In this document: in pieces, positions 1 to 64,000 of the stretch
Numbering within the stretch: the first letter of the stretch is position 1
How the letters are laid out: each line of letters begins with the position of its first letter
Source of the DNA: Naegleria gruberi
Taxonomy: Eukaryota
Reading direction: 5' to 3' (one strand)
Assembly: GCA_000004985.1 (NCBI GenBank)
Contig: GG738859.1
Length of the DNA stretch: 64,000 nt
Notes under the pieces: model-generated
The model's database searches: none
Seen by the model: only the letters and a program-made list of their open reading frames with translations
Told to the model about the DNA's origin: nothing
Translations under genes and position numbers: made by a program

Positions 1-933
1 GTTGATGCCCAATAAATCCCAGTTACCTTCCTTAGTATAGAATTTGATAGCGAATCCTCTTGGCTTGGAAATTGAAAAAATGATATTCGAAAGTCAATAT
101 TAAACTTAAAAACTTACATCTCTTGTAGTTTCTGGATCTCCAACTTCAGTAAAGATACCAGAAAATCTAGTAATAAATTGAGTTGACTTTCCAACTTGAT
201 TAAACAAATCAGCACAAGTATACTTGGAAATGTCATTTGTCACAGTAAATGTACCATAAGCACCAGTTCCCAAAGCATGTACATTTCTTGGAGGAATCTT
301 TTCAGTATTGAAATGTTGAAGCTTTTCTAACAAATCCAAATCTTGAACACAAAGTGGACCTTGACTGCCAGATGTTAAAGAATCCTTGACATGACCAATT
401 GGACAACCTGTTTGTCTTGTAATGATATTTTGTCTGTTAATTTCATTTTGTTCAATCACACCTGGAATTTTACCAAATTGCTTACTGACTTCCTTGGAAG
501 TGAATGAGTCTGAACCATATCCAAGCGGACATTTTAATTGTTGTGATAATTGACTACTTTCAAGTCCTTGTTCTTGTTGAAGCTTTGGTTGAGTGGATTG
601 AATTCCAGATGGTTGTAATCCAGAAGTTTGCTTTCCATATTGTTGTTGTTGAAGTTGTGGTTGTTGTTGCAGTTGTTGTGGTTGCTGTTGAAGTTGTGGT
701 TGATTGGGTTGTTGTAAGCCAACCTGTTGTTGTTGTACTCCAGTTGGTGATTGTTGCATTCCAGTTGGAGATTGTTGTGATTGTTGTGATTGTTGTTGAG
801 TGGAAGATAAATGAGAAGGTCTGAAGGCACCACTAGCATACGTTGGTGAAAAACCTTGTTGTTGCTGAGTGGGTGATTTCTGTTGTAAACCACCCTGTTG
901 TTGTTGAGGTGATTGTGGTTGGTTTGATTGCAT
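1..933 (-). CDS. catalase, 5' part (gene continues beyond the window start), with a ~130-aa Gln-rich N-terminal extension
   Basis: Minus-strand ORF with ATG at 933..931, open to a GTAAGT donor at 117. Intron 64..117 (54 nt, ..TTCCAAG acceptor). The next exon 63..1 is still open at the window edge. Translation: ..[86 protein letters not shown]|[21 protein letters not shown]. This matches the canonical catalase core (RERIPERVVHAKG.GAFGYFEVT..TVRDPRGFA.KFYTEEGNWDLVGNN), and the distal His is retained. The N-terminal ~130 aa are Q-rich (CAA/CAG microsatellite-like coding). Confidence 0.8.
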
Positions 934-1148
934 TTTGTTTTGGCTTAATAAACTTTTTACCCTCCAAATGATTCAAGTTTTTAAGTTAATAAGTGGGACG
1001 AACTTATTTGGAAAATTGTTGAATGAAGAAATTGCATTAGAAAGTCAACGAACTAAGCTTTACTTTTGGAGAATTTACAAAAATCCAAAAGTCGATTTAC
1101 TAAATGTGGGTGGTTCCAAAAGGAGTTTACAGTTATTGTAATAATTAT

Positions 1149-3569
1149 TTATTCGTCATCGTCTGAATCTTCTTCGCTGTCTTCTTCGCCTTCCTCAATG
1201 TCTTGTTCAAAATCATGTTTTCTCTTCTTGTTGGATTTAATACTTCCTGATTCTTCGTCATCGTCGTCTTCGTCCTTATTCTTTCTCTTCTTTCCTAGAG
1301 CATCCCTAATACCTGCTTCTTCATCATCGAGATCTTCATCAGAATCATCTTCCATGTCAAGATCAGTTCCTAAGGCATCAATAAGTCCACCCATTTCATC
1401 ATCCTCATCATCTTGCTCTTCTTCAGAATCAGATCCCATAATTTCCTCCTCATCAGAATCATCTTTAATTTCTTCTTCTTCATCTTCATCGACGAGGTCA
1501 ACCATTTCGTCATCCTTTTCGTCTTCTTCGTCTGCTTCTTCATCAGCCTTGAATTCATCATCGTCTTCATCTGCTTGGAATGCATTGAGTAAACCAGCAT
1601 CGATATCACCATCCACTTTCATGTTACCTTCTTCTGGAGGTACTTCCTCTTCATCATCTGATAAATAAACCTTCTTCTTGCTTGGCTTTTCCTGCACTTC
1701 AAGCACTTCAACAACATCAATTTTGGATTTCTTTGAACTTTTCTTGCTTGGCTTTTCTGTTGTTGCTGTTGCTGTTGCTGTTGTTTCAGCAATTGATTCC
1801 TCCTTTACATCAAAGCCAAAGTTTTGCTTAAGTTTTGGTAAACTCAGATAGAAATTGACTTCATTAAATGGATTGAAGTCTGGCTTCTTATTTTCGTCTT
1901 CCTTAGCTAAACTGACAAGTTCAGCACCACCTCTTGACATTCTCGAAATCATCTTTCTTGCAAAAGAACTTTGAGTATCTGGACTTACACCCATCGAATT
2001 GAAACACATTAATATCTTTTCTGTTGTCATTTTAGTGTCTTTTTGTATAGCAGCAACGAGTTCTTTCCTCATATAGAAATTACACATGAGTAAGGCAGAT
2101 GCAAGAAGGTGACAAGCAATACGAACTTGTACAGTTTTACAAATAAATTTGTCAACATTCAAATGTCTCAATTCTCTTGGTCTAGTCTTTTCATCAGTAA
2201 CAGCAAAACGAAGAAGTAAATCTTGAAGACATTTTGAAGATTTTGGAAGGAAGAGATATGGGTGTTTCTTCATTGCTTCAACTGGAGCATTTGGGAAAAT
2301 AGCTTCAACACTTTCAATACCAGTATCCTTCTTTTCTTTCTTTTTTTCTTCCTTTTCTTCCTTTTCCTTCTTTCCAGCTTTCTTAGTTTGTTTACGATCA
2401 AGAATTCCATTTACATAACAAGTTCTAATAATATTTTGAGCATGATCCTTGAATCTTTTAGCTTGTGAAATTTGGAAAAGACCCAACATGACCATATAAT
2501 AATGAGCAATAGCTGGAATGTCACCAGCAACAGTTTGTAAGAATGTTGAGAAATCCTTTTGATTATCCGTTTCCTCTTGATCAGAATCTTGTTCGTCATC
2601 ACTAGTAATGAACTTTTTCTTTTTCTTTCTCTGTTCTTTAGAGACAGCATTCCAATTCCTATTATCAATTATTGAACCAAAATAGGTTTGTAAGAATTGT
2701 GGAAGGTGGGTGAAATCTGATGTTGATTTAATATTCACATTAACATCTTCACTCAAAGCACCTGTTTCTTCAGTGGCATCTTCAAGAACTGCCCAAACTT
2801 TTTGAAGTGACTTGTTTCTATTGTGTTTTTCCTCAAATTGTTCAATGAGTTGTTTCTCTGAAAATAATAAATCCCTCTTTAAATCAAGAACTTCATGTAA
2901 ATGAGTTGTATGAATATTGAAACTTGGCATGTACTGTTGCATAGTAGACAAGGCAGAAGCTCTTGTTGTTTTTCCGACCAATGTTTGCAATTCTTGTAAT
3001 TGAGCCTTTCTCAAATCAGTTGCTGAAGTAGTAGCTCTCTTTTCTTGAATTTTAGTGTATTTCTTAGAGTTGAAAAGTGTGAGACCATCGTTTTTAACAA
3101 TGGCACCACCAAGTACTCTCTTTTCAAAGAATTGTTTGTATGTGATACCTGGTTGGACAGAATCAATTCCTCCTTGTTCAATTTCCCTCTTTAAAGTTTC
3201 CTTTCTTTCAATATTTTGTTTAGAGTCCTCGTTAATAACATAAAATTCAGGTACATCAATAATTGTTGGCTTGCTTTTACCTTGTTTTACTACAGCCAAT
3301 AAATATTTAGACCCTTGATTTGTGTTATTTGATGAAAATTGCATTGTTTTAGATTCTCCGTATAAGAAAGACTTGGATTCTTCATCTCGCACTAATGTAA
3401 AGTGTACATTAGAAATATTAGGAGGTGCAGAGATTGAATTTGAAAATTGAACAACACATGGTGTTGTCAAGGATGTTTTTTTGCTCTTTTTAGAGGAGCT
3501 TCTTGTCTTCTTTTCATCCTCTGAAGATGATGAAGATGACTCCACTGGCTTGTTTTTGTGTTTACCCAT
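1149..3569 (-). CDS. 806-aa nuclear-type protein: Lys/Ser-rich N-terminus, central conserved region, ~170-aa Asp/Glu-rich C-terminal tail (function unassigned; chromatin/nucleolar-like composition)
   Basis: Uninterrupted minus-strand ORF, ATG 3569..3567 in an AAAATGGG context, TAA at 1151..1149. Composition: the MGKHKNK..SSSSSSEDEKK..KKSKK N-terminus and the ..DEDDDEFKADEEADEEDEKDDE..SEEDSDDDE C-terminus are typical of histone-chaperone or nucleolar proteins. No family can be assigned by eye. Confidence 0.6.
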   Translation of the reverse strand: MGKHKNKPVESSSSSSEDEKKTRSSSKKSKKTSLTTPCVVQFSNSISAPPNISNVHFTLVRDEESKSFLYGESKTMQFSSNNTNQGSKYLLAVVKQGKSKPTIIDVPEFYVINEDSKQNIERKETLKREIEQGGIDSVQPGITYKQFFEKRVLGGAIVKNDGLTLFNSKKYTKIQEKRATTSATDLRKAQLQELQTLVGKTTRASALSTMQQYMPSFNIHTTHLHEVLDLKRDLLFSEKQLIEQFEEKHNRNKSLQKVWAVLEDATEETGALSEDVNVNIKSTSDFTHLPQFLQTYFGSIIDNRNWNAVSKEQRKKKKKFITSDDEQDSDQEETDNQKDFSTFLQTVAGDIPAIAHYYMVMLGLFQISQAKRFKDHAQNIIRTCYVNGILDRKQTKKAGKKEKEEKEEKKKEKKDTGIESVEAIFPNAPVEAMKKHPYLFLPKSSKCLQDLLLRFAVTDEKTRPRELRHLNVDKFICKTVQVRIACHLLASALLMCNFYMRKELVAAIQKDTKMTTEKILMCFNSMGVSPDTQSSFARKMISRMSRGGAELVSLAKEDENKKPDFNPFNEVNFYLSLPKLKQNFGFDVKEESIAETTATATATTEKPSKKSSKKSKIDVVEVLEVQEKPSKKKVYLSDDEEEVPPEEGNMKVDGDIDAGLLNAFQADEDDDEFKADEEADEEDEKDDEMVDLVDEDEEEEIKDDSDEEEIMGSDSEEEQDDEDDEMGGLIDALGTDLDMEDDSDEDLDDEEAGIRDALGKKRKNKDEDDDDEESGSIKSNKKRKHDFEQDIEEGEEDSEEDSDDDE

Positions 3570-3740
3570 TTTTTTTCAAATTCAAAAAATTATTATTCAA
3601 ATTATTTTTGAATGTGAAAGCGTTTCTCTTATGTTTGGGTGTTTGCCAGTGTGGTAACAGTCACACAGATCGGATTTAAGAAAACAAGTTTGTTTATTTT
3701 GTTATTATCTTGAATATGTACAATGTGAAGGGAAACATGA

Positions 3741-4856
3741 TTATATAATGTTCAGTGTTTCCAAATCCTTTTGAAGCAAGATATTCTTCACATCATTAAA
3801 GACCATCTTGATATTATTGGTGTTGGTGGCTGTTGTTACATGGCTATAGAGTTGAGTATTCTTAGAGTTAAGTGATTTGAATTTGTTAATGATGAAATCT
3901 CGAGCTGATTCATATTGATGTCCTCCATGGTAATCACTAAAGGCCACTCTCAGATCTGCATTCTTAATCTTTTCTCTGAACAGATCATCCTTGTTGAATA
4001 AGACAATAATTGGAATGGACTTGAAACAATCAAGCTCACAAATTTCTCTAAAAAGAAGTAAGCTTTCGTGTATTCTATTGGTAGTCTTATCTTCCTCTAA
4101 ATTCATATCAAAATCATTAAGTGAGCAAATAAACACGACAGCTGTAGTATCCACAAAGGCATGAATCCACTTTCTTCTCTCCGTCCTTTGACCACCAACA
4201 TCTGTGAATTTCCATCTGTATCCATCGGCATCAAATTCAACCTCAGTAATACCTAGGGTGGTTAATCTGGCTTTGATGATGTCTTCCTGGGTGGCTACAT
4301 AATCTGGTTTGCATATTCTTTCACAATGATCCAGGAAACTGTTGAATTACCAATGATGAAAATTAATTAATATATATTAATTAGAACAATCATTTCTTAA
4401 ATAACATCTTCAAATAACTTACTATTCAATAGTGTCATTGATGGTAAATTCAGATCTTTTGGCCAAACACTGTTTCATGCCTGGATCTTTCCACAGTTTT
4501 GCAATCTTTCCAGCAATATCCTCTCCATAATTCTCGGTTTTTGTTGTTAGGATTTTTTGAATTTCAATAACAGGCTCCTTAGCAATAGACATTATCATTG
4601 AGGCTGTATCTTCATTCTCCTTCATCAACTCAATTCCTAGATCGTGCATTGCTTTGAGTATTGCCGAACATCCCTCAATCAAATTCTCTCTCACCACATT
4701 CGACATGGAAATCTTTTCCTTCTCTGTGAAGGGCTTATTATTAATAATTCTCAATTGTTTAAAGAGTGTACTCTTTCCACTTTGAGCCGTACCTAGCAAA
4801 ATGAGCTTTAACACTCTCTTTGGTTCATCTTCACCTCCACAGTCAAAGCAGCCCAT
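3741..4856 (-). CDS. heterotrimeric G-protein alpha subunit (2 exons, ~343 aa)
   Basis: Exon 1 complement(4423..4856), intron 4339..4422 (84 nt, GTAAGT..AACAG), exon 2 complement(3741..4338). N-terminus MGCFDCGG is an acylation-type start. P-loop GTAQSGKST. Splicing joins ..INDTIE|YFLDHCERICKPDYVATQEDIIKARLTTLGITE (switch I RxxTxGI), then FTDVGGQRTERRKWIHAF, LFNKDDLF (NKxD) and TTATNT (G5). Confidence 0.85.
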
Positions 4857-5315
4857 TTTTTTCTTAATAATTTAATCCTTAAGGATTTTACTTCTTAACG
4901 GTCAAAAGAAAAAGACTTGATGAATCGTTCCTTCTTTCCAATGCATGAATATATAAAGCAGTGAATTAAAAATGGAACAAAAAATTCAAAATTCCTTAAC
5001 ATTGTTTTTCAATTCAATTGAAGTAATTGACCATGAATGGGTAGTTTTTTAGTTCTACGGAGTTTCAAACTCCAGCAATCTATCATAATTTTATTAGAAA
5101 AAGAACAAGCAATTCTCTTTATGATTTCTAATTTAAAAAAATGAGAAAACGTTGCTGAGCAACACATAATCATCAATTATTACATTCATTAAAACAATTA
5201 TTGATCAGTAAAGAGAATTTAAAATCGGATACTATTTACTATTCATTTATACATCATCAGCATCATTTAGAAAAATATATATCTTGTTGTTGTTATTACA
5301 TAAGACAAGGTGAGA

Positions 5316-8300
5316 ATGAGATTACCAATTCCTCAAAATGTAATGCCGAATAATATGGCAAATAATCATCATCATCCTCCTCATCATCATCAAAATAATA
5401 ATTACCCTAAACATCATTATCATGCCCATTCACGATTTAATGTTAATACTCAACAAAAGCATTTACCACTTTTCAGAAGGGATTTTATTATAGTGGCTGA
5501 GTTTTGTGAACAGAAGGGTCCGACACCTCTTCTCGTCTTGCCAAATGATCGAGCCTTGGAACGTTTCAATGTTCAAAAGTTTGTAACAAGAGTATTGGCT
5601 GGTGATCACACAAGGAAACACGACAAGTTGGGAGATAATTGTACTTGGATTTGTCCAGAGGATACTCAAGTCTACTTGACAGATTCTGCTCAAGGAGCTT
5701 TTGCCTATGTATGTTTCAAAATCAATTCATTATTGGAAATTAATTTTTACTATCTTTCTCTGTTAACTTTACTGTTTATTTATCTTGTTTGATTATCAAT
5801 CATCTACACAACAACAGGTACATCACATTACACTTCATGATATCAATGCAAGAGGATATGTTAGACCAATGGTCATGTGCTATGTGACCAATGATAAGGA
5901 TAAAATAATGCACCATTTTGAATACTTGCTAAATACCTTTACACAAGTTTCACAAACACTCAAGTATGGAAACAATTGTAAATTCTTGAGCGATACTCAA
6001 CATCAATTATATGGAATTCAGAAAATAGAAATGAAATTACATCCCAACAGTGGAAATGAACTGTCTTCACCAAGTATTAGTTCCTCACAGGAATTATCAA
6101 ATGAAGAAAAAATTGAAAAACGTTGGAGAGAAATGTCAGAAGGTTTATTCTCTCCCAACAATGAGAATGCACTTTCAAAGGATACTTTCGAATTGGTAAT
6201 GAAAGAATTGAAGGATTTGAGACGAAGATTCATGATACACATGAACAAGTCCTCATCCATACTGAAACCAAAAAAGAAGACTCAAAAAAACAAAAAGAAT
6301 TCCAAATCAGGTCCATTACAAAATCATACATATTTATTTGAAGAATCGAGGTCAAGATCTGCGAGTAATAGCTCACAATCTACCTATGGAGCTGGGTCCA
6401 CAGAGGAAGATAATTCCGATCAGGAAGTTTCTTCGCTAGGAGATCCTAGTAGTGGTGACTACAAAGTAGTTCAAATTGTACATAATAGCAGCAGTGGAAA
6501 CAAATTGGAGGAAAATGATTTCAATGAAGAATTGGATGAAGAGTCTACCGAACTCATCCTCAATAAGATTGCTGATGAGGAAACTCTTGATACGGGGTTA
6601 ATCGATCATATTTACATGTCGTTTAGTGCTGGAACTTCCTCAGTTTCATCTCTACATTTACATCCAACATTTGCAGTTAATCCTAAGGCAAATCTGAATG
6701 CTGTACCATATAAGAGTTCGCATTTTGTTGGAGGGTTTAGTGGTGCTAGTGTTGGTGCTCCAACAACAGCCTTCTTGTCCTCTCCTCATCAAGGTTCACA
6801 TATTCAAAACACATCTCATATGGTGAATGTACTGAATGATATTAGTGATTCTCCATATTTGAACAGCATTTCCAGTCCAACATTCAATGCAATGAATTCT
6901 CTCAAGGTTCAAAATCCTGACTTTGTGGAATTGTATGAGACTGGTCTTTCTGTGTCCTCTCATAATTTGAAACAATTCATGCCAACCATTTTAAGATGTA
7001 TCCACAGAAATACTAATTTTGAAACCACCCTGAGAACGTTAGCTCAAATTGCTGGACAGAAATTTTATGAAACATCGGTTGATTTGATGTTGAATATTAT
7101 CGAACATTTCTATAGAGATTGTGATGTTATTGATATGGAAAATGCCGACTTGGATATTATCAATTCGAATGACCTTAACTCAATGCTCTTCATTGGAAGA
7201 AACTTTTTATTGGACTTTAATATTGAAAATGGTTATCATTACCCACCAACGTTAAGCAATACCACATTTACAAAGAGCTTCCAATACCAATCAGCTCTGA
7301 ATACTAGTGCTAGCATCAACTCTTCCAATGATGAAGTTTCATGGTTAGACAATGAAAATACATACAATGATGCTGAAGATGAGGCACTATCAACCATCTC
7401 TCATGATGAGCAAGACAATCCACTATTTGGAAGCTTCCCTTCCTCCTCTCCTGTGATGGCAAACAACTCTATCGAACAAAGCAACTCTCTTTCAACCAAC
7501 AACAGTGACCGCTTTCAACTGTACAGAAATGGATTCAAGGGCACTGGTTCCTATGTCAATAGTCTATTCCAAGAATATGACAAGTATGATGAATTATTCC
7601 ACGAATTGAAAAAGAGAAAACATAATTCCTCCAATTATACTGCATCAAATAATAACCAAAATCAATCCCTTCTAACCTCTCTCCTGTTTGAATATAATTA
7701 TGGTGAGCATAGTTACGGAAAAGGAATATTAAGGTTTTTCAGAGAATTTTCATTCACAAAAGATATTGCCTACTCCATCATGATTGGTCGACCTATAGTA
7801 ATATATGCAGATTCTAATCAAGAACAGTAAGTATTAGATCACCACTCTTTTCAAAAATTAATTAATACTTTTATCCAATACAGAATTGTAAGAAGTATTG
7901 TCAACTCCCTAGCTTTATTCATACCAGGGTTTATCAATGGAACATTTGAAAATACAAAGAATGACTACTTTTCTGTTTGTTATTGGAAGACCACTCCAAT
8001 CAATGTAAGTTTTTTCAGCAACATTCAATATCAACTCTGAAAAGATTCTTGATTTTTCCACAAACAAGATTATTGGGCTGAGTAAGAAAGTTCATTTCCC
8101 TACAACATTCGAATCTTGGGTGAGCATTTTGGATTTGGAAAATGAACTCTATACTGGACCAAGCTATTATGGAAGATATTTGGATATTATCTTTGATGAG
8201 TCAAAGGAGTGGTTTACTGAGGATGCATTCTTGGCCTTTACGCATGCCATCTTTTTAGAAATGGGCATGAAGGCATCACTCTACAATCAATTGTATTCCA

Positions 8301-8728
8301 TTGCAAAAACTAGAGGGCACTTTTACAAGAAATCCCTCCACAAAATCTCAACCACTGATCAAGCACCAAAAGATGGAGGAAGATCATCTCTATTTGGACC
8401 AATGTTCCCATCCCTACCACCACAAATGATTCACAAACATAATTCTCAATCCTCAAAGAAATCCAAACAAAAGAAAGCCTCTCAGCATTCACACAGCTAC
8501 CCTATTGGTTCAGGTGCTCTGGAATCCATGAAAGATTGCAGTAAGACCATCCAAAGACAATTAGGACTCAAATCTTGTGACTCTAAAATAGTTGATTATT
8601 TGGTAGATTTGATTCACATTCAGGAATCTATGGAATTAATGTTAAATCCAGTCCTTCAAAACTCCATTCGTGTTGACACTGAAGTTTCTCTCAAGCATAC
8701 CAATAAAAGAAGAAAACAAACCAAGTGA
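5316..8728 (+). CDS. folliculin (FLCN/BHD)-like protein, 4 exons, with a very large Ser/Asn-rich insertion (~1060 aa)
   Basis: Exons 5316..5708, 5818..7826, 7884..8004, 8069..8728. Donors GTATGT/GTAAGT/GTAAGT, acceptors ..CAACAG/..AATACAG/..AACAAG. ORF-track entries 5310.., 5785.. and 8120.. are one gene. N-terminus: IIVAEFCEQKGPTPLLVLP (cf. FLCN ALCHFCELHGPRTLF) plus DNCTWICPED (Cys/His cluster). Exon 2: ARGYVRPMVMCYVTNDKDKIMHHFEYLLNTFTQV (cf. [31 protein letters not shown]). Exons 2/3: IMIGRPIVIYADSNQEQ|IVRSIVNSLALFIPG (cf. [30 protein letters not shown], DENN-like C-terminal domain). Confidence 0.7.
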
Positions 8729-9749
8729 GATGGACAATCCACTGTGGTATTCCTGATAATCGAAAAAGTGACTTATTTTATCAAATTTTCAATTGTTTCA
8801 ATGATTTAAATTCAATCACAAGATAGATGACAATGAAATGAAACGGAATTGTTGTACAGTTAATTGAAGATGATCCACTTATCATGTGGTTGTAATAATT
8901 TACTTTCATTGTGTTCGCTTCACACTTTGGATCATTTATAGAATGAGAGTAATTAATTGGAATTTCATTTATTCGAAACCATGAATCCCAACTCTCACGA
9001 TATTTTTATTCGAATTATCCATCAACAGACATTCAAACACTTTTCGTGATGAAAAAACTGTAAATGTACTTTTCAATGCTTGTTCCATCATCAATACATT
9101 TCAAGTTGGTTCTCAGTGAGAGATATTTCTCTTACCATTCATCTTATTGAAAAACAAAGCTCTTTGGAAGTGCTCTAACCCTAAACTAAAAGAAAGATCA
9201 TTTCGTTTACTTTCGTCTTCAGTTTCTGATTTTGACAACAATCTTGCATAAGATAATCCCACAAGTCAACCAAATCTCAATTATTGCAACTCATTCCAAT
9301 GATGTGAATCACTTGCCGAGTATTTCACGCTGCAAGCCAAATAAAATTCATGCCTTCTTTTTTAATGGTTGTTCGTCAAAATGATGTATGGAGACGTCAG
9401 TTGTCTATCAATAAAAAACAACGTAAAAAAAAACACTTTTCATCCTCTCGCACACTCACTTCATCCAAAACTTCATCAACGAAGCGAAAAGGACAAACTT
9501 GAAAACACAACACACTGATTAAAACATTGAAGTGTGTTCCATTGTTCATTAAAGGCGTTTTCCTCTCTAAAACATTGAAAAAAAAAAGCGGCGCGCTTTA
9601 TTTACCGTAAATTTTAAAACATAGATAACACACAACGCAGGAAGTTGCTTTTGTTTTCTCTCTCACTCTCTAGGAATAAGAAGATAACACACATATAATA
9701 TTTGTAGATTACAAATTACATACAACAATTGATTTAATATAGAAGAAAA

Positions 9750-11002
9750 ATGGGTATTTGCGCAACTAAACAACCAGGATCAGTCCAAGCACTGAATGAA
9801 ATTGAAAAGGGAAGACAACAACAAGAAAGAGAAATTAAAGTCTTGCTTTTGGGAGCAGGTGAATCTGGTAAGAGTAAGTAATCATAACGATAATTGATGG
9901 TGGTTGACCATATACAACAATAACAATTTTAATAACTACAAACTACTAATGATTGTTTGTTGAATGAACATGTTTAATAATGGTAATGATGATCATATGA
10001 AAACCTTTTATCTTTGTTTCTTCAACTTTAACTGATTATAAATTTATATATTGATGATTTATAATAGGTACCATTTTCAAGCAAATGAAGATTATCCATC
10101 AAAATGGTTACTCTGAAGAAGAAAGAGAATCATACAAGGAAATTATCTACGGTAACATATTAAAAGCCATGAAGAATCTGGTCCAAGCGACCTTCTCTTT
10201 TAACATTCCTATTGAACAGGAAGAAAACAGAGAACGTGCTGGTAAGATCAATGAACTCGAACAAGAAGCTCTGCTACACGTACATAAATATTGGACAGCT
10301 GAAATTGCTGACGATATTCAATGTTTGTGGTCAGATCCTGGTATTCAAAAAGTTTTTGAGAAACGTAACGAATTCCAATTGGACGATTCTGCTCCATACT
10401 ATTTCACTCACCTTGATAGAATTAAACAAGCTGACTATAAGCCAACTTTAGAAGACGTTGTCAGATCAAGAGTCAAGACAACTGGTATTGTAGAAATGAG
10501 CTTTAAATTAGATGATAGATCTGTAACCTTGATCGACGTTGGTGGCCAAAGAAACGAACGTAAAAAGTGGATTCACTGCTTTGAAGGTGTCACTGCTATT
10601 ATCTTTGTTACATCACTGAGTGAGTATGATCAAAGATGTTATGAAGATGATTCCACCAACCGTATGCATGAATCCTTGCTATTGTTCGACGAAATTTGTA
10701 ACTCTAGATGGTTCATGGATACATCCATTATCTTGTTCTTGAACAAGATGGATTTGTTCAAGGAAAAGATCAAGAGAACTGATCTCAGTCAATTCTTCCA
10801 AGAATATGAAGGTGGTAGAAACTTTGAAACTGCTGCCAGCTTTATTCGTTCTAAATTCGAAGAAAAGAACAGAAATCCAAGACACAAGACCATCTATGCT
10901 CACTTTACATGTGCCACAGATACACAACAATTACAACAGGTCTTTGATGCCATCAAGGATATCATTCTTAACAAGACTTTAAGAGAACAAGGTCTTTTCT
11001 AA
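9750..11002 (+). CDS. heterotrimeric G-protein alpha subunit (2 exons, 352 aa), canonical motifs
   Basis: Exon 1 9750..9873 (MGICATKQ..KVLLLGAGESGK), intron 9874..10067 (GTAAGT..AATAG, 194 nt), exon 2 10068..11002. Motifs: GAGESGKST, RVKTTGIVE, DVGGQRNERKKWIHCFEGVTAIIFV, FLNKMDLF, TCATDT. MGxxxT/S N-terminus suggests N-myristoylation. Confidence 0.9.
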
Positions 11003-11220
11003 ATGTCCTCCCACATTGTCATATTACTCTATTATCAACCCAAAAGAACTTTTCCAATTCTCTTTCCCCACAAACAATCACACATAAAACATCGAATGAA
11101 AATAAGTGTTCAATTTTGTAAATAACATAATACTTCAATTCCAATTAAATAAAAACACATTAAAAACATTATGAAACAAACGAGTGAGCGAACAAACTCA
11201 AATAATGAAAGAACTAAAAA

Positions 11221-12306
11221 ATGGGTGCAAAACAAAGCAGGAATAGTGCAAAGAAAGTAGACGAAAGCTCATCCACAATACAAGAGAAGAAAATACAAGA
11301 AAGAACCGTTATGCTTTTCTCAAAATGCGGAGCAAGTACATTCAGCAGACAACTCACGAATGATAAATTACATGATAAAAATCAAATTGACTATTGTTGT
11401 CATGCTCTGTTATCACGAATGGAAAATTTTGATGAATTTTATTCTATGGATGAAGAATTTGCAAGATTAAAGAATTTCAATCAATTTAATAGAATTCCAA
11501 GACCTAGGGAAATGCTTACAAGAATTTGGAAACATGACGAAATGAGACGAATCTTAATGGAAAAGTATCACAATGTTTGGAGATTTGAAAATTTATCTTT
11601 ATTTATGGAACACTTATTGAATGGAAATTTTGATAATCAATTGGAAAATCCTTTTACATATGCTTCAACAAAAACAACAGGTGTTATAATTAGTGATTTC
11701 ATTCATAGTGATCCAATTATTGGTCAACCCATTAAATACAATCTAGCAGAAATTGGAGGATCTAGAAGTGAATGGAAGAAAGCATTTATCTGTTTTGAAA
11801 ATGTTTATTTTATATTCTTCTTTTGTGGACTTTCGGATTTTCATGATAATCCTAACTATGATTTCGAACATGAATTTGTAAAATTCAATTATGTTTTTAC
11901 CTGCAATAAGTTTCATGAGATTAATCCAAATTGTAGAATAATATTCTTATTTACAAAACCAGACATCTTACAATCAAAGCTTAAAAGGGGCAGTATTTAT
12001 GACATTAAGAAGAATTATGAAATAAGGGAAGAATTGAAACAAATATCAAATGAAAATGAAAGAAATGTCATCAATTCCATAGTATGTGATTTTTTTGCAG
12101 AGCACGAGACGGAGTATCACATTGTAAATTTACTAAATAAGGAGGAGGTTAATCAGGTGAGAGATTTGATTTTGAGTGGAGTGAAATCAAGGTTTCCATT
12201 CATTTCTAAATGTTTGAGAGATGAAGGAAAATGGAGGCAAGTTCTTTTCAGAATATTGAAAGATTCTAAACTTGGTGATATTTCAATAATTGCCAGAGGT
12301 GAATAA
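11221..12306 (+). CDS. divergent G-alpha-like protein with degenerate GTP-binding/hydrolysis motifs (probable pseudo-GTPase), 361 aa, single exon
   Basis: MGAKQS start. Clear G-alpha homology along the full length. The P-loop GxGESGKST is replaced by FSKCGASTFSR. The switch I Arg is lost (ASTKTTGV instead of RVKTTGI). DVGGQ is replaced by EIGGSRSEWKKAFICFENVYFIFF, so the catalytic Gln becomes Ser. NKxD is replaced by TKPD. It lies 218 bp downstream of the canonical G-alpha at 9750..11002, in the same orientation. Confidence 0.75.
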   Translation: MGAKQSRNSAKKVDESSSTIQEKKIQERTVMLFSKCGASTFSRQLTNDKLHDKNQIDYCCHALLSRMENFDEFYSMDEEFARLKNFNQFNRIPRPREMLTRIWKHDEMRRILMEKYHNVWRFENLSLFMEHLLNGNFDNQLENPFTYASTKTTGVIISDFIHSDPIIGQPIKYNLAEIGGSRSEWKKAFICFENVYFIFFFCGLSDFHDNPNYDFEHEFVKFNYVFTCNKFHEINPNCRIIFLFTKPDILQSKLKRGSIYDIKKNYEIREELKQISNENERNVINSIVCDFFAEHETEYHIVNLLNKEEVNQVRDLILSGVKSRFPFISKCLRDEGKWRQVLFRILKDSKLGDISIIARGE

Positions 12307-12364
12307 ATGTATTTAATTGTATTATTTTGAAATATATAGACAGTACTAATAATATGAAGGAGAA

Positions 12365-12437
12365 GCCGACATAGCTCAGTTGGGAGAGCGTAAGACTGAA
12401 GATCTTAAGGTCCCTGGTTCGATCCCTGGTGTCGGCA
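12365..12437 (+). tRNA. tRNA-Phe (GAA)
   Basis: GCCGACATAGCTCAGTTGGGAGAGCGTAAGACTGAAGATCTTAAGGTCCCTGGTTCGATCCCTGGTGTCGGCA. Cloverleaf with 7-bp acceptor stem, GCTC/GAGC D-stem, TAAGA/TCTTA anticodon stem and loop CTGAAGA. T-arm CCTGG/CCTGG has one T:T mismatch (human tRNA-Phe has T:G there). Followed by a TTTT Pol III terminator (12441..). Confidence 0.85.
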
Positions 12438-12663
12438 AATTTTAGATTTTAGTGTCTTCCCTTAACTGCACAATAGCCATTTTCATAACGATGCAATCTC
12501 AAAATAAATTCATGTTAAAAAAATGTTAGAAAAAAATTAATTCTTTCATTTTTGGTAGTTTACCATTTTGGTTAATTTATCTTCAATATTTGCTATTATC
12601 CTTTTTTGTTTTTTTTACTTTTTGGCTACCTTTTCCAAGTTATCTTTAAAAAAAACAAGCAAA

Positions 12664-14883
12664 ATGGTAGAATCACCAATTCTTCAAAAAGATCCTAATG
12701 AACAGCTGTTGCTACAAAGCCAAAAGCCACTTGGTCAACCACAACAGCAACCTTACAATGCCATGCAAATGGAACTCACTCCACAACAGCAAACTCTGGA
12801 AAGTGTTGATAGACAAATGACTCAAGCATTTGGTCAACCATTGCCCCAACAGCAACCCATCCAATTTCAACAGCAACAACCATTAACCAGTAGTAGTGGT
12901 ACCTTGCCAACTGCTAGCAATTTGGAAAGAAGAGAAGAACCTGAAAAACTTATTCAACCTTCTGAAGAATTAATGGAAGAGAAACAAGGTGGTAGTGCTC
13001 TTGGTGTTAGCAACATTTCTGGTTCTAGTAGTGGAGCTACTCAACAAATGTCCATTTCTCCTTCGGTAGAAAAGTCAACCTTGCCACCCTTACCAACTAG
13101 TACCTTGCCTCAATCTGAACCATTTAGCCAGGAACAACATATGGTTAGTCATGATGTGAAAACACCTCACATTCGTGAGTACCCATGTATGAAAGCAGTT
13201 GTTACTTGTAACTATCAACAAGATGAACCAGAACACATGCTTGTTTATGTTGACAAGTATCCAAGACCTATTCGTATGAAATCTGATGAAATTCTTGTCA
13301 GAATGAAATGTGCTAGTGTCAATGATTTGGATTACAAAATCTGTCAAGGTAAAATTCCAGTTGAAATTCAAACTACTCCAATTCATTATCCGCTCATTGT
13401 TGGCGCAGATGGATGTGGTATAATTGAGAAATTAGGTGGAGATCCAACTAATCTCAGAGTAGGTGATTGTGTCTTTGGTTTCACCAATCAATTGGGTACA
13501 TTTGGTGAGTTTGCTATCTTTAAGGAGAGAGAAGTCATGATGAAACCTGACTGGTTGAGTATGGAAATGGCCAGCTGCATTCCATTCAGTGCTCTTGCTG
13601 CAATGAATTGTTTCCTTCTTGTTGATAAGAAGAGAAAGAAGAAACATGGTTTATTGGGTCCTTCCTTGTCAGTAATGAATAGAATTAGCAAATCACCTCG
13701 CTCAGTTGGTCAATCATCAAGCGTAGAAGAATCCTTTGAGAAAAAGGTCATTGAAAGCTCACAATCTCATCAGAAACTAACTCATGAAAATGAACCAATT
13801 AACCTTGAAGTTGTCAACCAACTGTTAAATGGTGACAAATCTGGTTCCATTCTCATCCAAGGAGGTGATACTTATATTGGCTCTTGGTGTATCTTACTAG
13901 CACGTTACTATTTTGGAGCTCAACGTATCTATACAACCATCAGTACAATGGACAATGAAGAATATGTTAGAAAGATGGGTGCTGATGTCATTCTCAATTC
14001 ACACGATGCCAAATATGAAGAAACCATTGAAAAAGATTTGTTGCAATATTGGGAAACATTTTGTTGTGAATTGGATCCTCACAAGAATCAACAAACAATG
14101 CAACCTCCAGCAACCTCTACATTGAATACAAGTACTGGTAGTGAAACTGTAACCCAACAAATGCAACCAACTTCAATGGTCAATCCACATCAAATGCAAA
14201 CTACCCAACAAACCATGCCTAGCTCAAACATGCAACAAACTTCATACACAACCACTACAGAGACAGTTCAAGAACAAGTGGGTTTTCCTTCTTCTTCTCA
14301 ACAAACTCATACAGTTCCAAGTCAAATGGAGTACAAGCCAAGTATGATGCATCAAACAGAACCTTCCAATGTTTCCATGTCTCCTCAACAACCATCTCCA
14401 ACTCATACTCCACTCACTCAATGGCCACATCCTGCCTTTAAATCAAAGAAGGAAATGGAGAAGTGTAAGCTCTTGATTTCAACACTCCAATTATCAATTG
14501 ACACAGTTGGTGGTTATGATAATATGCAAAAGTCATTCAATTTGTTGAATGGAAGTACCAGTCATTACATTACTACCAATCCACCAATTGAGTTGGAACA
14601 AAAGAAGGTCAGTGGAAAGGATGTTTGGAAATTGGTAAGTATGGCAGCTGCAAACAGATTGAAGAGTTTCTTTGCTAATTATCCACATTTCCACCTCTTG
14701 CCTGCTGTTCAATGTGAGAGAGAATTGATGGTAGAGTTGATGAAATGGTTTGAACAAATGGATAGAGATTGGATCCACAAGTTACTTCCATTCAAGACTT
14801 ATCCAATGACTGAAGCTGCTCGTGCTATGGCAGATTGTAAAAAGAATCCTTTCAAATTAGTGATTAACGTATCCAATGAATAA
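12664..14883 (+). CDS. MDR-superfamily (quinone oxidoreductase / Zn-ADH-like) domain protein flanked by Gln/Pro/Thr-rich low-complexity regions (~739 aa)
   Basis: First ATG in the ORF is at 12664 (the track start 12568 is TTG). GroES-like N-domain: CMKAVVTCNYQQDEPEHMLVYVDKYPRPIRMKSDEILVRMKCASVNDLDYKICQGKIPVE..PLIVGADGCGIIEKLGG..LRVGDCVFGF. Rossmann part: SILIQGGDTYIGSWCILLARYYFGAQRIYTTIS. TAA at 14881..14883. Confidence 0.6.
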   Translation: MVESPILQKDPNEQLLLQSQKPLGQPQQQPYNAMQMELTPQQQTLESVDRQMTQAFGQPLPQQQPIQFQQQQPLTSSSGTLPTASNLERREEPEKLIQPSEELMEEKQGGSALGVSNISGSSSGATQQMSISPSVEKSTLPPLPTSTLPQSEPFSQEQHMVSHDVKTPHIREYPCMKAVVTCNYQQDEPEHMLVYVDKYPRPIRMKSDEILVRMKCASVNDLDYKICQGKIPVEIQTTPIHYPLIVGADGCGIIEKLGGDPTNLRVGDCVFGFTNQLGTFGEFAIFKEREVMMKPDWLSMEMASCIPFSALAAMNCFLLVDKKRKKKHGLLGPSLSVMNRISKSPRSVGQSSSVEESFEKKVIESSQSHQKLTHENEPINLEVVNQLLNGDKSGSILIQGGDTYIGSWCILLARYYFGAQRIYTTISTMDNEEYVRKMGADVILNSHDAKYEETIEKDLLQYWETFCCELDPHKNQQTMQPPATSTLNTSTGSETVTQQMQPTSMVNPHQMQTTQQTMPSSNMQQTSYTTTTETVQEQVGFPSSSQQTHTVPSQMEYKPSMMHQTEPSNVSMSPQQPSPTHTPLTQWPHPAFKSKKEMEKCKLLISTLQLSIDTVGGYDNMQKSFNLLNGSTSHYITTNPPIELEQKKVSGKDVWKLVSMAAANRLKSFFANYPHFHLLPAVQCERELMVELMKWFEQMDRDWIHKLLPFKTYPMTEAARAMADCKKNPFKLVINVSNE

Positions 14884-14930
14884 GTGTAATATAATATTGT
14901 AAAAAAATAAATAGTATTATTTGTGAAATG

Positions 14931-17900
14931 TTACTGTTCTTCAATATCTTCAAAATCATCATCGTTTTCAGAGTTGCTATTTCGTGACCAAGCAACTAAT
15001 CCAATTGCAACATTGACCACATACTTGAAGTAGGTCTTTCCATTGATAGTGCACATGGTGGGAGCGTATAAATCTCTTCGTTTCAGTGAATTACCAGCAC
15101 TTCTTAATCCGTTAAGAGTACTTCTTCCAATGTACATAGAGTCAGAATCAAAGTCAGCATTGGCAAACATGAATTTGATTTCCACTTTTTCTAATGCATG
15201 CTTTTCCTCGTTTTTATCAAATGAGCAGAGAGTTAGGAAGATGGCACACTTATCCGATTGGTCATCAACCAGCACTATAATTGTTGAGATAATAATATTT
15301 CATTAAAAACTTACTTTTTGTTTCTCCTTTTGGATAGAAACAAACACACCACTTGAAACCAAATGCATTGATAATATCTGAATAACAATCATCACCATTC
15401 TCCTCTGATGTAGAAAGAATAGAAACAGTATGAATGGATGTTGGCAATTCGTCAAAAGTTCTAAAAATCCAAGGGGCATAATGTCTAGAAGATAATTCCT
15501 TTTCTCCTTGGTGAATTTGTTCAATTTTCTGAACAGTGGTCTCTGTTTTGTATTCTGGAATTTCCAACAGCTTGAGACAAACTACAAACTTGTAAATATC
15601 AAATTCATCATTTGTTTCGAATGGATGGAATTGAGTTGCATCTACATATTCTCCATAGGAACCACCCAACATTTTAAATTTCTTAACATAGACCAAGTAT
15701 GTTATTGGGTTAAAGTCGTAATTGCACATCATGTATTGGAGTTTGATGTGGTCAAACTTGTCATGTTGTAGTGGGCTCTTTGTGGAATCGAGAGTCAAGT
15801 AGATGGAGGAAGTATGTTCATCATCATTTTCATCATCCTTGTCTTTAGGACAAAAATCAATAATCCATCTGTAGCCATAGGCTTCGAAAGGTTCTGATTC
15901 ATAGTGTCTTGTTCTACTTCCGCTCTTTGGAATTTTAACTGTTGTAATGTGGATGGAAGAATCCTTGTAGGATTGTGGAATTCTCTCATGAATGCATTCT
16001 AATGGATCCTTTCCTTCATAGCTCTCAATTGAAAGTTTAGAAATATAATCATCACCAGGATTGAGTGTCTTGGCAAAATTGTCCAAAGCATGTAAGGTAG
16101 GAACGTGATTCTTCAAAATATCTTGATTCATTAAATAGTGAATAAAGTCCAAAACTTTTGAAATGTGAGGATAGCCTCTGGTTAAAATGTCTGCCATTTG
16201 CATAATGTAAAAAACAGGATAATTCTCAATGATACCATAATTATCCAAAATATGCTGAATTATTTGTTCAATGAGTGGATCAATAGATTCATCACCAGTA
16301 AATTCATCAAGTTTGAATAGACCATTGATAGTGTATCTAATTTCTCCAAGATTGAACAATATCATGGATGCAATTGTAAAGCATCTACAAGATGTCACAA
16401 ACTCCAAGCTCTTTCCAATGGCTTTTGCTAACTTTTTCTTTCTTTCATCTGTTACAATCTCTCTATGGTCTCTCATGATATGATCAAGTAATTCGAATAT
16501 ATTGCAAATACCAGTAGAACCTCCACAGCCACTAGGGAATGTTAGTATGTACTTGTAACAGAAATCATAAATTTTTTCTTGTGGTAGAGGTTCTGATTTA
16601 GGGTCGTGAATATATGGATTTTTGCTCAAATATAAATCTAAAGCAAAATTAGCCAAGGTCATTTCTCTACTCTCCAAAAGAATGTTGACGTAATCCTCCA
16701 CTGCATGGTAATTATTATCTCCGTAAATCCAACCATGATATGATTTAAATTCCTCATATTGCTCATCAATTTCCATTTCCTCATTTTCTGGCTCATCTAC
16801 TACAATGGTAACGAATGGATGTTCCTGTTGGAAAATGGAAAATTCTTTGGAAAATAGAATATTTTCACAATATTGAACAACTATAAGATCACAGTTTGTG
16901 AGTTTTCCAAGGTATGGAAGACAGTTATTTGTAATGGTATTGATATGTTCAAGGTATAGGCAAATAAGCTCCTTTTCGTTGAGAGGAAGTAATTGTTCAA
17001 TAAACTTGTCAGAAAGGTCGGATCCTACAAAGAACAATTCTCGCAATCTTGATAATGACAAAATATTGGAAATAAAACCAGGTTCCAAACCAGTGAGGTG
17101 TTGAGTTCCAGTGAACATTAGCTTTTTCAAAGATGTTGGAAGGATAAAATCTGTAAAATCAGTAACCTCCTCTTCAAATGCACTACACTCCAAGCTCTTT
17201 AAATTTTTAAACTCTCTCAGGAATGGAATGTGGCTCTTTTTAATTCCATATAAATTGAGTTTGGTAATATTTTCTTTAGGTAGGTATTGTGCAAGGGAAC
17301 CTCCAATGCCATTTCCTTCAACTTTACTGAGTGGAAAGTTCATTTTTACATTACTCTTCTTAAGTGTTTCATGGAGAGGTTTGAAAACTTTCACTAGTGC
17401 TTCATTGGTATTTTCATCACCTTTAACAAATAAATTAATCAAGTTTGGTGATTTTCTAAGGAATGAAAAGTCCAGATTTGGTTCTTCTAAAATATCTAGA
17501 ATGAGAGTTTCCAAGCTTGGACCGACCAGAGCATTGATAATCTCCGAGAATGGTCCCTTTACATAGAGTCCACTTTTAATTTTCAAGTATTTCAGGGAAT
17601 TTTTCATAGTAGTATTGAGTGATTCCAAACTGGTTTTGGAGGCCTTGAGGAAGAAGGCATAGAGTTGAAATTTGAGGGTCAATGAGTTCAACTTGGTGAG
17701 AGTACTCAGTGTATTTAGAACACCATCAAATGTGAACTTGCTTCCTTCAAATCTTGGAATAAATTTCAAACATAGTTTTTCTAAATATGGAGCCAGTGTA
17801 GAGATTGATTTTTGTGCGTTAACAATGTGAGCCTCAGTGGAGAGAACGTATGGAATATTGAGAGATCTTATATTTCTAAGAGTTTCTGTTTTAAAAATAG

Positions 17901-18901
17901 TATAAAAGCCACCTTGAATAAGAGTCATTTCTTCGTCCATGTCTTCATCTTCGTCATCATAATTTGGACATACTACCAATTTAAAGTCTTGTAATTTTTT
18001 CAATGATTTTAACATCATTTCAACTGGTTTGTCTTGTAAATTGTCGCCTCCTACATAAAATTTGACAAGATTAGGACATTGGTTTACAATGCTCTTAACG
18101 TTCCTATAAACAACTGGATAGTAAATTTCTAATTCTTCCAAAGTAGGAGGAAGTTCAATACTAGCCTGTTTCATATCTTGATCATTAACGTCCAATTCGT
18201 CGGCATCTCTTCCAAGTGAAAGTATTTTAAGATTTTTGAAATGTTTTAATAGTGGAAGGTGTTCCAAGAGAGTATTTGAAATTTTAAGACTCGTTATTGT
18301 TTCCAATAATTTGCTATTGTTTTTGACCCATTCCTTGAGATAACTACCATGTGCTTCATCGAGAGCAAATAATTCCACCTCCTCTAGTGTTTGCAATTTT
18401 GACAAATGACTCAGTCCAACATCTGTTTTTGAAAATAATGATAATATTATTAGAGCAATCTCAAGAACAAATAAACCTACCAGTGAGTGAAAGGGTACTA
18501 ATTAAATCAAAATCTTGAAAATCAATCTTTTTAAGCTTTGGTAAATGTACAAGAAAATGATCAACAATCTTCTCAAACTTGGTATTTGTTGTTCCGACAC
18601 GAATAGAATACTTGGTTTTCATATTAACAAAATAATACCACACCAAATCTGACAAGTTTTTAGAAACAAGTCTAATACGTAATAATTGATTGGTAGTAAA
18701 ATAACCAAACAAGTGTTCAACCCAAACATCATGCGGAACACCAAGAAAATGGTCTATCAAATCCAATCTAAATTCATGATAAAATTGATGATGTTCACTT
18801 CCATTACTAGCAACTATTTCCTCCACTTTTGAATATTCTTGCTGCTGGTGAGACTGCACACCATTTTGCTGCTCCGAATCTTGTGGTGAGGAGTTTTGCA
18901 T
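14931..18901 (-). CDS. F-box / leucine-rich-repeat protein with C-terminal MATH(TRAF-like) domain (3 exons, ~1290 aa)
   Basis: Exon 1 complement(18481..18901) carries the F-box: LDLIDHFLGVPHDVWVEHLFGYFTTNQLLRIRLVSKNLSDLVWYY. Intron 18423..18480 (GTAGGT..AACAG). Exon 2 complement(15315..18422) has ~3.1 kb of LRRs (LxxLxL-type repeats throughout). Intron 15275..15314 (GTAAGT..TATAG). Exon 3 complement(14931..15274). The MATH-like segment spans the last intron: ..AFGFKWCVCFYPKGETK|MLVDDQSDKCAIFLTLCSFDKNEEKHALEKVEIKFMFANADFD. Confidence 0.7.
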
Positions 18902-19170
18902 TTTTATTAATAAGTTTAAAAATAATTGTTGGATTTATTTTTGGTTTGAAAATTGAATTGAACGTACTTATTGAAGTTTGAATAAGAGAAAGGTAGCAAT
19001 GAATGGTATTCTTATATTGAGTCTCAAACCTTAATGAATTTTTGTGTTTAATTCTTGTTTTTAGATGACACTCAAATTGGGATCAGCTCCTCTAGGAATA
19101 CAAGAGCAATCAATTTGAAGTTGGTTTAATAGTAAATAACGGATTGAAATGTAACTTAATTTATAGATTT

Positions 19171-20358
19171 TTATATGAAAGTGAGTATCCTCTTATTGGA
19201 AGAATCAACAATTAGTAATTCTCCAGTTTTTTCACAAAGACAAAGAGCATTAGGAAATGAGAATTCATTTCGTCCCTTTCCTTTTCTTCCAAAACTTTTA
19301 AGATGATGACCATCCTCACTGAATACTTGAAGTCTATGGTTTGAATAGTCACAAACAACTATCCTCTTGTGAACTGAGTCAAAGACAATTGAGCTTGGAT
19401 ATTCCATTCGCCCATTTTCGCTTCCCCTTCCACCAATGATTTTGCTAGTTTTCCAAATTTCTTGATATTGGTTCGAGTTGTCAATCTTTGTTAAATGGCG
19501 TTTCAATATTTGAATTCTGTGAGAAAGACTCTCGGTGACAATCATTTCCCCACAACTTGTAAAGTCAATTCCCCAAGGACTTGTCATTGAAATTCTATCC
19601 TGAATACCTATTGAGGTTACAGTTTGTCCGTTCAATGTTTTCATCACTCGTACACAATTCGAACTTCCATCACAAACGAAAGTGTAATTTCTCTCAACTC
19701 GTCTCTCATTGATAATGTCTACAAATTTCCTTGAAACTATTCCATTTGGATATTTAACATCAGTGTTTCTCCACAAATATTTTGATTCCTTACATTCAAT
19801 CATGGATTTGAGATCGTACTTGTAAACAGAATTATCATTACTTGTAAATAAGAGAGCATCATTTCCGTAGCCATCATAATCTGACTCAATGTGCATATAT
19901 CGAGGGGTGGAAGGTAAATTGATTGAGGTGAGGAATCTACGAGAAATTAAATCAAAGAGTTGAATCATTCTCGACTCCTTCTCACTCACCAAAACACAAG
20001 AGCACGAGAAGGAAATTTTAACATCGAAAGGATTTTTAAGGAGAGGTTGTTGAGAGGAGTTGTTGTCTGGTTGTGAACTTCTTCCATCCTCAATACAAGG
20101 TTCTGAGCAATATTCGAGAGAATGAATGAGATGAAAATTCATGGAGAAACCTTTTGGGGAATCAGAATGGGCCATTCTAATTCGAAGTTGTTCGAAGGAG
20201 GTACTTGTTGATTTGTGCAAGTCTATCAAGTGAACAACTACTTGATCTGCTGTCGATGTTGTTGTGGTTGAGGCCTGATATTGGAACGTCATTATTTTGC
20301 TAAATTCCATGCTTGAAGTAAAATTATTATTAATGAGAGAATCTCTACAGTTGTTCAT
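19171..20358 (-). CDS. NHL-repeat (beta-propeller) protein
   Basis: ORF open from 20526 (TTG), first ATG at 20358. C-terminal repeats of the NHL type: NHRLQVFSEDGHHLKSFGRKGKGRNEFSFPNALCLCEKTGELLIVDSSNKRILTF. An upstream exon cannot be excluded. Confidence 0.6.
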   Translation of the reverse strand: MNNCRDSLINNNFTSSMEFSKIMTFQYQASTTTTSTADQVVVHLIDLHKSTSTSFEQLRIRMAHSDSPKGFSMNFHLIHSLEYCSEPCIEDGRSSQPDNNSSQQPLLKNPFDVKISFSCSCVLVSEKESRMIQLFDLISRRFLTSINLPSTPRYMHIESDYDGYGNDALLFTSNDNSVYKYDLKSMIECKESKYLWRNTDVKYPNGIVSRKFVDIINERRVERNYTFVCDGSSNCVRVMKTLNGQTVTSIGIQDRISMTSPWGIDFTSCGEMIVTESLSHRIQILKRHLTKIDNSNQYQEIWKTSKIIGGRGSENGRMEYPSSIVFDSVHKRIVVCDYSNHRLQVFSEDGHHLKSFGRKGKGRNEFSFPNALCLCEKTGELLIVDSSNKRILTFI

Positions 20359-21597
20359 ATTGTTAGTGTTGTTTTTTCTGATTATTATTTTGAAGAACAC
20401 AATGGAGCAAAAATTTAAATAGCAAAATTCAATGGTTGTCCTCTTGGAATTATAATAATCAAAGTTCGAGATAAGTTTCTTGCAGTACTGAGAGACAGGA
20501 CATTTTCGATGTTCGTCCTTGTACAAAAATATTAATGCTCAATTAATTTGGAAAATATGATGATTGAATCATACATGTTTCAATTTTTCAAAAATCTATC
20601 TTTTCCTTTCCCAAAATCAATCAATTGCTGTTCAATAGGTATACGAAGGATTCTTAGATGGATTCTTGAGTGTTTCTTATTATTTAGAATACAAATCAAT
20701 CTCTATTTTCAATACAGTTCTTTCAGTTTTGTTTTTGATATGATATCTTCCAGATTGGTGTTGACAATTGAAAGTCTGCTGAAATAATTGTTGTCTTGAT
20801 GATAAGAATCCTCCACAGAAGTTTGAAATCTTCTCTTGTAACGGAGGTAGGAGTATGTTGTTTTAAATGGTTCGAAGAATCCTTAGATTTTTCAATCAAT
20901 GTGAAGGAGAACACTCCTTAGATTCGTTTCTATAAGTGTGAGAGAATAAGGCAAATTAAGTCAAAGATAGGTTCATCAAAAGGGAAGTATCACACCATTC
21001 TCATATTATAACCAATATCCAACGTGGATGTTCTTTCAACGTAACAACAGATAAAATCCTTTTCTAATTCGGTGGATAATATTGTTATTGGTGTAGTGTT
21101 GCTTGTTGGATGGAAAATAACGTGAAGATAGGCGTATCTTGGATCATGATTTTTGTTTGCTTGGATTGTGAGTTGGAGAGAAGGTGAGGGCTGTAGTAAT
21201 TAATATTCATTGTACTCTGTGTGTTGAAGATTGCGGATAACCTTAATGTTCTTTGGAACAATCGATAGTATTGAATGATATGCTGGAAAGTATTTGAATG
21301 GTTTTTTATCAAAAAATTCTTCATTTTCTTTGATATTAGAAACTATAAGCGTCTTATTTTCTTTGGTATCAATGGCTCTTCTTAGGTTTTGAGGTTGAAC
21401 TTATTTTCCCGCCAAATTCCTTAACGCCATCTGTAAATTTAGGTTACGAAAAAACTTTAAAATCACTTTAAAAAAATTTGGACAATTACCCTCAGCCTTC
21501 CACTCAGAAGAGCTCTTGTCCAATTATAACAACATCAACAACAACAAAATCATCAACTCATCATCATCAAATTATTGGTTTTATTGGAATAAGGAAT

Positions 21598-24500
21598 ATG
21601 AGTGAGCAAGAGGATATTCATCAACAAGTAGAAAAATTCTGCTTTCAAGCAACTGAGGCAATTAACTCTAATAATTTAAAGTCAGCCTTTGAATTTGTTA
21701 GTAAAGCTAAAAATTGTATGCCCTCAGACTCTTGGACAAATGAATCGTTCTATGAACAAGTTTTAAACGTTAATCTTTTATATGCCGAGTGCGAGTACAT
21801 CTCTGGCAATCATTCATCAGCAATAGAAATATATCAAAGTATTCTGCCCAACATTGTGGATAATGTAGACAGGCTGAAAGTCAGATTTTTACTGCTAAAA
21901 TCATCATCAGCATCATCCAAGTATGAAATTATGTATGACGAATTTATTGACTTGCTGGCGTCAAATCCCTCAACACATTGTCTAGTTGCTAATGGTGATG
22001 CCTTTACCGAAAAATGGATAGAGTCAACAACAATACAAATCAAGGAAAGCCTTGAATCATATTCAACACTTAGTGATGTATTACAAATGAAAGAATGTGA
22101 GGATGAAGAATCTGTAGCATTTGCTAGATGTTTATTGGAATGTATTCAAGGAGTGTACATAGGAAAAAACTCCAACAAAATCTTTCTCTTTGTAACCCCA
22201 CTTTTATTGTTCAAATCAATGCTAGAAGATGGATTGTACATGGATTTAACTCATACCATCTTAACAGCTCTAGGGTAAGATTATTTTATTAGTATCAATT
22301 AACTAAATATTATAGATGGCAATTTTCTTATTTGGATGACCCAAAACTAGGAAGCGACTTGTCAGAGGTTGGTAGTACCTTAGCAAAAGAGCATCACTCT
22401 ACAGAAGCAAATTTTGCCCTCACAAAGTTTTTCGAATTGTGTATAACGGCTTGTACAGGCGGTCTAGATGATGTTTTGAAGGTTTCGTATGATGCTTTCA
22501 AAATTGCAGAAACAGTTGAGGAAATTTCTTGGGGTGCTCAAAGTGGTTTTGTAAGTTTTAGTTCTTGCTTAAGAGTTTTCTAAATTATTACTATAGTGGC
22601 TTGGATTGACAAGTATTTTAAAAGGTTTTGATAAGGATTCGAATGAAAATCATTTGGAGGAAATCAAGACATTCAACAGAAAATGTAGTAGAGAATTCGA
22701 GAGTGATTTACTGGCTTGTATTGAACAAATTCCATTGTTTTTATATGGAGCAACTGAGAATTTTTCCCCTAGTTTCATGCTTGACGGTTTTGAAGAGATA
22801 ACCTTCTCAAGATTAATAGTCTTCTTTACAAAAGCTTTAATTCATTTTTTCAAGGGTCAATATCAGGAAGCAGCTGAGCAAATCAATGAATCTGATGATG
22901 TGATAGATGACTGCTTTGGTACACCGTTTTACATGTTCTACAAGTGGTTTTCCTTCATTATTTTATCCTCCTTCTATGAAAAATATGATGATATAATGGC
23001 AACCAAAAACCAGAAAAAGTCCAAACTTTCAATAATGGAAGTAATGCTTGGTCCCAATGCCAAAGCTCCAAAAACAATGAAAGAAAAGACATTGGAAAGA
23101 ATTTTAGAGCACGAAAAGGATATTCTTGACTTGCATGCCAAGTATCCTCATTTGATGGCAGCTGCTAGATCCATGTGTTCAGCAGAAGTCACTAAATTGC
23201 ACAATGGAGATAAGGATGAAGTGATTGAGCTTTATGTCAATGCGTATGAAGTTTCTGTGAATCAGAATATGCACCTCTATGCTGGTTTGATCCAAAATAG
23301 ACTGTGTGACTTTTGTGTCTCAAATGAAATAGAGACAAAGTTCATCAAATCATACGCAGAAAATGCAATTAAGACATGGAAGATGTGTGGTGCTCATGCA
23401 ATGGTTTCCAAATTGAATGAGCAATATAAGGATGTACTGACGTTGGAGGTTGGAGATTCTCCAGAGTTTGAAAATATTGTTCCTATTGACTCGATACCAC
23501 TGTCCATTGTTCTATCTAAGCAAACTCAAAGTTTCCTTTCATTCTCTAATTGTGATAGATTGGGAATATTTGTAAAAGAGCCAAACACTAAGGAATTCAT
23601 TTTATTGTGCGAAAAAGAAAAGGGACACGAGGTAGAAATTTTCGACGAGTTGGAACTCTCCCAAGCAGATTTCAAGTTTAGCATCAAGTCCCTTAAGATT
23701 TGTCTAAATTGCAAGAATCCTGTAATTATCTCTAATGCTGCTGGAAGTGACTATACAAGAAATCAAGTTTCTGATTGTGAGTATCTGCAGCAAAACAAAA
23801 ATGTAAAAGAACAAATGATTATTCCACTGATTGGAGAATCAATACTGAGAGGAGCCATAGTTTTTGAGTCATCTGTTGAAGAAACATTCAATAAGAACAT
23901 GCTCAATAATACCAAGGCCCTTGTTGATACGCTTATTGATGGGTTGATAATACAGAATGAACAATTTAGAGCCCAAAGAAAGCTTGTTCCATTGGAATCT
24001 CTAAAACAATTAGGCAAGGATGCAGGAAGTGTACAGTTAGGAGATCATGCCATCAAGAACGCTACCATTATGTGTTTGGAATTGAGAAACTTTACGGAAA
24101 TAATAGAATCAGGACTAAGCTTTGTAAACTTGTTAATAGGGACAATATCTCCAATAATAGAAAACCTAGGTGGATTTATAGAAAATTGTACAGGGCCAAA
24201 AATTGTGGCAGTTTTTACTAATTCTTCATCGAAGGCAGTAAGCGCCTCTTTGGATATTGTAAAAGCTTTGAGAGATTTGGGCAAAAATGTTAATTCAAAG
24301 ACAACTCCTTCAATAGGTATTGGTATCCATTCAGGTAGTTGTTCTTTTGGAGTGGTAGGATCTTCTCAAATGTTTTCCATCATGTATTCCGAATCATTTT
24401 CAATGTGTTTGGAACTTACCAAACTTTCAAACAGCTTGGGAGCTATTGTTGTTTTGACTCAAGATGTTCTCGATAGTCTAAATGCTCAAGAGTTGAAATT

Positions 24501-25089
24501 TAAATCAAGAAAGCTAGGGAAATTTATTTTTGAAAACAAAAAGACCCATCCTTATTCACTCTTTGAAATTTCAGGACCTGATTGGATTGAATACAGCAAT
24601 GATATTTCAAAGAATATTTCTCAACAAGTTGAGGAGTGTATTGACTTTTTTTCAAAGAAGAAGTTTGACAAGGTTTTAACCATCACAGAGGGTTTAGAAA
24701 AGACAGTTAGGGACAAGTTTGATAATAATCCTTCACTCTTAGGATCCCTCCCTCATCTCAAACTAATTCAAATGTACAGAGATCAAAGTAAGCGAAATAT
24801 GAGTGTGACCTCTTTGCTGGGTGATTGGTGCGGAGAAATTAGCATTGATCATTCCGGTAATCCACAACATTTATTCGAGCAATCTATAACATCTGAACAA
24901 GTACAGGTAACCCCAAAGGCAAATGAAGTGAATGAAGACATTGAAAAGAAGCTGAGAAGTTTACAAACTCAATTGGAACAACTAAAGTCAGAAAATGAAA
25001 ACTTGAGATCTATTGCCAAGAATGAAGACTCAGGGATGGGATGTTTTTGTATGCCTAGCAGGAAGAAGATACATCCAACTAATAAATAA
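21598..25089 (+). CDS. helical N-domain / GAF / cyclase-homology-domain protein (class III nucleotidyl cyclase-like, probably catalytically degenerate), 3 exons, ~1134 aa
   Basis: Exons 21598..22274, 22316..22550, 22597..25089 (donors GTAAGA, GTAAGT; acceptors TATAG). ORF-track entries 21478.., 22332.. and 22606.. are one gene. GAF-like region: ..KSLKICLNCKNPVIISNAAGSDYTRNQ..NVKEQMIIPLIGESILRGAIVFES. CHD: ATIMCLELRNFTEI (cf. VTILFSDIVGFT, first metal Asp becomes Glu), LGGFIENCTGPKIVAVFT (cf. hGG.v.K.iGDaymavfG, second metal Asp becomes Pro), IGIGIHSGSCSFGVVGSSQMFSIMYSESFSMCLELTK (cf. RIGIHSGPVVAGVIG..YDVWGDTVNLASRMES). Confidence 0.7.
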
Positions 25090-25103
25090 CAAGTAATTAT
25101 TTC

Positions 25104-26027
25104 TTAATTGTTGTTTTTAGCCTTCTCTGCCTTTTCTAAACCTGTTATAAACTGATCCCAAAGAACAAATTGTTTGGAAATGGTTAAGATCTGTAATTCA
25201 TAATAAATAATAAATATAATTAACACGTTGAAACATACCATACTGTTATAGGCTGATAATTGTTTGAGAATAGTTTCTGCCTGAATGGTGGAAAGATCAT
25301 GCTTTTCCTCCATCGATAAATGAAACTGTTTCAAATCTTCGAGCTTGTTACAAAGTAAGTCCAATTGTTCCCTATCTGAAATCATATCCACAACAGGTAA
25401 TAACTTTTCCAACTCTTCGAAAGACTTTGACATGTGTTCAATCATCTCTTGTTGCTGGTTGATATAATTCAATAGGGCTTCCTTCTTGAGAAGAGATGAT
25501 GGCAATTCTTCCTGAATATTCTCATAATCTGACGAGGTAAAATTTGCATACTCTTGCAAATCCTTTGCTTCCTCAATAAAACTCTCATACTCATAAATAT
25601 TTAAATCTTGTATTTGATCCACAAACTCTTTCACTAGTGGAGTCTCCAAACTCTCAAAATTCTCCTCAATATCCTTCAACTTTTCCAAAAAACTAGGCTT
25701 CTTCTTTTGATTTTTAAATCTATTCCCTATATAATACTCCTGATCAAACTCTTCCCAAATACTATCATTAACATGCTGATGATGATTCGATTTCTGCAAT
25801 CCACCACTGGAATTCAACAAGTGACCAGAATCCCACGTTAATTGTTCCATCGGAAAGAGTCTACACTCCAATTCTCTAATTCTATTCTCCAATTCATCTA
25901 TATTCATTGTTTTATTCAGAACTGTTCTTGTTGAATCATCATCTTGATCTTCATGTTCTACTTCTCTATGTTGTATTTGAGGTTGGCGTTGATTTTCAGT
26001 CATTTTTTTTAAGGTTTTCTTCTTCAT
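25104..26027 (-). CDS. coiled-coil protein (unassigned), 307 aa as continuous ORF
   Basis: ATG 26027..26025, TAA 25106..25104. Heptad-rich acidic sequence. A possible in-frame 48-nt intron (25191..25238, GTATGT..TTACAG) would remove the hydrophobic VCFNVLIIFIIYYELQ segment. Frame alone cannot decide. Confidence 0.5.
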   Translation of the reverse strand: MKKKTLKKMTENQRQPQIQHREVEHEDQDDDSTRTVLNKTMNIDELENRIRELECRLFPMEQLTWDSGHLLNSSGGLQKSNHHQHVNDSIWEEFDQEYYIGNRFKNQKKKPSFLEKLKDIEENFESLETPLVKEFVDQIQDLNIYEYESFIEEAKDLQEYANFTSSDYENIQEELPSSLLKKEALLNYINQQQEMIEHMSKSFEELEKLLPVVDMISDREQLDLLCNKLEDLKQFHLSMEEKHDLSTIQAETILKQLSAYNSMVCFNVLIIFIIYYELQILTISKQFVLWDQFITGLEKAEKAKNNN

Positions 26028-26137
26028 ACAAAAATCAATGATTCCTTATCAAAGATCTTCGTCATCGCGACATGCAGTATTACATTTTAAATTATATAAT
26101 TTTTGTAAAGCGTTTTAAATATATTTAAGGTGCAATA

Positions 26138-27949
26138 ATGAAAAAGACCAAGAATAAAAAAATGCCACCAAAACATCAAAAAAAGAAGGGATTTTACGGA
26201 GGTAAAAAGACTCTCCAAGATTTTGATTCCATCCAGGGAATTTTATTCACCTGTAATGGTACTAGGCAAAAGGAAGCTGCACAGGAAGCTCTCGGATTAG
26301 TAGAACAGGTTTGTTTCTTGTTGAATAATAGTAATAATAATAGAATTTCTTGTTGAATTATTTGATGATGATGAAATTGTTGTTATTATTGCATAACACC
26401 ATTATTATTTTATTTAATAATTTACTAATTTAATATTTTAATGAAAGTTTGGAGATAAATTGGTGGAAACGAGTGATACTTTGCAAAATGATATTTTGGA
26501 AATAATGACAAAGGAACAAGAGAAACAAATAGCTGCTAGTAAAAAGAAGCAAGATAGAATTAATGCGAGAATTTCAAGAGAACAACAAGGTGCTGCCTCT
26601 TCTTCAGTTGATAAAGCAATAATCAATCCAACAACCACTGATAGTAGTTCAAATGAAACAAAGGTTGAACTAGTCCCTACTCCTTCAGAACCAGTGAAAT
26701 TGGAAATTAAATCGGAACAAGATGCTGTAACCAATGTTGCTAGTAATGTTTCAACAATTGTGGAAAAAGTGGAAGAGCAGGAAATTAATTCAACAATACA
26801 GAAATCATCAGAGGATAAACCATTGGAAGGAGTTGCAGCAACTCCTGTTAGTGATTCCGATACAGCAATAGCAACAACAACAAATACTACTGTAACATCC
26901 GAAGTTAAAGAATCACAAACAACCACTACTTCAGAGGAAAAACAAAAATTAACAACATGGCAAATGAAGGAAAAGAACAAACCACTTCCAACTGGTTTGG
27001 ACTTGTCAACAATATTATCATGTGAATATTTGGAAACTGAAGTTAAAATTGTAAAGGATGGAACTAAGAATTACGAATTATTGGAGACTGGAGTGAATGG
27101 TCAACTCTTTGTTCGTATTAGAAATAGAGCTATTTCACCAGTAGCCGTATGTCAAAAAATCTCAAAACATTTCAAAAAGGCATACGATAATCAAGAAGAA
27201 ATTTCCTCTCGATTTTTATTCAAAATGTTCCCAATCTGTGACATGTTCCAAGCCAATGAAAATAATTTAAATAACAGATTTGCAAGTAAGTTTACACAAT
27301 AATTCTTCATTTTGTGACACTCATAGATATGATTGAAAATAAGGTTGATAGGACAAAAGCTGTGAAATATGTAGTTAATATCAAATCCCATCACAATAAT
27401 TCCTTGGACAAGAAAATTATTTATGAAACCATCTCTCAGAGAATGCCTAATGGATCTGTGGAGTTAAACAATGCCACTGTGGAATTTCATGTCTTCCTCA
27501 TGAAGGGCAAGTGTTTATTAGGCATTTCTACTGATTGTGATATTTTCAATTATAACATTAATGCAATGAGACACATGACAACACAAGATGAAATTTTGAA
27601 GGAGAACCAAAGAAATGCAAGTAAACGAAAGGCTACTGAAATGTTAACAGAAACCTCCCTTGAGGTTGCAGATATGATTGAAGTGGAAAATTCCAAGAAC
27701 ACCAATGAGCCATCCGAAAAGGAGGACGAAACAATGGAAGATAACAATCCATCAGCATCCAATGCTACTGAAACCGATTCTCAAATCAATCCAAAGACTG
27801 AGGAAAATGACCAGGAAATGTATGAATTTTTGGAAGAACCAATCGTAGTACCTTTGGTGGAAGCAACTGTTTCTTTACAAGTTTATTCAAAGAGGCGAAA
27901 AATTGAAAATCATCCCTCTCTTGAATTTGACGATATTAAAGTTATTTAA
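26138..27949 (+). CDS. THUMP-domain protein, THUMPD1/Tan1 homolog (3 exons, ~543 aa)
   Basis: Exons 26138..26308, 26448..27285, 27327..27949 (donors GTTTGT, GTAAGT; acceptors ..GAAAG, ..CATAG). N-terminus KKKGFYGGKKTLQDFDSIQGILFTCNGTRQKEAAQEALGLVEQ (cf. THUMPD1 ..GLQGILITCNMNERKCVEEAYSLLNEY). Also VNGQLFVRI..TRFLFKMFPICDMFQANE (cf. RVILRMLPISGTCKAFLED). Confidence 0.7.
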
Positions 27950-28760
27950 TTGATGACAATTCATTTCTTTATTCTTTGCAACAACTGAACAACAAATGAA
28001 CAATATTGTAAAGATTAACATTTTCAGAAATTATTTGCATGAAAAAGGAAAGATTCGTTAACATAACAATACATTCTAGTTGAAGCACTCAGATTTTGAT
28101 ATTCTGTGGCCAGTTCTGTGATCCTTCTGATAAAACATGAATCAGTTAAACACCTGCTTTATCTTTTCTGATACAAATATCTGTACTATTATCCTTACTA
28201 TCTCACTCGGCAACCTCAACCCCATTTTCTCATCACATTATAATTTCCCAAACAAACATTAAGCATATTAAGTTAGGTATGACTTTTGACATTCTACCTT
28301 CCACATCAAATACATTTACCGCCAAGACATTAGACACCTATTATCAAGTCATTGCCGTCCATTTAAATCCTTTATGTGTCGGACCTTAACACGCACCGCA
28401 GAATCTCCAAATATTTTGTGATGAAACATCGTTTAAAAAGCACAAGAAGAAAAAAACGAAACTCTTCCCCGAACGAGCATCAAGCCATAGAGCTCTTTGT
28501 AAATATATTATAGTTGTGTTATTCCAAGCAGCCTGTATTAGCATATATTGTATTATTATTATTTGTAGTAATATTATTATTTAGTATTTAATATTTAATA
28601 TTTAATATTTAAAATTGAAAGTAGGAATAGTCTTTGCTTTAATACAAAACAACAACAACTAATTGTACATTAAAATATTACCCATCTTGATTATTTAGTA
28701 TTAATTAAATATTAAATATATATTTAAACTATTAAAATATAATAGAAGAAAATTAATAAT

Positions 28761-31700
28761 ATGAAGAAACTATTATCAACAATGGGAGCTCACGATTCTC
28801 AACAACAACAACAAAATCATGGAAATTCATCATCAACAACTCCACGAGAACAATTACTTGGTATTCCATTGAGTGGAAAGAGAGCGACAACTAATTTGAG
28901 TGGCTATTCGAATCAATCATCCTCCTCCTCACCAAATACCACAACAAGTGTCAGCAGTAGCAATGTATTTAGTACAAGTAGTTCGATACTGAGTAATTCG
29001 AATAGTGCTGTTTCGTCTCCTCCTCATCATTCTATGCATTTTACAAATCCAATAACTTATCCATCATCTTCATCATCAGCAACAACAACAGGAGGAGGAG
29101 GAGGTAGAAATAGAAGTAACAGCTCCTCTTCAACACATCATCAATATTTGGGAGCTACTTCTCCATCAACCATGTCAACTTCACCACACAATGCCATTTC
29201 TCCCAACACTTTACAAAGTCATATTCAAAATATGCAACAAACAGCAAAGAATGAACAATTACATGCAAAGCAAATTCAATTAGCCAAGATGTATAAATTC
29301 CAATTTGAGGAAATTTATGATAATCATGAAACTAGAGCCCTTTTTAAACAATTTCTTATCAAGAATCAGAACGGAGAAAATATCTATTTTGATAAGACTC
29401 TAGATTCCGAGTATAAACCTCTAAAATCGAATAGAAATAGATATTATATGGCAAAGAGAATAGTAGAGACGTTTATAAAGGAGGGATCTCCGTATGAAGT
29501 GAATTTATCAGAAAAGGTGAAACATGCCTTGTTGAGAGAGTTTGCAAAGGCAAGTGAAGAAAATTGTCCTTTAGATTTATTTGATTCTGTTCAGTATCAA
29601 GTTTTAAGTTCAATGAGAATGGTATGTTTTTTTTATTGATCGATTTGAATTTGAATTTTTATTATTTGATTTTATAATTATTTGATGATTTGATGATTTG
29701 TAATAATTTATTGGAAACTACATAGGATGCCTATCCAAGATTTGTACAAAGTGATGAATTTTTAAGTTTTATTGGAAGTAAATTATTAAATGCAAAGAAT
29801 ATGCATCATAAACTGAGGTTTTTAAAGGCCATTAATGCTGTTAGAAAGGTTTCACCTCTGGAATTATCATCTTCAAAGGCCAATCTCAGAAAGAGTTTGA
29901 ATGTGAAACAAAAAAAGACTGAGGAAGATCAATTGAAGGAAGCTCTAATCATGGACCAAATAGAATTGGAAGATAATGCTCATGAAAATTTAATATTACA
30001 CATTCCTGATGCTGATCCTACATTGACACCTCGATCCTATTATACCTACACTTCTGCACCTGCCAATGGTCAAACAGCTCCATCACTCAATTCTCCAAAT
30101 AATACCAACAATCATGCACATACTCATCAAACATCGGAAATTAGTGAACCTTCTACAATTAAGAGAAGTATGTCAAATTTGATGGGACATTTCTTTAAGA
30201 GTGGCGACAAACAATCAAGTAACGAAAAGAATTCAAACAATAGAAAGAGTACAGCTGCTACTCCAGTTCAACCCTATGTTCATACCACTAGAAATAGACA
30301 TTCTAGATCAGGATCTGCTCTTGGTCTTTCTCTGGGTGAGTTGACAACAAGTAGTAATAGCATTGGAGTTAAATTGCATGACAGCTTACCGAAAGCTATT
30401 CCTCCAATTAACAACTTTATTGTCACACCTGGTAGCGATGATGAACATGACGATGAGGAAGATTATTCCAACAATACTGCCGACCATCAAGATAATGAGG
30501 ATGACGATGACATTCCACTCTCTGAGCACGAAAGAGTTAAAAGATTTGACACCATTCTCAGTAAGAGTAACATGTTTGGACAAAATCATAATCACCATCA
30601 TCATCATCAAGATGAAATGGTTGAAGTTATTGATCCATGGCAAGATGTGGAATCTTACATTTCTGGAGATTCTTCTGACGATGATGAAGATGAATTGGAT
30701 CAAATGGATATTGGAGGAAATTTGGCAGCTATTGCTGGCACTCATGTTAATTCCAGTCCTCTTACACACAATACAATTGTTCCAATTCTTGAAGGATTGT
30801 CGACTCATATAGAAGATCTACAACTTTCTACAAGAGAAGTTGAAGCCATCAAATCTGAGTACATGCACTATGTGGATAACAAGTCAGTATTGGATCTTGC
30901 AACCATTTTGAAACAAGTAGATGAGAAGGATAAGAAAACTAAATCAGGATGGTCCATGGTCAATTTGCAACCTAAAAAGAGAAGACTCGGCAGGAGAAGT
31001 AAATCAATTTCCTCATTGGACCTGATTGCACAACATTCAGTGAAGGCCTACTCTGCAAGATTTGACTCTATTGCCACCGATGATATTACATACATGTTGA
31101 GAAGATCTTGTCGATTGCCTTACAATGCCTTTTCAGTTTTACAAATTTTGGCAGATGAAAGCACGGACGAAAGTATTGTCAATCCGTTATTGACAAGTCC
31201 AGCAGAATATATCGAATTTATTGTTAAGGAAACTGAACATGCCTATGCCTCATTGATTACTTTAGAAGGTGCCAGATGGCCTTGGCCTCTTAAACAACGT
31301 CACTATGTCACCACTGGTACTGTTATTTCTGATATTATCAATGACGAAAAGGATAATCCAGGAAGAAAACGTTATGTCATTATCAAGAGAAGTGTTGTAA
31401 ATAATCCAAAATTGGAAATTACATTGAGTAAGAAGGATAATCCAAACAGAGTATTTGGACTCAAATTAGAGGCCTACTTTATCGAATCTTTCAATACCAA
31501 TGAATGTACATTGACCATGTTCAATGAATGGAAATTCACCAATGCCAACAAGTGGTCCTTCCCAACCAAACTCTTTAGAAAAACTCTGAGAACCTTCTCC
31601 ACTGATTTCCATCAAAATTTAATTGACAGATTATCGAGCTCAGCTGGTCATCAACCAATTTCCTATCATGAATTCATCAGCCATACCAATACAGCTCACG

Positions 31701-31993
31701 ATGTCTCTCCAAGAAACGATCACACTCTCCTCCACACACTCTTCCGTAATCAAGCTCTATCTCCATATAAGAAGAAGGAGGAAATTAAGGGTAAAGTTCA
31801 GAGTGTTTTCAATACATTATCCCTGATGAGATTATTCGAGTATGATCTTCATGAAACTTGTCGAATCATTGAGGAAAGATATCACAATTCAAGTGCTACT
31901 ACACCATCTGATGATAATAATCAACATCTTGTCAATCCTTCCATTCACATTGTTTCTGAAGAATCATCTCAGAAACAAACAAAAGTCTTGTAA
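28761..31993 (+). CDS. RGS (regulator of G-protein signalling) domain protein with long low-complexity N-terminus and ~700-aa C-terminal extension (2 exons, ~1042 aa)
   Basis: Exon 1 28761..29621, intron 29622..29725 (GTATGT..CATAG), exon 2 29726..31993. The RGS domain spans the intron: FEEIYDNHETRALFKQFLIKNQNGENIYFDKTLDSEYKPLKSNRNRYYMAKRIVETFIKEGSPYEVNLSEKVKHALLREF..FDSVQYQVLSSMRM|DAYPRFVQSDEF. Confidence 0.8.
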
Positions 31994-32442
31994 AAGACAT
32001 TATCATTACCAACATATACAGGTTGTGCCAACTTACATTGGTTTTCAACAGTCAATTATATCCCAAATTAAATATTTAATCCAAGAGCAACAACAAGGGA
32101 TTATTCAATATTAAAATATGAGAATTAAATAATTGTTAATTTATTCGAATCAACGTTTTTCAATGGTTGTTAAAAACCGTATTGGAAATGGGCGGTAAGA
32201 GCAAGCAAATAAATTTGCAACGCACGTTTAAATGTTCTCCCAATCTTCACAAGTTAAAAATAAAATTAGATCAAAACCAAAGCAAATCGTGATGATGGGA
32301 AGTCACGAATTTGCACAAATCTATTTTTTCACATGTGAAACATTTTGCATTAAGCTATTTAAACTGACTTTAGTTTCAGCACCATTTCTTCCAACACAAA
32401 AAAAACAAATACAACAACTGAAACACTCTAATCACGTTCAAT

Positions 32443-33549
32443 ATGCAAACAACTCAACTCACTTTCGATCAAATTAAATCCTCAATTCTCGTCTCTTTAG
32501 ATAAGAAGAAATCTGATCAACATTGTAAACTTCTTTTCGAACAACTTGTTGGAAAGTTTAAATTCAGAAATAACAAATATACCTTCTCGGGATCATATGA
32601 TCTTGCACAGTGGCTGGTTCTCTCTTTTGATTCAATGATTAAGGAAGATGAAAAGTTTTTCACAGAGATTGTCATTCCTATTGTTGCCTATATTTCAATT
32701 GTGGATGATGCTTGTGATGAGAACATGACTCTTTCGTCTATTGCAGAGATGAAAGAGCACTGTAAGATATTTAGAGGAGAACCAGTTTATGCTTCTCACC
32801 AAGCTCTCAAGATGGGACAATTTGTGTATAATCTTATCAAGGGAGAAAGATTCGAATGTATAAGAAGAAAGGTTTTGGAATTCCTGGTGACTGGAACTAA
32901 TCTAATTGTAAAGGCAAAGCAAGAATGTGAAAATGTCACTAAAGAAACATTGGAAAACTTTTTAGAGGATAGAAGAATTGACTCCATGGCATCACTTTTC
33001 TTTACAATTAATAATTTCTTTAAGAATATTCAAGAATTTGACAGATGCGATACTGTATCCACTTTATATAATCACAAGGCAAGTGACACCATCAGTTTAT
33101 TAAATGATGTTGCCTCCATTGCAAAAGATACCAAAAAGCAACTTGTTAACAATTATGTAATATTGAATAAGGGATTGAAAGAGAACTTGACATACACTCA
33201 ATTGAAACAACTCCCAATTGAAGCATTTGAATCATCCCTGAATGAAGTTTTAGAATTAATCAAAGACAATTTACTCCAAATGCAAACAATCAAATCCTCC
33301 AACCCATCCTACTCCACTCAATTCGATTCAATCGATGAAGTCATGAAGGGATATTGTACATGGTGTATCATTTCCAAAAGATTCCAACTTGAAAATCATC
33401 TCCTTCCTGAATATCATCCAAAGATGACATCAGGTGAGTTGAAGCCAGCACAAAAACCATGGGCTGATGATGATATGGATACTTATTTTGTTGATATTGA
33501 AAAATTCAATGAAGAACTTCTCCTCACTTTCAGAATATTGATGCTGTAA
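32443..33549 (+). CDS. class I terpene-synthase-like protein (microbial-type TPS fold candidate), 368 aa, single exon
   Basis: Asp-rich motif IVDDACDE (DDxxD/E) at ~aa 88. NSE/DTE-like motif LNDVASIAKD ~125 aa downstream. All-helical composition and a size typical of microbial/amoebal TPS. Assignment is by motif spacing only. Confidence 0.45.
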   Translation: MQTTQLTFDQIKSSILVSLDKKKSDQHCKLLFEQLVGKFKFRNNKYTFSGSYDLAQWLVLSFDSMIKEDEKFFTEIVIPIVAYISIVDDACDENMTLSSIAEMKEHCKIFRGEPVYASHQALKMGQFVYNLIKGERFECIRRKVLEFLVTGTNLIVKAKQECENVTKETLENFLEDRRIDSMASLFFTINNFFKNIQEFDRCDTVSTLYNHKASDTISLLNDVASIAKDTKKQLVNNYVILNKGLKENLTYTQLKQLPIEAFESSLNEVLELIKDNLLQMQTIKSSNPSYSTQFDSIDEVMKGYCTWCIISKRFQLENHLLPEYHPKMTSGELKPAQKPWADDDMDTYFVDIEKFNEELLLTFRILML

Positions 33550-34068
33550 TCACACTTGCCTTCTCACTTGTACAATTTTGTAAAATATCTCAGTGTAAAT
33601 AATAAATATCATGTAATTGAAATAATTAATAATTATAATTTGACAACTTTCCAGAGAAATTCAAGGAAAAGTGAGTGAAAACTTGGAATGAATATAAGCC
33701 TGTCAATAATGGCTCATTCAAATACAATGAAGTTTTCAAATATTTCATCATGAACATTAGTAATCATGTTGCTCAATCAGAAGAACAACGCGAGAGAGCT
33801 AATAAACTTGAAAGAATAAGGAGTTCCAATAGAAGAGAGTTGGGTCTTTGCAGATGTGATGAGAGTGTGATGATAATCTTGATAAATGTAACGCTTGTGT
33901 TCTCAAGAATGCAGAGCAAAAGAGAGTTCCTGTCTTTTGTGTTATGGTATTCCATTGATGATGAAAAGATGTAAATATTCTTGCTTAATATTAAATAACA
34001 AGTGGGTGAAAGATAATATTGATTATTGAAAAACTAAAAGTGAATTGAGAAAAGATCCAAAAGTCAGA

Positions 34069-34149
34069 CGCAAACTGCAGGATTTGAACCTGCGAGGGTT
34101 TCCCCACGAGATTTCGAGTCTCGCGCCTTAACCTCTCGGCCAAGTTTGC
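34069..34149 (-). tRNA. tRNA-Ser (CGA)
   Basis: Reverse complement: GCAAACTTGGCCGAGAGGTTAAGGCGCGAGACTCGAAATCTCGTGGGGAAACCCTCGCAGGTTCAAATCCTGCAGTTTGCG. It has a 3-bp D-stem, anticodon loop CTCGAAA, a long variable arm, T-stem GCAGG/CCTGC and discriminator G. A TTTT run follows on the minus strand. Confidence 0.85.
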
Positions 34150-34317
34150 TTACATTAAGATTTGAAAAATTAGCCTTGTGGGAGGTATAGCACGGTATTG
34201 CCTTAATAAAAAACAAATGTTTGATATCATCAACTAGATAATAAACGTATTTATCGAGAGCCTACAAGAAAGAATCAATTCAAGTCTTTAAATTTGTACA
34301 CAATTTTTTTTAATAAA

Positions 34318-35348
34318 TTAAATAAGTTTCTTGGTTTTGAAAAAGCTTCTCAAACTAATCAATTGGAATGTTGCTGAAATAGTGTTAATATATAAATGTA
34401 AAAAAAAACAGAATACCTACTTCCGAAAACAATAAAAACAAATTTAAGAAAACCAATCCAGAATGTTCTTTCATAAGTACTATCGGTAGTATCACGGAAT
34501 CTACTTTCTCTAGTTCTGAAATAAGTTTGTTCATCACGGATAATATCAATTTGATTCTTGATATCTTTCAACAGGGTTGAGAGACGATCAAGTTGGTCAA
34601 CTGTTTGAGGTTCCTTTTCCAAATGATAATGAACATCCACATCAACACGAACATCAATAAATGATTCTACAGCAATAGATGGAGAAAAATCGAAACAAAT
34701 TTCTATTCCAATTCAATAAAATTAAATGTTATCAATCATTACAAGTTCATATGAAGAAATCAAATCCATTATTATTATTATTATATTTTTAAAATAATAA
34801 CAAAATATATAATATCAAATGTAAAGAGTAATATTCAAGAAGTAAACATACCATATTCACCAGTGACACCAGAGTGTGCTTTTAAATGGAAAACACTTTC
34901 CTTGGCCTTGTCCAACATTTCACTCTTCAATTCATGTCCATATGGATCAGTGACTCTGAGTTGAGCACTATCTGGACGATTAAAATATGGTCGAACAGTG
35001 AGTTTAAATGGTGTATTTTCACTATTTAGTAGTTTCCAATCATGATTTTTCATCCGATTAATTATATTATCCAATAGATAGTAGGTAAATAATTATTGAT
35101 GATCCAAAAATGTTATTGGTGATGTAATGATGAGGCAATGATGATGATATTTAGTAGTAAATAATATTATTGTTACACAAGATATTTGGTCAAGTCAATA
35201 TATTGAAATCAACAAACCTCAAATGTTCATGAAGACAAGCTTTACTTCCTCTAACCATCTTGACCAATACTCCTTCCGTGCCCACACTCATCATACCAAT
35301 CAAGGTGATGAAAACCAGCAGACATGAAAAAACACATGAAATTTTCAT
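34318..35348 (-). CDS. p24/emp24/GOLD-domain cargo receptor (TMED family), 4 exons, ~212 aa
   Basis: Exons complement(35218..35348), (34852..35021), (34421..34702), (34318..34373). Introns of 196, 149 and 47 nt with GTTTGT/GTATGT/GTAGGT donors. Signal peptide MKISCVFSCLLVFITLIGMMSVG. GOLD domain ..VTDPYGHEL..GVTGEYG|EICFDFS. Coiled coil, then TM (WIGFLKFVFIVFG) and C-terminal ..LRSFFKTKKLI* (KKxx ER-retrieval motif). An upstream ATG at 35405 is an alternative start. Confidence 0.8.
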
Positions 35349-35498
35349 TTTTTTAATTTTAAAAACATATGACGATCGATGACAACAAGATAATCTCGTC
35401 ATCATCAGAATAGATAATATTATTATTATTTAATAAATTGGATAACATCATCTTCATCGATAACGGATTTCATTCATTATAATATAAAACCATGGAAG

Positions 35499-36287
35499 TT
35501 ACAACTGGGTGAGAGGAGTGGTTGGATTATCATAATAATTCTTGTCAGTAATACGTTCAGACAAGAAGGAATATGGTGCATGGGACCACTGATCAGTATG
35601 AGAATAGAAGAAATCGTGAATATCTTCTCCTGGAGCTCTATTGTTCAATATTTGCTTATCGATAGAGTAGACCTCCTCTTCGAAAATGTAACATTTCGAG
35701 TCGGTGAACATGTAGGCATAAACAACATCATTATTACCAATAGGACTGTATAGTGCTTGAATAGGCTCATCCATAGTAAATTTACCAACATGAATACCAA
35801 AGAACCAACATTCATTGGAAGGAATAAATCTAATCAATAGGGCAGCACCATGGAAGAGTATTGGATACGCATTGCTTGGAAAGACCTCTGCAGTATTATC
35901 AATACCAGGGAAAACTTCAAAAGGAGTTTCATTGGCATCTAATTCCTTGATGAGAGCAAAGAAGTAGGCCTCTCTTTGGTTGAATTCCTTCAAGTACAAA
36001 CCCTTTCGAGTGATCTTGTCTCCATTGGAGAGGATGATTTCTTGTTCGACCATATTTACACTTGTTTGATCACGAGATTGCTTGGTGAAGGAAGCTTCGT
36101 AAATGTAGATGTGTTGTTTATCATTTCTGACTTGAATAACAAAGGCACGACCTCCATTGTCATGTGTTACATAGAGTTGATAATCAGCAAAGGTTTGATT
36201 GGAAAGTTCAACTTCTTGGAAGGAGGTGATTTGTGGACCCGATTGAACAGCCTGGTTGTTCATTGGTGTACTGACGAGAGTTGGCAT
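35499..36287 (-). CDS. hypothetical protein, 262 aa
   Basis: Uninterrupted ORF, ATG 36287..36285, TAA 35501..35499. No recognisable motif. Non-repetitive, moderately hydrophilic. Confidence 0.45.
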   Translation of the reverse strand: MPTLVSTPMNNQAVQSGPQITSFQEVELSNQTFADYQLYVTHDNGGRAFVIQVRNDKQHIYIYEASFTKQSRDQTSVNMVEQEIILSNGDKITRKGLYLKEFNQREAYFFALIKELDANETPFEVFPGIDNTAEVFPSNAYPILFHGAALLIRFIPSNECWFFGIHVGKFTMDEPIQALYSPIGNNDVVYAYMFTDSKCYIFEEEVYSIDKQILNNRAPGEDIHDFFYSHTDQWSHAPYSFLSERITDKNYYDNPTTPLTQL

Positions 36288-36666
36288 TTGTTTTGTTGTG
36301 AAATATCATTACCATCTGAATCATGCTTTGAACATTTCACAAATGGTGAGCTGTTGGAAATGTTAAAAAATCTGTTTTTCAACCAACAACAGGAAGATTG
36401 GTTGTGGCAACACTTTATGAACAATTGTTGATATCAACAGAAGCATTTGCGCTATTTTTTTTTAAAGTTACCGTTACATATTTTATTTTGAATTAATAAA
36501 AAATTCTTTCTTTCAAAACTGTCTTCATCATCATCATAAACAATGCTGTTGGATTGCTTCCATACAATAGCATCTTCCTTTGGTCTTGTATATCCTCCAA
36601 CACAAATATGATTCGGAATATTCTCATTATCATCATTAACGCACCTATCACCAAATATTAAACCAA

Positions 36667-38574
36667 TTAATTGTTATTATTATTCTTATTCATCATGGCA
36701 ATATATTGTTCTAATAAATCAGACCATTGCTCCTGACTCAATTCTTGCAATGGAACAGAAGTTGATGCTGATGCCATAGTTGCTGTTGTTGCTACAGCAG
36801 AACTATTATCAAATACAAAATTGCTCAAATCCTCCTCAACAATGAAATCCTCCAATGGAAGAAATGATGATGAAGGTAAAACTTCGGCATTCATAAAGCT
36901 AGCATTGTTATTTGCTGCTGCTTCGTTATTAGTAGTAATAGATTGTTGTTGTTGTAGATGTTGTGGAAATAGACTTTCAACAACAGGTGATAAACTGGCA
37001 AGTAAATTATCAACTGGATTAATATTGGTATCTTGATGGGAACAATTCATCATTGAATTATTAGTGTTAGAGAATGAGCTGATGGGAGTATATTCATTGT
37101 TGTTTAAACAGGATAATTCAAGATACTTATTTCCAACAAATTGTTGATTATTATTAACATTGGAAAGGAGAATATTCAAAACATTGGAATTATTCTCAAT
37201 TGGAGGAGATGATCGTGTTGTTGATGCTGTTTGTGTGGTTACTGAAGGAATAATTGCCTGTTGAGTAAGTAATTGATGAGTAATGGTCATTGGTTGTTGA
37301 TCCAATTGACCATTTGAATTATTAGAGGAATTAGAAGTATTTGGAGAATGAGTCATTCTAATATTTGATTGAATAAATTGTTGTGGTACATGTTGAGTTA
37401 ATTGCATTTGTGGAATAGTTAACATTGGAGAAGATTGATTGGAAGCAGATGAAGAATCCAAAGATTGCATTGATTGACTTGGAATATGTTGTTGAAAAAC
37501 TTGAATTGGTTGTTGTGCAAAAACACCAAATTGTTGTTTCATTTGCTTATTTCCCATTCCATTATTCGAAACCTTCTTATTCTTCTTTTGATTATTCAAT
37601 TTAGGTGAATTTCCACTTCCACTCTGAATCTCTCCACTAATAATCTCATTCACTGAAATATTATGAAATGAAATTTGTGCCTTTTCCTTCTTCTTTTCAA
37701 ATACGAAATAATTTTGCTTGAATTTTGGTTTTTCACACAAAACTGTTTCATTCTTCAATAGTGGACGACTGAATTTTCCTTCACTCTTAATGACAACATT
37801 CCCAGTAGAGAGAGAAGAATTGAATTGTTGTTGTGGAGTCAATGGAGTTGAAGAGGAGGATGAAGAAGCTAGTTCTGAACTTGTTGTTGGTGAAGAATGA
37901 AGACATGTTGATGAAACATGTTGAGTCAATTTGGCCATTTTGTGTGATTTTTGAATGCCTCTAGCATGTAGTGGTGGAGTGGATGATAACTTTTGAAGTG
38001 GTGGGCTAGGTGTTAATGAATCATTCAAATTAGTTTGATTGTTTGTTGTAACATGTTGTTGATGAAAATTGAAAATTTGATTGTCAGCACTTGACATGTT
38101 AAATTGGTGTTGATTATCAAAATGTGAAGGAGAAGAATTGTTTCCACTCATGTTATGACTCTTTGAAGGTGTTATACATGTATTTACAAGATTAATCATT
38201 GGATTTGGATGATTCAATGAAGTGTTATGACTATTGTTGTTAATCACAACTAGAATTGGAGAAACTGAAGTTGAGTTTTGTTGAGTATGAGGTGGTGGTG
38301 ATAATTTGCTAGTTGCAGCCAACAGTATTTGATCTAGTGTTGTTGTTGATGTGGATTCATTTTGTTGACATGTGTTGGCAGATGATTGAGAGGTGGCACT
38401 TTGCATTAATAATTGGTACATGTCCCAAACACTCTTATCTACAGTGACTGGTTGGGATGTATTTGTTGTTGTTGGAGAATTTTGAAGTGAATGATTTTCA
38501 GATGTCGAATAGAAACCATTATTCGAAAGGTTGTTGTTCGAGAGATTATTCTTACTCATCATTAAATTGAGCAT
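36667..38574 (-). CDS. Gln/Asn/Ser/Thr-rich low-complexity (prion-like composition) protein, 635 aa
   Basis: Continuous ORF in an AT-rich genome (unlikely by chance). Long runs of N, Q, S, T. Coded by CAA/AAT/TCA-type repeats. Confidence 0.5.
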   Translation of the reverse strand: MLNLMMSKNNLSNNNLSNNGFYSTSENHSLQNSPTTTNTSQPVTVDKSVWDMYQLLMQSATSQSSANTCQQNESTSTTTLDQILLAATSKLSPPPHTQQNSTSVSPILVVINNNSHNTSLNHPNPMINLVNTCITPSKSHNMSGNNSSPSHFDNQHQFNMSSADNQIFNFHQQHVTTNNQTNLNDSLTPSPPLQKLSSTPPLHARGIQKSHKMAKLTQHVSSTCLHSSPTTSSELASSSSSSTPLTPQQQFNSSLSTGNVVIKSEGKFSRPLLKNETVLCEKPKFKQNYFVFEKKKEKAQISFHNISVNEIISGEIQSGSGNSPKLNNQKKNKKVSNNGMGNKQMKQQFGVFAQQPIQVFQQHIPSQSMQSLDSSSASNQSSPMLTIPQMQLTQHVPQQFIQSNIRMTHSPNTSNSSNNSNGQLDQQPMTITHQLLTQQAIIPSVTTQTASTTRSSPPIENNSNVLNILLSNVNNNQQFVGNKYLELSCLNNNEYTPISSFSNTNNSMMNCSHQDTNINPVDNLLASLSPVVESLFPQHLQQQQSITTNNEAAANNNASFMNAEVLPSSSFLPLEDFIVEEDLSNFVFDNSSAVATTATMASASTSVPLQELSQEQWSDLLEQYIAMMNKNNNNN

Positions 38575-39677
38575 TTCAGAGAGAATGGATATCTTTGTGA
38601 TGTTTTGTGAAATAGTGTAATAAACAAGGAGAGAGATTATTAACTAATAGTCTTGTTTCTAATAGAGAGGCGGCTGATTTCGTTTGTTTTCGGATGTACA
38701 ATGGTTGATGTAAAACTCAAATAGTCCTTCTCAGAATAATAAACGATTCTCAAAGGTAGATGTTGGTTTGTTTTTTTCAAAATTGCTAAAACTTTGGAAG
38801 TCTAATCATCTTCCTTTAAAAGTTGTAGAAATAGCTTGAAATTAAACCTCGCTCTTGAAAATTATGATGAAAAAATCATCATCGTCCACCTGTCGACTAT
38901 TTAGGTTGAAGATAAAAAAGGATCAGTCAACGTCAGTAATCAAATTTAGAAAAAAGCGCTGTCAAAAAAATTGGAACTAGCACCTTGGAGCGACATGAGA
39001 GCATTCAAACGAAAAGTTTTGGGCGAGTTACTAAATTATCATGCATTCTCAACTTCTCAAAATAAAATGATTAACCAAAAGCAATGTGGACTCACTCAAT
39101 TCGTATAACATTCGTTGAGATTATTCTTTTTAAAGATTAGTATCCAGGGGCAACGTGGGTTCTTATCGTTCAAATAACATTGAACGGTTTAATTGGTGAT
39201 ATTGGACGAGTTAGAATTGGGGCATTTAGTTTCGTCTTGTTTCGTTTTTCTAATTTGAGAAGAAATAATTGTGTGATCCTCCTATGTAGGAAGAGTTGAC
39301 CGTTGGTGTATTTAAAAGAGGTGTAATGCTAAACTGTTGTCTATCCATTGACTGGAGATTCTATACGAAAGTAACCTAATAATTGTAATCTTCCTTCTGT
39401 TAGAGAATCAGCTCTAAACCTTTTTACAGCAAACACCTCAGCATTCAAAGCAGCTTTTCAATATTGTACAAGTTGTTGTCATCTTTCCAATTCATGAAAA
39501 ATTAAATATTTTAAATTCTCATGAGGGTTATTCTAAATAGTAAAGATTAATCTCCTTTCGTCCAATGTTTACATAAATTACAAAGACAACATTACAATGA
39601 TAATTTGGTTTATTACACTGTGAATGTATTATGAGAGATTACATAGTATTAGTTTTTTAGAATTTATTTTGGTCAAC

Positions 39678-40643
39678 TCACGGTTTTGAAGTTGGAGGTG
39701 AATTTTGTAATCTGAAACTTCTTGAAAGTTTTGAAAATGACAATCTTGGCAAATGTTTCTCTTGTGGTTGTTCAGGTGTGACTGGAATTGTAGACGATTC
39801 TCCAACACTAGACGAAACATGAATTGGTGGCACTGCCGAAGGTCCATTCTTCAAAGCAGTTGAAGCTTGCTTTCCAATCGAAACATTCACCAATAGCGCT
39901 TCAATAATCAATAAGGGTTTAGTTCGAGATCTCTCTAAGAATCCATTCTCAACGAATTGAGATTCTAATTGAATTTCTAATTGTAAATAATGAGGTTTCT
40001 TCTTCTGATCATACATTGCTTGCTTATATTCATATGATTTCCATAAATCTCCCCAATTGACTTGAACATATTTGGATGCTGTCAAGTCAATGTCATGAGA
40101 TTGTGACATTTCTTGTATTTCTTCAATTTCTTCATCTGAAAAATTGACAAATTCTGCTTGTTTCATTGTAGGAGTGGGAGTTGGTGGAATATTTACCAAA
40201 TTATGAAAATCTTGCACAATTGACTGAGAATCTGAAAGATACAACCACCAAGGAGGACCATTTCCACTCTCATCTTCACATTCAACTGGACAACCATCGA
40301 AAATACACGAAAGTGGAAGAAAGCACTTTCCAATCTTTTCATTTCTACCAATTCTATCATGATCATAAATTGTAAACTCAATCGTGTTGGTTTTCTTTGT
40401 TTCTCTATTTGGAACGAAGAGTGTTGAAGTGCTAATAATTGAGGGATATAAATTTTGTAGAGTTAAACCTTTCAGATTGAACTGCATGGTTTCGTCCCAG
40501 ATTGGATTTAAAGTTTCTTTCAAAACTGCAGTTTTTCTTGAATGACCATTTATATCAATTTCAATAAAGGGATCGGATTTTTTGAATAGATCAGAGGGAG
40601 GCAGATGATGTGCTCTAATGACACGAATGAAAAGTTTTGCCAT
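39678..40643 (-). CDS. C2-domain protein, 321 aa
   Basis: N-terminal C2: KLFIRVIRAHHLPPSDLFKKSDPFIEIDINGHSRKTAVLKETLNPIWDETMQFNL..EFTIYDHDRIGRNEKIGKCFLPL. Confidence 0.7.
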   Translation of the reverse strand: MAKLFIRVIRAHHLPPSDLFKKSDPFIEIDINGHSRKTAVLKETLNPIWDETMQFNLKGLTLQNLYPSIISTSTLFVPNRETKKTNTIEFTIYDHDRIGRNEKIGKCFLPLSCIFDGCPVECEDESGNGPPWWLYLSDSQSIVQDFHNLVNIPPTPTPTMKQAEFVNFSDEEIEEIQEMSQSHDIDLTASKYVQVNWGDLWKSYEYKQAMYDQKKKPHYLQLEIQLESQFVENGFLERSRTKPLLIIEALLVNVSIGKQASTALKNGPSAVPPIHVSSSVGESSTIPVTPEQPQEKHLPRLSFSKLSRSFRLQNSPPTSKP

Positions 40644-40788
40644 TTTTTTTTATTAAAGTAAATTACAATTTTTGGAAATCAAAAGAAATTTGATTGGATT
40701 AATTTGGATAAATTCCAAATTTGGAATGTTGATAGATTACAAATTGAATTGATTGGATGGGGAGTATTTTGGATCATAAATATTTGAG

Positions 40789-42179
40789 TTAGACAGTATT
40801 CTCTTGAATATTACTTGGGGCAGTATGCAATTCTTGAGATTCGTCCACTTTAGCTCCAATTTTGTTGGTTTGTTTTCGTTTAGTTGACGAGGTTCCATTA
40901 GAAGATATGCTATTTCTTCTAAATACTCGTTGAACCTCCTTCAATGGTCTATGAATTCCAATAAACAAACTAACAATCACAACAATAGTCACGTCATAAG
41001 TCACAAAATAAACCAACATTAAATTCTTATCAATCATTGACAGTGGAATGAAAAAGAATCCAATAAACTGAATGACCAAACACACTGTTGCAACAATCAA
41101 TATAGCCCATGCTTTTTTCAATACTTGTTTCTTAATATTTACGGAATTTTCTTGTTCCTTACTTTCAATGTAAGGCGTTTCAATTTTTTCTGATTTTTCT
41201 TGTTGTGTTTGTTGAGTGATTTCTGAATTATTATTTTGATTGATTGAAGGATTGGTGAGCTGAGCATTATTTTGAAGAGCTTTGGCTCTTGCATGACCTT
41301 GATGGAGAGATTTCAAGAGTATACTTCCAGTCATCTGGAAATGTCACATTGACATGTATGAAATTAAAGTATTACTTACATGGAGAAGACATAAAATACA
41401 GATGGACAATACAAAGAATGTCAAGGCACTAATCAAGAAAACAGCCAATATCAAATTATTCATCACTGGAGTATTTCCATATCCAGCAATTAATCCTCCT
41501 GCCACAAACAAGATTACAGTCAAGACACAAATTATAATAAACAAGACAATTAAAAATCCAATAATCAAATATCTCATAATCTTGTACTTTCTAGTCGAAA
41601 CTGCTCCAACTGCCTTTGTCGTATTCAAACTATCATTATTGTAAACTCTTAAAAATCCTTAATTTCAAAAAAAACTTACAAAATCAATGAAACATGACCC
41701 AACAATAGAAATTCCCAATAACAATTCCATGAAATTACAGTTCTATCCAAAGCTTTCATTACAGCATAGATTTCATCTGCCTTAACAAGAGTTGGATCTA
41801 AATAACTCAATTCGGCACACATTCTTGTGAGCATATTCAAAGTGGAGAAACTGCAAAATGCCATTAGAATGTAAAAGATTATTCTCTGGTTTCGTTTTAA
41901 TTCGCTTTTCATTGTAATAATTTTGTAAATGCATAAAAATAATAAAAATGGAAAGATGAACATGAAGGGAATGTTAATGCCGAATGTGGTGTATTGATAA
42001 TAAGTCATGTGGTGAGTGACTGTTGTTGATGAATTGTTGGTGGAATTGAAGGTATCTGAAAGGTTGTCAAGGGTTGTACTTTCGAATAAGAAACTATCCA
42101 AAAAATGATGATTCCCAAATAGAAAATTTAAAGACAATTGTTGAAAATTGTCGTTTAGAGATGTGGAGCTATCTGCCAT
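40789..42179 (-). CDS. seven-transmembrane receptor-like protein (GPCR-like topology), 3 exons, ~437 aa
   Basis: Exons complement(41680..42179), (41380..41647), (40789..41334); introns of 32 and 45 nt (GTAAGT donors). Spliced product has 7 hydrophobic helices: IPFMFIFPFLLFLCIY / IIFYILMAFCSFSTLNML / WEFLLLGHVSLILLV / YLIIGFLIVLFIIICVLTVILFV / LILAVFLISALTFFVLSICILCLL / AWAILIVATVCLVIQFIGFFFIPL / LMLVYFVTYDVTIVVIVSLFIGI. The N-terminus is N-glycosylation-rich (NSTNNSST), there is a long third cytoplasmic loop, and the C-tail is Ser/Thr-rich. Confidence 0.6.
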
Positions 42180-42950
42180 GATGATGGTTCAGTATGTTGA
42201 AGGGTAAAATATTTGACAGAAGGTGTGGGAAACCTTTCGTTCTTTTTTTTATGGTTGAACGTTGTTTATTAAGAGAGGTTTGGACACATGATTTATTATT
42301 CATCTTTATCTTCTGTTTCCATTCGAAACTGATTTCGGTAGATATTACGAAGCTAATTTTAAAGTATGTTCTAAATTGTTGTCAAGATTCCAAACCAGAA
42401 GGAAAAAGTAAAAGAAATGAAGTTATAAGAATCAATTTAGTTTCGCTCCTTCTTTCGCATTATCAAACGAAGAGCTTCTAGAATATCTTAATGGGAAAGG
42501 TTCTGTTTGGGAATATTTTATCCGTAAGGTTGCAAAATTATGCAGCAAAAACAATAAAACTTTTGCTGACGGACGGGATCGAATTGTTGCACATAAGGTG
42601 GCGATTTTCCAACAACTATTACGGTTTTACGTCTTTTTGAATTAAGGCACAATGCTTAGACATCTACTTACTGATCAAACAACAATAAGAAACAAAGAAG
42701 ACAGGGCTGATGTTTCTTACAATGTAATTATGTCTATGAACTAAATTTCCACTTTCATTATTTGCCATGTTATTAGTGTGTAAATGATGTTTGTTGGTAA
42801 CTTTGTCATTGCTCTATTCATTAAATTTTGTAAGTGTTGCACATGCGCTTAGTCCTCTCTTGTTCAAATTACCGTCTAATGCGAAAGAAGCGGGGAATAA
42901 AATCCCATTTAATAAGATGATCATGTTTTTTAGATGGAATTTTAAAAAAA

Positions 42951-44629
42951 ATGAAAACTCTTAAGACAGTTACCTTGCTGGCTTCAAAACAACAAACTAC
43001 AGCCAGAGCCTTCTCCACTACAACTTTAATAACATCCCAGAAATGTCCACATTTAAATTCCGAATCCTCCTCAGAAACATCAACATTAAACAAACAACCA
43101 TTGAAAAGATTTGATGAAATGCCAGGCCCTAAGGGATTACCAGTCCTTGGAAATGCTCTTGAATTGGCCAAACATGCCAACAATCCAGTTCAATATTTTA
43201 CTGAATTGGCTGCTAAATATGGTGATATGGTTAGAACTAGGGTTTTCAATGAAAAGATGGTTTTATTATCTGATCCTCAATTAGCTCGTGTCTTGTCTAG
43301 AGAAGAGGAGGGAAGAATCACTCTCAAAGCTGGAAGACATTACTCCCTCGACAGGGGATATCCACTCATTCCATTATTTGCTTATACACATGAGAATTGG
43401 AATGACATGCGTCAAGTTTTAAATGTTGCTATGAAGCCACAATTTGTTAATGAGATTATTCTTCCACAATTAACTGAATTGAATAGTGATTTATTACAAG
43501 ATATCATCAAACATTTCAAATTTGATAAGGAAAGACAACAGTTCTATATTGAAGATCCAAATAGAGATGTCACAAGCCCGTATGCATTTGGCAGTGTATT
43601 GAAATCAATTCTTGGTGGTCGCTTATCAAAAGAAAAATTGAGTCAATTTGGTTTCACAGTGCGACAATTCATTGACGATGGAAATGTTGGTGCTGATCTC
43701 ATTACAAAACTTCAATATCTTCCACAAATTTACAAATATTACAAAACCAAAGATTACAAAGAATTTGAAAGAGTTTTGGATTTGACTCATACTAGAGTTG
43801 AACGAATGATGGAACTCTATAAGGAAAATGAAAGTGGAAAGGCAAGATTAGTGGAATATTTTGAAGAAAGAGCAAAGGAAAGTAATATGGATTCAAAATG
43901 TGTTGGAGCATGTACTGGAGCTCTGTTCAATGCTGGAACTGATGTTACTGCCAAAGTTTTGGCTATTTTGCTTTACAGAGTAGCTAACGAGAAGGATTAT
44001 GCTGATAGGATGTATGAAGAGCTAGTGACTGTATTTGGAGAACCAACTTTGGATGAAATTACAAGTGAGAATGGACTTGTTGTCACTTCAGAAGACTTGA
44101 AACAATTGAGATTGTGTAAGAATTTCATAGATGAAGTACTGAGGGTTGATCACATTATTCCAATCAGAAATACAAGATATCTCTCAAAAGATATTGAACT
44201 GGGAGGTTATCTTTTAGAAAAGGGAACATTAATCTCCTTTCTGGATGAACTTAACACGCAATCAAAATATGTTCCAAGAGGTTGTGAATTTTTACCAGAT
44301 CGCCATGAGAAGGGATCTGATTTGAGTGAACCAAAGGGTTATCTTGGACCATTTGGTCGTGGTGCTCGTAAATGTCCAGTAAGTTTCAAGTTTAACAATT
44401 AATTCATTAATCGAAAATATAGGGAGAAAGAGTTGCTGGAATTGAAGTTTATTTGACCTTGATTAATGTAGTGAGACATTTCAAATTAGCTCATTCAAAT
44501 GGTGATCAATTTCCTCCATTGTCAGCTGACAAGTCAATGATGTTTATGGATGCTTCAAAGTATAGATTATTCTTCACTCCAAGAGACCATTTAATTAATC
44601 ATTTAAAACAATTAAACAAGTATCAATAA
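42951..44629 (+). CDS. cytochrome P450 (mitochondrial-type presequence), 2 exons, ~544 aa
   Basis: Exon 1 42951..44378, intron 44379..44422 (GTAAGT..ATATAG), exon 2 44423..44629. Presequence MKTLKTVTLLASKQQTTARAFSTT. Pro-rich hinge PGPKGLPVLGN. The heme-binding loop spans the intron: FGRGARKCP|GERVAG (FxxGxRxCxG). Confidence 0.85.
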
Positions 44630-45332
44630 TTTATTTGCATTATTAAAATTAATGTTTATCCAAATTACATATTTAAAATTCAACAAATGGACCTTCATGG
44701 CCTTGACACGATTTTCAGAGTGGTTTCACATCGTCATCTCAGTGTCATCTAAATAGTAGTAATAATAGTAATTTTTGAGTAATTAGTGAGAATGTTTCAT
44801 CATGAAATTTTGGATACAAGTTGGTGTTCCATCATCCGATCATTCACCAACCAATGATCATTATTGTTTTCCATCAATATTATAAGCAAGTTGGAAAACA
44901 TGTTCATTTATTATCAGATTTTGATCATCGTGTTGTAAATTTATCAAGTACCGATATTCAATGCTACCCAATTTTTGATCGTTTAGTACAATTTTCGCAA
45001 TACCCACTAACAATTTAAATTTCTTTAAACTTTGTTGATGGTATTTGACATAATCTTATCTTAATGATTAAATAGTCATTCATGAATACAAATCAGTATA
45101 TGCAAAATATTCAAATTAAAAAATATTGATACATGACACAGAGATAATTGCGTGCGAATTTCGTATAATTTCGAATAAGGTTTGTTGTGACCCTGAAATA
45201 GTTTGAAATCTCTTGAAGGTTTTAGAATGGACAAAGAGACGAAACAAACATGTGGTGCAATCACCATCTTGATATCTCCTGAAATTTGTAATATTGTTTC
45301 GTGTTTCAAGATATCAACAAAATCATAAAAAA

Positions 45333-47972
45333 ATGAAAGAAACGAAACAAGTCATTCCAATTGTCAAATCAAAAGATGAACGAGAGGTCGATGAGGAAAA
45401 TCCAAAGGATGACACATCAAGTGATCTTTTTATTCAAGAAGATAAGAGAAAGATTGCATTCTTTGGTTCAATTAAAATGTGGCTAATTTTGATAATTTCC
45501 ATAATTGTATTGTTGACAGTTTTTATTCTGTCAGCGATTTGGTTGAGCAGTTTTATGCCATCAGTGGTTTCGTATAGTTCAGAATTGAGAGATTTTGAGT
45601 TTAACAATATTATTTCATTTGTAGAACAGTTGATTAGAGAAGTGTCAATGTCAAGTGATAATGCCAAACATTTAATGTTGAAATCACTTGATTTTTCGAA
45701 TAGAGATCAGATAGAAGTGTTGATTTATCAGTTTTATAAGCAACAAAAGGGTTACATGAAAGGAGTTGTTGTCACTTGCAATATTGGTGACAATGAAGGA
45801 AGGTAAATACTTTACAACAGTTTTAATCTTTACATTCTTAAAGACAATATGGAGTTATGGACTGGGGAGGCAAGCAAGCCTTATTCAACATCACCACAAA
45901 AGATCAACAACTTTATTATTGTAATAATTTTGATGAATTGATTATTGTAATAGAAGTTCAATTCCTGACATTCAATTAGGATTTTTTGACTTGACTGTTA
46001 TGATTACAACAGGAAATACTCATCCAAACAAAGCAACCATGTCTCTAAGTTTCATAGATGCATCACAACCACAGTATACTTTCATTACCATGTATAATTC
46101 AATGCCATTAACTCAACCAGATCCAAAAGGAAACAAATTTAAATATTATTTGGCCATTGACATGTCTGCTGAGACTATTTCTCAATATTTAGCGAATGCA
46201 ACTTCTAAAATAAGTGGTTCTAAGAGTTTTATTATTGAAATGGCAACTCAATATATGATTGCAAGTAAGTTTAACAATGAACAAGGTAAAAAGTTTACAA
46301 TAATTGAAAGATGACAATTCCAATGCAAGAGTTGCAGTTGTTAATTCAGATGGATCTGTCACAAGACAAACCTATCTCAAAATTGATAATGATGAAAGAG
46401 TTTCGTCAATTGCTCGTATATTAGAAAAAAATTATGGAACTAGTTTGAATATTAAATGCAATACCAAGTATTTGATTACATCTGCAACTGATTACATTTC
46501 AGTTTATAGATTATGCACAGATACTGATGTTGATTGGTAAGTAACCTAAACGAGCTAGAAATGTAATAATTATTCGAAATAGGTTGTTTGTGTTGGCAGT
46601 TCCTCAATGGAATTATATTAGTTCAATTGTTATTGCTGTAATTTGTGCTACTCTTGGTGCCACATTAATTGTCACAACAGGTGTAGCCATTTCCATCTTC
46701 ATTTCAGTCAGATTAGTGAAACCATTTTACAACTTGATTGATTTATTCGAAAGTGTTTCTCACATGGATTTGGATAATTTAATAATTCATGATTCCAAAT
46801 TTACAGAAGTTAAACATTTACAAACTCATTTCAAAACCATGACAGATAGAATCAAACTTTACAGAGCTTTCATTCCATCACATTTACTTTCTCAATTAGA
46901 TCAAGGAGGTGGCAACAATGAAAACAATGGAGGTCAAGATTCAAAGAAGAAACACGATGCTTCAATGGATTCCTCTCATAAATCCTCAAAAGAATCTGCT
47001 TGGAGTAGAAGTCATGCAGGAGATAGTTCAAGTTCACATCGAAGATATTCGAATGATTTGGATATTTTCTCACTTCATTTGGATCGAAAGAAATTATCCA
47101 TTGTTGCAATTCATATTGAAGGGTTGAATAGATTATTCTCTGAAATATCAGCAGGAGACTGTGTTGATTTATTGAAAGATTTCTTTGATCATTTGGGATT
47201 AGTTTGTAGAACAAGTAATGGTTATCTGGGAAATTTTGAAAATGATTTAATTTCAATTTCATTCAATGCAAGTTCAAATCAATCGAAACATTCAGAAAAA
47301 GCAGCTTCAGCATGTGTTCAATTAATGGAAAAGTTGAACACAACCAAATCAAAGAAATGGCCAAATCAATTGAAAAAGAAACCTCACTTGATTGAAATTG
47401 TTAAATTTAGATTTGCAATTTGTGTTCAAGAATCATTGTGTGGAAATTTGGGATCTAATGATTTTAAGAATTTCACAGTTATTTCAAGTGCCAAATTCAA
47501 TTTGGAATGCATGTTGGATGTTGCATCAAAATTGAATTTGAATATTGTATTATCTGATAGAGTATTTGCAAATTTAGAAGAACATTATCAAATGAGATAT
47601 GTTTATACGAAAGAATTAATTCCAGATTCACATTATTCATCTCCATTTATTCAACACAAAGAAAATGAAAGAGCACCAATTGAACCAACACATATTTATG
47701 AATTGGGTGAAAGCTTACATATTGGAATGGATGGTAAGTTTACAATATTTAATAATATTTCGAAATATTTACAATTTAACAATTTATTAGAATGGATGTA
47801 TGAATTACAAGAAAAGGAAAAGAAAGCAAAATGGACCAAATACAATCAAGCTTGCAAACTCTTCTTCTCAAATCAATTCGAAGAAGCTAAGGAACTCTTC
47901 AAAGAATATCATGAACTCAACAATGATGTGGCGGCTGAATTACTAATGCACAAATGTTCCAAAATTAATTAA
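45333..47972 (+). CDS. receptor-type cyclase-homology-domain protein, copy 1 (5 exons; carries a -1 frameshift in exon 2, so a possible pseudogene or assembly error)
   Basis: Exons 45333..45802, 45844..46264, 46311..46536, 46583..47733, 47791..47972, all with GTAAAT/GTAAGT donors. Topology: short cytoplasmic N-terminus, TM1 (IAFFGSIKMWLILIISIIVLLTVFILSAIWLSSF), ~330-aa extracellular domain, TM2 (LFVLAVPQWNYISSIVIAVICATLGATLIVTTGVAISIFISV), Ser-rich linker, CHD (SIVAIHIEGLNRLF..GYLGNFENDLISISF..FRFAICVQESLCGNLG..FNLECMLD). Relative to copy 2, one C is missing near 45937 (GAATTGATTATTGT vs GAACTTGATTATTGT), giving an in-frame TAG at 45977..45979. The last intron (57 nt) is in-frame and stop-free, so the track ORF reads through it. 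Confidence 0.6.
47031..47727. repeat. near-100% identical inverted-repeat tract (partner at ~53073..53763): putative gene-conversion segment within the diverged paralog pair
   Basis: Direct reading: the reverse complements of 53701..53760 and 53101..53160 are base-for-base identical to the corresponding copy-1 sequence, including synonymous sites. The encoded 231 aa (SSHRRYSNDLD..ELGESLH) are identical. Outside the tract the copies differ (extracellular domain ~70-75% aa identity). The left boundary has a small indel (copy 1 has extra GGAGATAGTTCA). Confidence 0.8.
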
Positions 47973-48303
47973 GATTGATCTCATAAAGATAAATTAAAAC
48001 ATAAACCAGTATAAGTATGCAATTTTTCAAAAACTCAAAATTCTAATCCGCCTTCTTATCAATAATTGATACTTCTGGATGGAAAATGAATATCTCAGTA
48101 AGATGACTCAATTGACCAATTAAACCAAGGCTGGAAAGCCGTTATGGTGATAAATCTCAGGGTGGACTTGGGCTTTCATCTCCAGTTGATATAAGTCACA
48201 GATGCCGTCACCCCATAACACTTAAACGCTGAACCGAATTACTGGTTGTAGACCTCGTCTCTCAGGTCTTTACGATACAAGAGACGTTAATAAATATTAC
48301 AAT

Positions 48304-51300
48304 TTATTTTTGGAGAAATATTCTAAAATTGCTAAGAACTTCTTCTAAGTTACCTCCAGTTTCATTAATCATTTTACTACCCTTCGCATAATTCTGCTCG
48401 ATATCCAATCCATACATGTATATTACTCCTAACTTTTGCTTTGCATCTATATCACTATCGTCAAATTCAAGAGCCCTTGTATACCACACAAAAGCTTCCT
48501 TGAAATCATTCTTAAATGCATGAAAATCTGCAAGAATCGTCATGCTGTCTTTAACTTGCATTTCTATTGCCTTATTGATCCAATACAAGAATAGTGCGTC
48601 GTCTTGATCCACTCCCTCGCCATGCATATATGAAATAGCAACATTTTTCATTGAATTACTGTCCCCAATAAGTGCAGCTTGTAAGCTGTATTGGAAAGAT
48701 TTTTGAAGATTATCTGAGTCGAAATAAATGGTTGATAATTTTGTCATGCAATATATATTTCCCAATTCGGCTCCTTTGGTGTAGTAAGGGATGGGATCAC
48801 CATTCGAATTGAAATAGTAATAATCTCCTAGTTTCATAAATGCTTCATCGTTGTTGTGAAGAGAAGATCTTTCGAATAATGAAAGAGCTTTTTTCAAGTC
48901 TTTCTCATATCCGATTTCAACACTTCCAATTTCGTACAATTCGCCCAAGTAGTTGAGAGCAGGACCATAGTCGTATCTAGCTGCTAGCTCTATTAATTTT
49001 AGTCCAAACCTTTCGTTTGATAAAACCTTGGACTTTCCAAAATCGAAGCAAGCTTTCGGATCAAAAAGAATTTTGTTCCTTACTTGCTTCACCTCTTGTA
49101 GTACAGTAATAAGAGTCTTTCCAAAAAGTAAATTAATTCCCAATTCTAATTGTAAGCCTTCTTGAGCAGCACAAAACAATTCTTGTTTCAAAAACTCTTC
49201 ATAATTTGGCATTTCAGAGTTGATCTCATAAACAGAACAGGAAAAGTCAATTTTCAGTTTCTTTGGTACCAATTCTCGATTAGTAAATTGTGTTTCATCA
49301 AACCCAGATATAAACAGAACATGCTTGTTGGATATCACGGATTCAATTGCAGTTTTCATTCCGCTTTCTGATAAATTTTGAATGGTTGTTTTAAGATTGA
49401 ACAAAACTAGCTCTTTTGATTGGATCGTAAAAAATTCGTACATTAAATTGAAAAACTCTGCAAGAAACTGAGCTCTATGTTTGATAGTAAGTGCTCTCCC
49501 AATAAATTCGCTTATTTTCTTCATGATTTTTTCTCCAAAATTATTGGAAGTATTTGCAAGTAATAGGTCGAAAATCTCCAATCTAATACTTTCCAAAATG
49601 TGATCCTTATCATTTTGTACAGATATGCGTATATTGTGCTCTTTCAGTTCCAGAGTTTTAGTTATGCAATCAACCATTTGTTGATATACTTCAGAAGCAA
49701 GAGAAGAGCTTTTTTTCAAGGCACCTCTTTTCGATTGATGGTAGTGAGGATATCCAGGGAAATTATCTATAAATCTCAAATCCTCTTCTCTAGTTGCTAC
49801 AGAAATTACACCATTCTTTGGAGAGCCCACTGCATGATTGACAATTTCACAAAGTCTTCTCATTTCCTTATTCCAATTTTCATCATTTGTCCAGTTAGAT
49901 CCATGATGGTCTACGTAGGCATGTCTTACTCCAACCCAATCTTTAAAAACATCTGGTTCAAATGGACGAATATCTTCTTGTTTGATTTCTTCATCAAACA
50001 AGCCAGGTTCAAATATTTTGACATTATCTACAATTAAATCATCCCAGCATACAAAGAATTGATCTCCGTCCAAATCTGATCCTGATATCATATTTGGTAC
50101 AGGTCTTTTACCTTTTGATGAAAAAACAATAACATCACACAAGTGAGATAATTTGGGATAGTAAACTGCTTTGATTTTTCTCAAGTCACCTCTATGAAGA
50201 CAAGGTTCTTTTGTCAATACAATTTCTTTCTGTAGAACTTGTTTGTGACTTGGATTTTTAAATGAAGAAATCTGAACAAATACCTCTCCTTCATTGAGGA
50301 CTTCATAAGGATCTACCACTCCATATAATCTTCTTGAATTTGAGAATGGAATTTTCAATGATGTTATGAGACTCTTGTATGGACCAGCCAGAAATGCAAA
50401 TCCTTTGTTTTTTGTGGTTGAGAGAACATTAAGGGAAATCAAATTATTATCTTTCATATATTGCCTCGCAATAACTTCAGTATCTTCATGAACGTATTTG
50501 TCTAAAGAGTTTTGAACGTGAGCAGATGCCATCTCTAATACTCTCTTTCTCACTTCTCCGTTAGAATCACATCCACTCAGTAAGTGCATGATTGTAGAGT
50601 TGACTCTTGTTAATTCGCATGGACTGGAATGACCAACTATTTGAAGAGTGCTAAAACTTTGGTCAACTTTTTCATTAGTTTTACATTTGACCATTGATTC
50701 TCTCAGTACAATGTGAACTCTATACTTTTCAAATGTTTCAGTATTAACAACAAGCATTCCTTTTGCTCCTCTAAATCTAATTTGAAACGCTGAAGGAATG
50801 TAAGAGCTATCAGAAAACAAATCAAAACCACGTTGCTCATCATATCCAATTTCATCTTCCTCTTGATCAGTTTTTATCAAAACTCTATTTTCGGCATTCA
50901 AGATGTGTTTGTAAACTTTCTTAGCCATGTCTGGAGAAATAAATCCACAACCATCTGTAAAGTTGAAACCATCTCTTTCAATATCTGGAATTACTGTGAA
51001 ATATTGAATGATTTCTGTTGGGATCACTGGTGTATTATAAAGAGCCAATCTAATTCTCTGCTTTAATATATTTTTCGAATCATACAGAGTTGGATTAAGC
51101 TCTTTAGGAATTGCCCATTCTTTAATTTGTTCAACAGTTGAGAGCTTTCTTGTTGGATCCTGCGTATTTGCTAATTGAGGGCAACAATACACATACTTAT
51201 ATGAATGCATTCCACTAGTATTTTGGCAAAGAATATTAAATTGATATTTTCCAAATTTGAAAGGTAATGGATTGATATTGTCTTTAAATGCTTTCTTCCA

Positions 51301-52071
51301 AGTTATCAACTCATTTCTAAATCTTGATTGATGTTTCAATTTCTTGATGTACTCCTTATCAAACACATCATTAATAATATCAGTATCCTGTTTCAGAATT
51401 TTCATTTTGGTCAACAGGAAGAAAAAATCGATTTCTTCAAAGCTAAATGGATTGAGAATAGAACCATTCATTTGTTCATCTCGAACCATTCTTTGAGATT
51501 TCAATCCCATTCTCGAGAATATAAACGATACATTCAATATGCAATCACCTCCAAACTCTTGTCTAAATCTTCCAATAACAAAATTGTCTTTTGGTGAGCT
51601 TTTAAATATAACACATAGCTCTGCTTTCTCAGCAGCAATAAAAGAATAGAACGTAATTGACCTCATTCTACTCAATTTCAATCCTGCCCTTCCATCAGAA
51701 TACGATTTATCATCTTTTCCTTCCAAAAACCAGTTGTTGATACTTTCCAAACCTTCGGGGTAGGTAACTATTACCTTCTTACTAACTTTCTTCATTAATT
51801 CGAATCTCTGATCGAAGGACATACCTGAATAACCTTCCCCTCTGAGATGACTCAATCTGGCAAGACAAATACCAGCATCATGTTCATTCCGAATCAATGG
51901 AAGTGTTTTATTTCGAGAAAGATGATAACAGTAGAAGAGATTATCTATTAATTGCTCGGTGGACGAATTTGCTGTTGTTTGATTGTTAGAATCATTCTGT
52001 TTGAAGGGCATTTCATGGTTTTTGTTAATGGAGAAAAGTTTGGGAAGGTTTGCAGTGAATTGTGTGAACAT
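48304..52071 (-). CDS. cellular RNA-dependent RNA polymerase (RDR/QDE-1 family) fused to C-terminal Sel1-like repeats, 1255 aa, single exon
   Basis: ATG 52071..52069, TAA 48306..48304. RdRP catalytic region ..PCLHRGDLRKIKAVYYPKLSHLCDVIVFSSKGKRPVPNMISGSDLDGDQFFVCWDD (DxDGD motif; cf. plant RDR ..VVFPQKG.RPHPNECSGSDLDGD.YFVSWD) at ~50050..50095. The last ~230 aa are Sel1/TPR-like repeats (..AISYMHGEGVDQDDALFLYWINKAIEMQ..; ..LGVIYMYGLDIEQNYAKG..). Confidence 0.85.
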   Translation of the reverse strand: MFTQFTANLPKLFSINKNHEMPFKQNDSNNQTTANSSTEQLIDNLFYCYHLSRNKTLPLIRNEHDAGICLARLSHLRGEGYSGMSFDQRFELMKKVSKKVIVTYPEGLESINNWFLEGKDDKSYSDGRAGLKLSRMRSITFYSFIAAEKAELCVIFKSSPKDNFVIGRFRQEFGGDCILNVSFIFSRMGLKSQRMVRDEQMNGSILNPFSFEEIDFFFLLTKMKILKQDTDIINDVFDKEYIKKLKHQSRFRNELITWKKAFKDNINPLPFKFGKYQFNILCQNTSGMHSYKYVYCCPQLANTQDPTRKLSTVEQIKEWAIPKELNPTLYDSKNILKQRIRLALYNTPVIPTEIIQYFTVIPDIERDGFNFTDGCGFISPDMAKKVYKHILNAENRVLIKTDQEEDEIGYDEQRGFDLFSDSSYIPSAFQIRFRGAKGMLVVNTETFEKYRVHIVLRESMVKCKTNEKVDQSFSTLQIVGHSSPCELTRVNSTIMHLLSGCDSNGEVRKRVLEMASAHVQNSLDKYVHEDTEVIARQYMKDNNLISLNVLSTTKNKGFAFLAGPYKSLITSLKIPFSNSRRLYGVVDPYEVLNEGEVFVQISSFKNPSHKQVLQKEIVLTKEPCLHRGDLRKIKAVYYPKLSHLCDVIVFSSKGKRPVPNMISGSDLDGDQFFVCWDDLIVDNVKIFEPGLFDEEIKQEDIRPFEPDVFKDWVGVRHAYVDHHGSNWTNDENWNKEMRRLCEIVNHAVGSPKNGVISVATREEDLRFIDNFPGYPHYHQSKRGALKKSSSLASEVYQQMVDCITKTLELKEHNIRISVQNDKDHILESIRLEIFDLLLANTSNNFGEKIMKKISEFIGRALTIKHRAQFLAEFFNLMYEFFTIQSKELVLFNLKTTIQNLSESGMKTAIESVISNKHVLFISGFDETQFTNRELVPKKLKIDFSCSVYEINSEMPNYEEFLKQELFCAAQEGLQLELGINLLFGKTLITVLQEVKQVRNKILFDPKACFDFGKSKVLSNERFGLKLIELAARYDYGPALNYLGELYEIGSVEIGYEKDLKKALSLFERSSLHNNDEAFMKLGDYYYFNSNGDPIPYYTKGAELGNIYCMTKLSTIYFDSDNLQKSFQYSLQAALIGDSNSMKNVAISYMHGEGVDQDDALFLYWINKAIEMQVKDSMTILADFHAFKNDFKEAFVWYTRALEFDDSDIDAKQKLGVIYMYGLDIEQNYAKGSKMINETGGNLEEVLSNFRIFLQK

Positions 52072-52806
52072 TTTTTATGTTTGTATGAGATTTGAGAGTT
52101 AAATTTAGTGCGAATAAATTTGTGTTTTGAATTCCCAAGCCAATTTATTTTAAAATTCCGTCCTGATTATAATCTTTGAATGAAGTACAAAAGCAACTTG
52201 GTTGATAAAAAACAAAACAACTACAGAAGTAACGAAACTACGCACTTTTTGAGATGTTTACAAGTGTTTAATGCATAGAATTGGATAAATTCGTCATCAC
52301 TGGTGGATCTACTGGACAAGTTGAAAACTGTCAATGTAGTATTGTTCGGAAGTCAATAGTAGGTAGGAGAACTTTCTCTTATCAATTTTGGTCAAGTTAT
52401 GTGAATTTTGAAAAAGTATGGACCATAACTCAACATGAATGGAGCAACACTTTTCTATTATATTCAATGAATAAGGGATGAGAAACACTCATTTGAAGAA
52501 GATAGATTTCCAGTGATATTTTCTCTCTCTATACAATTTATTATTTCAAAATCTGTTAAATTAAAATATTGGAGTGGTAATTGTTGAAAATTAAGAGAAA
52601 AATCTTTCCTGCTACATTCCATTCGCCAATTATGTTAATCTTTTGTAAGCAAATTGGAAAAGTTGACTGAGTTTAAGATTAACAAGTTCAGTTTATACTA
52701 TTCCTCAATTTGGTGTTTTAAAAGTCAAGTTGTTAGTTAAGAATAGTTTTTTTCAAATACTGGAATCATTGAATAGAAGTGAAATAATAAAATAACATAA
52801 AAGAAA

Positions 52807-55490
52807 CTACAATTCACTAATAGGTGTTGTAGTTGAACATTTTTTAATCATCAATTCAGCTGCCACATCATTGTTGAGTTCATGAAATTCCTGGAATAAT
52901 TCTCTAGCTTCTTCGAATTGATTTGAGAAGAAGAGTTTGCAAGCTTGATTGTATTTGGTCCATTTTGCTTTCTTTTCCTTTTCTTGTAATTCATACATCC
53001 ATTCTAATAAATAGTTAAATTATAAATATTTCGACAAATTATTAAATATTGTAAACTTACCATCCATTCCAACATGTAAGCTTTCACCCAATTCATAAAT
53101 ATGTGTTGGTTCAATTGGTGCTCTTTCATTTTCTTTGTGTTGAATAAATGGAGATGAATAATGTGAATCTGGAATTAATTCTTTCGTATAAACATATCTC
53201 ATTTGATAATGTTCTTCTAAATTTGCAAATACTCTATCAGATAATACAATATTCAAATTCAATTTTGATGCAACATCCAACATGCATTCCAAATTGAATT
53301 TGGCACTTGAAATAACTGTGAAATTCTTAAAATCATTCGATCCTAAATTTCCACACAATGATTCTTGAACACAAATTGCAAATCTAAATTTAACAATTTC
53401 AATCAAGTGAGGTTTCTTTTTCAATTGATTTGGCCATTTCTTTGATTTGGTTGTGTTCAACTTTTCCATTAATTGAACACATGCTGAAGCTGCTTTTTCT
53501 GAATGTTTTGATTGATTTGAACTTGCATTGAATGAAATTGAAATTAAATCATTTTCAAAATTTCCCAGATAACCATTACTTGTTCTACAAACTAATCCCA
53601 AATGATCAAAGAAATCTTTCAATAAATCAACACAGTCTCCTGCTGATATTTCAGAGAATAATCTATTCAATCCTTCAATATGAATTGCAACAATGGATAA
53701 TTTCTTTCGATCCAAATGAAGTGAGAAAATATCCAAATCATTCGAATATCTTCGATGTGAACTAGAGGCATGACTTCTACTCAAGCTAGATTGTTTGGAG
53801 TCTAATCTCGAAGATCTCTGAGAGGATTTATGAGAGGAAGCCATAGAAATGGAATCATTTTCATGAGCTTTCTTTTTGGCGTCAACATGATCTCCTCCTT
53901 GATCTAATTGAGAAAGTAAATGTGATGGAATGAATGCTCTGTAAAGTTTGATTCTATCTGTCATGGTTTTGAAATGATTTTGTAAATGTTTCACTTCTGT
54001 AAATTTGGAATCATTAATTACTAAATTATCCAAATCCATATGAGAAACACTTTCGAATAAATCAATCAAGTTGTAAAATGGTTTCACTAGTTTGACTGAA
54101 ATAATGACAGATGTTATAACACCTGCAGAAATTATAATACATGCGCCTAGAGTAGCACAAATTACAGCAATAACAATTGAACTAATATAATTCCATTGAG
54201 GAACTGCCAACACAAACAACCTATTTCGAATAATTATTATAGAGTTCGAAATTGATTTGCTAACTTACCAATCAACATCAGTATCTGTGCATAATCTATA
54301 AACTGAAATGTAATCAGTTGCAGATGTAATTAATGATTTGTTTCCACATCCAATAGTATCCAATTCTGTTCCCAATTCCGAAGCCAATACCTTGGCGATT
54401 GACGAAACTCTTTCATCATTATCAATTTTGAGATAGGTTTGTCTTGTGACAGATCCATCTGAATTAACAACTGCAACTCTTGCATTAGAATTGTCATCTT
54501 TCAATTATTGTAAACTTTTTACCTTTTTCATTGTTAAACTTACTTGCAATAATGTATTGAGTTGCCATTTCAATAATAAAACTCTTTGAACCACTCAATT
54601 TCAACGTGACCTGTGCCAAATATTGAGAAATAGTCTCAGCAGACAAATCTGTTCCTAAGTAATATTTAAATTTGTTTCCTTTCGAATCTGGTTGAGGTAA
54701 CGCAATAGAATTAACCATTGTAATGAAAGTATACTGTGGTTGTGATGCATCTATGAAACTATTAGTGATGGTTGGTTTTCCTGGATGTGCATTTCCAGCA
54801 TTAATCAAAATTGTCAAATCAAAAAATCCTAATTGAATATCTGGAGTTGAACTTCTATTACAATAATCAAGTTCATCAAAGTTATTACAATAATAAAGTT
54901 GTTGATCTTTGGTGGTGATGTTGAATAATGTAGGTTTTCCTCCCCAGTCCATAATTCCATATTGTCTTAAGAAATTAATGAAATATTGTAAAGATTAAAA
55001 CTTTTGTAAAGTACTTACGTACTTACCTTCCTTCATTGTCACCAATGTGATTTGTAACAACTAAACCTTTAAGATAGGTCCACTGTTGTTTCAAAAACTG
55101 ATAAATCAACACTTCTATCTGATCTCTATTCGAAAAGTCAAGTGTTTTCATCATTAAATGTTTACCAGTTTCACTTGTCATTTTTACTTCTCTAATTGTT
55201 TGTTTGACAAATGCAATAATATTATCAAATTCAAAATCTCTTAGTTCCTTGCTATATTCAACAACTGAAGGAATGAAACTACTCAACCAAATTGCTGACA
55301 GGATAAAAACTGTCAATAATACAATTACAGAAATAATTAGAATCAACCACATTTTAATTGAACCAAAGAATGCAATCTTTCTTGCGTCTTGTTGAAAATT
55401 ATCGCTTGAAGTATCTTCGATAGGTTGAGTATTATCTTCTGTTGCATCGTGCTGGGATCTGACAGGAATGACTTGTGTCGTTTCTTTCAT
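52807..55490 (-). CDS. receptor-type cyclase-homology-domain protein, copy 2 (intact paralog of the gene at 45333..47972, inverted), 5 exons, ~823 aa
   Basis: Exons complement(55027..55490), (54544..54965), (54269..54497), (53061..54220), (52807..53003). Introns of 61, 46, 48 and 57 nt at positions homologous to copy 1. Start chosen at the conserved AAAATCATAAAAAAATGAAAGAAACG context; an upstream in-frame ATG at 55544 is an alternative. Same 2-TM + extracellular domain + CHD architecture as copy 1. The C-terminal ~231 aa are identical to copy 1. Confidence 0.7.
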
Positions 55491-56994
55491 TTTTTTATGA
55501 TTTTTTCTATTGGGTATTGAGCTTGTTTGATGCTCAATCATCATGCATTTTTAGTTGCCAACATTAAGAATAGGTTGATGAAATACTAAATGCATCTTGT
55601 TTCGTAAATTTTTTCGGTCATTAGACCAAGAGATATTTGGTAAAGTCCTTAATTGAACAATACATTTGTTGCATCTGGACTTGTCATTTGCCATTAAATA
55701 ACAAGATGAAAATGTACATGCAAATAATAAGTTCAATGGATACAGATGTTGATGGGAGTTTTGTCATCTCTGGGAATACAGTTCTTTTCGCCAGCTGTTG
55801 ACTTGTCATTAACAAATGGATTTCCGTTTGTCTATATATTGTTAGCCTTCTTCCCCTTCTTTCTACCTCATTTCAGATCAGATAGTATCCAAAATCTGTG
55901 GAAATGTTTTTCCCGCTTTTTTCTAGTGCTCCCTCTTTAAAAGGAAATATTTAGTTTAATACATGGTATAACATCTTGAATTTTACACGGGTGATTTCAT
56001 ATCATGTATACTATATCCTATTCATTTTTGAATATTTAATCTTTTGTTTTCATTGAGATAATTAGTGAGTTATGACATCATATACCTTTTTGGGAAAAGT
56101 GATTTTTCGCTCAACTACTTAATATCGAATATTGAATTTTGTGGTGGTAAGAGATAAGATCAGATACTAATACCATGTGTAATTTTTTTTTACGAATTGT
56201 TGTGTATTAAGGAGGATATGCTTGGTTAAAGTTGGTGAATTTTTTTGTGAAATTAAAATAAAATGGAAGTTTATTAGAAGGAGAGTTATTTTTTGGCGCG
56301 AAGTTTCTTTCCCATAGAGAGAAAGGTTTCGGCCAGCAGTTTTCTAAAGTCTGAATACTTGATTCGAACAGTTTCATTCATAATAGCGAACAAGTTATAA
56401 AAAAAATCATTGAGACCGGTCCGGAATCGCTGTTTCTTGAGATATTCCAATTATATAGATGCTGATATTGATTTCTATCACTCAGAAACGTTATCAATAT
56501 CAGTTATAAGAGTACTGGTATGATGTTCAATCATGTTGTACATCTTGATATGACTTGTCATATTATCATGAGTAGTTAGTGACATGGTTAAATGACATGA
56601 ATACTGAATGATGTCCAAATGATTTGAAATTGATAGAAACCTCATTATATGATGTTAATAACATATTGTATCAATTTGGTATTGAATCTCATTGTCCTTA
56701 GGGTACTTCGCTATTGAGGTACCTTAATTGACCATCTCTATGTTTAAATTGAGATATGATATTTATTTCAATTGTATCATTTTGTAAATGATGGATAAGT
56801 GGCCTAGTTGTGTATGGTGTAGAATTGGTATAACATTATTTTCAACATTTACAAGTGCCATTTCTCATCATCTGTTGGACCAAAACAAAAATTTTTGTTA
56901 TAGTGGTGGTTTTTTTACTAATATCCACATGTACAATATCGGAACAAGGAGATGCTCTATAGTTGTGCAGAATCATTCCACCAACAATAAGTTT

Positions 56995-59230
56995 TTGAAA
57001 TATTCTTTTCTTAGTGAACTTTGCTTGCATCATAATTATTAAGGAATTGTTTCAAGTAGATGGAAAGTGTTCTAAAATTGCTGTAGATGGTAACATTCCG
57101 TTACAGCATAGTTAAATTCTAAGAAATGATTGAGATTTGTGATTTTTTCACAACTGTTATCTTTTAAACAATGGTTGTCATCCAACCCGATGTAAAAACT
57201 TTTTGAAATTGTTTCAAATGAGCTTGGAGTGGCTCAAACCCGTTGCTTCTTTTCAAAAAAGAGACTTATCCAACCTTTTGAATGAGACTGTATTATACTA
57301 TACAACAAACTGAAATTTATTCTTTCTTACTGAACTTTTCTTACTTCACAATTATTAAGGAATTTTTTCAAGTAGATGGAAAATGTTCCAAACTCGATGG
57401 AAATGGGGGCAGTCCTTTTCAGTATACTCAAAATCTCAATAATGATTGAGATTGGTCGATTTTTCACAACTGTAATCTTTAAAACAGTGGTTCCAACCCG
57501 CTTGTGGAACAAATTGAAATTGTTTCAAATGAACATGGTGGGGCTCAAACCCGTTGCTTCTTTTCGAAAGAGTGACGTAGCCAACCTTTTGACAAGACTG
57601 TATTATACTATACAACAAATTAAAATTTTTGCATTCTTACTGAACTTTTCTTACTTCACAATTATTAAGGAATTTTTTCAAGTAGATGGAAAATGTTCCA
57701 AAATCGATGGAAATGGTGGAAGTCCTTTAAAGTGTACTTAAATTCTCAATAATGATTGAGATCAGTCGATTTTTCACAACTGTAATCTTTAAAACAGTGG
57801 TTGTCATCCAACCCGATGTAACAACTACTATTAAATATTTCAAATGAGCTTGGAGTTGCTCAAACCCGTTGCTTCTTCTCAAAACAGTGACTTATTCAAC
57901 CTTTTGGTGGGGATTGTACAATAATGTTCAACAAATTAACATTGTCTTTTCTTAGTGAACTTTTCCTTCATCCTAATTATTAAGGAATTTTTACAAGTAG
58001 ATGGAAAATGTTCAAAACTGGCTATAGATGGTATAATTCCATTGAACTATACTCAAATTCTTAATAATGATTGAGATTGGTCGATTTTTCACAACTGTTA
58101 TCTTTGAAACAGTGATTTCATCCAACCACGCTTTAATAACAACTCCATGGACTGGCTCAAACCCGTTGTAAAATTAAATTAAACTTTCTCAAATGAGCTT
58201 GGCGTGGCTCAAACCCGGTGTGCTTACGTAAAATTCAATCGGAATACAATTTTAACTGGTATTCTGGCAAAGAGCCAACATTTTCACAATTAAACTTTCT
58301 TACTGAACTTTGAATATTTCACATAGTAAGGAATTTTTTCAAGTAGATGGAAAATGTTCCAAACTCGATAGAAATGGTACCAGTCCTTTACAGTATACTT
58401 AAATTCTCAAAAATGATTGAGATTTGCCATTTTTTCACAACTGTAATCTTTAAAACAGTGGTTGTAATCCAACCCGCTTGTGGAACAATTTGAAAAGGTT
58501 TCAAATGAGCTTGGAGTGGCTCAAACCCGTTACTTCTTTTCAAAAAAGTTCCTGATCGAGCTATGTGGTGAGACTGTATTATAGTATACAACAAATTAAA
58601 ATTTTTGCATTCTTATTGAACTATGAATATTTCACAATTATTAAGGAATTTTTACAAGTGGTTGGAAAATGTTCTAAACTGTATGTAGATGGTAACATTC
58701 CATTGGAATATACTCAACATCTTAATAATGACTGAGATTAGTCGATTTTTCACAACTGTAATCTTTAAAACAGTGGTTGTCATCCAACCCGATGTAAAAA
58801 CTTTTTGAAATTGTTTCAAATGAACATGGATTGGCTCAAACCCGTTGCTTCTTTTCAAAAAAGTTCCTGATCGAGCAATGTGACGAGGCTGGAATATACT
58901 ATTCAACAAAGTAAATTGTTTGCAATCTTACTGAACTTTGAATATTTCAAAATTATTAAGGAATTTTTACAAGGGGATGGAAAATGTTCTAAACTGTATG
59001 TAGATGGTAACATTCCATTGGAGTATACTCAAATTCTTAATAATGATTGAGATCAGTCGATTTTTCACAAATGTTATCTTTAAAACAGTGGTTGTCGTCA
59101 AACCCGATGTAAAAACTACTTGAAATTGTTTCAAATGAACATGGTGTGGCTCAAACCCGTTGTAAAATTAAATTACACTTTCTCAAATGAGCTTGGTGTG
59201 GCTCAAACCCGGTGTGCTTATGTAAAGTTC
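56995..59230. repeat. subtelomeric satellite: ~310-345-bp unit, ~7 tandem copies, in two higher-order blocks
   Basis: The anchor CAAGTAGATGGAAAATGTTC(C/T)AAA recurs at ~57053, 57370, 57680, 57997, 58340, 58658 (variant) and 58969 (variant). Each unit also contains TTTCACAACTGTAATCTTTAAAACAGTGGTT and TTTCAAATGA(G/A)C(T/A)TGG.GTGGCTCAAACCCGTTGC. Two blocks (to ~58260 and to ~59230) each end with a duplicated GGCTCAAACCCG(T/G)TGT..AAATT motif. Track ORFs inside (57327.., 57376.., 57436.., 58388.., 58652..) are repeat artefacts. Confidence 0.75.
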
Positions 59231-60953
59231 AATCCAAGTAAATGGATACTTGATTCAATTCTTGTATGATGACAAGACCCAATATCTTCAATGAATCTTT
59301 CTCAGATTGCACCTATCACCAATAGGAATGTGTTCATGCTTCATACTTGTTTGATATTTACAAACTGAATGAGCTGGTGCGTATTCTATATATTGAAAAG
59401 TTACTTTTTGACAGATTGTTATTATTATCAAGTTATTTTCTATTCAGAATATCTAAAATTAATACAATATGTACAATAGTGTGATTAAACGTATCTGGTA
59501 AAGTTATAGGATGATTGGATGTACTTTCACTGAGATGAAGTGTTCACTATGGTATACCTAGGATTGACATTGAACATTTACTGATTAATTTTATGAAAGT
59601 AGTTTGAAATGTTTCTAAACTATTGTAGATGTATTTAATTGATATATAGACTATGTGGTATCAATTCTAGACTTATTATATGTAAAGGTTTTGGAAACGT
59701 GTTGTTTTGATTTGTTTCTTCTGTGGCTCCATGGTCTTTATGATCTGATATAGGGTTATTAAGCGCCGTTTGGGTATTTTGTTGGTTTTTTTAGTAAAGT
59801 TTTAAAAAAAGTATATAGTTCTTATCTAGTTATCGAGTTGTGGTGTAAATGTGTTGTTTTCAAGCTATTCGAAAGTAGTAACGATTTCGATATTCCGTTA
59901 CTTTGCGTCACTTTGCGGACGGACTTATATTCAATCAATTTGGTTGTCATTCATATTGATGCGTAGAATTTTTGAGATTATTTTTGAATGTACGTTATTT
60001 TTATCTACGCATGAATGAAAAGTACAACAATGATCAAGAGGAATTGAGTCATGAGTATGATACTTTCTCAGATTGTTCTACGCATCAAGAGTATTCGATT
60101 CAGGATTCTATTCATATATGATATTTGTTATAAATATATTGAATTGGATGAGATGGAGTGCCATCTTGTTGTTAAAAGTTGAGTCGACATTAAGGTATTC
60201 AGTAAATTGATACCACATGACTAATTAGAGTGATTATATGCCATTATATCAATTTCTTTGAAAACAGACTTGCTTCTGGACCTTTCAGATTTCTAGCCAC
60301 ATTGACAGATCACCATGTACTATCTACTGGATGCATTTCTTGAAATAAAAGTATATATTTTGAATAAAGTCCACTTTATTTGAGATGAACTACATGATAA
60401 TAAAGTTTATTTTGAGATTGTCAACTTTTTCTATAGTGACATCCTTAATTGTCTTAATTGACTCAAAGAGGCCAAGGAGAGATTTCAAATCATAAAATAA
60501 ATGATATTTTCGAGATTTAATAATGATTTACAATCGATTGATATGTATTTTGCTGATTGAGGATGTAGTTCTCTTATTGAATATTGCCCTGTCCTTCAAA
60601 GTCAACCTTGATAAATCACTCCTTACCTTACTATATGATGGAATGTTCACTAGAACGTCTGAAAACTGAAATATATACATTATTAGAGATTTAGAACATG
60701 ATTATATGATTTAATTTGAGAGTGGTAACTTGGCCGAACAACTTGTACATTATAGAGAGAGTTGACTTGGGTTTGGTACCTGGAACCTCTTGGGTTTGGG
60801 AACAGTCTTTTCAACATGAATTCATTGATTATTCTATATCTACTCATCATCTCAAATAAATTAATTATTATTTTTCTGGTCTGGTAATTGTGAAGATACT
60901 GTAGTTGTAAGTTTTACTTTTCATTGTGTATTTATAAAGATAATATATTTCTA

Positions 60954-62838
60954 NNNNNNNNNNNNNNNNNNNNNNNNNNNNNNNNNNNNNNNNNNNNNNN
61001 NNNNNNNNNNNNNNNNNNNNNNNNNNNNNNNNNNNNNNNNNNNNNNNNNNNNNNNNNNNNNNNNNNNNNNNNNNNNNNNNNNNNNNNNNNNNNNNNNNNN
61101 NNNNNNNNNNNNNNNNNNNNNNNNNNNNNNNNNNNNNNNNNNNNNNNNNNNNNNNNNNNNNNNNNNNNNNNNNNNNNNNNNNNNNNNNNNNNNNNNNNNN
61201 NNNNNNNNNNNNNNNNNNNNNNNNNNNNNNNNNNNNNNNNNNNNNNNNNNNNNNNNNNNNNNNNNNNNNNNNNNNNNNNNNNNNNNNNNNNNNNNNNNNN
61301 NNNNNNNNNNNNNNNNNNNNNNNNNNNNNNNNNNNNNNNNNNNNNNNNNNNNNNNNNNNNNNNNNNNNNNNNNNNNNNNNNNNNNNNNNNNNNNNNNNNN
61401 NNNNNNNNNNNNNNNNNNNNNNNNNNNNNNNNNNNNNNNNNNNNNNNNNNNNNNNNNNNNNNNNNNNNNNNNNNNNNNNNNNNNNNNNNNNNNNNNNNNN
61501 NNNNNNNNNNNNNNNNNNNNNNNNNNNNNNNNNNNNNNNNNNNNNNNNNNNNNNNNNNNNNNNNNNNNNNNNNNNNNNNNNNNNNNNNNNNNNNNNNNNN
61601 NNNNNNNNNNNNNNNNNNNNNNNNNNNNNNNNNNNNNNNNNNNNNNNNNNNNNNNNNNNNNNNNNNNNNNNNNNNNNNNNNNNNNNNNNNNNNNNNNNNN
61701 NNNNNNNNNNNNNNNNNNNNNNNNNNNNNNNNNNNNNNNNNNNNNNNNNNNNNNNNNNNNNNNNNNNNNNNNNNNNNNNNNNNNNNNNNNNNNNNNNNNN
61801 NNNNNNNNNNNNNNNNNNNNNNNNNNNNNNNNNNNNNNNNNNNNNNNNNNNNNNNNNNNNNNNNNNNNNNNNNNNNNNNNNNNNNNNNNNNNNNNNNNNN
61901 NNNNNNNNNNNNNNNNNNNNNNNNNNNNNNNNNNNNNNNNNNNNNNNNNNNNNNNNNNNNNNNNNNNNNNNNNNNNNNNNNNNNNNNNNNNNNNNNNNNN
62001 NNNNNNNNNNNNNNNNNNNNNNNNNNNNNNNNNNNNNNNNNNNNNNNNNNNNNNNNNNNNNNNNNNNNNNNNNNNNNNNNNNNNNNNNNNNNNNNNNNNN
62101 NNNNNNNNNNNNNNNNNNNNNNNNNNNNNNNNNNNNNNNNNNNNNNNNNNNNNNNNNNNNNNNNNNNNNNNNNNNNNNNNNNNNNNNNNNNNNNNNNNNN
62201 NNNNNNNNNNNNNNNNNNNNNNNNNNNNNNNNNNNNNNNNNNNNNNNNNNNNNNNNNNNNNNNNNNNNNNNNNNNNNNNNNNNNNNNNNNNNNNNNNNNN
62301 NNNNNNNNNNNNNNNNNNNNNNNNNNNNNNNNNNNNNNNNNNNNNNNNNNNNNNNNNNNNNNNNNNNNNNNNNNNNNNNNNNNNNNNNNNNNNNNNNNNN
62401 NNNNNNNNNNNNNNNNNNNNNNNNNNNNNNNNNNNNNNNNNNNNNNNNNNNNNNNNNNNNNNNNNNNNNNNNNNNNNNNNNNNNNNNNNNNNNNNNNNNN
62501 NNNNNNNNNNNNNNNNNNNNNNNNNNNNNNNNNNNNNNNNNNNNNNNNNNNNNNNNNNNNNNNNNNNNNNNNNNNNNNNNNNNNNNNNNNNNNNNNNNNN
62601 NNNNNNNNNNNNNNNNNNNNNNNNNNNNNNNNNNNNNNNNNNNNNNNNNNNNNNNNNNNNNNNNNNNNNNNNNNNNNNNNNNNNNNNNNNNNNNNNNNNN
62701 NNNNNNNNNNNNNNNNNNNNNNNNNNNNNNNNNNNNNNNNNNNNNNNNNNNNNNNNNNNNNNNNNNNNNNNNNNNNNNNNNNNNNNNNNNNNNNNNNNNN
62801 NNNNNNNNNNNNNNNNNNNNNNNNNNNNNNNNNNNNNN
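60954..62838. other. assembly gap (1,885 N)
   Basis: Uninterrupted run of n. The 641-668-aa all-X ORFs in the track across it are artefacts. Confidence 0.99.
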
Positions 62839-63649
62839 ATTGTGAACACAATGGTATCAATAGTTATATGATTCATGATAGTTTAAAATTGAGTTGGTCA
62901 TCTAAGGATAGGTCATTAAGGTTTGAATGAATTGATATGAAATTCAATACCAATTATTGAAATACCATGACTAACTGATCTATATATGATGCTATAATTG
63001 AAAGATTTTAAAATTAATATGATTTGATTATCTTGATATTCATTATTCCCATGATTACACTCCTGACATGTTGAATGATATCAAATTGTCATGAAACTGA
63101 TACAGTAGTGTTCATTCACCTTTTGTAAGGTACTGTATCAATTTCATAATGATCTGTAAAGTAGATGTCATTGTCACATCCCTGTAGGTATCAAGTGGAT
63201 CTGCCATGTACCATGTATGATATGGATGAATATCAAAATGATATTACTGTATTTCATTATCATGTGTAGATGTATTGGAAGTGAATTGAAGTGGTATAGA
63301 TTTCTATCTTCAATGTTAGTATAGGTCAGTTGACAAGTTGAATAGCAAATATCCTGAAATGATACCAAAGTATTTGAAATTGATATATATTGTTATTAAC
63401 ATGATTTATAAGGTGATATATTGATTTGAAATGAATTTGAAATGTTTTCATTGATATTTTAATTGTCTAATCTATTATATGAAATTAACTTATATAAGAC
63501 ATGATAATGATGTAATATTATGTTATATTATGATTATATATTCAATTTGGAGTATATTGATATATAATATATTGATTTATAATGAGTATTTATTGAGATA
63601 ATTAATTAAGATGAATAAAAGTCAAAATGTTGGGTCTGACCTTAGTCGT

Positions 63650-64000
63650 GGGTTTGGGTTTGGGTTTGGGTTTGGGTTTGGGTTTGGGTTTGGGTTTGGG
63701 TTTGGGTTTGGGTTTGGGTTTGGGTTTGGGTTTGGGTTTGGGTTTGGGTTTGGGTTTGGGTTTGGGTTTGGGTTTGGGTTTGGGTTTGGGTTTGGGTTTG
63801 GGTTTGGGTTTGGGTTTGGGTTTGGGTTTGGGTTTGGGTTTGGGTTTGGGTTTGGGTTTGGGTTTGGGTTTGGGTTTGGGTTTGGGTTTGGGTTTGGGTT
63901 TGGGTTTGGGTTTGGGTTTGGGTTTGGGTTTGGGTTTGGGTTTGGGTTTGGGTTTGGGTTTGGGTTTGGGTTTGGGTTCGGGTTTGGGTTTGGGTTTGGA
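63650..64000 (+). repeat. telomeric repeat (GGGTTT)n, ~58 units, running to the window end (chromosome terminus; G-rich strand 5'->3' toward the end)
   Basis: Perfect hexamer array from 63650. One variant unit GGGTTC at ~63974..63979. Preceded by AT-rich unique sequence and the satellite. Confidence 0.9.

What the first reader, a model, noticed from the sequence alone, without database searches (positions are those of the whole stretch)
3741..12306. Cluster of three G-alpha genes within 8.6 kb, part of a 55-kb signalling-rich island
The three genes are G-alpha(-) at 3741..4856, G-alpha(+) at 9750..11002 and G-alpha-like(+) at 11221..12306. The same window also holds an RGS protein (28761..31993), a 7-TM receptor-like gene (40789..42179), three cyclase-homology-domain proteins, an F-box/LRR/MATH protein and an NHL protein. 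Folliculin (a GAP for Rag GTPases) sits between two G-alpha genes. This density of G-protein pathway components at a chromosome end suggests a rapidly evolving subtelomeric sensory-gene neighbourhood.
Basis: inference. Interest (0 to 1): 0.5.

Follow-up and report, generated by a model that had tools for sequence, protein, structure and literature searches.

The report
Conserved three-gene G-alpha cluster in Naegleria
Three G-protein alpha-subunit genes really do sit within 8.6 kb near a telomere of the amoeba Naegleria gruberi, but they are three old, very different family members held in a gene block shared with other Naegleria species, not a fast-evolving subtelomeric sensory family.

Summary
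The window is the telomeric end of a 530-kb Naegleria gruberi NEG-M scaffold. The three G-alpha genes are at exactly the stated coordinates and are already annotated (D2VAE3, D2VAE5, D2VAE6). With 44 G-alpha genes in about 41 Mb, three within 8.6 kb is unlikely by chance (P about 0.002).

They are not recent tandem copies: Ga1 and Ga2 are 39% identical, and Ga3 is about 25% identical to either.
- Ga2 is a canonical Gi-like subunit, 95-97% identical to its N. fowleri and N. lovaniensis orthologue. That orthologue is the studied Nf Galpha2.
- Ga1 is the orthologue of Nf Galpha1, which has a "TAQ" P-loop and is a slow GTPase.
- Ga3 belongs to a Naegleria-specific divergent clade and has lost the P-loop Lys, the Arg finger and the catalytic Gln. 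It is probably GTPase-dead.

The block Ga1 / SMCR8 / Ga2 / (variable slot) / ADH-like is conserved in N. lovaniensis and N. fowleri, with one rearrangement. Only the slot 3' of Ga2 turns over.

"Folliculin" is actually SMCR8. One RGS gene is what this genome's 229 RGS genes predict. Two of the three "cyclase" genes score below the Pfam threshold.

Truly subtelomeric dynamics are confined to the last ~18 kb. Genome-wide enrichment near chromosome ends could not be tested. Modest interest.

The parts
3741..4856 (-). Ga1: G-alpha gene (D2VAE3, NAEGRDRAFT_47943), 343 aa. Exons 4856-4423 and 4338-3741, intron 4422-4339. P-loop is GTAQSGKST. Orthologue of N. fowleri Nf Galpha1.
   Evidence: Pfam G-alpha on both exons. 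GTAAGT...AG intron restores the 'YFL' motif. Exact match to the annotated protein. 73% identical to N. lovaniensis P0180; the N. fowleri protein P0313 is in the same >=90% cluster as P0180. Residues 23-TAQ-25 and the 343-aa length match Nf Galpha1 of PMC9283941. Its forward primer matches L008:10031.
4857..5315 (.). Shared 5' intergenic region of the head-to-head pair Ga1 / SMCR8. Putative bidirectional promoter.
   Evidence: The divergent orientation is kept in N. lovaniensis (L006) and N. fowleri (L008). The alignment shows one short shared block, GTTTTnTCATTTTTT. Promoter function is inferred.
5316..8728 (+). SMCR8 orthologue (FLCN/SMCR8 longin-DENN family), about 1,000-1,150 aa. Intron 1 is 5709-5817. 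A second intron lies within about 7790-8125 and is not resolved.
   Evidence: phmmer against PDB: human SMCR8 6LT0_B, E = 5.8e-26. Orthologues in N. lovaniensis and N. fowleri carry PF27109 SMCR8_C. Pfam Folliculin gives only 18.4 bits, below the 23.3 cut-off. Splice sites.
9750..11002 (+). Ga2: canonical Gi/o-like G-alpha (D2VAE5, NAEGRDRAFT_38654), 352 aa. Exons 9750-9873 and 10068-11002, with a phase-1 intron in the Ser codon of GKS|T. Orthologue of Nf Galpha2.
   Evidence: Pfam G-alpha 402 bits. Splice sites. Same >=90% cluster as the N. fowleri/N. lovaniensis protein P0131. 95-97% identity by tblastn. 88% identity to Willaertia. Both published Nf Galpha2 primers match the N. fowleri orthologue.
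11221..12306 (+). Ga3: divergent G-alpha-like gene (D2VAE6, NAEGRDRAFT_65833), 361 aa, no intron, 218 bp downstream of Ga2. Predicted GTPase-dead. Starts with the myristoylation-type motif MGAKQS.
   Evidence: Pfam G-alpha 62 bits. Alignment to transducin/Gi shows R->S (Arg finger), DVGGQ->EIGGS, W->A in switch II and NKxD->TKPD. P-loop is SKCGAST, lacking Lys. AF2 model (pLDDT 70, pTM 0.71) matches G-alpha structures over about 330 columns at probability 1.0. Member of a 100%-bootstrap Naegleria clade.
12568..14883 (+). ADH-like (zinc-dehydrogenase fold) gene. It is the fifth member of the conserved block.
   Evidence: Pfam ADH_N 45.9 bits. 39-45% identical orthologues sit next to the cluster in N. 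lovaniensis and N. fowleri.
63649..63999 (+). Telomere, (TTTGGG)n, 58.5 copies, with the G-rich strand running 5'->3' to the end.
   Evidence: TTTGGG was proposed as the N. gruberi telomere repeat in PMC3622300.

Best explanation
The three genes are three anciently diverged members of the large N. gruberi G-alpha family (44 genes). They are kept together in a small gene block that is at least as old as the genus Naegleria: Ga1 head-to-head with SMCR8, then Ga2, a variable slot, and an ADH-like gene. The block is not a product of recent subtelomeric amplification.

Functionally:
- Ga2 is the canonical Gi-like transducer. Its N. fowleri orthologue cycles nucleotide normally, is accelerated by a 7TM-RGS protein, and binds an RGS-RhoGEF effector.
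- Ga1 is a slow-hydrolysing, RGS-insensitive subunit, because of its TAQ P-loop.
- Ga3 keeps the two-domain G-alpha fold and an N-terminal lipidation motif but has lost the residues needed to bind and hydrolyse GTP. It most likely acts, if at all, as a membrane-anchored, nucleotide-independent G-alpha-like adaptor or decoy.

Shown here: gene structures, orthology, synteny, the motif losses and the fold. Taken from the literature on the orthologues: the biochemistry of Ga1 and Ga2. Inferred: any function of Ga3, and co-regulation within the block.
For: Organism and gene identity: Ga3 and window neighbours; Ga1, Ga2.

Divergence: Ga1/Ga2 39% identical; Ga3 24-26% to either. There are three separate clades in a bootstrapped NJ tree: Ga1 clade 100%, Ga2 + Willaertia 98%, Ga3 clade 100%. 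Ga1 and Ga2 share no intron position.

Conservation: Ga2 95-97% to N. fowleri/N. lovaniensis; Ga1 73% over the full protein (63-80% by segment); SMCR8 55-80%; ADH-like about 40-45%.

Synteny:
- N. lovaniensis PYSW02000026.1: Ga2(+), Ga-like(+), ADH(+), SMCR8(-), Ga1(+).
- N. fowleri VFQX01000001.1: Ga2(+), an insert with no G-alpha gene, ADH(+), SMCR8(-), Ga1(+).
- Flanking genes outside the block do not match the window.

Orthology to the characterised proteins: P-loop numbering 23-TAQ-25 and 36-AGE-38, lengths 343 and 352 aa, and primer matches.

Ga3 motif losses. Fold. Intact ORFs in the paralogue D2VKV9 (70% identical), and dN/dS 0.41 over 130 codons against a D2VKV9-like sequence.

Non-randomness of the cluster: P = 0.0017.
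Against: - The origin of the cluster is unresolved. Ga1 is not sister to Ga2 in the tree, so ancient tandem duplication is not demonstrated.
- The block is absent from Willaertia, where only Ga2 is found next to an EF-hand gene, with an unrelated 1,064-aa G-alpha 5 kb away.
- Ga3 has no orthologue in the same slot in N. lovaniensis. The gene there is a different degenerate G-alpha, so 'conserved three-gene cluster' strictly applies only to Ga1 and Ga2.
- No expression or biochemical data for the N. gruberi genes were examined.
- The dN/dS estimate rests on 62 substitutions in a possibly chimeric metagenome contig.
- The NJ tree is a simple distance tree with long branches.
Confidence: 0.7

Rival explanations
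1. One reading: a rapidly evolving subtelomeric neighbourhood in which sensory and signalling gene families (G-alpha, RGS, cyclases, 7TM) are amplified and diversified by recombination at the chromosome end.
For: - The cluster is 51-60 kb from a true telomere.
- The distal ~18 kb shows real subtelomeric dynamics: a 2.5-kb inverted duplication carrying cyclase-like genes around an RdRP gene, plus a 315-bp satellite.
- Ga3 has a 70% identical paralogue on another scaffold, and a metagenome contig is a mosaic of the two.
- The slot 3' of Ga2 differs in every genome examined.
- In N. fowleri and N. lovaniensis the block also lies 58-110 kb from a contig end.
Against: - Ga1, SMCR8, Ga2 and ADH-like are conserved as a block across species, and Ga2 is 95-97% identical.
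- The three G-alpha genes are not each other's close paralogues.
- The RGS count is at background.
- Other members of the Ga3 clade lie inside contigs with no G-alpha neighbour.
- Housekeeping genes separate the cluster from the repeat-rich end.
Confidence: 0.12
2. Ancient tandem array with birth-and-death. Ga1, Ga2 and the slot genes all descend from local duplications of one ancestral G-alpha. The site 3' of Ga2 keeps spawning duplicates that lose GTPase residues, diverge fast and sometimes disperse. These duplicates would include Ga3 and its clade, and the N. lovaniensis 424-aa gene.
For: - The N. lovaniensis slot gene shares Ga2's exact phase-1 intron in the GKS|T codon, and Ga2 is its best match (27-34% identity).
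- In two species a degenerate G-alpha lies immediately 3' of Ga2 on the same strand. By my estimate (about 0.3-0.6% per neighbour, from 44 G-alpha genes among roughly 15,700 genes, the latter figure from my own knowledge) two independent insertions there would be very unlikely.
- Both slot genes have lost the P-loop Lys.
Against: - Ga3 and the N. lovaniensis slot gene show no significant similarity to each other (E = 4.9).
- The N. lovaniensis gene lacks the Ga3-clade hallmarks (TKPD, YHIVN, FISPCL tail).
- Its tree position is unstable: 53% of bootstraps place it with the canonical clade and 43% with the Ga3 clade.
- Ga1 shares no intron with Ga2 and is not its sister.
- Willaertia has no such array.
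Confidence: 0.3
3. Ga3 is a decaying pseudogene-like relic with no function. The 'cluster of three' is then effectively a pair of functional genes plus debris.
For: - It has lost the P-loop Lys, Arg finger, catalytic Gln, switch II Trp and the Asn of NKxD.
- It scores only 62 bits against the family model.
- There is no orthologue in the same slot in the sister species.
Against: - The 361-codon ORF is intact.
- The paralogue at 70% identity is also intact, at 359 aa.
- dN/dS is about 0.4 rather than about 1.
- The MGxxxS motif is retained, as is the clade-specific C-terminal tail with invariant I-S and near-invariant C across 11 sequences.
- AF2 folds it as a G-alpha.
Confidence: 0.15

Closest known systems
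Naegleria fowleri Nf Galpha1 and Nf Galpha2 (Bosch, Jeck & Siderovski 2022, PMC9283941)
   Same: Window Ga1 and Ga2 are their orthologues. The lengths are the same (343 and 352 aa). Ga1 has the same unusual 23-TAQ-25 P-loop and Ga2 has 36-AGE-38. Identity is 73% for Ga1 (measured against the N. lovaniensis orthologue) and 95-97% for Ga2. The published primers hit the orthologous N. fowleri loci.
   Different: The biochemistry was measured on the N. fowleri proteins only: slow GTPase and RGS insensitivity for Galpha1; 7TM-RGS2 and RGS-RhoGEF binding for Galpha2. In the sections I read, that paper does not describe the genes' physical linkage. N. gruberi Ga1 starts MGCFDC (Gly2 present), whereas the N. 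fowleri protein starts MCFGCC.
Lineage-specific G-alpha expansion of N. gruberi, including members with deviant catalytic motifs (Anantharaman et al. 2011 as cited in PMC8584482; de Mendoza et al. 2014, PMC3971589)
   Same: Ga3 and its clade are examples of the reported Naegleria G-alpha proteins whose conserved catalytic motifs deviate, suggesting reduced or lost nucleotide-dependent activity.
   Different: I could not read the 2011 paper. I therefore cannot say whether this particular clade (TKPD for NKxD, YHIVN for TCAT, conserved FISPCL-type C-terminal tail) or its position next to Ga2 was described.
Plant extra-large G proteins (XLGs) and other GTPase-deficient G-alpha-like proteins
   Same: They have a G-alpha fold with degenerate nucleotide-binding motifs and are thought to signal with little or no GTP cycling (PMC8584482).
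   Different: Ga3 has no N-terminal extension and is of ordinary G-alpha length. It belongs to an unrelated, Naegleria-specific clade. No binding partner is known.
SMCR8 of the C9orf72-SMCR8-WDR41 complex (PDB 6LT0, 6V4U, 7MGE)
   Same: The gene between Ga1 and Ga2 matches the human SMCR8 longin domain at E = 5.8e-26, and its orthologues carry the SMCR8_C domain.
   Different: It is not folliculin. Its conserved head-to-head pairing with a G-alpha gene is, to my knowledge, not a known functional link. The middle of the protein is low-complexity and unalignable.

Membership tests
Heterotrimeric G-protein alpha subunit (Pfam PF00503), catalytically competent | Whole-protein match to the G-alpha profile above the gathering score, covering both the Ras-like and the helical domain | tested here: met
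   Ga1 exons score 98.6 and 143.7 bits, Ga2 402 bits and Ga3 62.3 bits, against a cut-off of 48.8. The Ga3 AF2 model aligns to G-alpha structures over about 330 columns.
Heterotrimeric G-protein alpha subunit (Pfam PF00503), catalytically competent | P-loop GxxxxGK[ST] | tested here: met
   Met for Ga1 (GTAQSGKST) and Ga2 (GAGESGKST). NOT met for Ga3 (SKCGAST: first Gly and Lys absent).
Heterotrimeric G-protein alpha subunit (Pfam PF00503), catalytically competent | Switch I Arg finger and Mg-binding Thr (RxxTxGI), switch II DxxGQ, and NKxD guanine-specificity box | tested here: not met
   This row refers to Ga3: ASTKTTGV (Arg->Ser), EIGGS (Asp->Glu, Gln->Ser), TKPD (Asn->Thr), and switch II Trp->Ala. 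Ga1 (RLTTLGI, DVGGQ, NKDD) and Ga2 (RVKTTGI, DVGGQ, NKMD) meet all of these.
Heterotrimeric G-protein alpha subunit (Pfam PF00503), catalytically competent | GTP binding and hydrolysis, and G-beta-gamma and receptor coupling | not testable with these tools
   Measured only for the N. fowleri orthologues of Ga1 and Ga2 (PMC9283941). Nothing is known for Ga3.
Orthologue of Nf Galpha1 / Nf Galpha2 | Best reciprocal-type match, conserved gene neighbourhood and diagnostic P-loop residues | tested here: met
   Ga1: top hit is N. lovaniensis P0180 at 73%, in one >=90% cluster with N. fowleri P0313, and the next hit is 45%. Ga2 is in one >=90% cluster with the N. fowleri/N. lovaniensis protein. Neighbours are shared. 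TAQ and AGE fall at the published residue numbers. Primers match.
Recent tandem or subtelomeric gene-family amplification | Cluster members are each other's closest paralogues, with high identity | tested here: not met
   Identities are 39% and about 25%. The genes fall in three separate clades. The closest relative of Ga3 (70%) is on another scaffold.
Recent tandem or subtelomeric gene-family amplification | Family enriched near chromosome ends genome-wide | not testable with these tools
   The N. gruberi genome is not in the position index. Three other Ga3-clade loci that could be read (L007, L009, L010) have no G-alpha neighbour, and the one on a large assembled contig (L007) lies in the interior of a 676-kb N. 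lovaniensis contig.
Folliculin (FLCN) | Specific match to the folliculin family rather than to its paralogue SMCR8 | tested here: not met
   Pfam Folliculin scores 18.4 bits, below the 23.3 cut-off. The only significant PDB matches are SMCR8, at E = 5.8e-26. Orthologues carry SMCR8_C.

The most novel reading that the evidence does not exclude
The linkage may be functional rather than historical, in two ways.

(i) The position 3' of the ultra-conserved Ga2 gene could be a 'nursery'. Duplicates would repeatedly lose GTPase residues there and become membrane-anchored, nucleotide-independent G-alpha decoys, co-expressed with Ga2 to buffer G-beta-gamma or receptors. Ga3 and the unrelated N. lovaniensis 424-aa gene would be two independent outcomes.

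(ii) The genus-wide head-to-head pairing of the slow-GTPase Ga1 with SMCR8 could reflect a shared promoter. That would couple heterotrimeric G-protein signalling to the C9orf72-SMCR8 small-GTPase GAP complex.
Probability: 0.1. Interest if true: 0.55.

Novelty: new member of a known kind. Interest (0 to 1): 0.25.

Why it matters
It matters little beyond Naegleria biology. The genes are already annotated, the family expansion is published, and two of the three have biochemically characterised orthologues.

What is modestly new:
- The genes for Nf Galpha1 and Nf Galpha2 are physically linked, with SMCR8 between or beside them, in a block conserved across the genus.
- The slot next to Ga2 holds different GTPase-dead G-alpha-like genes in different species.

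This gives a defined pair of candidate pseudo-G-alpha proteins to test. It is also a caution against reading "several signalling genes near a telomere" as a sensory island in an organism that carries 44 G-alpha and 229 RGS genes.

Tried and rejected
- Looking up N. gruberi paralogues in the contig index failed, because the genome is not indexed. Genome-wide mapping was therefore impossible.
- Fritz-Laylin 2010 and Anantharaman 2011 are not held. The G-alpha count of 44 is second-hand. No N. gruberi cyclase count was found. As a density guide, N. fowleri has 80 cyclases.
- I considered Ga3 to be the orthologue of the N. lovaniensis gene in the same slot. I rejected this because there is no significant similarity and the clade hallmarks are absent.
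- I considered 'Ga2 plus pseudo-G-alpha' to be a recurrent gene pair. I rejected this because none of three other Ga3-clade loci has a G-alpha neighbour.
- I considered synteny extending beyond the five-gene block. I rejected this because the flanks in N. lovaniensis and N. fowleri do not match any window ORF, and Willaertia shares only Ga2.
- The local Pfam copy lacks the SMCR8_C model, so the SMCR8 assignment rests on the PDB search and the precomputed hits.
- The second SMCR8 intron could not be fixed unambiguously.
Full report
**Origin of the window.** Exact-sequence look-ups place the window on a 530,355-bp scaffold of Naegleria gruberi NEG-M. For example, ORF 1149-3569 is EFC46414/D2VAE2 and ORF 11221-12306 is EFC46294/D2VAE6. 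The window ends in 58.5 copies of TTTGGG at 63649-63999. This is the repeat proposed as the N. gruberi telomere by Fulneckova et al. 2013 (PMC3622300). The G-rich strand runs 5'->3' to the end, as expected for a chromosome terminus. Proximal to the telomere are an assembly gap (60955-62839) and a 315-bp satellite (57007-59162, 6.8 copies).

**The observation.**
- Ga1 (minus strand) has two exons, 4856-4423 and 4338-3741. They are joined by an 84-nt GTAAGT...AG intron that restores the family's 'YFL' motif. The 343-aa product equals the annotated D2VAE3.
- Ga2 (plus strand) has exons 9750-9873 and 10068-11002. A 194-nt phase-1 intron splits the Ser codon of GKS|T. The 352-aa product corresponds to D2VAE5.
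- Ga3 is the single ORF 11221-12306, 218 bp downstream of Ga2.
- Pfam G-alpha scores are 98.6 and 143.7 bits (the two Ga1 exons), 402 bits (Ga2) and 62.3 bits (Ga3), against a cut-off of 48.8.
- tblastn finds no other G-alpha sequence in the window.

N. gruberi is reported to have 44 G-alpha genes (PMC8584482, citing Anantharaman 2011). Placing 44 points uniformly on 41 Mb (genome size from my own knowledge) gives a probability of 0.0017 that any three fall within 8.6 kb. The clustering is therefore not chance.

**What the three genes are.** They are not recent copies. Ga1 and Ga2 are 39% identical, and Ga3 is 24-26% identical to either over partial alignments. A bootstrapped neighbour-joining tree puts them in three separate clades.

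*Ga2* is a canonical Gi/o-like subunit with every catalytic motif intact.
- It is in the same 90% cluster as a protein shared by N. fowleri and N. lovaniensis (KAF0984996/KAG2381591), and is 95-97% identical to it by tblastn.
- It is 88% identical to Willaertia magna and 50-55% identical to animal and fungal Gi/o.
- Both PCR primers published for 'Nf Galpha2' (NF0010320) match the N. fowleri orthologue exactly. The residues 36-AGE-38 discussed for that protein sit at the same numbers in Ga2.

*Ga1* carries the P-loop GTAQSGKST.
- Bosch et al. describe '23-TAQ-25' as the unique feature of Nf Galpha1, conferring slow GTP hydrolysis and insensitivity to the RGS domains tested (PMC9283941).
- Ga1 has T23-A24-Q25, the same 343-aa length, and a 73% identical N. 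lovaniensis orthologue (P0180). P0180 shares a >=90% cluster with the N. fowleri protein P0313/FDP41_000029.
- The forward primer for Nf Galpha1 matches that N. fowleri gene.
- The next-best hit to Ga1 in the databases is only 45% identical, so this lineage appears confined to Naegleria.

*Ga3* is different. Aligned to transducin/Gi it shows the following changes:
- the Arg finger is replaced by Ser;
- DVGGQ is replaced by EIGGS;
- the switch II Trp is replaced by Ala;
- NKxD is replaced by TKPD;
- the P-loop reads SKCGAST, without the first Gly or the Lys.

It keeps an MGAKQS start, which is a myristoylation-type motif (my reading).

An exhaustive HMMER search, with names, places Ga3 in a clade of which every named member is from Naegleria. 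The members are N. gruberi D2VKV9 (70% identical, on another scaffold), D2VBI2 and D2VVW3, N. lovaniensis C9374_002998 and C9374_003200, and several unnamed environmental sequences.
- The clade has 100% bootstrap support.
- It shares TKPD, YHIVN in place of TCAT, and a conserved C-terminal tail (..FISPCL..L-DI-I).
- Most members retain GK[ST]. Ga3 and D2VKV9 are the most degenerate.

An AlphaFold2 model of Ga3 (pLDDT 70, pTM 0.71) matches G-alpha crystal structures over about 330 columns at probability 1.0. The two-domain fold is therefore kept.

Intact ORFs in both paralogues argue against a dead pseudogene. So does a dN/dS of 0.41 over the 130 codons where a metagenome contig (L005) carries D2VKV9-like sequence. 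That contig is a mosaic of the two paralogues and may be an assembly chimera, so this evidence is thin.

Catalytically deviant G-alpha proteins in Naegleria have already been noted in the literature.

**Synteny.**
- In N. lovaniensis (PYSW02000026.1, 78-110 kb from the contig start) the order is: EF-hand(-), DDX60-like helicase(+), Ga2(+), a 424-aa G-alpha-like gene(+), ADH-like(+), SMCR8(-), Ga1(+), then F-box, an RGS gene and others.
- In N. fowleri (VFQX01000001.1, 58-95 kb; Ga1 is locus tag FDP41_000029) the order is the same. The exception is that three minus-strand ORFs without Pfam hits replace the G-alpha-like gene.
- Compared with N. gruberi (Ga1(-), SMCR8(+), Ga2(+), Ga3(+), ADH(+)), the two sub-blocks [Ga1 / SMCR8] and [Ga2, slot, ADH] are both preserved internally, but their relative order and orientation differ.
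- Nothing outside the block matches between species.
- In Willaertia only EF-hand / Ga2 adjacency is seen. There is no Ga1, SMCR8, Ga3 or ADH nearby, though an unrelated 1,064-aa G-alpha lies 5 kb away.

The core is thus at least genus-old, and the 'rapidly evolving' label does not fit it.

**The variable slot.** The one fast-changing element is the slot 3' of Ga2.
- The N. lovaniensis gene there has also lost the P-loop Lys (GAGIST) and the DxxGQ motif (DPNQAG). It keeps NKMD and lacks the Ga3-clade tail.
- It has no significant similarity to Ga3 (E = 4.9).
- Its best match is Ga2 (27-34% identity), and it shares Ga2's exact phase-1 intron.
- N. fowleri has no G-alpha remnant in the slot.
- A 95% identical N. 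fowleri-like contig (L004) diverges from the reference inside the insert.
- Other Ga3-clade genes that could be examined (L007, L009, L010) have no G-alpha neighbour.

It remains unexplained why two different degenerate G-alpha genes occupy the same slot in two species. Differential loss from an older tandem array is the simplest account.

**The gene between Ga1 and Ga2.** It is not folliculin.
- Pfam Folliculin is below threshold (18.4 against 23.3 bits).
- The only significant PDB matches are human SMCR8 (6LT0_B, E = 5.8e-26).
- The orthologues carry the SMCR8_C domain.
- Its head-to-head arrangement with Ga1, across 437-505 bp of intergenic DNA, is kept in all three Naegleria species. The intergenic alignment shows one short shared block. 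Whether this reflects co-regulation is untested.

**The 'signalling-rich island'.**
- N. gruberi has 229 RGS proteins (PMC3971589). That gives 0.36 expected per 64 kb, and one is found.
- Of the three cyclase-homology genes, one sits exactly at the Pfam threshold (22.2 against 21.9 bits).
- The other two score 12.5 and 12.9 bits. They are 86-88% identical copies lying on the arms of a 2.5-kb inverted duplication (45433-47959 and 52835-55396, 81-97% identical) that brackets an RdRP gene.
- The '7-TM' gene has about seven hydrophobic segments but only weak claudin-like Pfam hits.
- MATH and NHL are confirmed. F-box is not.
- Between the cluster and the telomere lie a dynactin p22 gene, a THUMP-domain gene, a terpene synthase, a C2-domain gene, a P450 and the RdRP. 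A catalase gene lies on the other side of the cluster, at the window start.

Only the G-alpha genes are over-represented. Recognisably subtelomeric dynamics (duplication, satellite) are confined to roughly the last 18 kb.

**Verdict.** The cluster is a conserved linkage of three old G-alpha lineages, two of which have characterised orthologues, plus a GTPase-dead family member in a turnover-prone slot. It is not evidence of a fast-evolving subtelomeric sensory family.

The end-proximal position (51-60 kb from the telomere here, 58-110 kb from contig ends in two other species) is suggestive.

Novelty is low: annotated genes, a published family expansion and published biochemistry for the orthologues. 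The conserved linkage with SMCR8 and the slot turnover appear not to have been described in what I could read.

Noticed in passing
window 45433-55396: A large inverted duplication (arms 45433-47959 and 52835-55396; 81-97% identical, most similar at the inner ends) brackets an RNA-dependent RNA polymerase gene (48304-52071, minus strand; Pfam RdRP 274 bits). Each arm carries a degenerate cyclase-homology gene (46584-47972 plus strand, 53020-54219 minus strand; 86-88% aa identity).
   Followed up: partly
window 57007-59162 and 63649-63999: A 315-bp subtelomeric satellite (6.8 copies, 76% matches) lies about 4.5 kb before the (TTTGGG)n telomere. An assembly gap of Ns lies between them (60955-62839).
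   Followed up: partly
L005 (ENA metagenome contig ERZ929261 k127_185710) versus window 11221-12306: The contig is a mosaic. Its 5' flank and first ~100 codons resemble the other N. gruberi paralogue (D2VKV9; 74-92% nt identity to the window). From about codon 120 to the 3' flank it is 97-100% identical to window Ga3. This is either gene conversion between dispersed paralogues or an assembly chimera.
   Followed up: partly
L002 11570-18053 (N. fowleri), L004 7414-15773, L003 11331-13288 (N. lovaniensis): The interval between Ga2 and the ADH-like gene differs in every genome. N. lovaniensis has a 424-aa degenerate G-alpha. N. fowleri ATCC 30894 has three minus-strand ORFs (252, 245 and 851 aa) with no Pfam hits, possibly a mobile insertion. 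A 95% identical N. fowleri-like contig loses similarity inside that insert.
   Followed up: partly
window 4857-5315; L006 9496-10000; L008 9564-10000: The Ga1 / SMCR8 divergent intergenic region aligns poorly overall. It shares one short block (GTTTTnTCATTTTTT) in all three Naegleria species, which may be a promoter element.
   Followed up: no
L001 1647-4841 (Willaertia magna JBEGDK010000153.1): A 1,064-aa protein with a G-alpha domain (extra-large type) lies 5 kb upstream of the Willaertia Ga2 orthologue. It is only about 27% identical to Ga1 and Ga2.
   Followed up: no
window 32443-33549 and 42951-44402: A terpene synthase-like gene (Terpene_syn_C_2, 35 bits) and a cytochrome P450 gene (155 bits) lie about 9 kb apart on the same strand. 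This may be a small terpenoid gene pair.
   Followed up: no
window 28761-31993: The RGS gene has its RGS domain near the N-terminus (aa 181-287 of the first ORF), followed by a 730-aa ORF with no Pfam hit. This is unlike the 7TM-RGS architecture (RGS at the C-terminus) described for N. fowleri. I did not check whether the two ORFs are one gene.
   Followed up: no

What the first reader, a model, noticed from the sequence alone, without database searches (positions are those of the whole stretch)
11221..12306. G-alpha paralog that has lost P-loop, arginine finger and catalytic glutamine (pseudo-GTPase)
Full-length G-alpha fold with an N-terminal MGAKQS acylation motif. GAGESGKST becomes KCGASTFSR, RVKTTGI becomes STKTTGV, DVGGQR becomes EIGGSR, and NKxD becomes TKPD. 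Such a protein is unlikely to bind or hydrolyse GTP normally. It could act as a constitutive scaffold or a dominant competitor for G-beta-gamma, receptors or RGS proteins. It lies 218 bp downstream of a canonical G-alpha, suggesting tandem duplication followed by functional decay or neofunctionalisation, yet the ORF is fully open.
Basis: seen in the sequence. Interest (0 to 1): 0.65.

Follow-up and report, generated by a model that had tools for sequence, protein, structure and literature searches.

The report
Selected dead G-alpha in Naegleria
This Naegleria gruberi gene encodes an intact, evolutionarily maintained G-protein alpha subunit look-alike that has lost almost everything needed to bind or split GTP. 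It belongs to a previously undescribed amoeba-specific clade of such "dead" G-alpha proteins, with plant XLG proteins as the nearest known parallel.

Summary
Window 11221-12306 (+) is an open 361-codon ORF, identical to N. gruberi XP_002679038.1 ("predicted protein"). It matches Pfam G-alpha above threshold and models as a two-domain G-alpha (pLDDT 82; all top PDB matches are G-alpha). Walker A Lys, Arg finger and catalytic Gln are gone; only 7 of 25 Gαi1 nucleotide/Mg contacts survive, against 23/25 in the neighbour.

- It is not a decaying recent tandem copy. It is about 23% identical to its neighbour and never groups with it (0/200 bootstraps).
- It nests in a heterolobosean-only clade (Naegleria, Willaertia) marked by TKPD, YHIVN, a short α5 and a conserved ~45-aa C-terminal tail (FISxCL…LxDIxI).
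- Arg finger and Gln are lost clade-wide. The P-loop Lys and switch II Trp211 are additionally lost in this gene and its 70% paralog.
- Purifying selection is clear: neutral drift to 70% identity left 0/2000 ORFs open, and there is a synonymous excess (P≈0.005).

Best reading: a myristoylated, probably nucleotide-free pseudo-Gα acting as a nucleotide-independent binding module. An RGS-type partner fits better than Gβγ, but this is inferred. Expression and binding are untested.

The parts
11221..12306 (+). Intron-less ORF of 361 codons plus stop, encoding the degenerate G-alpha-like protein (N. gruberi XP_002679038.1 / NAEGRDRAFT_65833 / UniProt D2VAE6).
   Evidence: Pfam G-alpha 62.3 bits. AF2 pLDDT 82.3. 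Foldseek top 50 are all G-alpha.
11221..11241 (+). N-terminal MGAKQSR, an N-myristoylation-type signal (Gly2, Ser6, basic residue at 7) with no Cys3.
   Evidence: Read from the sequence. Gly2 is present in 75% and Ser6 in 70% of clade members. Myristoylation itself is inferred from the consensus, not tested.
11308..11340 (+). b1, degenerate P-loop and start of a1: V-M-L-F-S-K-C-G-A-S-T. Walker A Gly40 is lost, Lys46 is Ala38, and Ser47/Thr48 are kept.
   Evidence: Alignments. Model secondary structure: b1 26-33, a1 38-46. G37-A38-S39-T40 is invariant in both paralogs.
11359..11640 (+). All-helical domain (six helices), about 27 residues shorter than in Gαi1. Residues 91-120 are the best-conserved stretch between the two paralogs (93%).
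11659..11685 (+). Switch I, YASTKTTGV. The Arg finger (Arg178) is Ser149. Lys180, Thr181, Thr182 and Gly183 are kept.
11749..11799 (+). G3/switch II, EIGGSRSEWKKAFICFE. Changes: Asp200->Glu, Gln204->Ser, Arg208->Trp, Trp211->Ala, His213->Ile.
   Evidence: Arg208 and Trp211 are each kept in 78% of the clade but not in this gene.
11953..11964 (+). G4 motif TKPD in place of NKxD. This is a clade hallmark; Lys and Asp are retained.
   Evidence: Thr 84%, Lys 95%, Pro 74%, Asp 100% in the clade.
11992..12096 (+). Clade-specific aG-a4 insertion and a4 (…REELKQISNENERNVINSIVCDFF). This region is more conserved in the clade than in canonical G-alpha.
12115..12129 (+). G5 position: YHIVN in place of TCATD. 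This is a clade hallmark; His300 is invariant.
12133..12174 (+). Short a5 (model helix 307-318) in place of the long receptor-inserting a5 of canonical G-alpha.
12175..12303 (+). Clade-specific C-terminal tail, SGVKSRFPFISKCL…KLGDISIIARGE. Ile328, Ser329, Leu332 and Asp353 are nearly invariant in the clade. No Pfam match.
   Evidence: pLDDT is about 86 for 321-330 and about 50 for 341-361.
9750..11002 (+). Context: the adjacent canonical G-alpha gene. Exon 1 is 9750-9873, the GT..AG intron is 9874-10067, and exon 2 is 10068-11002. All G1-G5 motifs are intact.
   Evidence: 459.6 bits; 23/25 nucleotide contacts.
3741..4856 (-). Context: a third, canonical G-alpha gene. Exon 1 is 4856-4423, the intron is 4422-4339, and exon 2 is 4338-3741. 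Motifs: GTAQSGKST, DVGGQR, NKDD.

Best explanation
The ORF encodes a functional, selectively maintained pseudo-GTPase of the G-alpha fold.

Shown:
- It belongs to a heterolobosean-specific clade of G-alpha-like proteins (Naegleria gruberi, N. lovaniensis, Willaertia magna and environmental relatives).
- Almost all clade members have lost the Arg finger and catalytic Gln, so the clade is GTPase-dead.
- In the clade, G4 and G5 are replaced by TKPD and YHIVN, and the receptor-coupling end of a5 is replaced by a conserved ~45-aa tail.
- Within that clade this gene and its 70%-identical paralog have additionally lost the Walker A Gly and Lys, Asp200 and switch II Trp211.

Inferred:
- The protein is most likely nucleotide-free (class i pseudoGTPase behaviour).
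- It is tethered to membranes by N-myristoylation.
- It works as a nucleotide-independent binding module rather than a switch. Constraint has moved from the nucleotide pocket to the a4/b6/a5/tail face, which probably docks a clade-specific partner.
- The retained switch I/II 'KTTG…RSE.KK' surface could still bind RGS-domain proteins, as plant XLG2 does in its empty state. The identity of the partner is the weakest step.
For: - Identity and fold.
- Motif loss: 7/25 Gαi1 nucleotide/Mg contacts kept against 23/25 in the neighbour; K46A, R178S, Q204S, D200E.
- Clade: shared TKPD/YHIVN/FISxCL…LxDIxI hallmarks in about 20 cluster representatives. Sources are Naegleria and Willaertia only. Monophyly 157/200, with this gene plus its paralog at 200/200.
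- Dispensability of the P-loop Lys: it was lost independently in P0008 (GTADSGTST), which suggests nucleotide binding is dispensable in the clade.
- Selection: open-frame P=4.6e-13. After neutral drift to 70% identity, 0/2000 simulated ORFs stayed open. Synonymous excess P=4.7e-3, with dN/dS 0.41 over codons 1-140 against the paralog-like L001.
- Shift of constraint: in the clade, conservation of P-loop/switch I/switch II is 0.52/0.37/0.53 against 0.81/0.60/0.82 in canonical G-alpha. For a4 and b6-G5 it is 0.48 and 0.54 against 0.35 and 0.38. The tail is also slightly higher (0.48 against 0.39), but few canonical columns align there.
- RGS-contact residues are 8/12 identical, including T182/G183.
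- Precedent: Arabidopsis XLG2 also has K46->Ala and no Arg finger. It binds GTPγS 100-1000x more weakly, yet binds RGS1 and Gβγ without nucleotide (bioRxiv 10.1101/795088).
Against: - No biochemical or expression data exist for this protein, and no paper mentions it.
- Codon bias is the weakest in the neighbourhood (GC3 0.246; AAC 1/29 against 11/15 in the neighbour), which is compatible with low expression.
- Ser47, Thr48, Thr181, Gly203, Lys270 and Asp272 are kept, so weak or non-canonical nucleotide binding cannot be excluded. XLG2 still binds GTPγS at about 2 µM.
- The dN/dS estimate rests on only 62 substitutions in the N-terminal 140 codons, because DNA for the paralog could not be retrieved.
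- RGS binding normally recognises a nucleotide-dependent switch conformation. Retention of KTTG could be inherited rather than selected.
- I could not inspect the model coordinates, so where the tail docks is unknown.
- No ortholog was found in N. fowleri or N. lovaniensis.
Confidence: 0.55

Rival explanations
1. It is a GTP-locked rather than an empty protein. It still binds guanine nucleotide in a non-canonical way and, lacking Arg and Gln, stays permanently GTP-bound. That would make it a constitutively 'on' G-alpha-like signal (class ii/iii pseudoGTPase behaviour, like Rnd/RhoH).
For: - Ser47, Thr48, Thr181, Gly202/203, Lys270 and Asp272 are retained.
- A Lys (K35) sits inside the P-loop of this copy.
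- Most other clade members keep GxxxxGK[ST] and so probably bind nucleotide.
- XLG2 with K46A still binds GTPγS at about 2 µM.
Against: - Walker A Lys and the first Gly are both gone, Asp200->Glu, G5 is replaced, and only 7/25 contacts are kept.
- K35 is not conserved in the paralog (PGSGAST).
- The helical-domain ribose contacts D150/S151 are changed.
- Switch II Arg208/Trp211, which report the active conformation, are replaced.
Confidence: 0.2
2. It is a Gβγ-sequestering decoy. [quoted passage not shown] This is the first reader's main suggestion.
For: - Precedent in XLG2.
- Lys210, Cys214, Phe215 and Glu216 of the switch II Gβ interface are kept, 7/14 overall.
- The N-terminal segment has a length similar to canonical aN.
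Against: - Trp211->Ala (Val in the paralog), His213->Ile (Ala in the paralog) and Glu186->Ile.
- Trp211 is kept in 78% of the clade but specifically lost here.
- The N-terminal 25 residues are Ser-rich, predicted non-helical and have pLDDT of about 56.
Confidence: 0.12
3. It is a young tandem duplicate of the neighbouring canonical G-alpha that is decaying, meaning an unexpressed or nearly neutral gene whose frame happens to be still open.
For: - It is adjacent to and on the same strand as a canonical G-alpha, 218 bp away.
- It has the weakest codon bias locally.
- No expression evidence was found.
Against: - It is 23-24% identical to the neighbour and groups with it in 0/200 bootstraps.
- It shares derived hallmarks with a clade present in other genera.
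- A paralog at 70% identity is also fully open, whereas neutral simulations gave 0/2000 open ORFs (mean 8 stops).
- There is a synonymous excess, P about 0.005.
- All paralog indels are in frame.
Confidence: 0.03

Closest known systems
Plant extra-large G proteins (Arabidopsis XLG2), described as a 'decoy Gα' (Lou et al., bioRxiv 10.1101/795088)
   Same: - A G-alpha-homologous domain with the same Lys46->Ala change, no Arg finger, and altered G3 and G5.
- Proposed to act without nucleotide while keeping protein-protein interactions.
   Different: - XLGs carry a large N-terminal Cys-rich/NLS extension and are plant-specific.
- This protein has no N-terminal extension. It starts with a myristoylation-type MGxxxS 29 aa before b1, has a distinctive C-terminal tail, keeps GG in G3, and has lost the switch II Trp.
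- It arose inside a heterolobosean clade, so the resemblance is probably convergent. XLG was not included in my tree, so this is not tested.
Canonical Naegleria G-alpha subunits (the 13 in N. fowleri, Bosch et al. 2022, PMC9283941; the two neighbours in this window)
   Same: Same Pfam family and two-domain fold, N-terminal lipidation signal, same genome, and physically adjacent.
   Different: - The canonical subunits keep G1-G5, bind and hydrolyse GTP, and are reported to have a universally conserved switch II Trp.
- This protein keeps 7/25 nucleotide contacts, lacks that Trp and has a different C-terminus.
Class i pseudoGTPases (for example the AAGAB psGD, PMC12490416; the p190RhoGAP pG domains, PMC5593906)
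   Same: A GTPase fold with G motifs lost, predicted to neither bind nor hydrolyse nucleotide, and used as a protein-interaction module through non-canonical surfaces.
   Different: - Those are small-GTPase-like domains embedded in larger proteins.
- This is a stand-alone G-alpha-type protein with a helical domain.
- Nucleotide binding has not been measured here.
Lineage-specific G-alpha diversification of Naegleria gruberi noted by de Mendoza et al. 2014 (PMC3971589)
   Same: The same gene set. The expansion of G-alpha homologs in N. gruberi was seen in their phylogeny.
   Different: The passages I searched in that paper say nothing about catalytic-motif loss, the TKPD/YHIVN/tail hallmarks or selection.

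Membership tests
Heterotrimeric G-protein alpha subunit (Pfam PF00503, homology and fold) | Significant match to the family profile | tested here: met
   62.3 bits against a gathering cut-off of 48.8, E=5.8e-17, aa 58-315. PDB phmmer hits are all G-alpha.
Heterotrimeric G-protein alpha subunit (Pfam PF00503, homology and fold) | Ras-like domain with an inserted all-helical domain | tested here: met
   AF2 pLDDT 82.3 with six helices between a1 and switch I. Foldseek aligns about 330 columns to Gi/Gt/Gq/Gs structures. The helical domain is about 27 aa shorter than in Gαi1.
Functional G-alpha GTPase switch | G1 Walker A GxxxxGK[ST] | tested here: not met
   The sequence is L-F-S-K-C-G-A-S-T: Gly40 is lost and Lys46->Ala.
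Functional G-alpha GTPase switch | Switch I arginine finger (Arg178 in Gαi1) and Mg-binding Thr181 | tested here: not met
   Arg178->Ser149. Thr181 is kept.
Functional G-alpha GTPase switch | G3 DxxGQ with catalytic Gln204 | tested here: not met
   The sequence is E-I-G-G-S: Asp200->Glu and Gln204->Ser.
Functional G-alpha GTPase switch | G4 NKxD and G5 TCAT guanine-recognition motifs | tested here: not met
   G4 is TKPD (Lys and Asp kept, Asn->Thr). G5 is YHIVN instead of TCATD.
Functional G-alpha GTPase switch | Long C-terminal a5 helix ending in the receptor-inserting tail | tested here: not met
   The model's a5 spans only 307-318 and is followed by a non-homologous 43-aa tail.
Functional G-alpha GTPase switch | Measured GTP binding/hydrolysis and Gβγ binding | not testable with these tools
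   Biochemistry is required. Sequence proxies: 7/25 nucleotide contacts and 7/14 Gβ switch-interface residues.
Class i pseudoGTPase (GTPase fold with no nucleotide binding and no hydrolysis; definition as used in PMC12490416) | GTPase fold with catalytic motifs lost | tested here: met
Class i pseudoGTPase (GTPase fold with no nucleotide binding and no hydrolysis; definition as used in PMC12490416) | Experimentally no nucleotide binding | not testable with these tools
   Predicted from K46A, loss of Gly40, D200E and G5 replacement. XLG2 with K46A retains µM binding, so this remains open.
Plant XLG family | N-terminal Cys-rich/NLS extension fused to the G-alpha-like domain | tested here: not met
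   The protein begins MGAKQS only 29 aa before b1, with no upstream exon needed or present.
Plant XLG family | Phylogenetic membership in the plant XLG lineage | not tested
   No XLG sequence was included in the tree. The protein nests in a heterolobosean clade.
Heterolobosean 'TKPD/YHIVN/tail' G-alpha-like clade (defined here) | [TSV]K[PVA]D at G4, [YF]H[IV][VI]N at G5, and a C-terminal FISxCL…LxDIxI tail | tested here: met
   All three are present: TKPD at 245-248, YHIVN at 299-303, and FISKCL…LGDISI at 327-356.
Heterolobosean 'TKPD/YHIVN/tail' G-alpha-like clade (defined here) | Groups with the clade in phylogeny | tested here: met
   NJ with 200 bootstraps: clade 157/200, and with the adjacent canonical gene 0/200. 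This is NJ only; no ML tree was made.

The most novel reading that the evidence does not exclude
Heterolobosean amoebae evolved, independently of plant XLGs, a whole family of G-alpha-derived proteins that signal without a GTPase cycle.
- The receptor-facing side (a4/b6/a5 plus a new conserved tail) was rebuilt into a constitutive docking module for a lineage-specific partner, for example the 7TM-RGS proteins that are abundant in Naegleria.
- The nucleotide pocket became dispensable step by step: Arg and Gln were lost first, and the P-loop Lys was then lost at least twice.
- The window gene would be the end point of this path: a fully nucleotide-free, myristoylated pseudo-Gα.
Probability: 0.3. 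Interest if true: 0.65.

Novelty: new variant of a known kind. Interest (0 to 1): 0.5.

Why it matters
G-alpha subunits are the textbook nucleotide switch. The only well-studied case of a G-alpha that works without nucleotide is the plant XLG family, and its mechanism is still debated.

A second, independent lineage would be a natural comparative system. It contains graded intermediates, from Willaertia P0036 (P-loop and Arg finger kept) to this gene (everything lost). That gradient could show which G-alpha surfaces carry function once the GTPase cycle is abandoned.

It also bears on how the unusually large G-protein/RGS repertoire of Naegleria is wired. Naegleria fowleri is a lethal pathogen. 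Finally, it flags about 20 "hypothetical" proteins for re-annotation as pseudo-Gα.

Tried and rejected
- The look-up of encoding contigs for the paralog P0003 had no record. Full-length paralog dN/dS was therefore impossible, and only the P0003-like 5' 140 codons of L001 could be used.
- The search for homologous proteins with the clade alignment returned only 4 proteins, and with N. lovaniensis P0009 returned only itself. The word index misses these divergent relatives, so presence or absence in N. fowleri is unresolved.
- The metagenome scan with the subfamily alignment gave 443 pattern hits, none confirmed.
- The first AF2 run on a 7-sequence alignment gave pLDDT 44 and was discarded.
- The Anantharaman et al. 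2011 survey of G-alpha diversity is not held, so I cannot exclude that it already mentions inactive Naegleria G-alphas.
- Accession and project-ID literature searches were empty.
- I considered and rejected a missing upstream exon supplying a P-loop. The b1/P-loop/a1 segment is colinear with the clade members, and the N-terminus is homologous from Met1.
- I considered whether Nf Gα6 of Bosch et al., which is not activated by GTP, is an ortholog. It is activated by AlF4 and has a long insertion, so it is a different kind of protein.
- The flanking ORFs gave no RGS or Gβ clue.
Full report
**What is there**

The window is Naegleria gruberi nuclear DNA. The ORF at 11221-12306 (+) is 100% identical to the "predicted protein" XP_002679038.1 / NAEGRDRAFT_65833. 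It is a continuous 361-codon frame. At local base composition the chance of such a frame is 4.6e-13, and the five other frames carry 18-47 stops.

Pfam G-alpha (PF00503) is matched above its gathering score (62.3 against 48.8 bits), but only over residues 58-315. An AlphaFold2 model from a 7-sequence alignment was useless (pLDDT 44). A second model from a 124-sequence alignment was confident (pLDDT 82.3, pTM 0.81). Its 50 best PDB matches are all heterotrimeric G-alpha subunits aligned over about 330 columns. So the protein has the full two-domain G-alpha fold, with a helical domain about 27 residues shorter than in Gαi1.

**Motif check**

I used a human Gαi1 reference, verified against the PDB, and L-INS-i alignments.

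- Arg178->Ser149 (YASTKTTGV).
- Asp200->Glu and Gln204->Ser (EIGGSR).
- NKxD->TKPD.

The correct correspondence is L32-F-S-K-C-G-A38-S-T40 on G40-A-G-E-S-G-K46-S-T48. This fits the model's b1 (26-33) and a1 (38-46) boundaries. Walker A has therefore lost both the first Gly and the Lys (Lys46->Ala) but keeps Ser47/Thr48.

Overall, 7 of 25 Gαi1 nucleotide/Mg contact positions are identical, against 23/25 in the gene next door.

**Surroundings**

- Upstream, and 218 bp away, lies a canonical two-exon G-alpha (9750-9873 and 10068-11002; 459.6 bits).
- A third canonical G-alpha lies at 3741-4856 on the minus strand.
- A tRNA-Phe gene sits 59 bp after the stop.
- The flanking ORFs show no RGS, Gβ or other signalling domain.

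**It is not a decayed tandem copy**

The protein is only 23-24% identical to its neighbour. An exhaustive HMMER search of 1.84 billion representatives found one close cluster. That cluster is a 70%-identical paralog on another N. gruberi scaffold (P0003, NAEGRDRAFT_50404). Scores then dropped from 769 to 95 bits.

The next hits are not ordinary G-alphas. About 20 representatives share three derived features with the window protein:
- [TSV]K[PVA]D at G4.
- [YF]H[IV][VI]N at G5.
- A conserved C-terminal extension, FISxCL…LxDIxI, after a shortened a5.

All named members come from Naegleria gruberi, N. lovaniensis or Willaertia magna and are annotated only as hypothetical. The rest come from metagenomes.

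In a bootstrapped NJ tree:
- The clade is recovered in 157/200 replicates.
- The window protein pairs with P0003 in 200/200.
- It groups with the adjacent canonical gene in 0/200.

**Two layers of degeneration**

*Clade-wide.* The Arg finger is absent in all members but P0036, and Gln204 in all but P0004. G4, G5 and the C-terminus are remodelled in all. Most full-length members nevertheless keep GxxxxGK[ST], so they probably still bind nucleotide but cannot hydrolyse it efficiently (inference).

*Specific to this gene and its paralog.* These two have also lost Gly40, Lys46, Asp200, Arg208 and Trp211.

The P-loop Lys was also lost independently in P0008 (Lys->Thr), which lies in a different subclade. 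This suggests nucleotide binding is dispensable for whatever the clade does.

Pfam scores show the gradient: P0036 256 bits, P0004 172, P0008 163, P0009 86, this protein 62, and P0015 38.

**Selection**

An ENA contig (L001) has 5' flank and first ~380 nt that follow P0003. Its remainder, including the 3' flank, follows the window. That gives a codon comparison between the paralogs for codons 1-140:
- dS 0.34, dN 0.14, ω 0.41.
- 20 synonymous against 42 non-synonymous changes, where neutrality predicts 18% synonymous (binomial P=4.7e-3).

Simulated neutral drift of the gene to the observed 70% protein identity produced a mean of 8 stop codons, and no open frame in 2000 runs. Paralog indels are all in frame, and identity peaks at residues 91-120 (93%) and 301-330 (87%).

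The gene is therefore maintained as a protein. Codon bias is weak (GC3 0.246), so expression may be low. I found no expression data.

**Where the constraint lies**

Mean consensus frequency per element, clade against canonical G-alpha:

| Element | Clade | Canonical |
|---|---|---|
| P-loop | 0.52 | 0.81 |
| Switch I | 0.37 | 0.60 |
| Switch II | 0.53 | 0.82 |
| aG-a4 insert | 0.48 | 0.40 |
| a4 | 0.48 | 0.35 |
| b6/G5 | 0.54 | 0.38 |

The tail is also slightly more conserved in the clade (0.48 against 0.39), but few canonical columns align there. These more-conserved elements lie on the face that, in canonical G-alpha, meets the receptor (established structural knowledge). I could not inspect coordinates to see how the tail packs.

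Identity to Gαi1 at partner surfaces in the window protein:
- Effector/GoLoco groove: 1/13.
- Gβ switch interface: 7/14, with Trp211->Ala and His213->Ile.
- RGS4 contact set: 8/12. K180, T181, T182, G183, R205, S206, E207 and K210 are kept.

The N-terminal 25 residues are not predicted helical.

**Mechanism**

*Shown:* a selected, G-alpha-fold protein without catalytic residues or a Walker A lysine, with an N-terminal MGxxxS signal and a clade-specific C-terminal face.

*Inferred:* it is myristoylated and membrane-bound, essentially nucleotide-free, and acts through protein-protein contacts rather than a GTP cycle. The a4/b6/a5/tail face probably docks a lineage-specific partner, and the preserved switch I/II surface may engage RGS-domain proteins.

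The closest precedent is Arabidopsis XLG2. It has the same Lys46->Ala change and no Arg finger, binds GTPγS 100-1000 times more weakly, and still binds RGS1 and Gβγ in the empty state.

Rivals, in order of likelihood:
- A GTP-locked form (0.2).
- An XLG-like Gβγ sink (0.12), disfavoured by the specific loss of Trp211.
- A silent, decaying copy (0.03).

**Comparison with what is known, and novelty**

- Bosch et al. 2022 characterised N. fowleri G-alphas and report the switch II Trp as universally conserved among the 13 they found. In the passages I read there is no mention of a degenerate class.
- De Mendoza et al. 2014 noted a lineage-specific G-alpha diversification in N. gruberi without comment on motif loss.
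- In the pseudoGTPase papers I searched, the examples found were small-GTPase-like domains.
- The 2011 Anantharaman/Aravind survey could not be read.

On this evidence the gene is a new variant of a known kind. It is a G-alpha-type pseudoGTPase, probably convergent with plant XLGs, and part of an undescribed heterolobosean clade. I rate interest as moderate (0.5). The sequence-level case is solid, but function and expression are untested, and the general concept has a precedent.

Noticed in passing
window 63649-63999 (and 60000-63600): About 58 tandem copies of TGGGTT (equivalent to TTTGGG), 99% perfect, with the G-rich strand running 5'->3' to the very end of the window. They are preceded by about 3.6 kb of 14-19% GC DNA with strong GC skew. 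This looks like a telomere plus subtelomere, which would place the G-alpha gene trio about 52 kb from a chromosome end.
   Followed up: partly
L001 (ENA ERZ929261, 1226 bp) against window 11216-12340: This environmental contig encodes a mosaic of the two paralogs. Its 5' flank and nt 1-380 follow NAEGRDRAFT_50404, and the rest plus the 3' flank is nearly identical to the window gene; 62 of 67 differences fall in the first 380 nt. The paralogs share too short an identical stretch at the junction for an obvious k=127 assembly chimera. It may therefore record gene conversion or recombination between the paralogs in another N. gruberi strain.
   Followed up: partly
window 3741-4856 (-): A third G-alpha gene: canonical, two exons with an 84-nt GT..AG intron, starting MGCFDCGG, with GTAQSGKST and NKDD. 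Three G-alpha homologs therefore lie within about 8.6 kb, yet they are only 23-36% identical and fall in different branches of the tree.
   Followed up: partly
window 12365-12437 (+) and 34069-34149 (-): tRNA-Phe(GAA) lies only 59 bp downstream of the degenerate ORF's stop codon. A tRNA-Ser(CGA) lies further along.
   Followed up: no
window 12568-14883 (+): A 771-aa ORF has ADH_N/ADH_zinc_N (medium-chain dehydrogenase-like) domains embedded in long Gln/Ser/Thr-rich low-complexity regions. The listed TTG start is probably not the real start; an ATG follows at about 12665.
   Followed up: no
P0012 (ENA metagenome clade member): The predicted protein has an internal MGGKLST myristoylation-type motif at residue 22. 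This suggests the deposited gene model starts too far upstream, which fits the MGxxxS start being a conserved feature of the clade.
   Followed up: no

What the first reader, a model, noticed from the sequence alone, without database searches (positions are those of the whole stretch)
21598..25089. GAF-cyclase-homology protein whose second metal-binding Asp is replaced by Pro: candidate pseudo-cyclase or regulatory subunit
The CHD is recognisable (..IGIGIHSGSCSFGVVG..). The FxDIxGFT block reads CLELRNFT (Asp becomes Glu) and the hGG..K.iGD block reads GGFIENCTGP (Asp becomes Pro). The Asn/Arg transition-state pair also looks altered. As with mammalian AC C2 domains, such a domain may only function as the non-catalytic half of a heterodimer. 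Alternatively it is a cNMP- or ligand-regulated scaffold (it has a GAF domain upstream).
Basis: partly seen in the sequence, partly recalled or inferred. Interest (0 to 1): 0.55.

Follow-up and report, generated by a model that had tools for sequence, protein, structure and literature searches.

The report
Dead adenylate-cyclase domain kept by selection
This Naegleria gruberi gene is labelled "adenylate cyclase" in public databases, but its cyclase domain has lost every residue needed to make cAMP or cGMP and is still strongly conserved, so it is a non-catalytic signalling protein rather than an enzyme.

Summary
Window 21598-25089 (+) is a three-exon eukaryotic gene. Its 1134-aa product is identical to N. 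gruberi XP_002679040.1, annotated "adenylate cyclase". The architecture is a TPR-like helical solenoid, a GAF domain, a class III cyclase homology domain (CHD), a helical hairpin, a coiled coil and a Cys-rich tail.

- metal Asp1 to Glu799
- metal Asp2 to Pro838
- base-specifying Lys to Asn834 and Thr/Asp to Ile899
- ribose Asn to Ser906
- transition-state Arg to Glu910
- beta7-beta8 Lys to Glu950

Orthologues in N. fowleri, N. lovaniensis and Willaertia also lack these residues, and carry different substitutes. The mammalian C2-like "half of a heterodimer" idea therefore fails, because C2 must supply Lys, Asp, Asn and Arg.

It is not a pseudogene. dN/dS is 0.09 for the CHD and 0.07 for the gene, and synteny is conserved.

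It is a truncated, output-dead derivative of the kinase-AAA_16-TPR-GAF-cyclase signalling family. The most likely role is a non-catalytic dimeric scaffold or regulator. This makes it a moderately interesting pseudoenzyme and shows that the database annotation is wrong.

The parts
21598..25089 (+). Whole gene, with CDS exons 21598-22274, 22316-22550 and 22597-25089. It encodes 1134 aa, identical to N. gruberi XP_002679040.1.
   Evidence: Splice model. Identity to P0171. An orthologue fragment (P0023) begins at the same Met and ends at the exon-1 boundary.
22275..22315 (+). Intron 1 (41 nt, GTAAG...TATAG, phase 2). Its position is shared with N. lovaniensis.
   Evidence: The P0002 coding segments break at the same ...LG|WQ... 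junction.
22551..22596 (+). Intron 2 (46 nt, GTAAG...TATAG, phase 0). It is absent from N. fowleri and N. lovaniensis.
   Evidence: It has 3 mismatches and 1 gap in 46 nt between two N. gruberi strains, against 17 differences in the 2493 nt of exon 3. P0003 and P0002 read straight through this position.
21598..23454 (+). N-terminal all-alpha TPR-like solenoid (residues 1-590, spanning both introns). It is the most conserved part of the protein.
   Evidence: Identity is 69% to N. lovaniensis and 49% to Willaertia. BLASTP to the AAA_16-to-GAF spacer of kinase-AAA_16 proteins gives E 1e-14 to 3e-20, and 3e-107 to P0021. The AF2 model is all-helical with pLDDT 81. Foldseek best hits are TPR solenoids (Rap, NprR, LGN) at E about 0.01 only.
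23014..23121 (+). Nearly invariant segment KKSKLSIMEVMLGPNAKAPKTMKEKTLERILEHEKD (residues 444-479). Its first part is predicted to be a disordered loop, so it is a candidate linear motif or regulatory site.
   Evidence: Invariant columns K444 to D479 in the four-species alignment. pLDDT is below 50 at model residues 141-154. Related versions occur in P0021 and in Acrasis P0062.
23500..23979 (+). Divergent GAF domain plus its long C-terminal connecting helix (residues about 606-765).
23977..24570 (+). Class III cyclase homology domain with its N-terminal RxxVP...LGKD...LGD arm (residues 765-962). The fold is intact and the domain is catalytically dead.
24079..24081 (+). Glu799 at the metal-binding Asp1 position (CLELRNFT against F-x-D-I-R-G-F-T).
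   Evidence: Orthologues have E, E, N and G.
24184..24198 (+). Asn834 at the base-specifying Lys/Glu position and Pro838 at the metal-binding Asp2 position (GGFIENCTGP against GGFIDKYIGD).
   Evidence: Orthologues have R/R/R/R at the first position and G/G/S/Q at the second.
24379..24414 (+). Ile899 (Thr/Asp specificity position), Ser906 (ribose-orienting Asn) and Glu910 (transition-state Arg), in SIMYSESFSMCLE against T-V-I-S-D-A-V-N-L-S-S-R.
   Evidence: Residue roles are from PMC2576301.
24532..24534 (+). Glu950 at the triphosphate-binding Lys of the beta7-beta8 loop (FENKK against VKGK).
   Evidence: Pairwise alignment and MAFFT alignment. The role of this Lys is from PMC2576301.
24580..24864 (+). 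Post-CHD helical hairpin ending in the family-wide W-x-G-E motif (DWCGEISID, residues 966-1060).
   Evidence: It aligns with the C-terminal extensions of active bacterial and eukaryotic members, with W458 and G460 invariant in A3. Helices 383-449 are in the AF2 model.
24940..25011 (+). Predicted coiled coil (IEKKLRSLQTQLEQLKSENENLRS, residues about 1086-1109).
   Evidence: ENENLR is invariant across orthologues. Weak coiled-coil Pfam hits were found (GIT_CC, FlaC).
25039..25077 (+). Conserved C-terminal Cys-rich basic tail GCFCMPSRKKIHP (residues 1119-1131), a candidate S-acylation and membrane-anchor site.
   Evidence: G1119, C1120, F1121, C1122, K1127, H1130 and P1131 are invariant. Acrasis P0062 ends in SCLCLPSPNRIKPS. 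The lipidation role is inference only.

Best explanation
**What is shown**
- The gene encodes a catalytically dead 'pseudo-cyclase'.
- It is a Heterolobosea-specific derivative of the modular signalling family Ser/Thr kinase - AAA_16 (STAND-type NTPase) - TPR-like solenoid - GAF - class III cyclase - helical hairpin.
- It starts directly with the solenoid, so it has no kinase or NTPase.
- It has replaced all seven catalytic residues of the cyclase domain.
- It has gained a coiled coil and a Cys-rich basic tail.
- The cyclase and GAF folds are intact.
- The whole gene, dead domain included, is under strong purifying selection.

**What follows**
- Both the metal-binding half and the base, ribose and transition-state half of the active site are gone.
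- The protein therefore cannot make cAMP or cGMP as a homodimer.
- It also cannot complement a partner in the way mammalian C1 or C2 do.

**What is inferred**
- It works as a non-catalytic dimeric signalling scaffold.
- The GAF domain, linker arm and pseudo-cyclase unit, together with the coiled coil, keep the dimerising and conformational-switch apparatus of its active relatives.
- The highly conserved solenoid and its invariant loop bind partner proteins.
- The Cys-rich tail tethers the complex to a membrane.
- Output is through protein-protein interaction, possibly including inhibitory pairing with active paralogues, and not through a second messenger.
For: **Gene model and identity.**

**Fold.**
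- Solenoid: all-alpha AF2 model.

**Catalytic residues.** Four concordant alignments. The six-position string is ENPISE, against the family consensus DKDTNR found in 109 of 176 CHDs. Orthologues carry ERGTSH (N. fowleri and N. lovaniensis), NRSTDC (Willaertia) and GRQVHL (Acrasis relative), so these positions drift freely.

**Selection.**
- N. lovaniensis against N. fowleri dN/dS: solenoid 0.04, GAF 0.06, CHD 0.09 (39 non-synonymous and 80 synonymous changes), hairpin 0.13, tail 0.055.
- Between two N. gruberi strains, exon 3 has 11 synonymous and 6 non-synonymous differences.
- The downstream dynactin-p22-like gene and the next ORF are syntenic in three species. They are only 34-38% identical, against 55-59% for this gene.

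**Family context.**
- P0006, P0024, P0026 and P0030 (the last from N. lovaniensis) are Pkinase-AAA_16-...-GAF-CHD proteins.
- The solenoid aligns along about 570 aa with their spacer region.
- P0021 keeps AAA_16 plus a 34%-identical solenoid.
- Bacterial relatives swap the output domain among CHD, histidine kinase, GGDEF and phosphatase.

**N-terminus.** All orthologues start at the same point. About 1 kb of non-coding DNA upstream separates the gene from a divergently transcribed NHL-repeat gene.
Against: - No biochemical assay was done, so inactivity is inferred from residue roles established in other class III cyclases.
- Glu799 could in principle still bind a metal.
- The scaffold, dimer and membrane-anchor mechanism is inference. 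No partner has been identified, no multimer was modelled, and S-acylation is unproven.
- GAF and CHD are the least conserved parts (27-46% identity against 49-69% for the solenoid). Their role may be merely structural.
- No expression data were available.
Confidence: 0.72

Rival explanations
1. C2-like (or C1-like) regulatory half. The domain is inactive alone but forms one working active site with a complementary cyclase domain from another protein, as mammalian AC C1/C2 or sGC alpha/beta do.
For: Both metal Asp are missing, which superficially resembles C2. Tandem-CHD relatives with truly complementary degeneracy exist in the family, for example P0114 (DTDSTQ + EKDTNR) and P0132 (NKSTNR + DKDIDT). 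Naegleria has at least 81 cyclases as potential partners (PMC9928731).
Against: A C2-type half must supply Lys, Asp/Thr, Asn and Arg. Here these are Asn, Ile, Ser and Glu, and they differ in every orthologue. A C1-type half must supply the two Asp, and here these are Glu and Pro. Neither half-site is available (roles from PMC2576301). No second CHD lies in the window.
Confidence: 0.05
2. Dominant-negative subunit. The dead CHD pairs with the CHD of active kinase-AAA-GAF-cyclase paralogues, aided by the coiled coil. It poisons both interface active sites and so tunes cAMP output.
For: The CHD scaffold stays 30-35% identical to active relatives, as close as it is to its own Willaertia orthologue. 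Class III active sites are built across the dimer interface (PMC2576301). Active paralogues exist in Naegleria (P0030 and P0170). The dead domain is under purifying selection.
Against: There is no evidence of heterodimerisation. The search from P0021 found no close Naegleria paralogue sharing the solenoid or tail. The protein's own coiled coil would favour homodimers.
Confidence: 0.13
3. Nucleotide or small-ligand sensor. The degenerate inter-subunit pocket, or the GAF pocket, binds ATP/GTP or another ligand without turnover and gates the solenoid's interactions. This would resemble the P. aeruginosa class III cyclase-like ATP-binding protein.
Against: The pocket-lining catalytic positions are not conserved among orthologues, which argues against a conserved ligand site there. 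No conserved NKFDE-type motif is seen in the GAF on inspecting the alignment. GAF is the least conserved domain.
Confidence: 0.08
4. Still an active cyclase that uses non-canonical catalytic residues, so the database annotation 'adenylate cyclase' is correct.
For: NCBI and UniProt name it adenylate cyclase. Glu799 is a conservative change at one metal site.
Against: Seven of seven functional positions are changed, including Asp to Pro and Arg to Glu. The replacements are not conserved between species, which is the opposite of what a working alternative site would show.
Confidence: 0.02
5. Decaying pseudogene or mis-assembled gene model.
For: The Pfam score is at threshold. Acrasis P0062 has no Pfam hit at all.
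Against: The 1134-codon reading frame is intact and has canonical introns. dN/dS is 0.07 overall. Orthologues occur in four species with conserved synteny. The gene is more conserved than its neighbours.
Confidence: 0.01

Closest known systems
Pkinase-AAA_16-TPR-GAF-class III cyclase proteins. Examples are N. lovaniensis XP_044543424.1 (P0030) and cyanobacterial Microcoleus 'AAA family ATPase / adenylate cyclase 1' (P0183), plus P0006.
   Same: The solenoid, GAF, N-terminal CHD arm (RFxP...LGxx...LGD), CHD and post-CHD helical hairpin with W-x-G are homologous and collinear.
   Different: The window protein has no kinase and no AAA_16 NTPase. All CHD catalytic residues are lost. It has an extra coiled coil and a Cys-rich tail.
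P0026, an uncultured eukaryote from a Logan assembly (2025 aa), with Pkinase-AAA_16-TPR-GAF-degenerate CHD
   Same: Its CHD is also degenerate (NRDSST: Asp1, Lys, Asn and Arg lost) and is no longer detected by Pfam. It shares the RRLGKFIF and W-S-G-E-I motifs and has a coiled-coil-like tail.
   Different: It keeps the kinase, the NTPase and metal Asp2, and it has no Cys-x-Cys tail.
Mammalian adenylyl cyclase C2 domain and sGC beta catalytic domain (pseudo-heterodimer halves)
   Different: C2 and sGC-beta keep the base-specifying, Asn and Arg residues and so complete one active site (PMC2576301). This domain keeps none of them.
P. aeruginosa class III adenylyl cyclase-like ATP-binding protein (PDB 6yii)
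   Different: It is bacterial, has a different domain order, and its sequence relationship is far more distant (9% identity). Whether the Naegleria domain binds ATP is unknown.
Acrasis kona KAL0476666.1 (P0062)
   Same: It has a fully degenerate CHD (GRQVHL). It also has the same invariant loop motif (KKQFSIMEHVLGKD..KRPKTEKER), the W-C-G-E-I-L-V-D motif, a coiled coil and a C-terminal SCLCLPS..RIKPS tail.
   Different: It has no GAF between solenoid and CHD. Its solenoid is closer to that of P0021. The gene model is N-terminally incomplete.

Membership tests
Class III nucleotidyl cyclase (PF00211, catalytically competent member) | Cyclase homology domain fold | tested here: met
Class III nucleotidyl cyclase (PF00211, catalytically competent member) | Pfam gathering score of 21.9 bits | tested here: inconclusive
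   Exon-3 product scores 22.2 bits and the full 1134-aa protein 21.2 bits. Only profile positions 68-169 are aligned.
Class III nucleotidyl cyclase (PF00211, catalytically competent member) | Two metal-binding Asp (beta1 FxDIxGFT and the beta2-beta3 GD) | tested here: not met
   Glu799 and Pro838 occupy these positions.
Class III nucleotidyl cyclase (PF00211, catalytically competent member) | Base-specifying pair (Lys + Asp/Thr for ATP, Glu + Cys for GTP) | tested here: not met
   Asn834 and Ile899 occupy these positions.
Class III nucleotidyl cyclase (PF00211, catalytically competent member) | Ribose-orienting Asn and transition-state Arg in alpha4 | tested here: not met
   Ser906 and Glu910 occupy these positions.
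Class III nucleotidyl cyclase (PF00211, catalytically competent member) | cAMP or cGMP synthesis | not testable with these tools
   This needs an enzyme assay.
C2-type complementary half-domain (mammalian AC C2 / sGC beta) | Lacks the metal Asp but retains the Lys/Glu, Asp/Cys, Asn and Arg donated to the partner's site | tested here: not met
   All four donated residues are substituted, and differently in each orthologue.
GAF domain | GAF fold | tested here: met
GAF domain | Significant Pfam or PDB sequence match | tested here: not met
   There is no Pfam GAF hit at E<=1 for this protein. One orthologue hits at E 0.005. A profile against PDB gave only E 0.07-4 to GAF chains.
GAF domain | cNMP-binding signature (NKFDE-type motif of PDE/CyaB GAFs) | tested here: inconclusive
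   The motif definition comes from my own knowledge. On inspecting alignment A1, no conserved N-K...F-x3-D-E pattern is present.
Kinase-AAA_16 (STAND-type)-TPR-GAF-output signalling proteins | N-terminal Ser/Thr kinase and AAA_16 NTPase | tested here: not met
   There are no Pfam hits. The protein and all orthologues start at the solenoid. No coding capacity is seen in the 1 kb upstream.
Kinase-AAA_16 (STAND-type)-TPR-GAF-output signalling proteins | Homologous solenoid-GAF-output core | tested here: met
   P0006 aligns over 92% of the query. The profile search recovers 2020 proteins at E<=1e-30, and most of the long ones among the best 150 match from the end of the solenoid (profile position about 430-520 of 1119) through GAF and CHD. 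BLASTP with the solenoid gives E 1e-14 to 3e-107.
Processed or decaying pseudogene | Relaxed selection (dN/dS near 1) and disrupted frame | tested here: not met
   dN/dS is 0.066 overall and 0.093 in the CHD. The frame is intact and orthologues are syntenic.

The most novel reading that the evidence does not exclude
Heterolobosean amoebae keep a dedicated, membrane-tethered decoy subunit. In this reading, an S-acylated, coiled-coil-dimerised TPR-GAF-pseudo-cyclase pairs with and silences active kinase-NTPase-GAF-cyclase paralogues, or recruits them through its solenoid. That would add a pseudoenzyme-based layer of control to Naegleria's very large cyclase repertoire, for example during the amoeba-flagellate-cyst transitions.
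Probability: 0.13. Interest if true: 0.55.

Novelty: new variant of a known kind. Interest (0 to 1): 0.33.

Why it matters
It corrects a functional annotation. XP_002679040.1 and its N. fowleri and N. lovaniensis orthologues are labelled adenylate or guanylate cyclase, but they cannot be cyclases. Counts of "cyclases" in Naegleria genomes therefore include non-enzymes.

It also gives a clean eukaryotic example of a class III cyclase domain that lost every catalytic residue before the Naegleria-Willaertia split. The domain has since been held under strong purifying selection, which implies a conserved non-catalytic job for this fold.

If that job is regulation of active paralogues, it would be a new control principle for cAMP signalling in a group that includes the pathogen N. 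fowleri. Otherwise this is an ordinary pseudoenzyme in an expanded family.

Tried and rejected
- **Second CHD or partner in the window.** tblastn with two active CHDs finds only this gene.
- **Upstream kinase or NTPase exons.** The three forward frames of 20527-21597 are full of stops, and the orthologues start at the same Met.
- **First profile submission.** The search was redone with the exon-3 translation.
- **Fold of the solenoid.** Foldseek gave only weak TPR matches (E about 0.01, none at or below 0.001). It is therefore called 'TPR-like', not TPR.
- **Literature.** Searches for pseudo-cyclase or inactive cyclase homology domain returned one irrelevant mention. Nothing was found on this protein.
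- **Naegleria paralogue sharing the solenoid.** The search seeded with P0021 returned only distant (at most 31% identity) relatives; those that carry a source name are bacterial, and no Naegleria protein was among them.
- **Word-indexed search with the GAF-CHD alignment.** It returned only 14 proteins and was of little use beyond deepening the MSA.
- **Pseudogene reading.** Rejected by dN/dS.
Full report
**1. What is at the coordinates**

The window is eukaryotic. GC content is about 33%, and genes are interrupted by 41-46-nt GTAAG...TATAG introns. Three same-strand ORFs lie at 21478-22278, 22332-22583 and 22606-25089. They join cleanly into exons 21598-22274, 22316-22550 and 22597-25089, giving a 1134-codon reading frame.

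The product is identical, residue for residue, to P0171. That protein is XP_002679040.1 / EFC46296.1 / UniRef D2VAF0, named "adenylate cyclase [Naegleria gruberi strain NEG-M]".

Orthologues are:
- N. lovaniensis (P0002, 57-59% identity)
- N. fowleri (P0003, in the cluster of XP_044569713.1, 54-55% identity)
- Willaertia magna (P0004, 40% identity)

A second N. gruberi strain is 98% identical (P0001/L001). The downstream dynactin-p22-like gene and the following ORF are syntenic in N. gruberi, N. lovaniensis and N. fowleri.

**2. Checking the observation**

Homology of residues 765-962 to class III cyclase domains is beyond doubt, even though Pfam sits at threshold. PF00211 scores 22.2 bits for exon 3 and 21.2 bits for the full protein, against a cut-off of 21.9, and covers profile positions 68-169 only. 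The stronger evidence is:
- tblastn of an active bacterial CHD against the window gives E 6e-23.
- BLASTP to the active CHD P0050 gives E 1e-30 and 35% identity over 210 columns.
- An AlphaFold2 model of GAF-CHD-hairpin has mean pLDDT 80.

Residue mapping was done four ways:
- phmmer against Cya2 2w01
- MAFFT with two canonical CHDs
- an HMM alignment of the 176 CHDs found in the 150 best profile hits
- the pairwise BLAST alignment

All four agree:

| Canonical position | Residue in this protein |
|---|---|
| Metal Asp1 | Glu799 |
| Base-specifying Lys/Glu | Asn834 |
| Metal Asp2 | Pro838 |
| Base-specifying Thr/Asp | Ile899 |
| Ribose-orienting Asn | Ser906 |
| Transition-state Arg | Glu910 |
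| Triphosphate-binding Lys (beta7-beta8 loop) | Glu950 |

The roles of these residues, and the fact that the two halves of each site come from different subunits, are taken from PMC2576301.

In the comparison set, 109 of 176 CHDs read D-K-D-T-N-R, the adenylate-cyclase Lys/Thr type. A further 36 keep D, D, N and R. The window protein reads E-N-P-I-S-E.

**3. The substitutions are old and unconstrained, but the domain is not**

The same six positions read:
- E-R-G-T-S-H in N. fowleri and N. lovaniensis
- N-R-S-T-D-C in Willaertia
- G-R-Q-V-H-L in a related Acrasis kona protein, P0062

The loss therefore predates the Naegleria-Willaertia split. No alternative conserved catalytic constellation has replaced the lost residues.

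Selection is nevertheless strong. A codon alignment of the N. lovaniensis and N. fowleri genes (dS about 0.8) gives these dN/dS values:

| Region | dN/dS |
|---|---|
| Solenoid | 0.04 |
| GAF | 0.062 |
| CHD | 0.093 (39 non-synonymous, 80 synonymous changes) |
| Helical hairpin | 0.127 |
| Tail | 0.055 |
| Whole gene | 0.066 |

Two N. gruberi strains differ in exon 3 by 11 synonymous and 6 non-synonymous changes. The 46-nt intron 2 alone carries 3 mismatches and a gap.

The protein is 55-59% identical between N. gruberi and the N. fowleri / N. lovaniensis pair. Its two syntenic neighbours are only 34-38% identical. A decaying pseudogene is excluded.

**4. Architecture and family**

Going from N- to C-terminus:

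(a) Residues 1-590 form an all-helical TPR-like solenoid.
- The AF2 model of residues 305-590 has pLDDT 81.
- Foldseek best hits are TPR solenoids such as Rap, NprR and LGN, but only at E about 0.01.
- Pfam TPR hits are sub-threshold, and one orthologue gives a weak TPR_CHK1 hit.
- This is the best conserved part of the protein, at 69% and 49% identity.
- It contains a nearly invariant stretch, KKSKLSIMEVMLGPNAKAPKTMKEKTLERILEHEKD (444-479). The first half of that stretch is predicted to be disordered.

(b) Residues about 606-765 form a divergent GAF domain.
- There is no Pfam hit for this protein.

(c) Residues 765-962 are the CHD, preceded by the family's conserved arm R-x-x-V-P...L-G-K-D...L-G-D. 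This resembles the Leu-Pro-containing cyclase transducer element described for class III cyclases (PMC13466520). That equivalence is my inference.

(d) Residues 966-1060 form a helical hairpin ending in W-x-G-E, shared with active bacterial and eukaryotic members.

(e) The C-terminus carries a coiled coil (ENENLR invariant) and the tail GCFCMPSRKKIHP.

The full-length profile search of 1.84 billion representatives found 28,043 relatives at E<=1e-3. Most of the long ones among the best 150 match from the end of the solenoid through GAF and CHD, and the four I scanned with Pfam, plus most P0021 homologues by precomputed Pfam, are Pkinase-AAA_16-...-GAF-CHD proteins. They occur in cyanobacteria such as Microcoleus, in other bacteria, and in protists. 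The protist set includes active N. lovaniensis paralogues P0030 and P0170.

Bacterial homologues of P0021 show the same chassis with interchangeable outputs: CHD, histidine kinase, GGDEF or SpoIIE phosphatase.

The window solenoid aligns along about 570 residues with the spacer between AAA_16 and GAF in these proteins, at E 1e-14 to 3e-20. It matches P0021 at 34% identity (E 3e-107), and P0021 still carries AAA_16.

The window protein is therefore a derived member that has lost both the kinase-NTPase input and the catalytic output. P0026 is an intermediate: it keeps the kinase and AAA_16, and its CHD reads N-R-D-S-S-T.

**5. Mechanism**

Shown: the protein cannot assemble a class III active site. 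Each site needs the two Asp from one subunit, plus Lys, Thr/Asp, Asn and Arg (and the loop Lys) from the other (PMC2576301). This domain offers neither set.
- A homodimer is dead.
- A heterodimer with a complete partner has two half-broken sites.
- It cannot play C2 to someone else's C1, or the reverse.

True C1/C2-style complementation does occur in tandem-CHD relatives, for example P0114 and P0132, so the concept is valid for the family but not for this protein.

Inferred: selection preserves the fold, the linker arm, the hairpin, a coiled coil, a solenoid and a Cys-rich basic tail. The most economical reading is therefore a dimeric, probably membrane-associated scaffold or regulator whose output is protein-protein interaction.

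Two more specific versions remain open:
- inhibitory pairing with active paralogues
- a non-hydrolysing nucleotide or ligand sensor, with precedent in 6yii, a class III cyclase-like ATP-binding protein

The free drift of the pocket residues argues against a conserved ligand in the old active site.

**6. Comparison and novelty**

It works like a pseudoenzyme module. [quoted passage not shown] It also fails the input-domain criteria of the kinase-AAA_16 family from which it descends.

The sequence itself is already in public databases under a misleading name. I found no paper that discusses it, or non-catalytic CHDs in Naegleria. Naegleria is reported to have at least 81 cyclases (PMC9928731), and dead copies in such an expansion are not surprising.

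What is mildly notable:
- the completeness of the catalytic loss
- its age
- the strength of the constraint
- the clade-specific additions, namely the invariant loop and the coiled coil plus Cys tail, which are shared with Acrasis

**7. Verdict**

- It is a new variant of a known kind.
- Interest is about 0.33.

Noticed in passing
window 63649-63999: (TGGGTT)n, 58.5 copies at 99% identity, runs to the 3' end of the window. It looks like a G-rich telomeric repeat, so the window probably ends at a chromosome end.
   Followed up: no
window 60001-63600: An extremely AT-rich block (GC 14-19% against about 33% elsewhere). It has long overlapping ORFs on both strands at 60924-62930, which I assume are compositional artefacts. 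It is presumably subtelomeric.
   Followed up: no
window 58297-59161: A tandem repeat with a 315-nt period (a multiple of three), 2.8 copies, 86% identity. It may be an in-frame 105-aa protein repeat.
   Followed up: no
window 23014-23121 (residues 444-479): The stretch KKSKLSIMEVMLGPNAKAPKTMKEKTLERILEHEKD is almost invariant from Naegleria to Willaertia, and recognisable in P0021 and in Acrasis P0062. AlphaFold nevertheless predicts its first half as a low-confidence loop. It is a candidate linear motif or modification site.
   Followed up: partly
window 25039-25077 (residues 1119-1131): The C-terminal motif G-C-F-C-(M/V)-P-S-x-K-K-(I/V)-H-P is conserved in Naegleria and Willaertia and echoed in Acrasis (SCLCLPSPNRIKPS). 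It is absent from the active paralogues that were inspected. It may be an S-acylation or membrane-targeting signal.
   Followed up: partly
window 22551-22596; L002, L003: Intron 2 is present in N. gruberi but absent from N. fowleri and N. lovaniensis. The position of intron 1 is shared with N. lovaniensis. A prokaryote-style gene call on a metagenome contig (P0001) reads straight through intron 2 of another N. gruberi strain.
   Followed up: partly
window 48304-52071 (-): A large ORF encodes a eukaryotic RNA-dependent RNA polymerase domain (PF05183, E 4e-81) fused to Sel1 repeats.
   Followed up: no
window 19171-20526 (-), 25104-26027 (-), 42951-44402 (+), 12568-14883 (+), 15265-18405 (-): The neighbouring genes are functionally unrelated: an NHL-repeat beta-propeller, a dynactin p22-like protein, a cytochrome P450, an ADH-like protein and a MATH-domain protein. 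There is no operon-like signalling context.
   Followed up: yes
P0114, P0132, P0022 (relatives, not in the window): Bacterial-type relatives with two or three tandem CHDs show complementary degeneracy, for example DTDSTQ + EKDTNR. These are built-in C1/C2-like pseudo-heterodimers within the same CHD subfamily.
   Followed up: no
P0026 (Logan assembly) and P0062 (Acrasis kona): These are further degenerate CHDs in protist relatives. P0026 keeps the kinase and AAA_16 but reads NRDSST. P0062 has no Pfam hit at all. Catalytic loss may have happened more than once, or stepwise, in this family.
   Followed up: partly

Follow-up and report, generated by a model that had tools for sequence, protein, structure and literature searches.

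Does Naegleria gruberi encode a genuine terpene synthase (TPS), and if so, of which kind and with what likely function? This question is raised by an open reading frame (ORF) at 32443..33549 on the plus strand of the window, that is, the whole stretch of 64,000 nucleotides from contig GG738859.1 (assembly GCA_000004985.1) that was analysed. The ORF begins with ATG, runs uninterrupted through a single exon and encodes 368 aa followed by a stop codon, intact and exactly as the earlier note had read it. Its product is 100% identical over 100% of its length to the N. gruberi 'predicted protein' XP_002679043.1 (P0001; synonyms EFC46299.1, NAEGRDRAFT_65839 and UniProt D2VAF3) on a 530-kb scaffold, and the public gene model is the identical single-exon ORF. 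The GC content of the ORF (0.32) is the same as that of its flanks, and the surrounding genes, which specify RGS-domain, p24/GOLD and C2-domain proteins, an RNA-dependent RNA polymerase and tRNAs, are all ordinary eukaryotic ones; contamination is therefore ruled out as the source. Within the C-terminal tail, a consensus-like 5' splice donor, GGTGAGT, is present at 33433..33439 (codons 331-333), in the region where paralogue P0003 carries an insertion and where the AlphaFold model described below is unreliable. An alternative C-terminus produced through this donor is conceivable, although the annotated model has no intron there.

The protein carries the motifs by which class I terpene synthases are recognised. 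An aspartate-rich DDxxD motif, D88-D-A-C-D92 (32704..32718, plus strand; followed by E93, within IVDDACDE), sits on the helix of residues 70-93 and presumably coordinates two of the three Mg2+ ions; DDACD is invariant across seven of seven Naegleria homologues and aligns with DDQFD of BcBOT2, a characterised fungal cyclase. The second metal-binding motif, of the NSE/DTE type, is N221-D-V-A-S225-I-A-K228-D229 (33103..33129, plus strand; within LNDVASIAKD). The distance from D88 to N221 is 133 residues, and about 127 residues separate the end of the first motif from the start of the second, so that both motifs named in the earlier note are where it put them and its spacing of about 125 residues was a fair estimate. 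N221, D222, S225 and K228 are invariant in the Naegleria family, whereas position 229 is Asp in six members and Glu in one. The motif of the ORF thus ends in Asp, not in the usual Glu; since NDVASIAKD aligns with NDVLSYRKD of BcBOT2, in addition to NDIASLEKE of pentalenene synthase, the Asp-ending variant is, as judged from the alignment, one that occurs in an enzyme of proven activity. Between the two motifs lies R177-R-I-D180-S181 (32971..32985, plus strand), a candidate diphosphate-sensor Arg with its linker Asp and effector residue. R177, D180 and S181 are invariant in the Naegleria family, and R177 stands 44 residues before N221, close to the roughly 45 residues upstream of the NSE motif at which a sensor Arg is sought, and aligns with an Arg of BcBOT2; R177 is therefore a plausible diphosphate sensor. 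Finally, R313-F314 (33379..33384, plus strand) stands where the C-terminal 'RY' pair that binds diphosphate is usually found, with the Arg kept and the usual Tyr replaced by Phe. It aligns with the RY of BcBOT2 (KRF versus GRY) and of pentalenene synthase, and with R304 and residue 305 of trichodiene synthase; RF is found in five of the six full-length Naegleria homologues and RY in P0007.

Could two short acidic motifs have arisen by chance in an unrelated helical protein? Both are indeed short and degenerate. The pattern DDxx[DE] with [ND]Dxx[ST]xxx[ED] 110-170 residues further on, though, appeared only 97 times in 100,000 shuffles of the protein (~0.1%), so the pair is unlikely to be due to chance alone, a roughly 1-in-1000 event. 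With a Pfam match above threshold, profile matches to solved terpene synthases and a fold match added to this count, the probability of a coincidence becomes negligible, and this explanation is already refuted by the Pfam, profile and fold evidence that follows.

In Pfam, residues 81-240 match PF19086 (Terpene_syn_C_2) with 35.1 bits (gathering threshold 23.7; E 1.5e-8), a tag that public databases already attach to the protein. This was the only significant Pfam match, and no polyprenyl synthase family was matched even at E <= 10. In the HMM search that the earlier note had proposed, the PF19086 threshold was thus exceeded; neither PF03936 nor PF01397 was matched at E <= 10. The older PF03936 model is matched by paralogue P0007 and not by the ORF protein. 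A plant-type terpene synthase, which would combine PF01397 with PF03936, was considered and rejected, as these Pfam matches are lacking and the protein consists of one alpha domain. In NCBIfam, the sole match was isoafricanol synthase, which was non-significant (E 0.081). P0002, P0003 and four distant Naegleria relatives (P0004-P0007) all pass PF19086. A profile built from seven Naegleria homologues and searched against PDB sequences returned significant matches almost exclusively to class I terpene cyclases, the best being BcBOT2 (8h6q; E 1.3e-6 over profile positions 61-326), with pentalenene synthase (9e-6), T-muurolol synthase (2e-5) and trichodiene synthase (2.6e-4) also among them. In the seven-protein alignment, in which subgroups share only 23-25% identity, the invariant positions include D88, D89, A90, C91, D92, R177, D180, S181, N221, D222, S225 and K228, the positions at which a class I terpene synthase should contact metal and diphosphate.

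Structure prediction leads to the same family. AlphaFold2 run with three close paralogues alone gave an unusable model (pLDDT 47.7); with the seven-sequence alignment, to which four distant Naegleria homologues had been added, it reached pLDDT 80.6 and pTM 0.82, with a confident core at residues 5-328 and an unreliable tail at 329-368. DSSP assigned only helices to the confident model, which bears out the all-helical character read from the sequence earlier. In a Foldseek search against the PDB, each of the top 50 matches, at probability 1.00 and with a target-normalised TM of 0.63-0.76, was a class I terpene synthase of microbial type, and the prediction that the earlier note had called for thus yielded the class I terpenoid cyclase fold. 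The fold comparison figures were 28.1 for LrdC, 26.6 for T-muurolol synthase, 26.1 for selinadiene synthase, 25.5 for Copu9, 24.5 for BcBOT2 and 24.1 for pentalenene synthase. An isoprenyl diphosphate synthase, i.e., a chain-elongating prenyltransferase, would share both the alpha-helical isoprenoid synthase fold superfamily and a DDxxD motif with this protein. Its second motif, on the other hand, would be another DDxxD on the opposing helix and not one of the NSE type, and neither the Pfam search nor the top fold matches contained such an enzyme; this assignment is effectively refuted. The original interpretation as a microbial-type class I terpene cyclase is therefore supported by the PF19086 score, the PDB profile matches and the fold alike. 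We assign a probability of about 0.85 to the reading that this intact N. gruberi gene encodes a microbial-type class I terpene synthase with a single, alpha-only domain.

Going further, we infer that the enzyme is active, and also which chain length it accepts, what it makes and what role it plays in the amoeba. The function of the terpene synthase would most likely be the Mg2+-dependent ionisation and cyclisation of farnesyl diphosphate (FPP) to a sesquiterpene. The substrate would be a prenyl diphosphate, most likely (E,E)-FPP drawn from the mevalonate/sterol pathway of the amoeba. Its diphosphate would be clamped by a trinuclear Mg2+ cluster liganded by D88 and D92 of the DDxxD motif and by the NSE-type triad N221, S225 and D229, with R177, K228 and R313 supplying extra contacts. 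Closure of the active site would then trigger loss of diphosphate and leave an allylic cation, which would be cyclised in the hydrophobic helical pocket and quenched to give a sesquiterpene hydrocarbon or alcohol, probably a volatile one. FPP is the likeliest substrate because the nearest solved relatives by sequence are sesquiterpene cyclases, and because the protein is about as large as a single-domain sesquiterpene synthase. The best structural match, though, is a diterpene synthase, and the choice of FPP is therefore tentative. Alternatively, a protein of this fold might not be a cyclase at all: it might transfer the prenyl group to an acceptor, or release acyclic products only, of the linalool/nerolidol type. 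DabA, for example, is an N-prenyltransferase that moves a prenyl cation onto an acceptor. Such a function has a small probability here, given that the best solved profile relatives (BcBOT2 and the pentalenene, T-muurolol and trichodiene synthases) are true cyclases and that the ORF contains the canonical cyclase motif set, with RF at the RY position. Those related amoebal enzymes, dictyostelid ones among them, whose function is already known make sesquiterpenes by cyclisation (PMC6156593), which argues against a non-cyclase function and is a further reason to favour FPP.

The genomic surroundings show no biosynthetic cluster: near the TPS, there is no gene of the isoprenoid pathway and none for a prenyltransferase. 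A cytochrome P450 gene encoding 483 aa is located 9.4 kb downstream (42951..44402, plus strand; PF00067 E 3.4e-45), separated from the TPS by a tRNA gene and genes for a p24/GOLD protein, two proteins of unknown type and a C2-domain protein. Its assignment as CYP51 (sterol 14-demethylase) was rejected, its best PDB match being CYP3A5 (E 3e-12). This P450 could be a tailoring enzyme for the TPS product, but a functional TPS-P450 cluster in the window is speculation. Two tRNA genes were identified by ARAGORN: tRNA-Ser(CGA) at 34069..34149 on the minus strand, 520 bp beyond the stop codon of the TPS, and tRNA-Phe(GAA) at 12365..12437 on the plus strand, upstream of the TPS. An ORF at 48304..52071 on the minus strand encodes an RNA-dependent RNA polymerase of 1255 aa with a C-terminal Sel1 repeat (PF05183 E 3.6e-81), presumably that of an RNAi pathway. 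Farther downstream, the window takes on subtelomeric features. At 58297..59161, a 315-bp unit is repeated in tandem (2.8 copies, 86% matches), and the last positions, 63649..64000, are taken up by TTTGGG (TGGGTT as the unit reported) repeated head to tail about 58 times; the G-rich strand reads 5' to 3' toward the end. This array looks like a telomere, which puts the TPS gene some 30 kb away from what seems to be the end of the chromosome. The low GC content (14-19%) at 60-64 kb was rejected as a real compositional feature, as it and the spurious long ORFs at the window end are artefacts of a 1.9-kb run of N at 60955..62838, an assembly gap.

The gene belongs to a small family. The N. gruberi genome has at least five TPS-like genes, the ORF among them. 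Paralogue P0003 is 68% identical and 389 aa long, and paralogue P0002 has 83% identity across a match that covers 83% of the query, with a model of 322 aa whose C-terminus is scrambled after 'MKGYC'. When 1.84 billion cluster representatives were searched exhaustively with phmmer, E <= 1e-3 added four further proteins, every one with PF19086 and all from Naegleria: XP_002671422 (about 403-418 aa) and XP_002668501/XP_002680653 (341 aa) of N. gruberi, and the long proteins XP_044568115 of N. fowleri (865 aa) and XP_044541884 of N. lovaniensis (891 aa). No protein from outside Naegleria was found in that search. Word-indexed searches with single-sequence, 3-sequence and 7-sequence profiles returned only N. 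gruberi proteins, and a scan of bacterial and archaeal genomes gave no relative of the ORF protein. One metagenome match was discarded as spurious, being the antisense strand of a bacterial LysR-type gene (L004). By these searches, the ORF appears to belong to a divergent clade confined to Naegleria.

Is this copy of the gene still functional? A metagenome contig (L002; ENA ERZ929261, positions 192-1575) holds a copy that is 90.7% identical in DNA to 32197..33592 of the window, including 246 bp upstream of the ORF. Between the two, dN/dS was 0.41 overall (Nei-Gojobori), with 0.24 for residues 1-92 up to the DDxxD motif, 0.60 for residues 93-215 and 0.15 for residues 216-368 from the NSE motif to the end. 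The differences cluster in residues 93-215, both ends being nearly identical. By this codon comparison, the motif-bearing segments are clearly under purifying selection. In the middle section, where constraint is weaker, the pocket may have diversified, or gene conversion may have left a mosaic, and the pattern of differences suggests mosaic evolution or gene conversion among paralogues. The protein of the environmental copy (P0013) is full length and clusters with paralogue P0002 at 90% identity or more; since this counterpart is complete, the truncated 322-aa P0002 model probably reflects an error of annotation or assembly, or else a lesion peculiar to the strain. These data bear on the proposal that the ORF is a dead or decaying paralogue, a pseudo-enzyme or young pseudogene of a recently expanded subtelomeric family. 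In its favour, one could cite the deviations from consensus (the NSE motif ending in D, and RF for RY), the distance of about 30 kb from the telomere-like repeat, the damaged C-terminus of the sister model P0002 and the dN/dS of 0.60 in the middle third. Against this stand the intact ORF, the retention of all metal- and diphosphate-binding residues, which are invariant over homologues only about 24% identical, and the dN/dS of 0.15-0.24 across the motif-bearing segments. Moreover, active BcBOT2 shares the D-ending motif, and the truncated paralogue has a full-length environmental counterpart. Decay is thus very unlikely, and an intact, selected terpene synthase gene is the reading that we retain.

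The N. fowleri and N. lovaniensis homologues (P0010 and P0011; 865 and 891 aa) have a distinct architecture, in which the TPS domain is fused to a C-terminal membrane domain with His boxes (HKTHH ... HAIHHEF). The N. lovaniensis version of this domain is a match to Pfam FA_desaturase (E 4.9e-8). In N. fowleri, the fusion is encoded by a single uninterrupted ORF of 2598 bp (L001:6290-8887; contig of ENA ERZ2098899), and 2 kb downstream of it lies a gene for a short-chain dehydrogenase. Synteny between the window and this N. fowleri locus was considered and rejected, the TPS itself being the sole match. The fusion may be a bifunctional terpene synthase-oxygenase, and no paper on it was found in the literature searched. 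A broader proposal would be that a divergent TPS lineage restricted to Naegleria makes new terpenoid scaffolds or signals and couples them to oxidation, through the P450 of a subtelomeric mini-cluster in the window and, in N. fowleri and N. lovaniensis, through the desaturase fusion; we regard this as unlikely. The desaturase-fused relatives in the pathogen N. fowleri may be of more interest than the ORF itself.

How does the ORF compare with known systems? As cited in PMC6902781, the N. gruberi TPSs treated there were taken from Chen et al. 2016 (PNAS 113:12132), so the presence of TPS genes in N. gruberi is already published; PMC6902781 also states that these TPSs cluster with dictyostelid TPSs and Physarum TPS1/4, with fungal TPSs nearest. 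The supplement of PMC6902781 contains no Naegleria accessions. In the literature searched, the identifiers of the ORF are uncited and no assay of any Naegleria TPS is reported. The ORF is, in short, a known kind of gene that is biochemically uncharacterised. Its significance lies in the host: canonical genes for class I terpene synthases are confirmed in an amoeboflagellate of the Discoba, a group remote from plants, fungi and Amoebozoa, and N. gruberi therefore probably makes terpenoid secondary metabolites, a point already made in the amoebal TPS literature.

Among solved enzymes, the bacterial cyclases T-muurolol synthase (9hqd), selinadiene synthase (4okm), pentalenene synthase (1ps1) and LrdC (6oh6) are 8-13% identical to the ORF protein. 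Unlike them, the ORF comes from a eukaryote, shares the GC content of its host and stands among eukaryotic genes, and no close bacterial homologue was found. BcBOT2, the presilphiperfolan-8-beta-ol synthase of Botrytis cinerea (PDB 8h6q) and a class I sesquiterpene cyclase, is about 12-14% identical and has RY where the ORF has RF; no product can be inferred from this likeness. In Dictyostelium, DdTPS8-CYP521A1 forms a terpene synthase/P450 gene cluster (PMC6524965). The window resembles it in having a P450 gene near the TPS on the same strand, but differs in the 9.4 kb between the two, which hold four or more unrelated genes besides a tRNA gene. A close parallel is with the amoebal TPSs (dictyostelid DdTPS/DpTPS and PpolyTPS1/4), which are likewise single alpha-domain class I enzymes of about 340-400 aa, encoded by multi-copy genomic families in free-living amoebae. 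In contrast to these, the ORF and its two close paralogues have diverged so far that phmmer (E <= 1e-3) finds only Naegleria proteins, and while the hosts of the other amoebal TPSs are amoebozoan, Naegleria is a heterolobosean (Discoba).

What the first reader, a model, noticed from the sequence alone, without database searches (positions are those of the whole stretch)
45333..55490. Inverted paralog pair of receptor-type cyclase-homology genes bracketing an RdRP gene, with a ~700-bp gene-conversion tract
Two 5-exon genes with the same 2-TM/extracellular-domain/cyclase-homology architecture lie head-out and tail-in around the single-exon RdRP-Sel1 gene (48304..52071), forming a ~10-kb palindromic unit next to the subtelomere. 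The copies are clearly diverged (extracellular domains ~70-75% identical, different intron lengths, a codon indel in exon 3). Yet a ~700-bp stretch covering most of the cyclase-homology domain is essentially identical base-for-base, synonymous sites included. That is the signature of recent inter-copy gene conversion or homogenisation of the catalytic-like domain while the sensor domains diversify. Subtelomeric inverted duplications with a captured central gene are also hot spots for ectopic recombination.
Basis: seen in the sequence. Interest (0 to 1): 0.75.

Follow-up and report, generated by a model that had tools for sequence, protein, structure and literature searches.

The report
Gene conversion between inverted receptor paralogs
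Two diverged, oppositely oriented copies of a Naegleria gruberi membrane-receptor gene flank an RNA-dependent RNA polymerase gene near a chromosome end, and a 0.7-0.86 kb stretch was recently copied from one to the other, which is a clear but ordinary case of gene conversion.

Summary
The window is the telomeric end of the 530-kb Naegleria gruberi NEG-M scaffold. Copy A (45333-47972, +) and copy B (55490-52807, -) are convergent five-exon paralogs around a single-exon RdRP-Sel1 gene (48304-52071, -). They are 87% identical overall. From 47031 to 47720 only 4 of 690 bases differ, and only 9 of 859 to 47889, intron 4 included. Synonymous divergence is 0.029 in the plateau and 0.27-0.90 elsewhere (Fisher p=2e-17).

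A third paralog on another scaffold (C, XP_002681430) matches B on both flanks, about 105 sites to 5. Inside the tract, all 6 informative sites group A with B. Between species the tract region is less conserved than the ectodomain, so selection does not explain the plateau. Gene conversion is supported, most parsimoniously from B into A.

Three corrections:
- A carries a 1-nt deletion in exon 2. It frameshifts a conserved cysteine-bearing segment. A's ectodomain also evolves about four times faster than B's.
- B is intact but absent from the protein databases.
- The cyclase domain has the class III fold but lacks three catalytic residues in all 15 family members aligned. It is probably a pseudo-cyclase behind a dCache sensor.

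Assembly error could not be excluded.

The parts
45333..47972 (+). Copy A (NAEGRDRAFT_65846, XP_002679045.1). Exons 45333-45802, 45844-46264, 46311-46536, 46583-47733, 47791-47972. Reading frame broken in exon 2.
   Evidence: Spliced model guided by N. lovaniensis P0003. Identical to P0001 wherever the JGI model overlaps.
45937..45938 (+). Site of the 1-nt deletion in A exon 2. A reads gatgaa-ttgat and B reads gatgaaCttgat (C at 54871). It frameshifts a conserved segment that carries two invariant cysteines.
   Evidence: Pairwise alignment. A's CDS is 2450 nt, not a multiple of 3. The segment is conserved in all 15 family members aligned, with C181 and C190 invariant. The JGI model avoids the site with a 151-nt intron, 45803-45953.
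52807..55490 (-). Copy B, an intact 823-aa gene. Exons 55490-55027, 54965-54544, 54497-54269, 54220-53061, 53003-52807. No database protein matches it.
   Evidence: Uninterrupted spliced ORF with GT-AG introns. Only P0001 and P0002 were found in N. gruberi, and P0002 differs from B at about 17 residues.
48304..52071 (-). Single-exon RdRP-Sel1 gene (XP_002679167.1) lying between the two 3' ends.
   Evidence: 1255-aa ORF. Pfam RdRP 3.6e-81 and Sel1 4.7e-9. 100% identical to P0009 on the 530,355-bp scaffold. DLDGD motif at residue 665.
47031..47889 (+). Conversion tract, arm A. The core 47031-47720 has 4 mismatches in 690 bp. The probable extension to 47889 passes through intron 4 (47734-47790).
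   Evidence: dS is 0.029 here against 0.27-0.90 elsewhere. Residues 529-754 give 6 sites with A=B≠C and none with B=C≠A.
52905..53763 (-). Conversion tract, arm B, the inferred donor. The core is 53074-53763.
   Evidence: Same alignment. B's distance to paralog C is uniform along the gene: 97% in the core and 92-100% in the flanking regions. A's distance to C jumps from 57-79% over most flanking regions to 97% in the core.
46322..46654 (+). Candidate older or patchy conversion tracts. Perfect runs of 89, 68 and 91 bp (= B 54486-54149) are separated by strongly diverged patches.
   Evidence: Each run exceeds all 5000 permutations of the region outside the main tract. Intron 2 just upstream is 45/46 identical. 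Suggestive only, because the runs were picked after seeing the data.

Best explanation
A and B are convergent inverted paralogs of a Naegleria/heterolobosean receptor family. The family architecture is TM1, dCache ectodomain, TM2, HAMP-like helix, a disordered Ser/His-rich linker, a degenerate class III cyclase-homology domain, and a short TPR-like tail.

The two copies diverged long ago: silent-site divergence is about 0.45-0.9. Recently a DNA break in one copy was repaired using the other copy as template. This was non-reciprocal homologous recombination between inverted repeats on the same chromosome, without crossover. It overwrote 0.69-0.86 kb that encodes the cyclase-homology domain and includes intron 4. 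About 3% silent divergence has accumulated since.

Comparison with the third paralog C makes the intact gene B the likely donor and the frameshifted, fast-evolving A the recipient.

Shown: the tract, its silent-site signature, the phylogenetic incongruence, the frameshift, the domain folds and the missing catalytic residues. Inferred: the repair mechanism, the direction of transfer, and the loss of cyclase activity.
For: - **Discrete tract.** 4/690 or 9/859 mismatches against about 13-20% divergence in the flanks. The longest perfect run is 264 bp, against a permutation maximum of 140 bp.
- **Silent sites.** dS is 0.029 in the tract and 0.27-0.90 elsewhere. Synonymous differences are 4 of 139.5 sites against 127 of 347 (Fisher p=2e-17). 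Intron 4 lies inside the tract and its divergence (4/57) does not differ from that of the tract's silent sites (p=0.23).
- **Incongruence.** Residues 1-518 and 755-823 are almost all B=C≠A (about 105 sites to 5 before the tract). Residues 529-754 give 6 sites with A=B≠C and none with B=C≠A.
- **Not constraint.** B against N. lovaniensis P0003 is 52% identical in the core and 63% in the ectodomain.
- **Direction.** In the core, A-C is 97% and B-C is 97%. In the flanking regions B-C is 92-100%, while A-C is 57-79% over most of them. A is therefore the mosaic.
- **State of A.** It has a frameshift and 30 unique ectodomain substitutions against 7 in B (p=2e-4).
- **Catalytic residues.** In B, Asp1 is His552, the substrate Lys is Asn592 and the Arg is Met685. 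None of the three canonical residues appears at its position in any of the 15 family members aligned.
Against: - No reads or independent N. gruberi assembly were available. A consensus artefact in a Sanger draft that contains gaps cannot be excluded.
A-to-B transfer plus an earlier homogenising event would also fit.
- The 3' boundary is ambiguous, between 47720 and 47889. Intron 4 is somewhat more diverged than the exons on either side of it.
- A's frameshift could be a sequencing error, or it could be spliced out by the 151-nt alternative intron used in the JGI model.
- Loss of catalysis is predicted from an alignment and was not measured.
Confidence: 0.82

Rival explanations
1. Assembly artefact. 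Reads from one copy were used in the consensus of both copies across the most similar region, creating a false identity plateau. Alternatively, one arm does not exist in the genome.
For: The scaffold is a draft with a 1885-N gap nearby. Copy B has no annotated protein. No independent assembly or reads could be retrieved.
Against: - The tract still holds 4-9 fixed differences, and both edges lie in unambiguous, copy-specific sequence.
- Introns and indels distinguish the arms on both sides of the tract.
- A third paralog on another scaffold also has a nearly identical core (97%) with diverged flanks relative to A. High core similarity among paralogs is therefore seen independently of this locus.
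Confidence: 0.07
2. There was no conversion. The plateau reflects much stronger purifying selection on the cyclase-homology domain than on the rest of the gene.
For: The tract coincides roughly with a folded domain. dN/dS in the tract is low at 0.06.
Against: - Synonymous divergence collapses to 0.029.
- An intron lies within the tract and is 93% identical.
- Between species the same region is the less conserved one: 52% against 63% for the ectodomain.
- The grouping with paralog C switches at the tract edges.
Confidence: 0.02
3. Conversion happened in the opposite direction, from A into B. An earlier round of homogenisation explains why paralog C's core is also A-like. On this view the cyclase-homology domain evolves in concert among all three paralogs through repeated events.
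For: - B's core differs from C at 6 of 234 residues, slightly more than in B-C flanks at 11 of 551.
- dS is heterogeneous elsewhere. Exon 1 is 0.90 against 0.27-0.46 for exons 2-4 (p=8e-4).
- Short perfect runs at 46322-46654 suggest more than one event at this locus.
Against: It needs at least two events where one suffices. The B-C difference between core (2.6%) and flanks (2.0%) is small, so B looks uniform relative to C.
Confidence: 0.15

Closest known systems
Trichomonas vaginalis transmembrane adenylyl cyclase (TMAC) family (PMC2914791)
   Same: A protist multigene family of membrane cyclase-type genes with many pseudogenes. The authors report direct and indirect evidence that gene conversion from intact copies preserves the cyclase domain in pseudogenes. 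That is the same pattern as an intact B refreshing a frameshifted A.
   Different: TMAC genes have no introns and are mostly one per contig, not inverted pairs around another gene. They are not described as subtelomeric. The sensor here is a dCache domain, and the cyclase domain here lacks catalytic residues in every family member aligned.
Trypanosomatid receptor adenylate cyclases (ESAG4/GRESAG4)
   Different: From established knowledge, the trypanosome ectodomain resembles a periplasmic binding protein, not dCache, and the enzymes are active cyclases. Here Asp1, Lys and Arg are replaced. No orthology is implied.
Bacterial dCache sensor domains of chemoreceptors and of class III cyclases (e.g. 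PctD 7prq, McpU 6f9g, PscC 6mni; CyaB 3r5g)
   Different: B itself scores below Pfam's threshold for Guanylate_cyc (13.9 bits against 21.9) and has no Pfam Cache hit. The fold assignment comes from a model of the N. lovaniensis ortholog, not of B.
Arm-to-arm gene conversion in inverted repeats (human Y-chromosome palindromes; subtelomeric gene families of yeast and Plasmodium)
   Same: Inverted or ectopic paralogs are homogenised by non-reciprocal recombination, and a chromosome-end location favours ectopic exchange (established knowledge).
   Different: Only about a third of each arm is homogenised here. The rest of the arms are 74-90% identical. The unit is a single 10-kb gene pair, not a large palindrome.

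Membership tests
Interlocus (ectopic) gene conversion | A discrete tract of sharply lower divergence, bounded on both sides by diverged homologous sequence | tested here: met
   4/690 (9/859) mismatches against 13-20% in the flanks. The run length exceeds all 5000 permutations.
Interlocus (ectopic) gene conversion | Homogenisation extends to silent sites and introns | tested here: met
   dS is 0.029 in the tract against 0.27-0.90 elsewhere (Fisher p=2e-17). Intron 4 lies within the tract and is 53/57 identical.
Interlocus (ectopic) gene conversion | Phylogenetic incongruence against a third homolog inside and outside the tract | tested here: met
   About 105 sites with B=C≠A against 5 with A=B≠C before the tract. 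Inside it, 6 sites with A=B≠C and none with B=C≠A. This is protein-level evidence only.
Interlocus (ectopic) gene conversion | Both copies physically present in the genome (not an assembly artefact) | not testable with these tools
   No reads or second N. gruberi assembly were reachable.
Class III nucleotidyl cyclase (catalytically competent) | Cyclase-homology domain fold and sequence homology | tested here: met
Class III nucleotidyl cyclase (catalytically competent) | Six canonical residues: two metal-binding Asp, substrate Lys and Asp/Thr, transition-state Asn and Arg | tested here: not met
   In B, Asp1 is His552, Lys is Asn592 and Arg is Met685. Asp596, Thr673 and Asn681 are retained. In the 15 family members aligned, none has Asp, Lys or Arg at those three positions.
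dCache (double Cache/PDC) extracellular sensor | Tandem PDC fold between two transmembrane helices | tested here: met
Eukaryotic RNA-dependent RNA polymerase | PF05183 domain with the DbDGD catalytic motif | tested here: met
   Pfam RdRP 3.6e-81. DLDGD at residue 665.
Pseudogene (copy A) | A disabling lesion in conserved coding sequence and no functional transcript | tested here: inconclusive
   A 1-nt deletion frameshifts a segment with invariant cysteines. An in-frame alternative 151-nt intron could bypass it, as in the JGI model. No expression data were available.

The most novel reading that the evidence does not exclude
The catalytically dead cyclase-homology domain may be kept in concert among at least three N. 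gruberi paralogs (A, B, C) by repeated domain-restricted conversion, while it diverges quickly between species. Class III domains act as dimers, so this could keep receptors with different dCache sensors able to pair with one another. A second, more speculative reading concerns the RdRP gene. The 859-bp near-perfect inverted arms flank it, and read-through transcription across both arms would give a long hairpin RNA that could feed small-RNA production.
Probability: 0.12. Interest if true: 0.6.

Novelty: new member of a known kind. Interest (0 to 1): 0.32.

Why it matters
- **For N. gruberi annotation.** The intact copy B appears to be unannotated. The annotated copy A is frameshifted. The existing models for A and C skip a conserved segment that carries two invariant cysteines.
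- **For genome evolution.** This is a well-delimited example of ectopic gene conversion at a Naegleria chromosome end, with a probable donor and recipient. It parallels what was proposed for Trichomonas cyclase pseudogenes.
- **For signalling biology.** It points to a heterolobosean family of dCache receptors whose cyclase domain has probably lost catalysis. Counts of Naegleria 'cyclases' may therefore overstate the number of active enzymes.

None of this overturns current understanding.

Tried and rejected
- **Locating N. gruberi genes in the contig index.** Look-ups for P0001, P0002, P0009 and the RdRP ORF found nothing on record. No independent assembly could be checked, and no DNA for paralog C was obtained.
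- **Modelling B directly.** I modelled the N. lovaniensis ortholog P0003 instead.
- **Pfam on B or on exon 4 alone.** Only a sub-threshold Guanylate_cyc hit appeared. Homology had to be shown with family profiles and fold comparison.
- **Synteny with N. lovaniensis.** tblastx of the P0003 locus against the window matched only the receptor gene itself. There was no RdRP and no inverted partner within 10 kb. The origin of the inverted arrangement could therefore not be dated. The P0007 locus likewise showed no RdRP or inverted partner.
- **My first reading of the three-way pattern.** I initially took B to be the mosaic, converted from A. I rejected this after comparing distances: A is the copy whose distance to C changes along the gene.
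- **Other organisms.** A ciliate origin was considered because of the G3T3 telomere. It was rejected because long ORFs use the standard genetic code and database hits are N. gruberi at 96-100% identity.
- **Literature.** Searches found no description of this locus or of Naegleria subtelomeres.
Full report
**Where the window comes from.** The window ends in (GGGTTT)n from 63650. Upstream of that lie a 1885-N gap (60954-62838) and a 315-bp satellite array (57007-59162). Long ORFs contain no in-frame stops under the standard genetic code. The central ORF is 100% identical to the N. gruberi NEG-M RdRP XP_002679167.1, which sits on a 530,355-bp scaffold. Copy A equals XP_002679045.1 (NAEGRDRAFT_65846) wherever the models overlap. 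This is therefore a chromosome end of Naegleria gruberi.

**Checking the observation.** The repeat finder and blastn show one inverted repeat, 45319-47977 against 52794-55504. It is 87.2% identical over 2687 columns. No other long repeat pair exists in the first 60.5 kb.
- In 100-column bins, identity is 74-98% upstream and 98-100% from about 47030 to 47720.
- 47031-47720 has 4 mismatches in 690 bp. High identity continues to 47889, giving 9 in 859 bp. The last 80 bp of the gene are again strongly diverged.
- The longest perfect run is 264 bp. The maximum in 5000 permutations was 140 bp.

**Gene models.** I used the N. lovaniensis homolog P0003 as a guide.
- B (55490-52807, minus strand) is an intact five-exon, 823-aa gene.
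- A (45333-47972, plus strand) has the same five exons. Its introns are 41/46/46/57 nt against 61/46/48/57 nt in B.
- A's CDS is 2450 nt long, which is not a multiple of 3.
- The cause is a single-base deletion between 45937 and 45938: gatgaa-ttgat in A against gatgaaCttgat in B.
- The deletion lies in a segment (QYGxMDWGG...YYC...DYC) conserved in all 15 family members aligned. That segment contains two invariant cysteines.
- The JGI models for A and for the third paralog skip this segment with a long in-frame intron. A may therefore still encode a shortened protein. This could not be tested.
- No database protein corresponds to B.

**Is it gene conversion?** Four lines of evidence say yes.
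- Nei-Gojobori silent divergence, A against B, is 0.90 for exon 1, 0.46 for exon 2, 0.27 for exon 3 and 0.44 for the 5' part of exon 4.
- It falls to 0.029 in the plateau, is 0.07 in the first 33 codons of exon 5, and returns to 0.90 in the last 26 codons.
- Synonymous differences are 4 of 139.5 sites inside the plateau and 127 of 347 outside (Fisher p=2e-17).
- Intron 4 (57 nt) lies inside the tract and is 53/57 identical. That does not differ significantly from the tract's silent sites (p=0.23). Retention of the intron in both copies argues for a DNA template, not a spliced-RNA template.
- A third N. gruberi paralog, C (XP_002681430.1, on a 707,703-bp scaffold), allows a three-way test. In residues 1-518 about 105 sites show B=C≠A and 5 show A=B≠C. 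In residues 529-754 there are 6 sites with A=B≠C and none with B=C≠A. From residue 755 the pattern returns to mostly B=C≠A.
- Constraint cannot explain the plateau. Between species the core is less conserved than the ectodomain: B against P0003 is 52% and 63% respectively.

**Direction of transfer.**
- In the core, A-C and B-C are both 97% identical.
- In the flanking regions B-C is 92-100%, while A-C is 57-79% over most of them.
- B is thus uniform relative to C, and A is the copy whose relationship changes along the gene.
- One event from B into A, after the B/C split, explains everything.
- The reverse direction needs an additional earlier homogenisation. I give B into A about 0.7, conditional on conversion being real.
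- This rests on protein distances only.

**State of copy A.** With P0003 as outgroup, A's ectodomain has 30 unique substitutions against 7 in B (p=2e-4). Together with the frameshift, this suggests A is under relaxed constraint or is decaying. Its cyclase-homology region has been refreshed from the intact copy. This is the pattern proposed for Trichomonas cyclase pseudogenes (PMC2914791).

**Possible further events.**
- Silent divergence outside the tract is heterogeneous. Exon 1 differs from exons 2-4 at p=8e-4.
- Three perfect runs of 89, 68 and 91 bp lie at 46322-46654, separated by very diverged patches. Each exceeds all permutations.
- Intron 2 is 45/46 identical.
- These hints of older or patchy conversion are post hoc and only suggestive.

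**What the genes encode.** Pfam on B alone gives only a sub-threshold Guanylate_cyc hit (E=0.04).
- An exhaustive phmmer search with B's exon 4 found 1002 relatives. Of 50 sampled, 20 carry Guanylate_cyc and 6 carry dCache_1.
- A profile built from 15 close family members hits the class III cyclase CyaB (3r5g) at E=4.3e-10. hhalign gives 96.5% probability.
- The alignment to CyaB places His552 at the first metal-binding Asp, Asn592 at the substrate Lys and Met685 at the transition-state Arg. None of the 15 family members has the canonical residue at any of these three positions.
- By the established six-residue rule for class III cyclases, this is probably a pseudo-cyclase. That is an inference, not a measurement.

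**The central gene.** It is a canonical eukaryotic RdRP with a DLDGD motif and C-terminal Sel1 repeats. Its nearest N. gruberi paralogs are only 34-37% identical. Paralog C's locus therefore does not carry a duplicate of it.

**Context in N. lovaniensis.** The two family members examined lie about 14 kb and about 6 kb from contig ends, next to other cyclase-type receptor genes. Neither has an RdRP or an inverted partner within 10 kb. There is no flanking synteny with the window. No telomere repeat is visible at the one contig end that was read.

**Verdict.** The phenomenon, ectopic conversion between inverted paralogs near a telomere, is well known. I rate it as a new member of a known kind with modest interest. 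The main unresolved risk is assembly error, which cannot be checked with these tools.

Noticed in passing
window 52807-55490 (-): Copy B is an intact 823-aa gene, but no N. gruberi protein in the databases corresponds to it. It appears to be unannotated in the reference.
   Followed up: partly
window 45803-45953 and 46265-46330: The JGI model for A (XP_002679045.1) uses a 151-nt intron that removes 37 conserved residues, including two invariant cysteines. It also uses a different 3' splice site at intron 2, which drops NDNSNARV. The model for paralog C (XP_002681430.1) makes the same 37-residue skip.
   Followed up: partly
window 57007-59162: A subtelomeric tandem array of 6.8 copies of a 315-bp unit at about 76% identity lies between copy B and the telomere. 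No protein-coding gene was evident between B and the chromosome end, but this was not examined closely.
   Followed up: no
window 63650-64000; N run 60954-62838: The telomere is a pure (GGGTTT)n array of 57 units with one GGGTTC variant. A 1885-N assembly gap lies 0.8 kb proximal to the telomere-adjacent unique sequence, so the true distance from B to the telomere is uncertain.
   Followed up: no
B residues 477-528 (window about 53767-53920; A about 46905-47030): A disordered Ser/His/Lys-rich insert of variable length sits between the conserved 'YRAFIPSHLL' helix and the first strand of the cyclase-homology domain. In the ortholog model its pLDDT is below 50. It is full of indels between A and B, and it forms the 5' edge of the conversion tract.
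   Followed up: no
L001 12545-12676 (N. lovaniensis PYSW02000001.1): tblastx shows that the N. lovaniensis gene has a counterpart of exon 5 (the DEWMYEL... tail). This is missing from the annotated protein P0003, so that model is truncated at the C-terminus.
   Followed up: no
L001 6949-8433 and L002 7008-9336: In N. lovaniensis both family members lie within about 6-14 kb of contig ends. Each sits directly downstream of another receptor-type gene: a 494-aa Guanylate_cyc protein and a 743-aa NIT-domain protein. This suggests that clusters of cyclase-type receptors near chromosome ends are a recurring feature.
   Followed up: partly
window 48304-52071 (-): The RdRP plus C-terminal Sel1 repeat architecture is shared by three N. 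gruberi RdRP paralogs (P0009, P0010, P0011) and by one environmental contig. The Pfam record of the closest N. lovaniensis RdRP does not show it.
   Followed up: no
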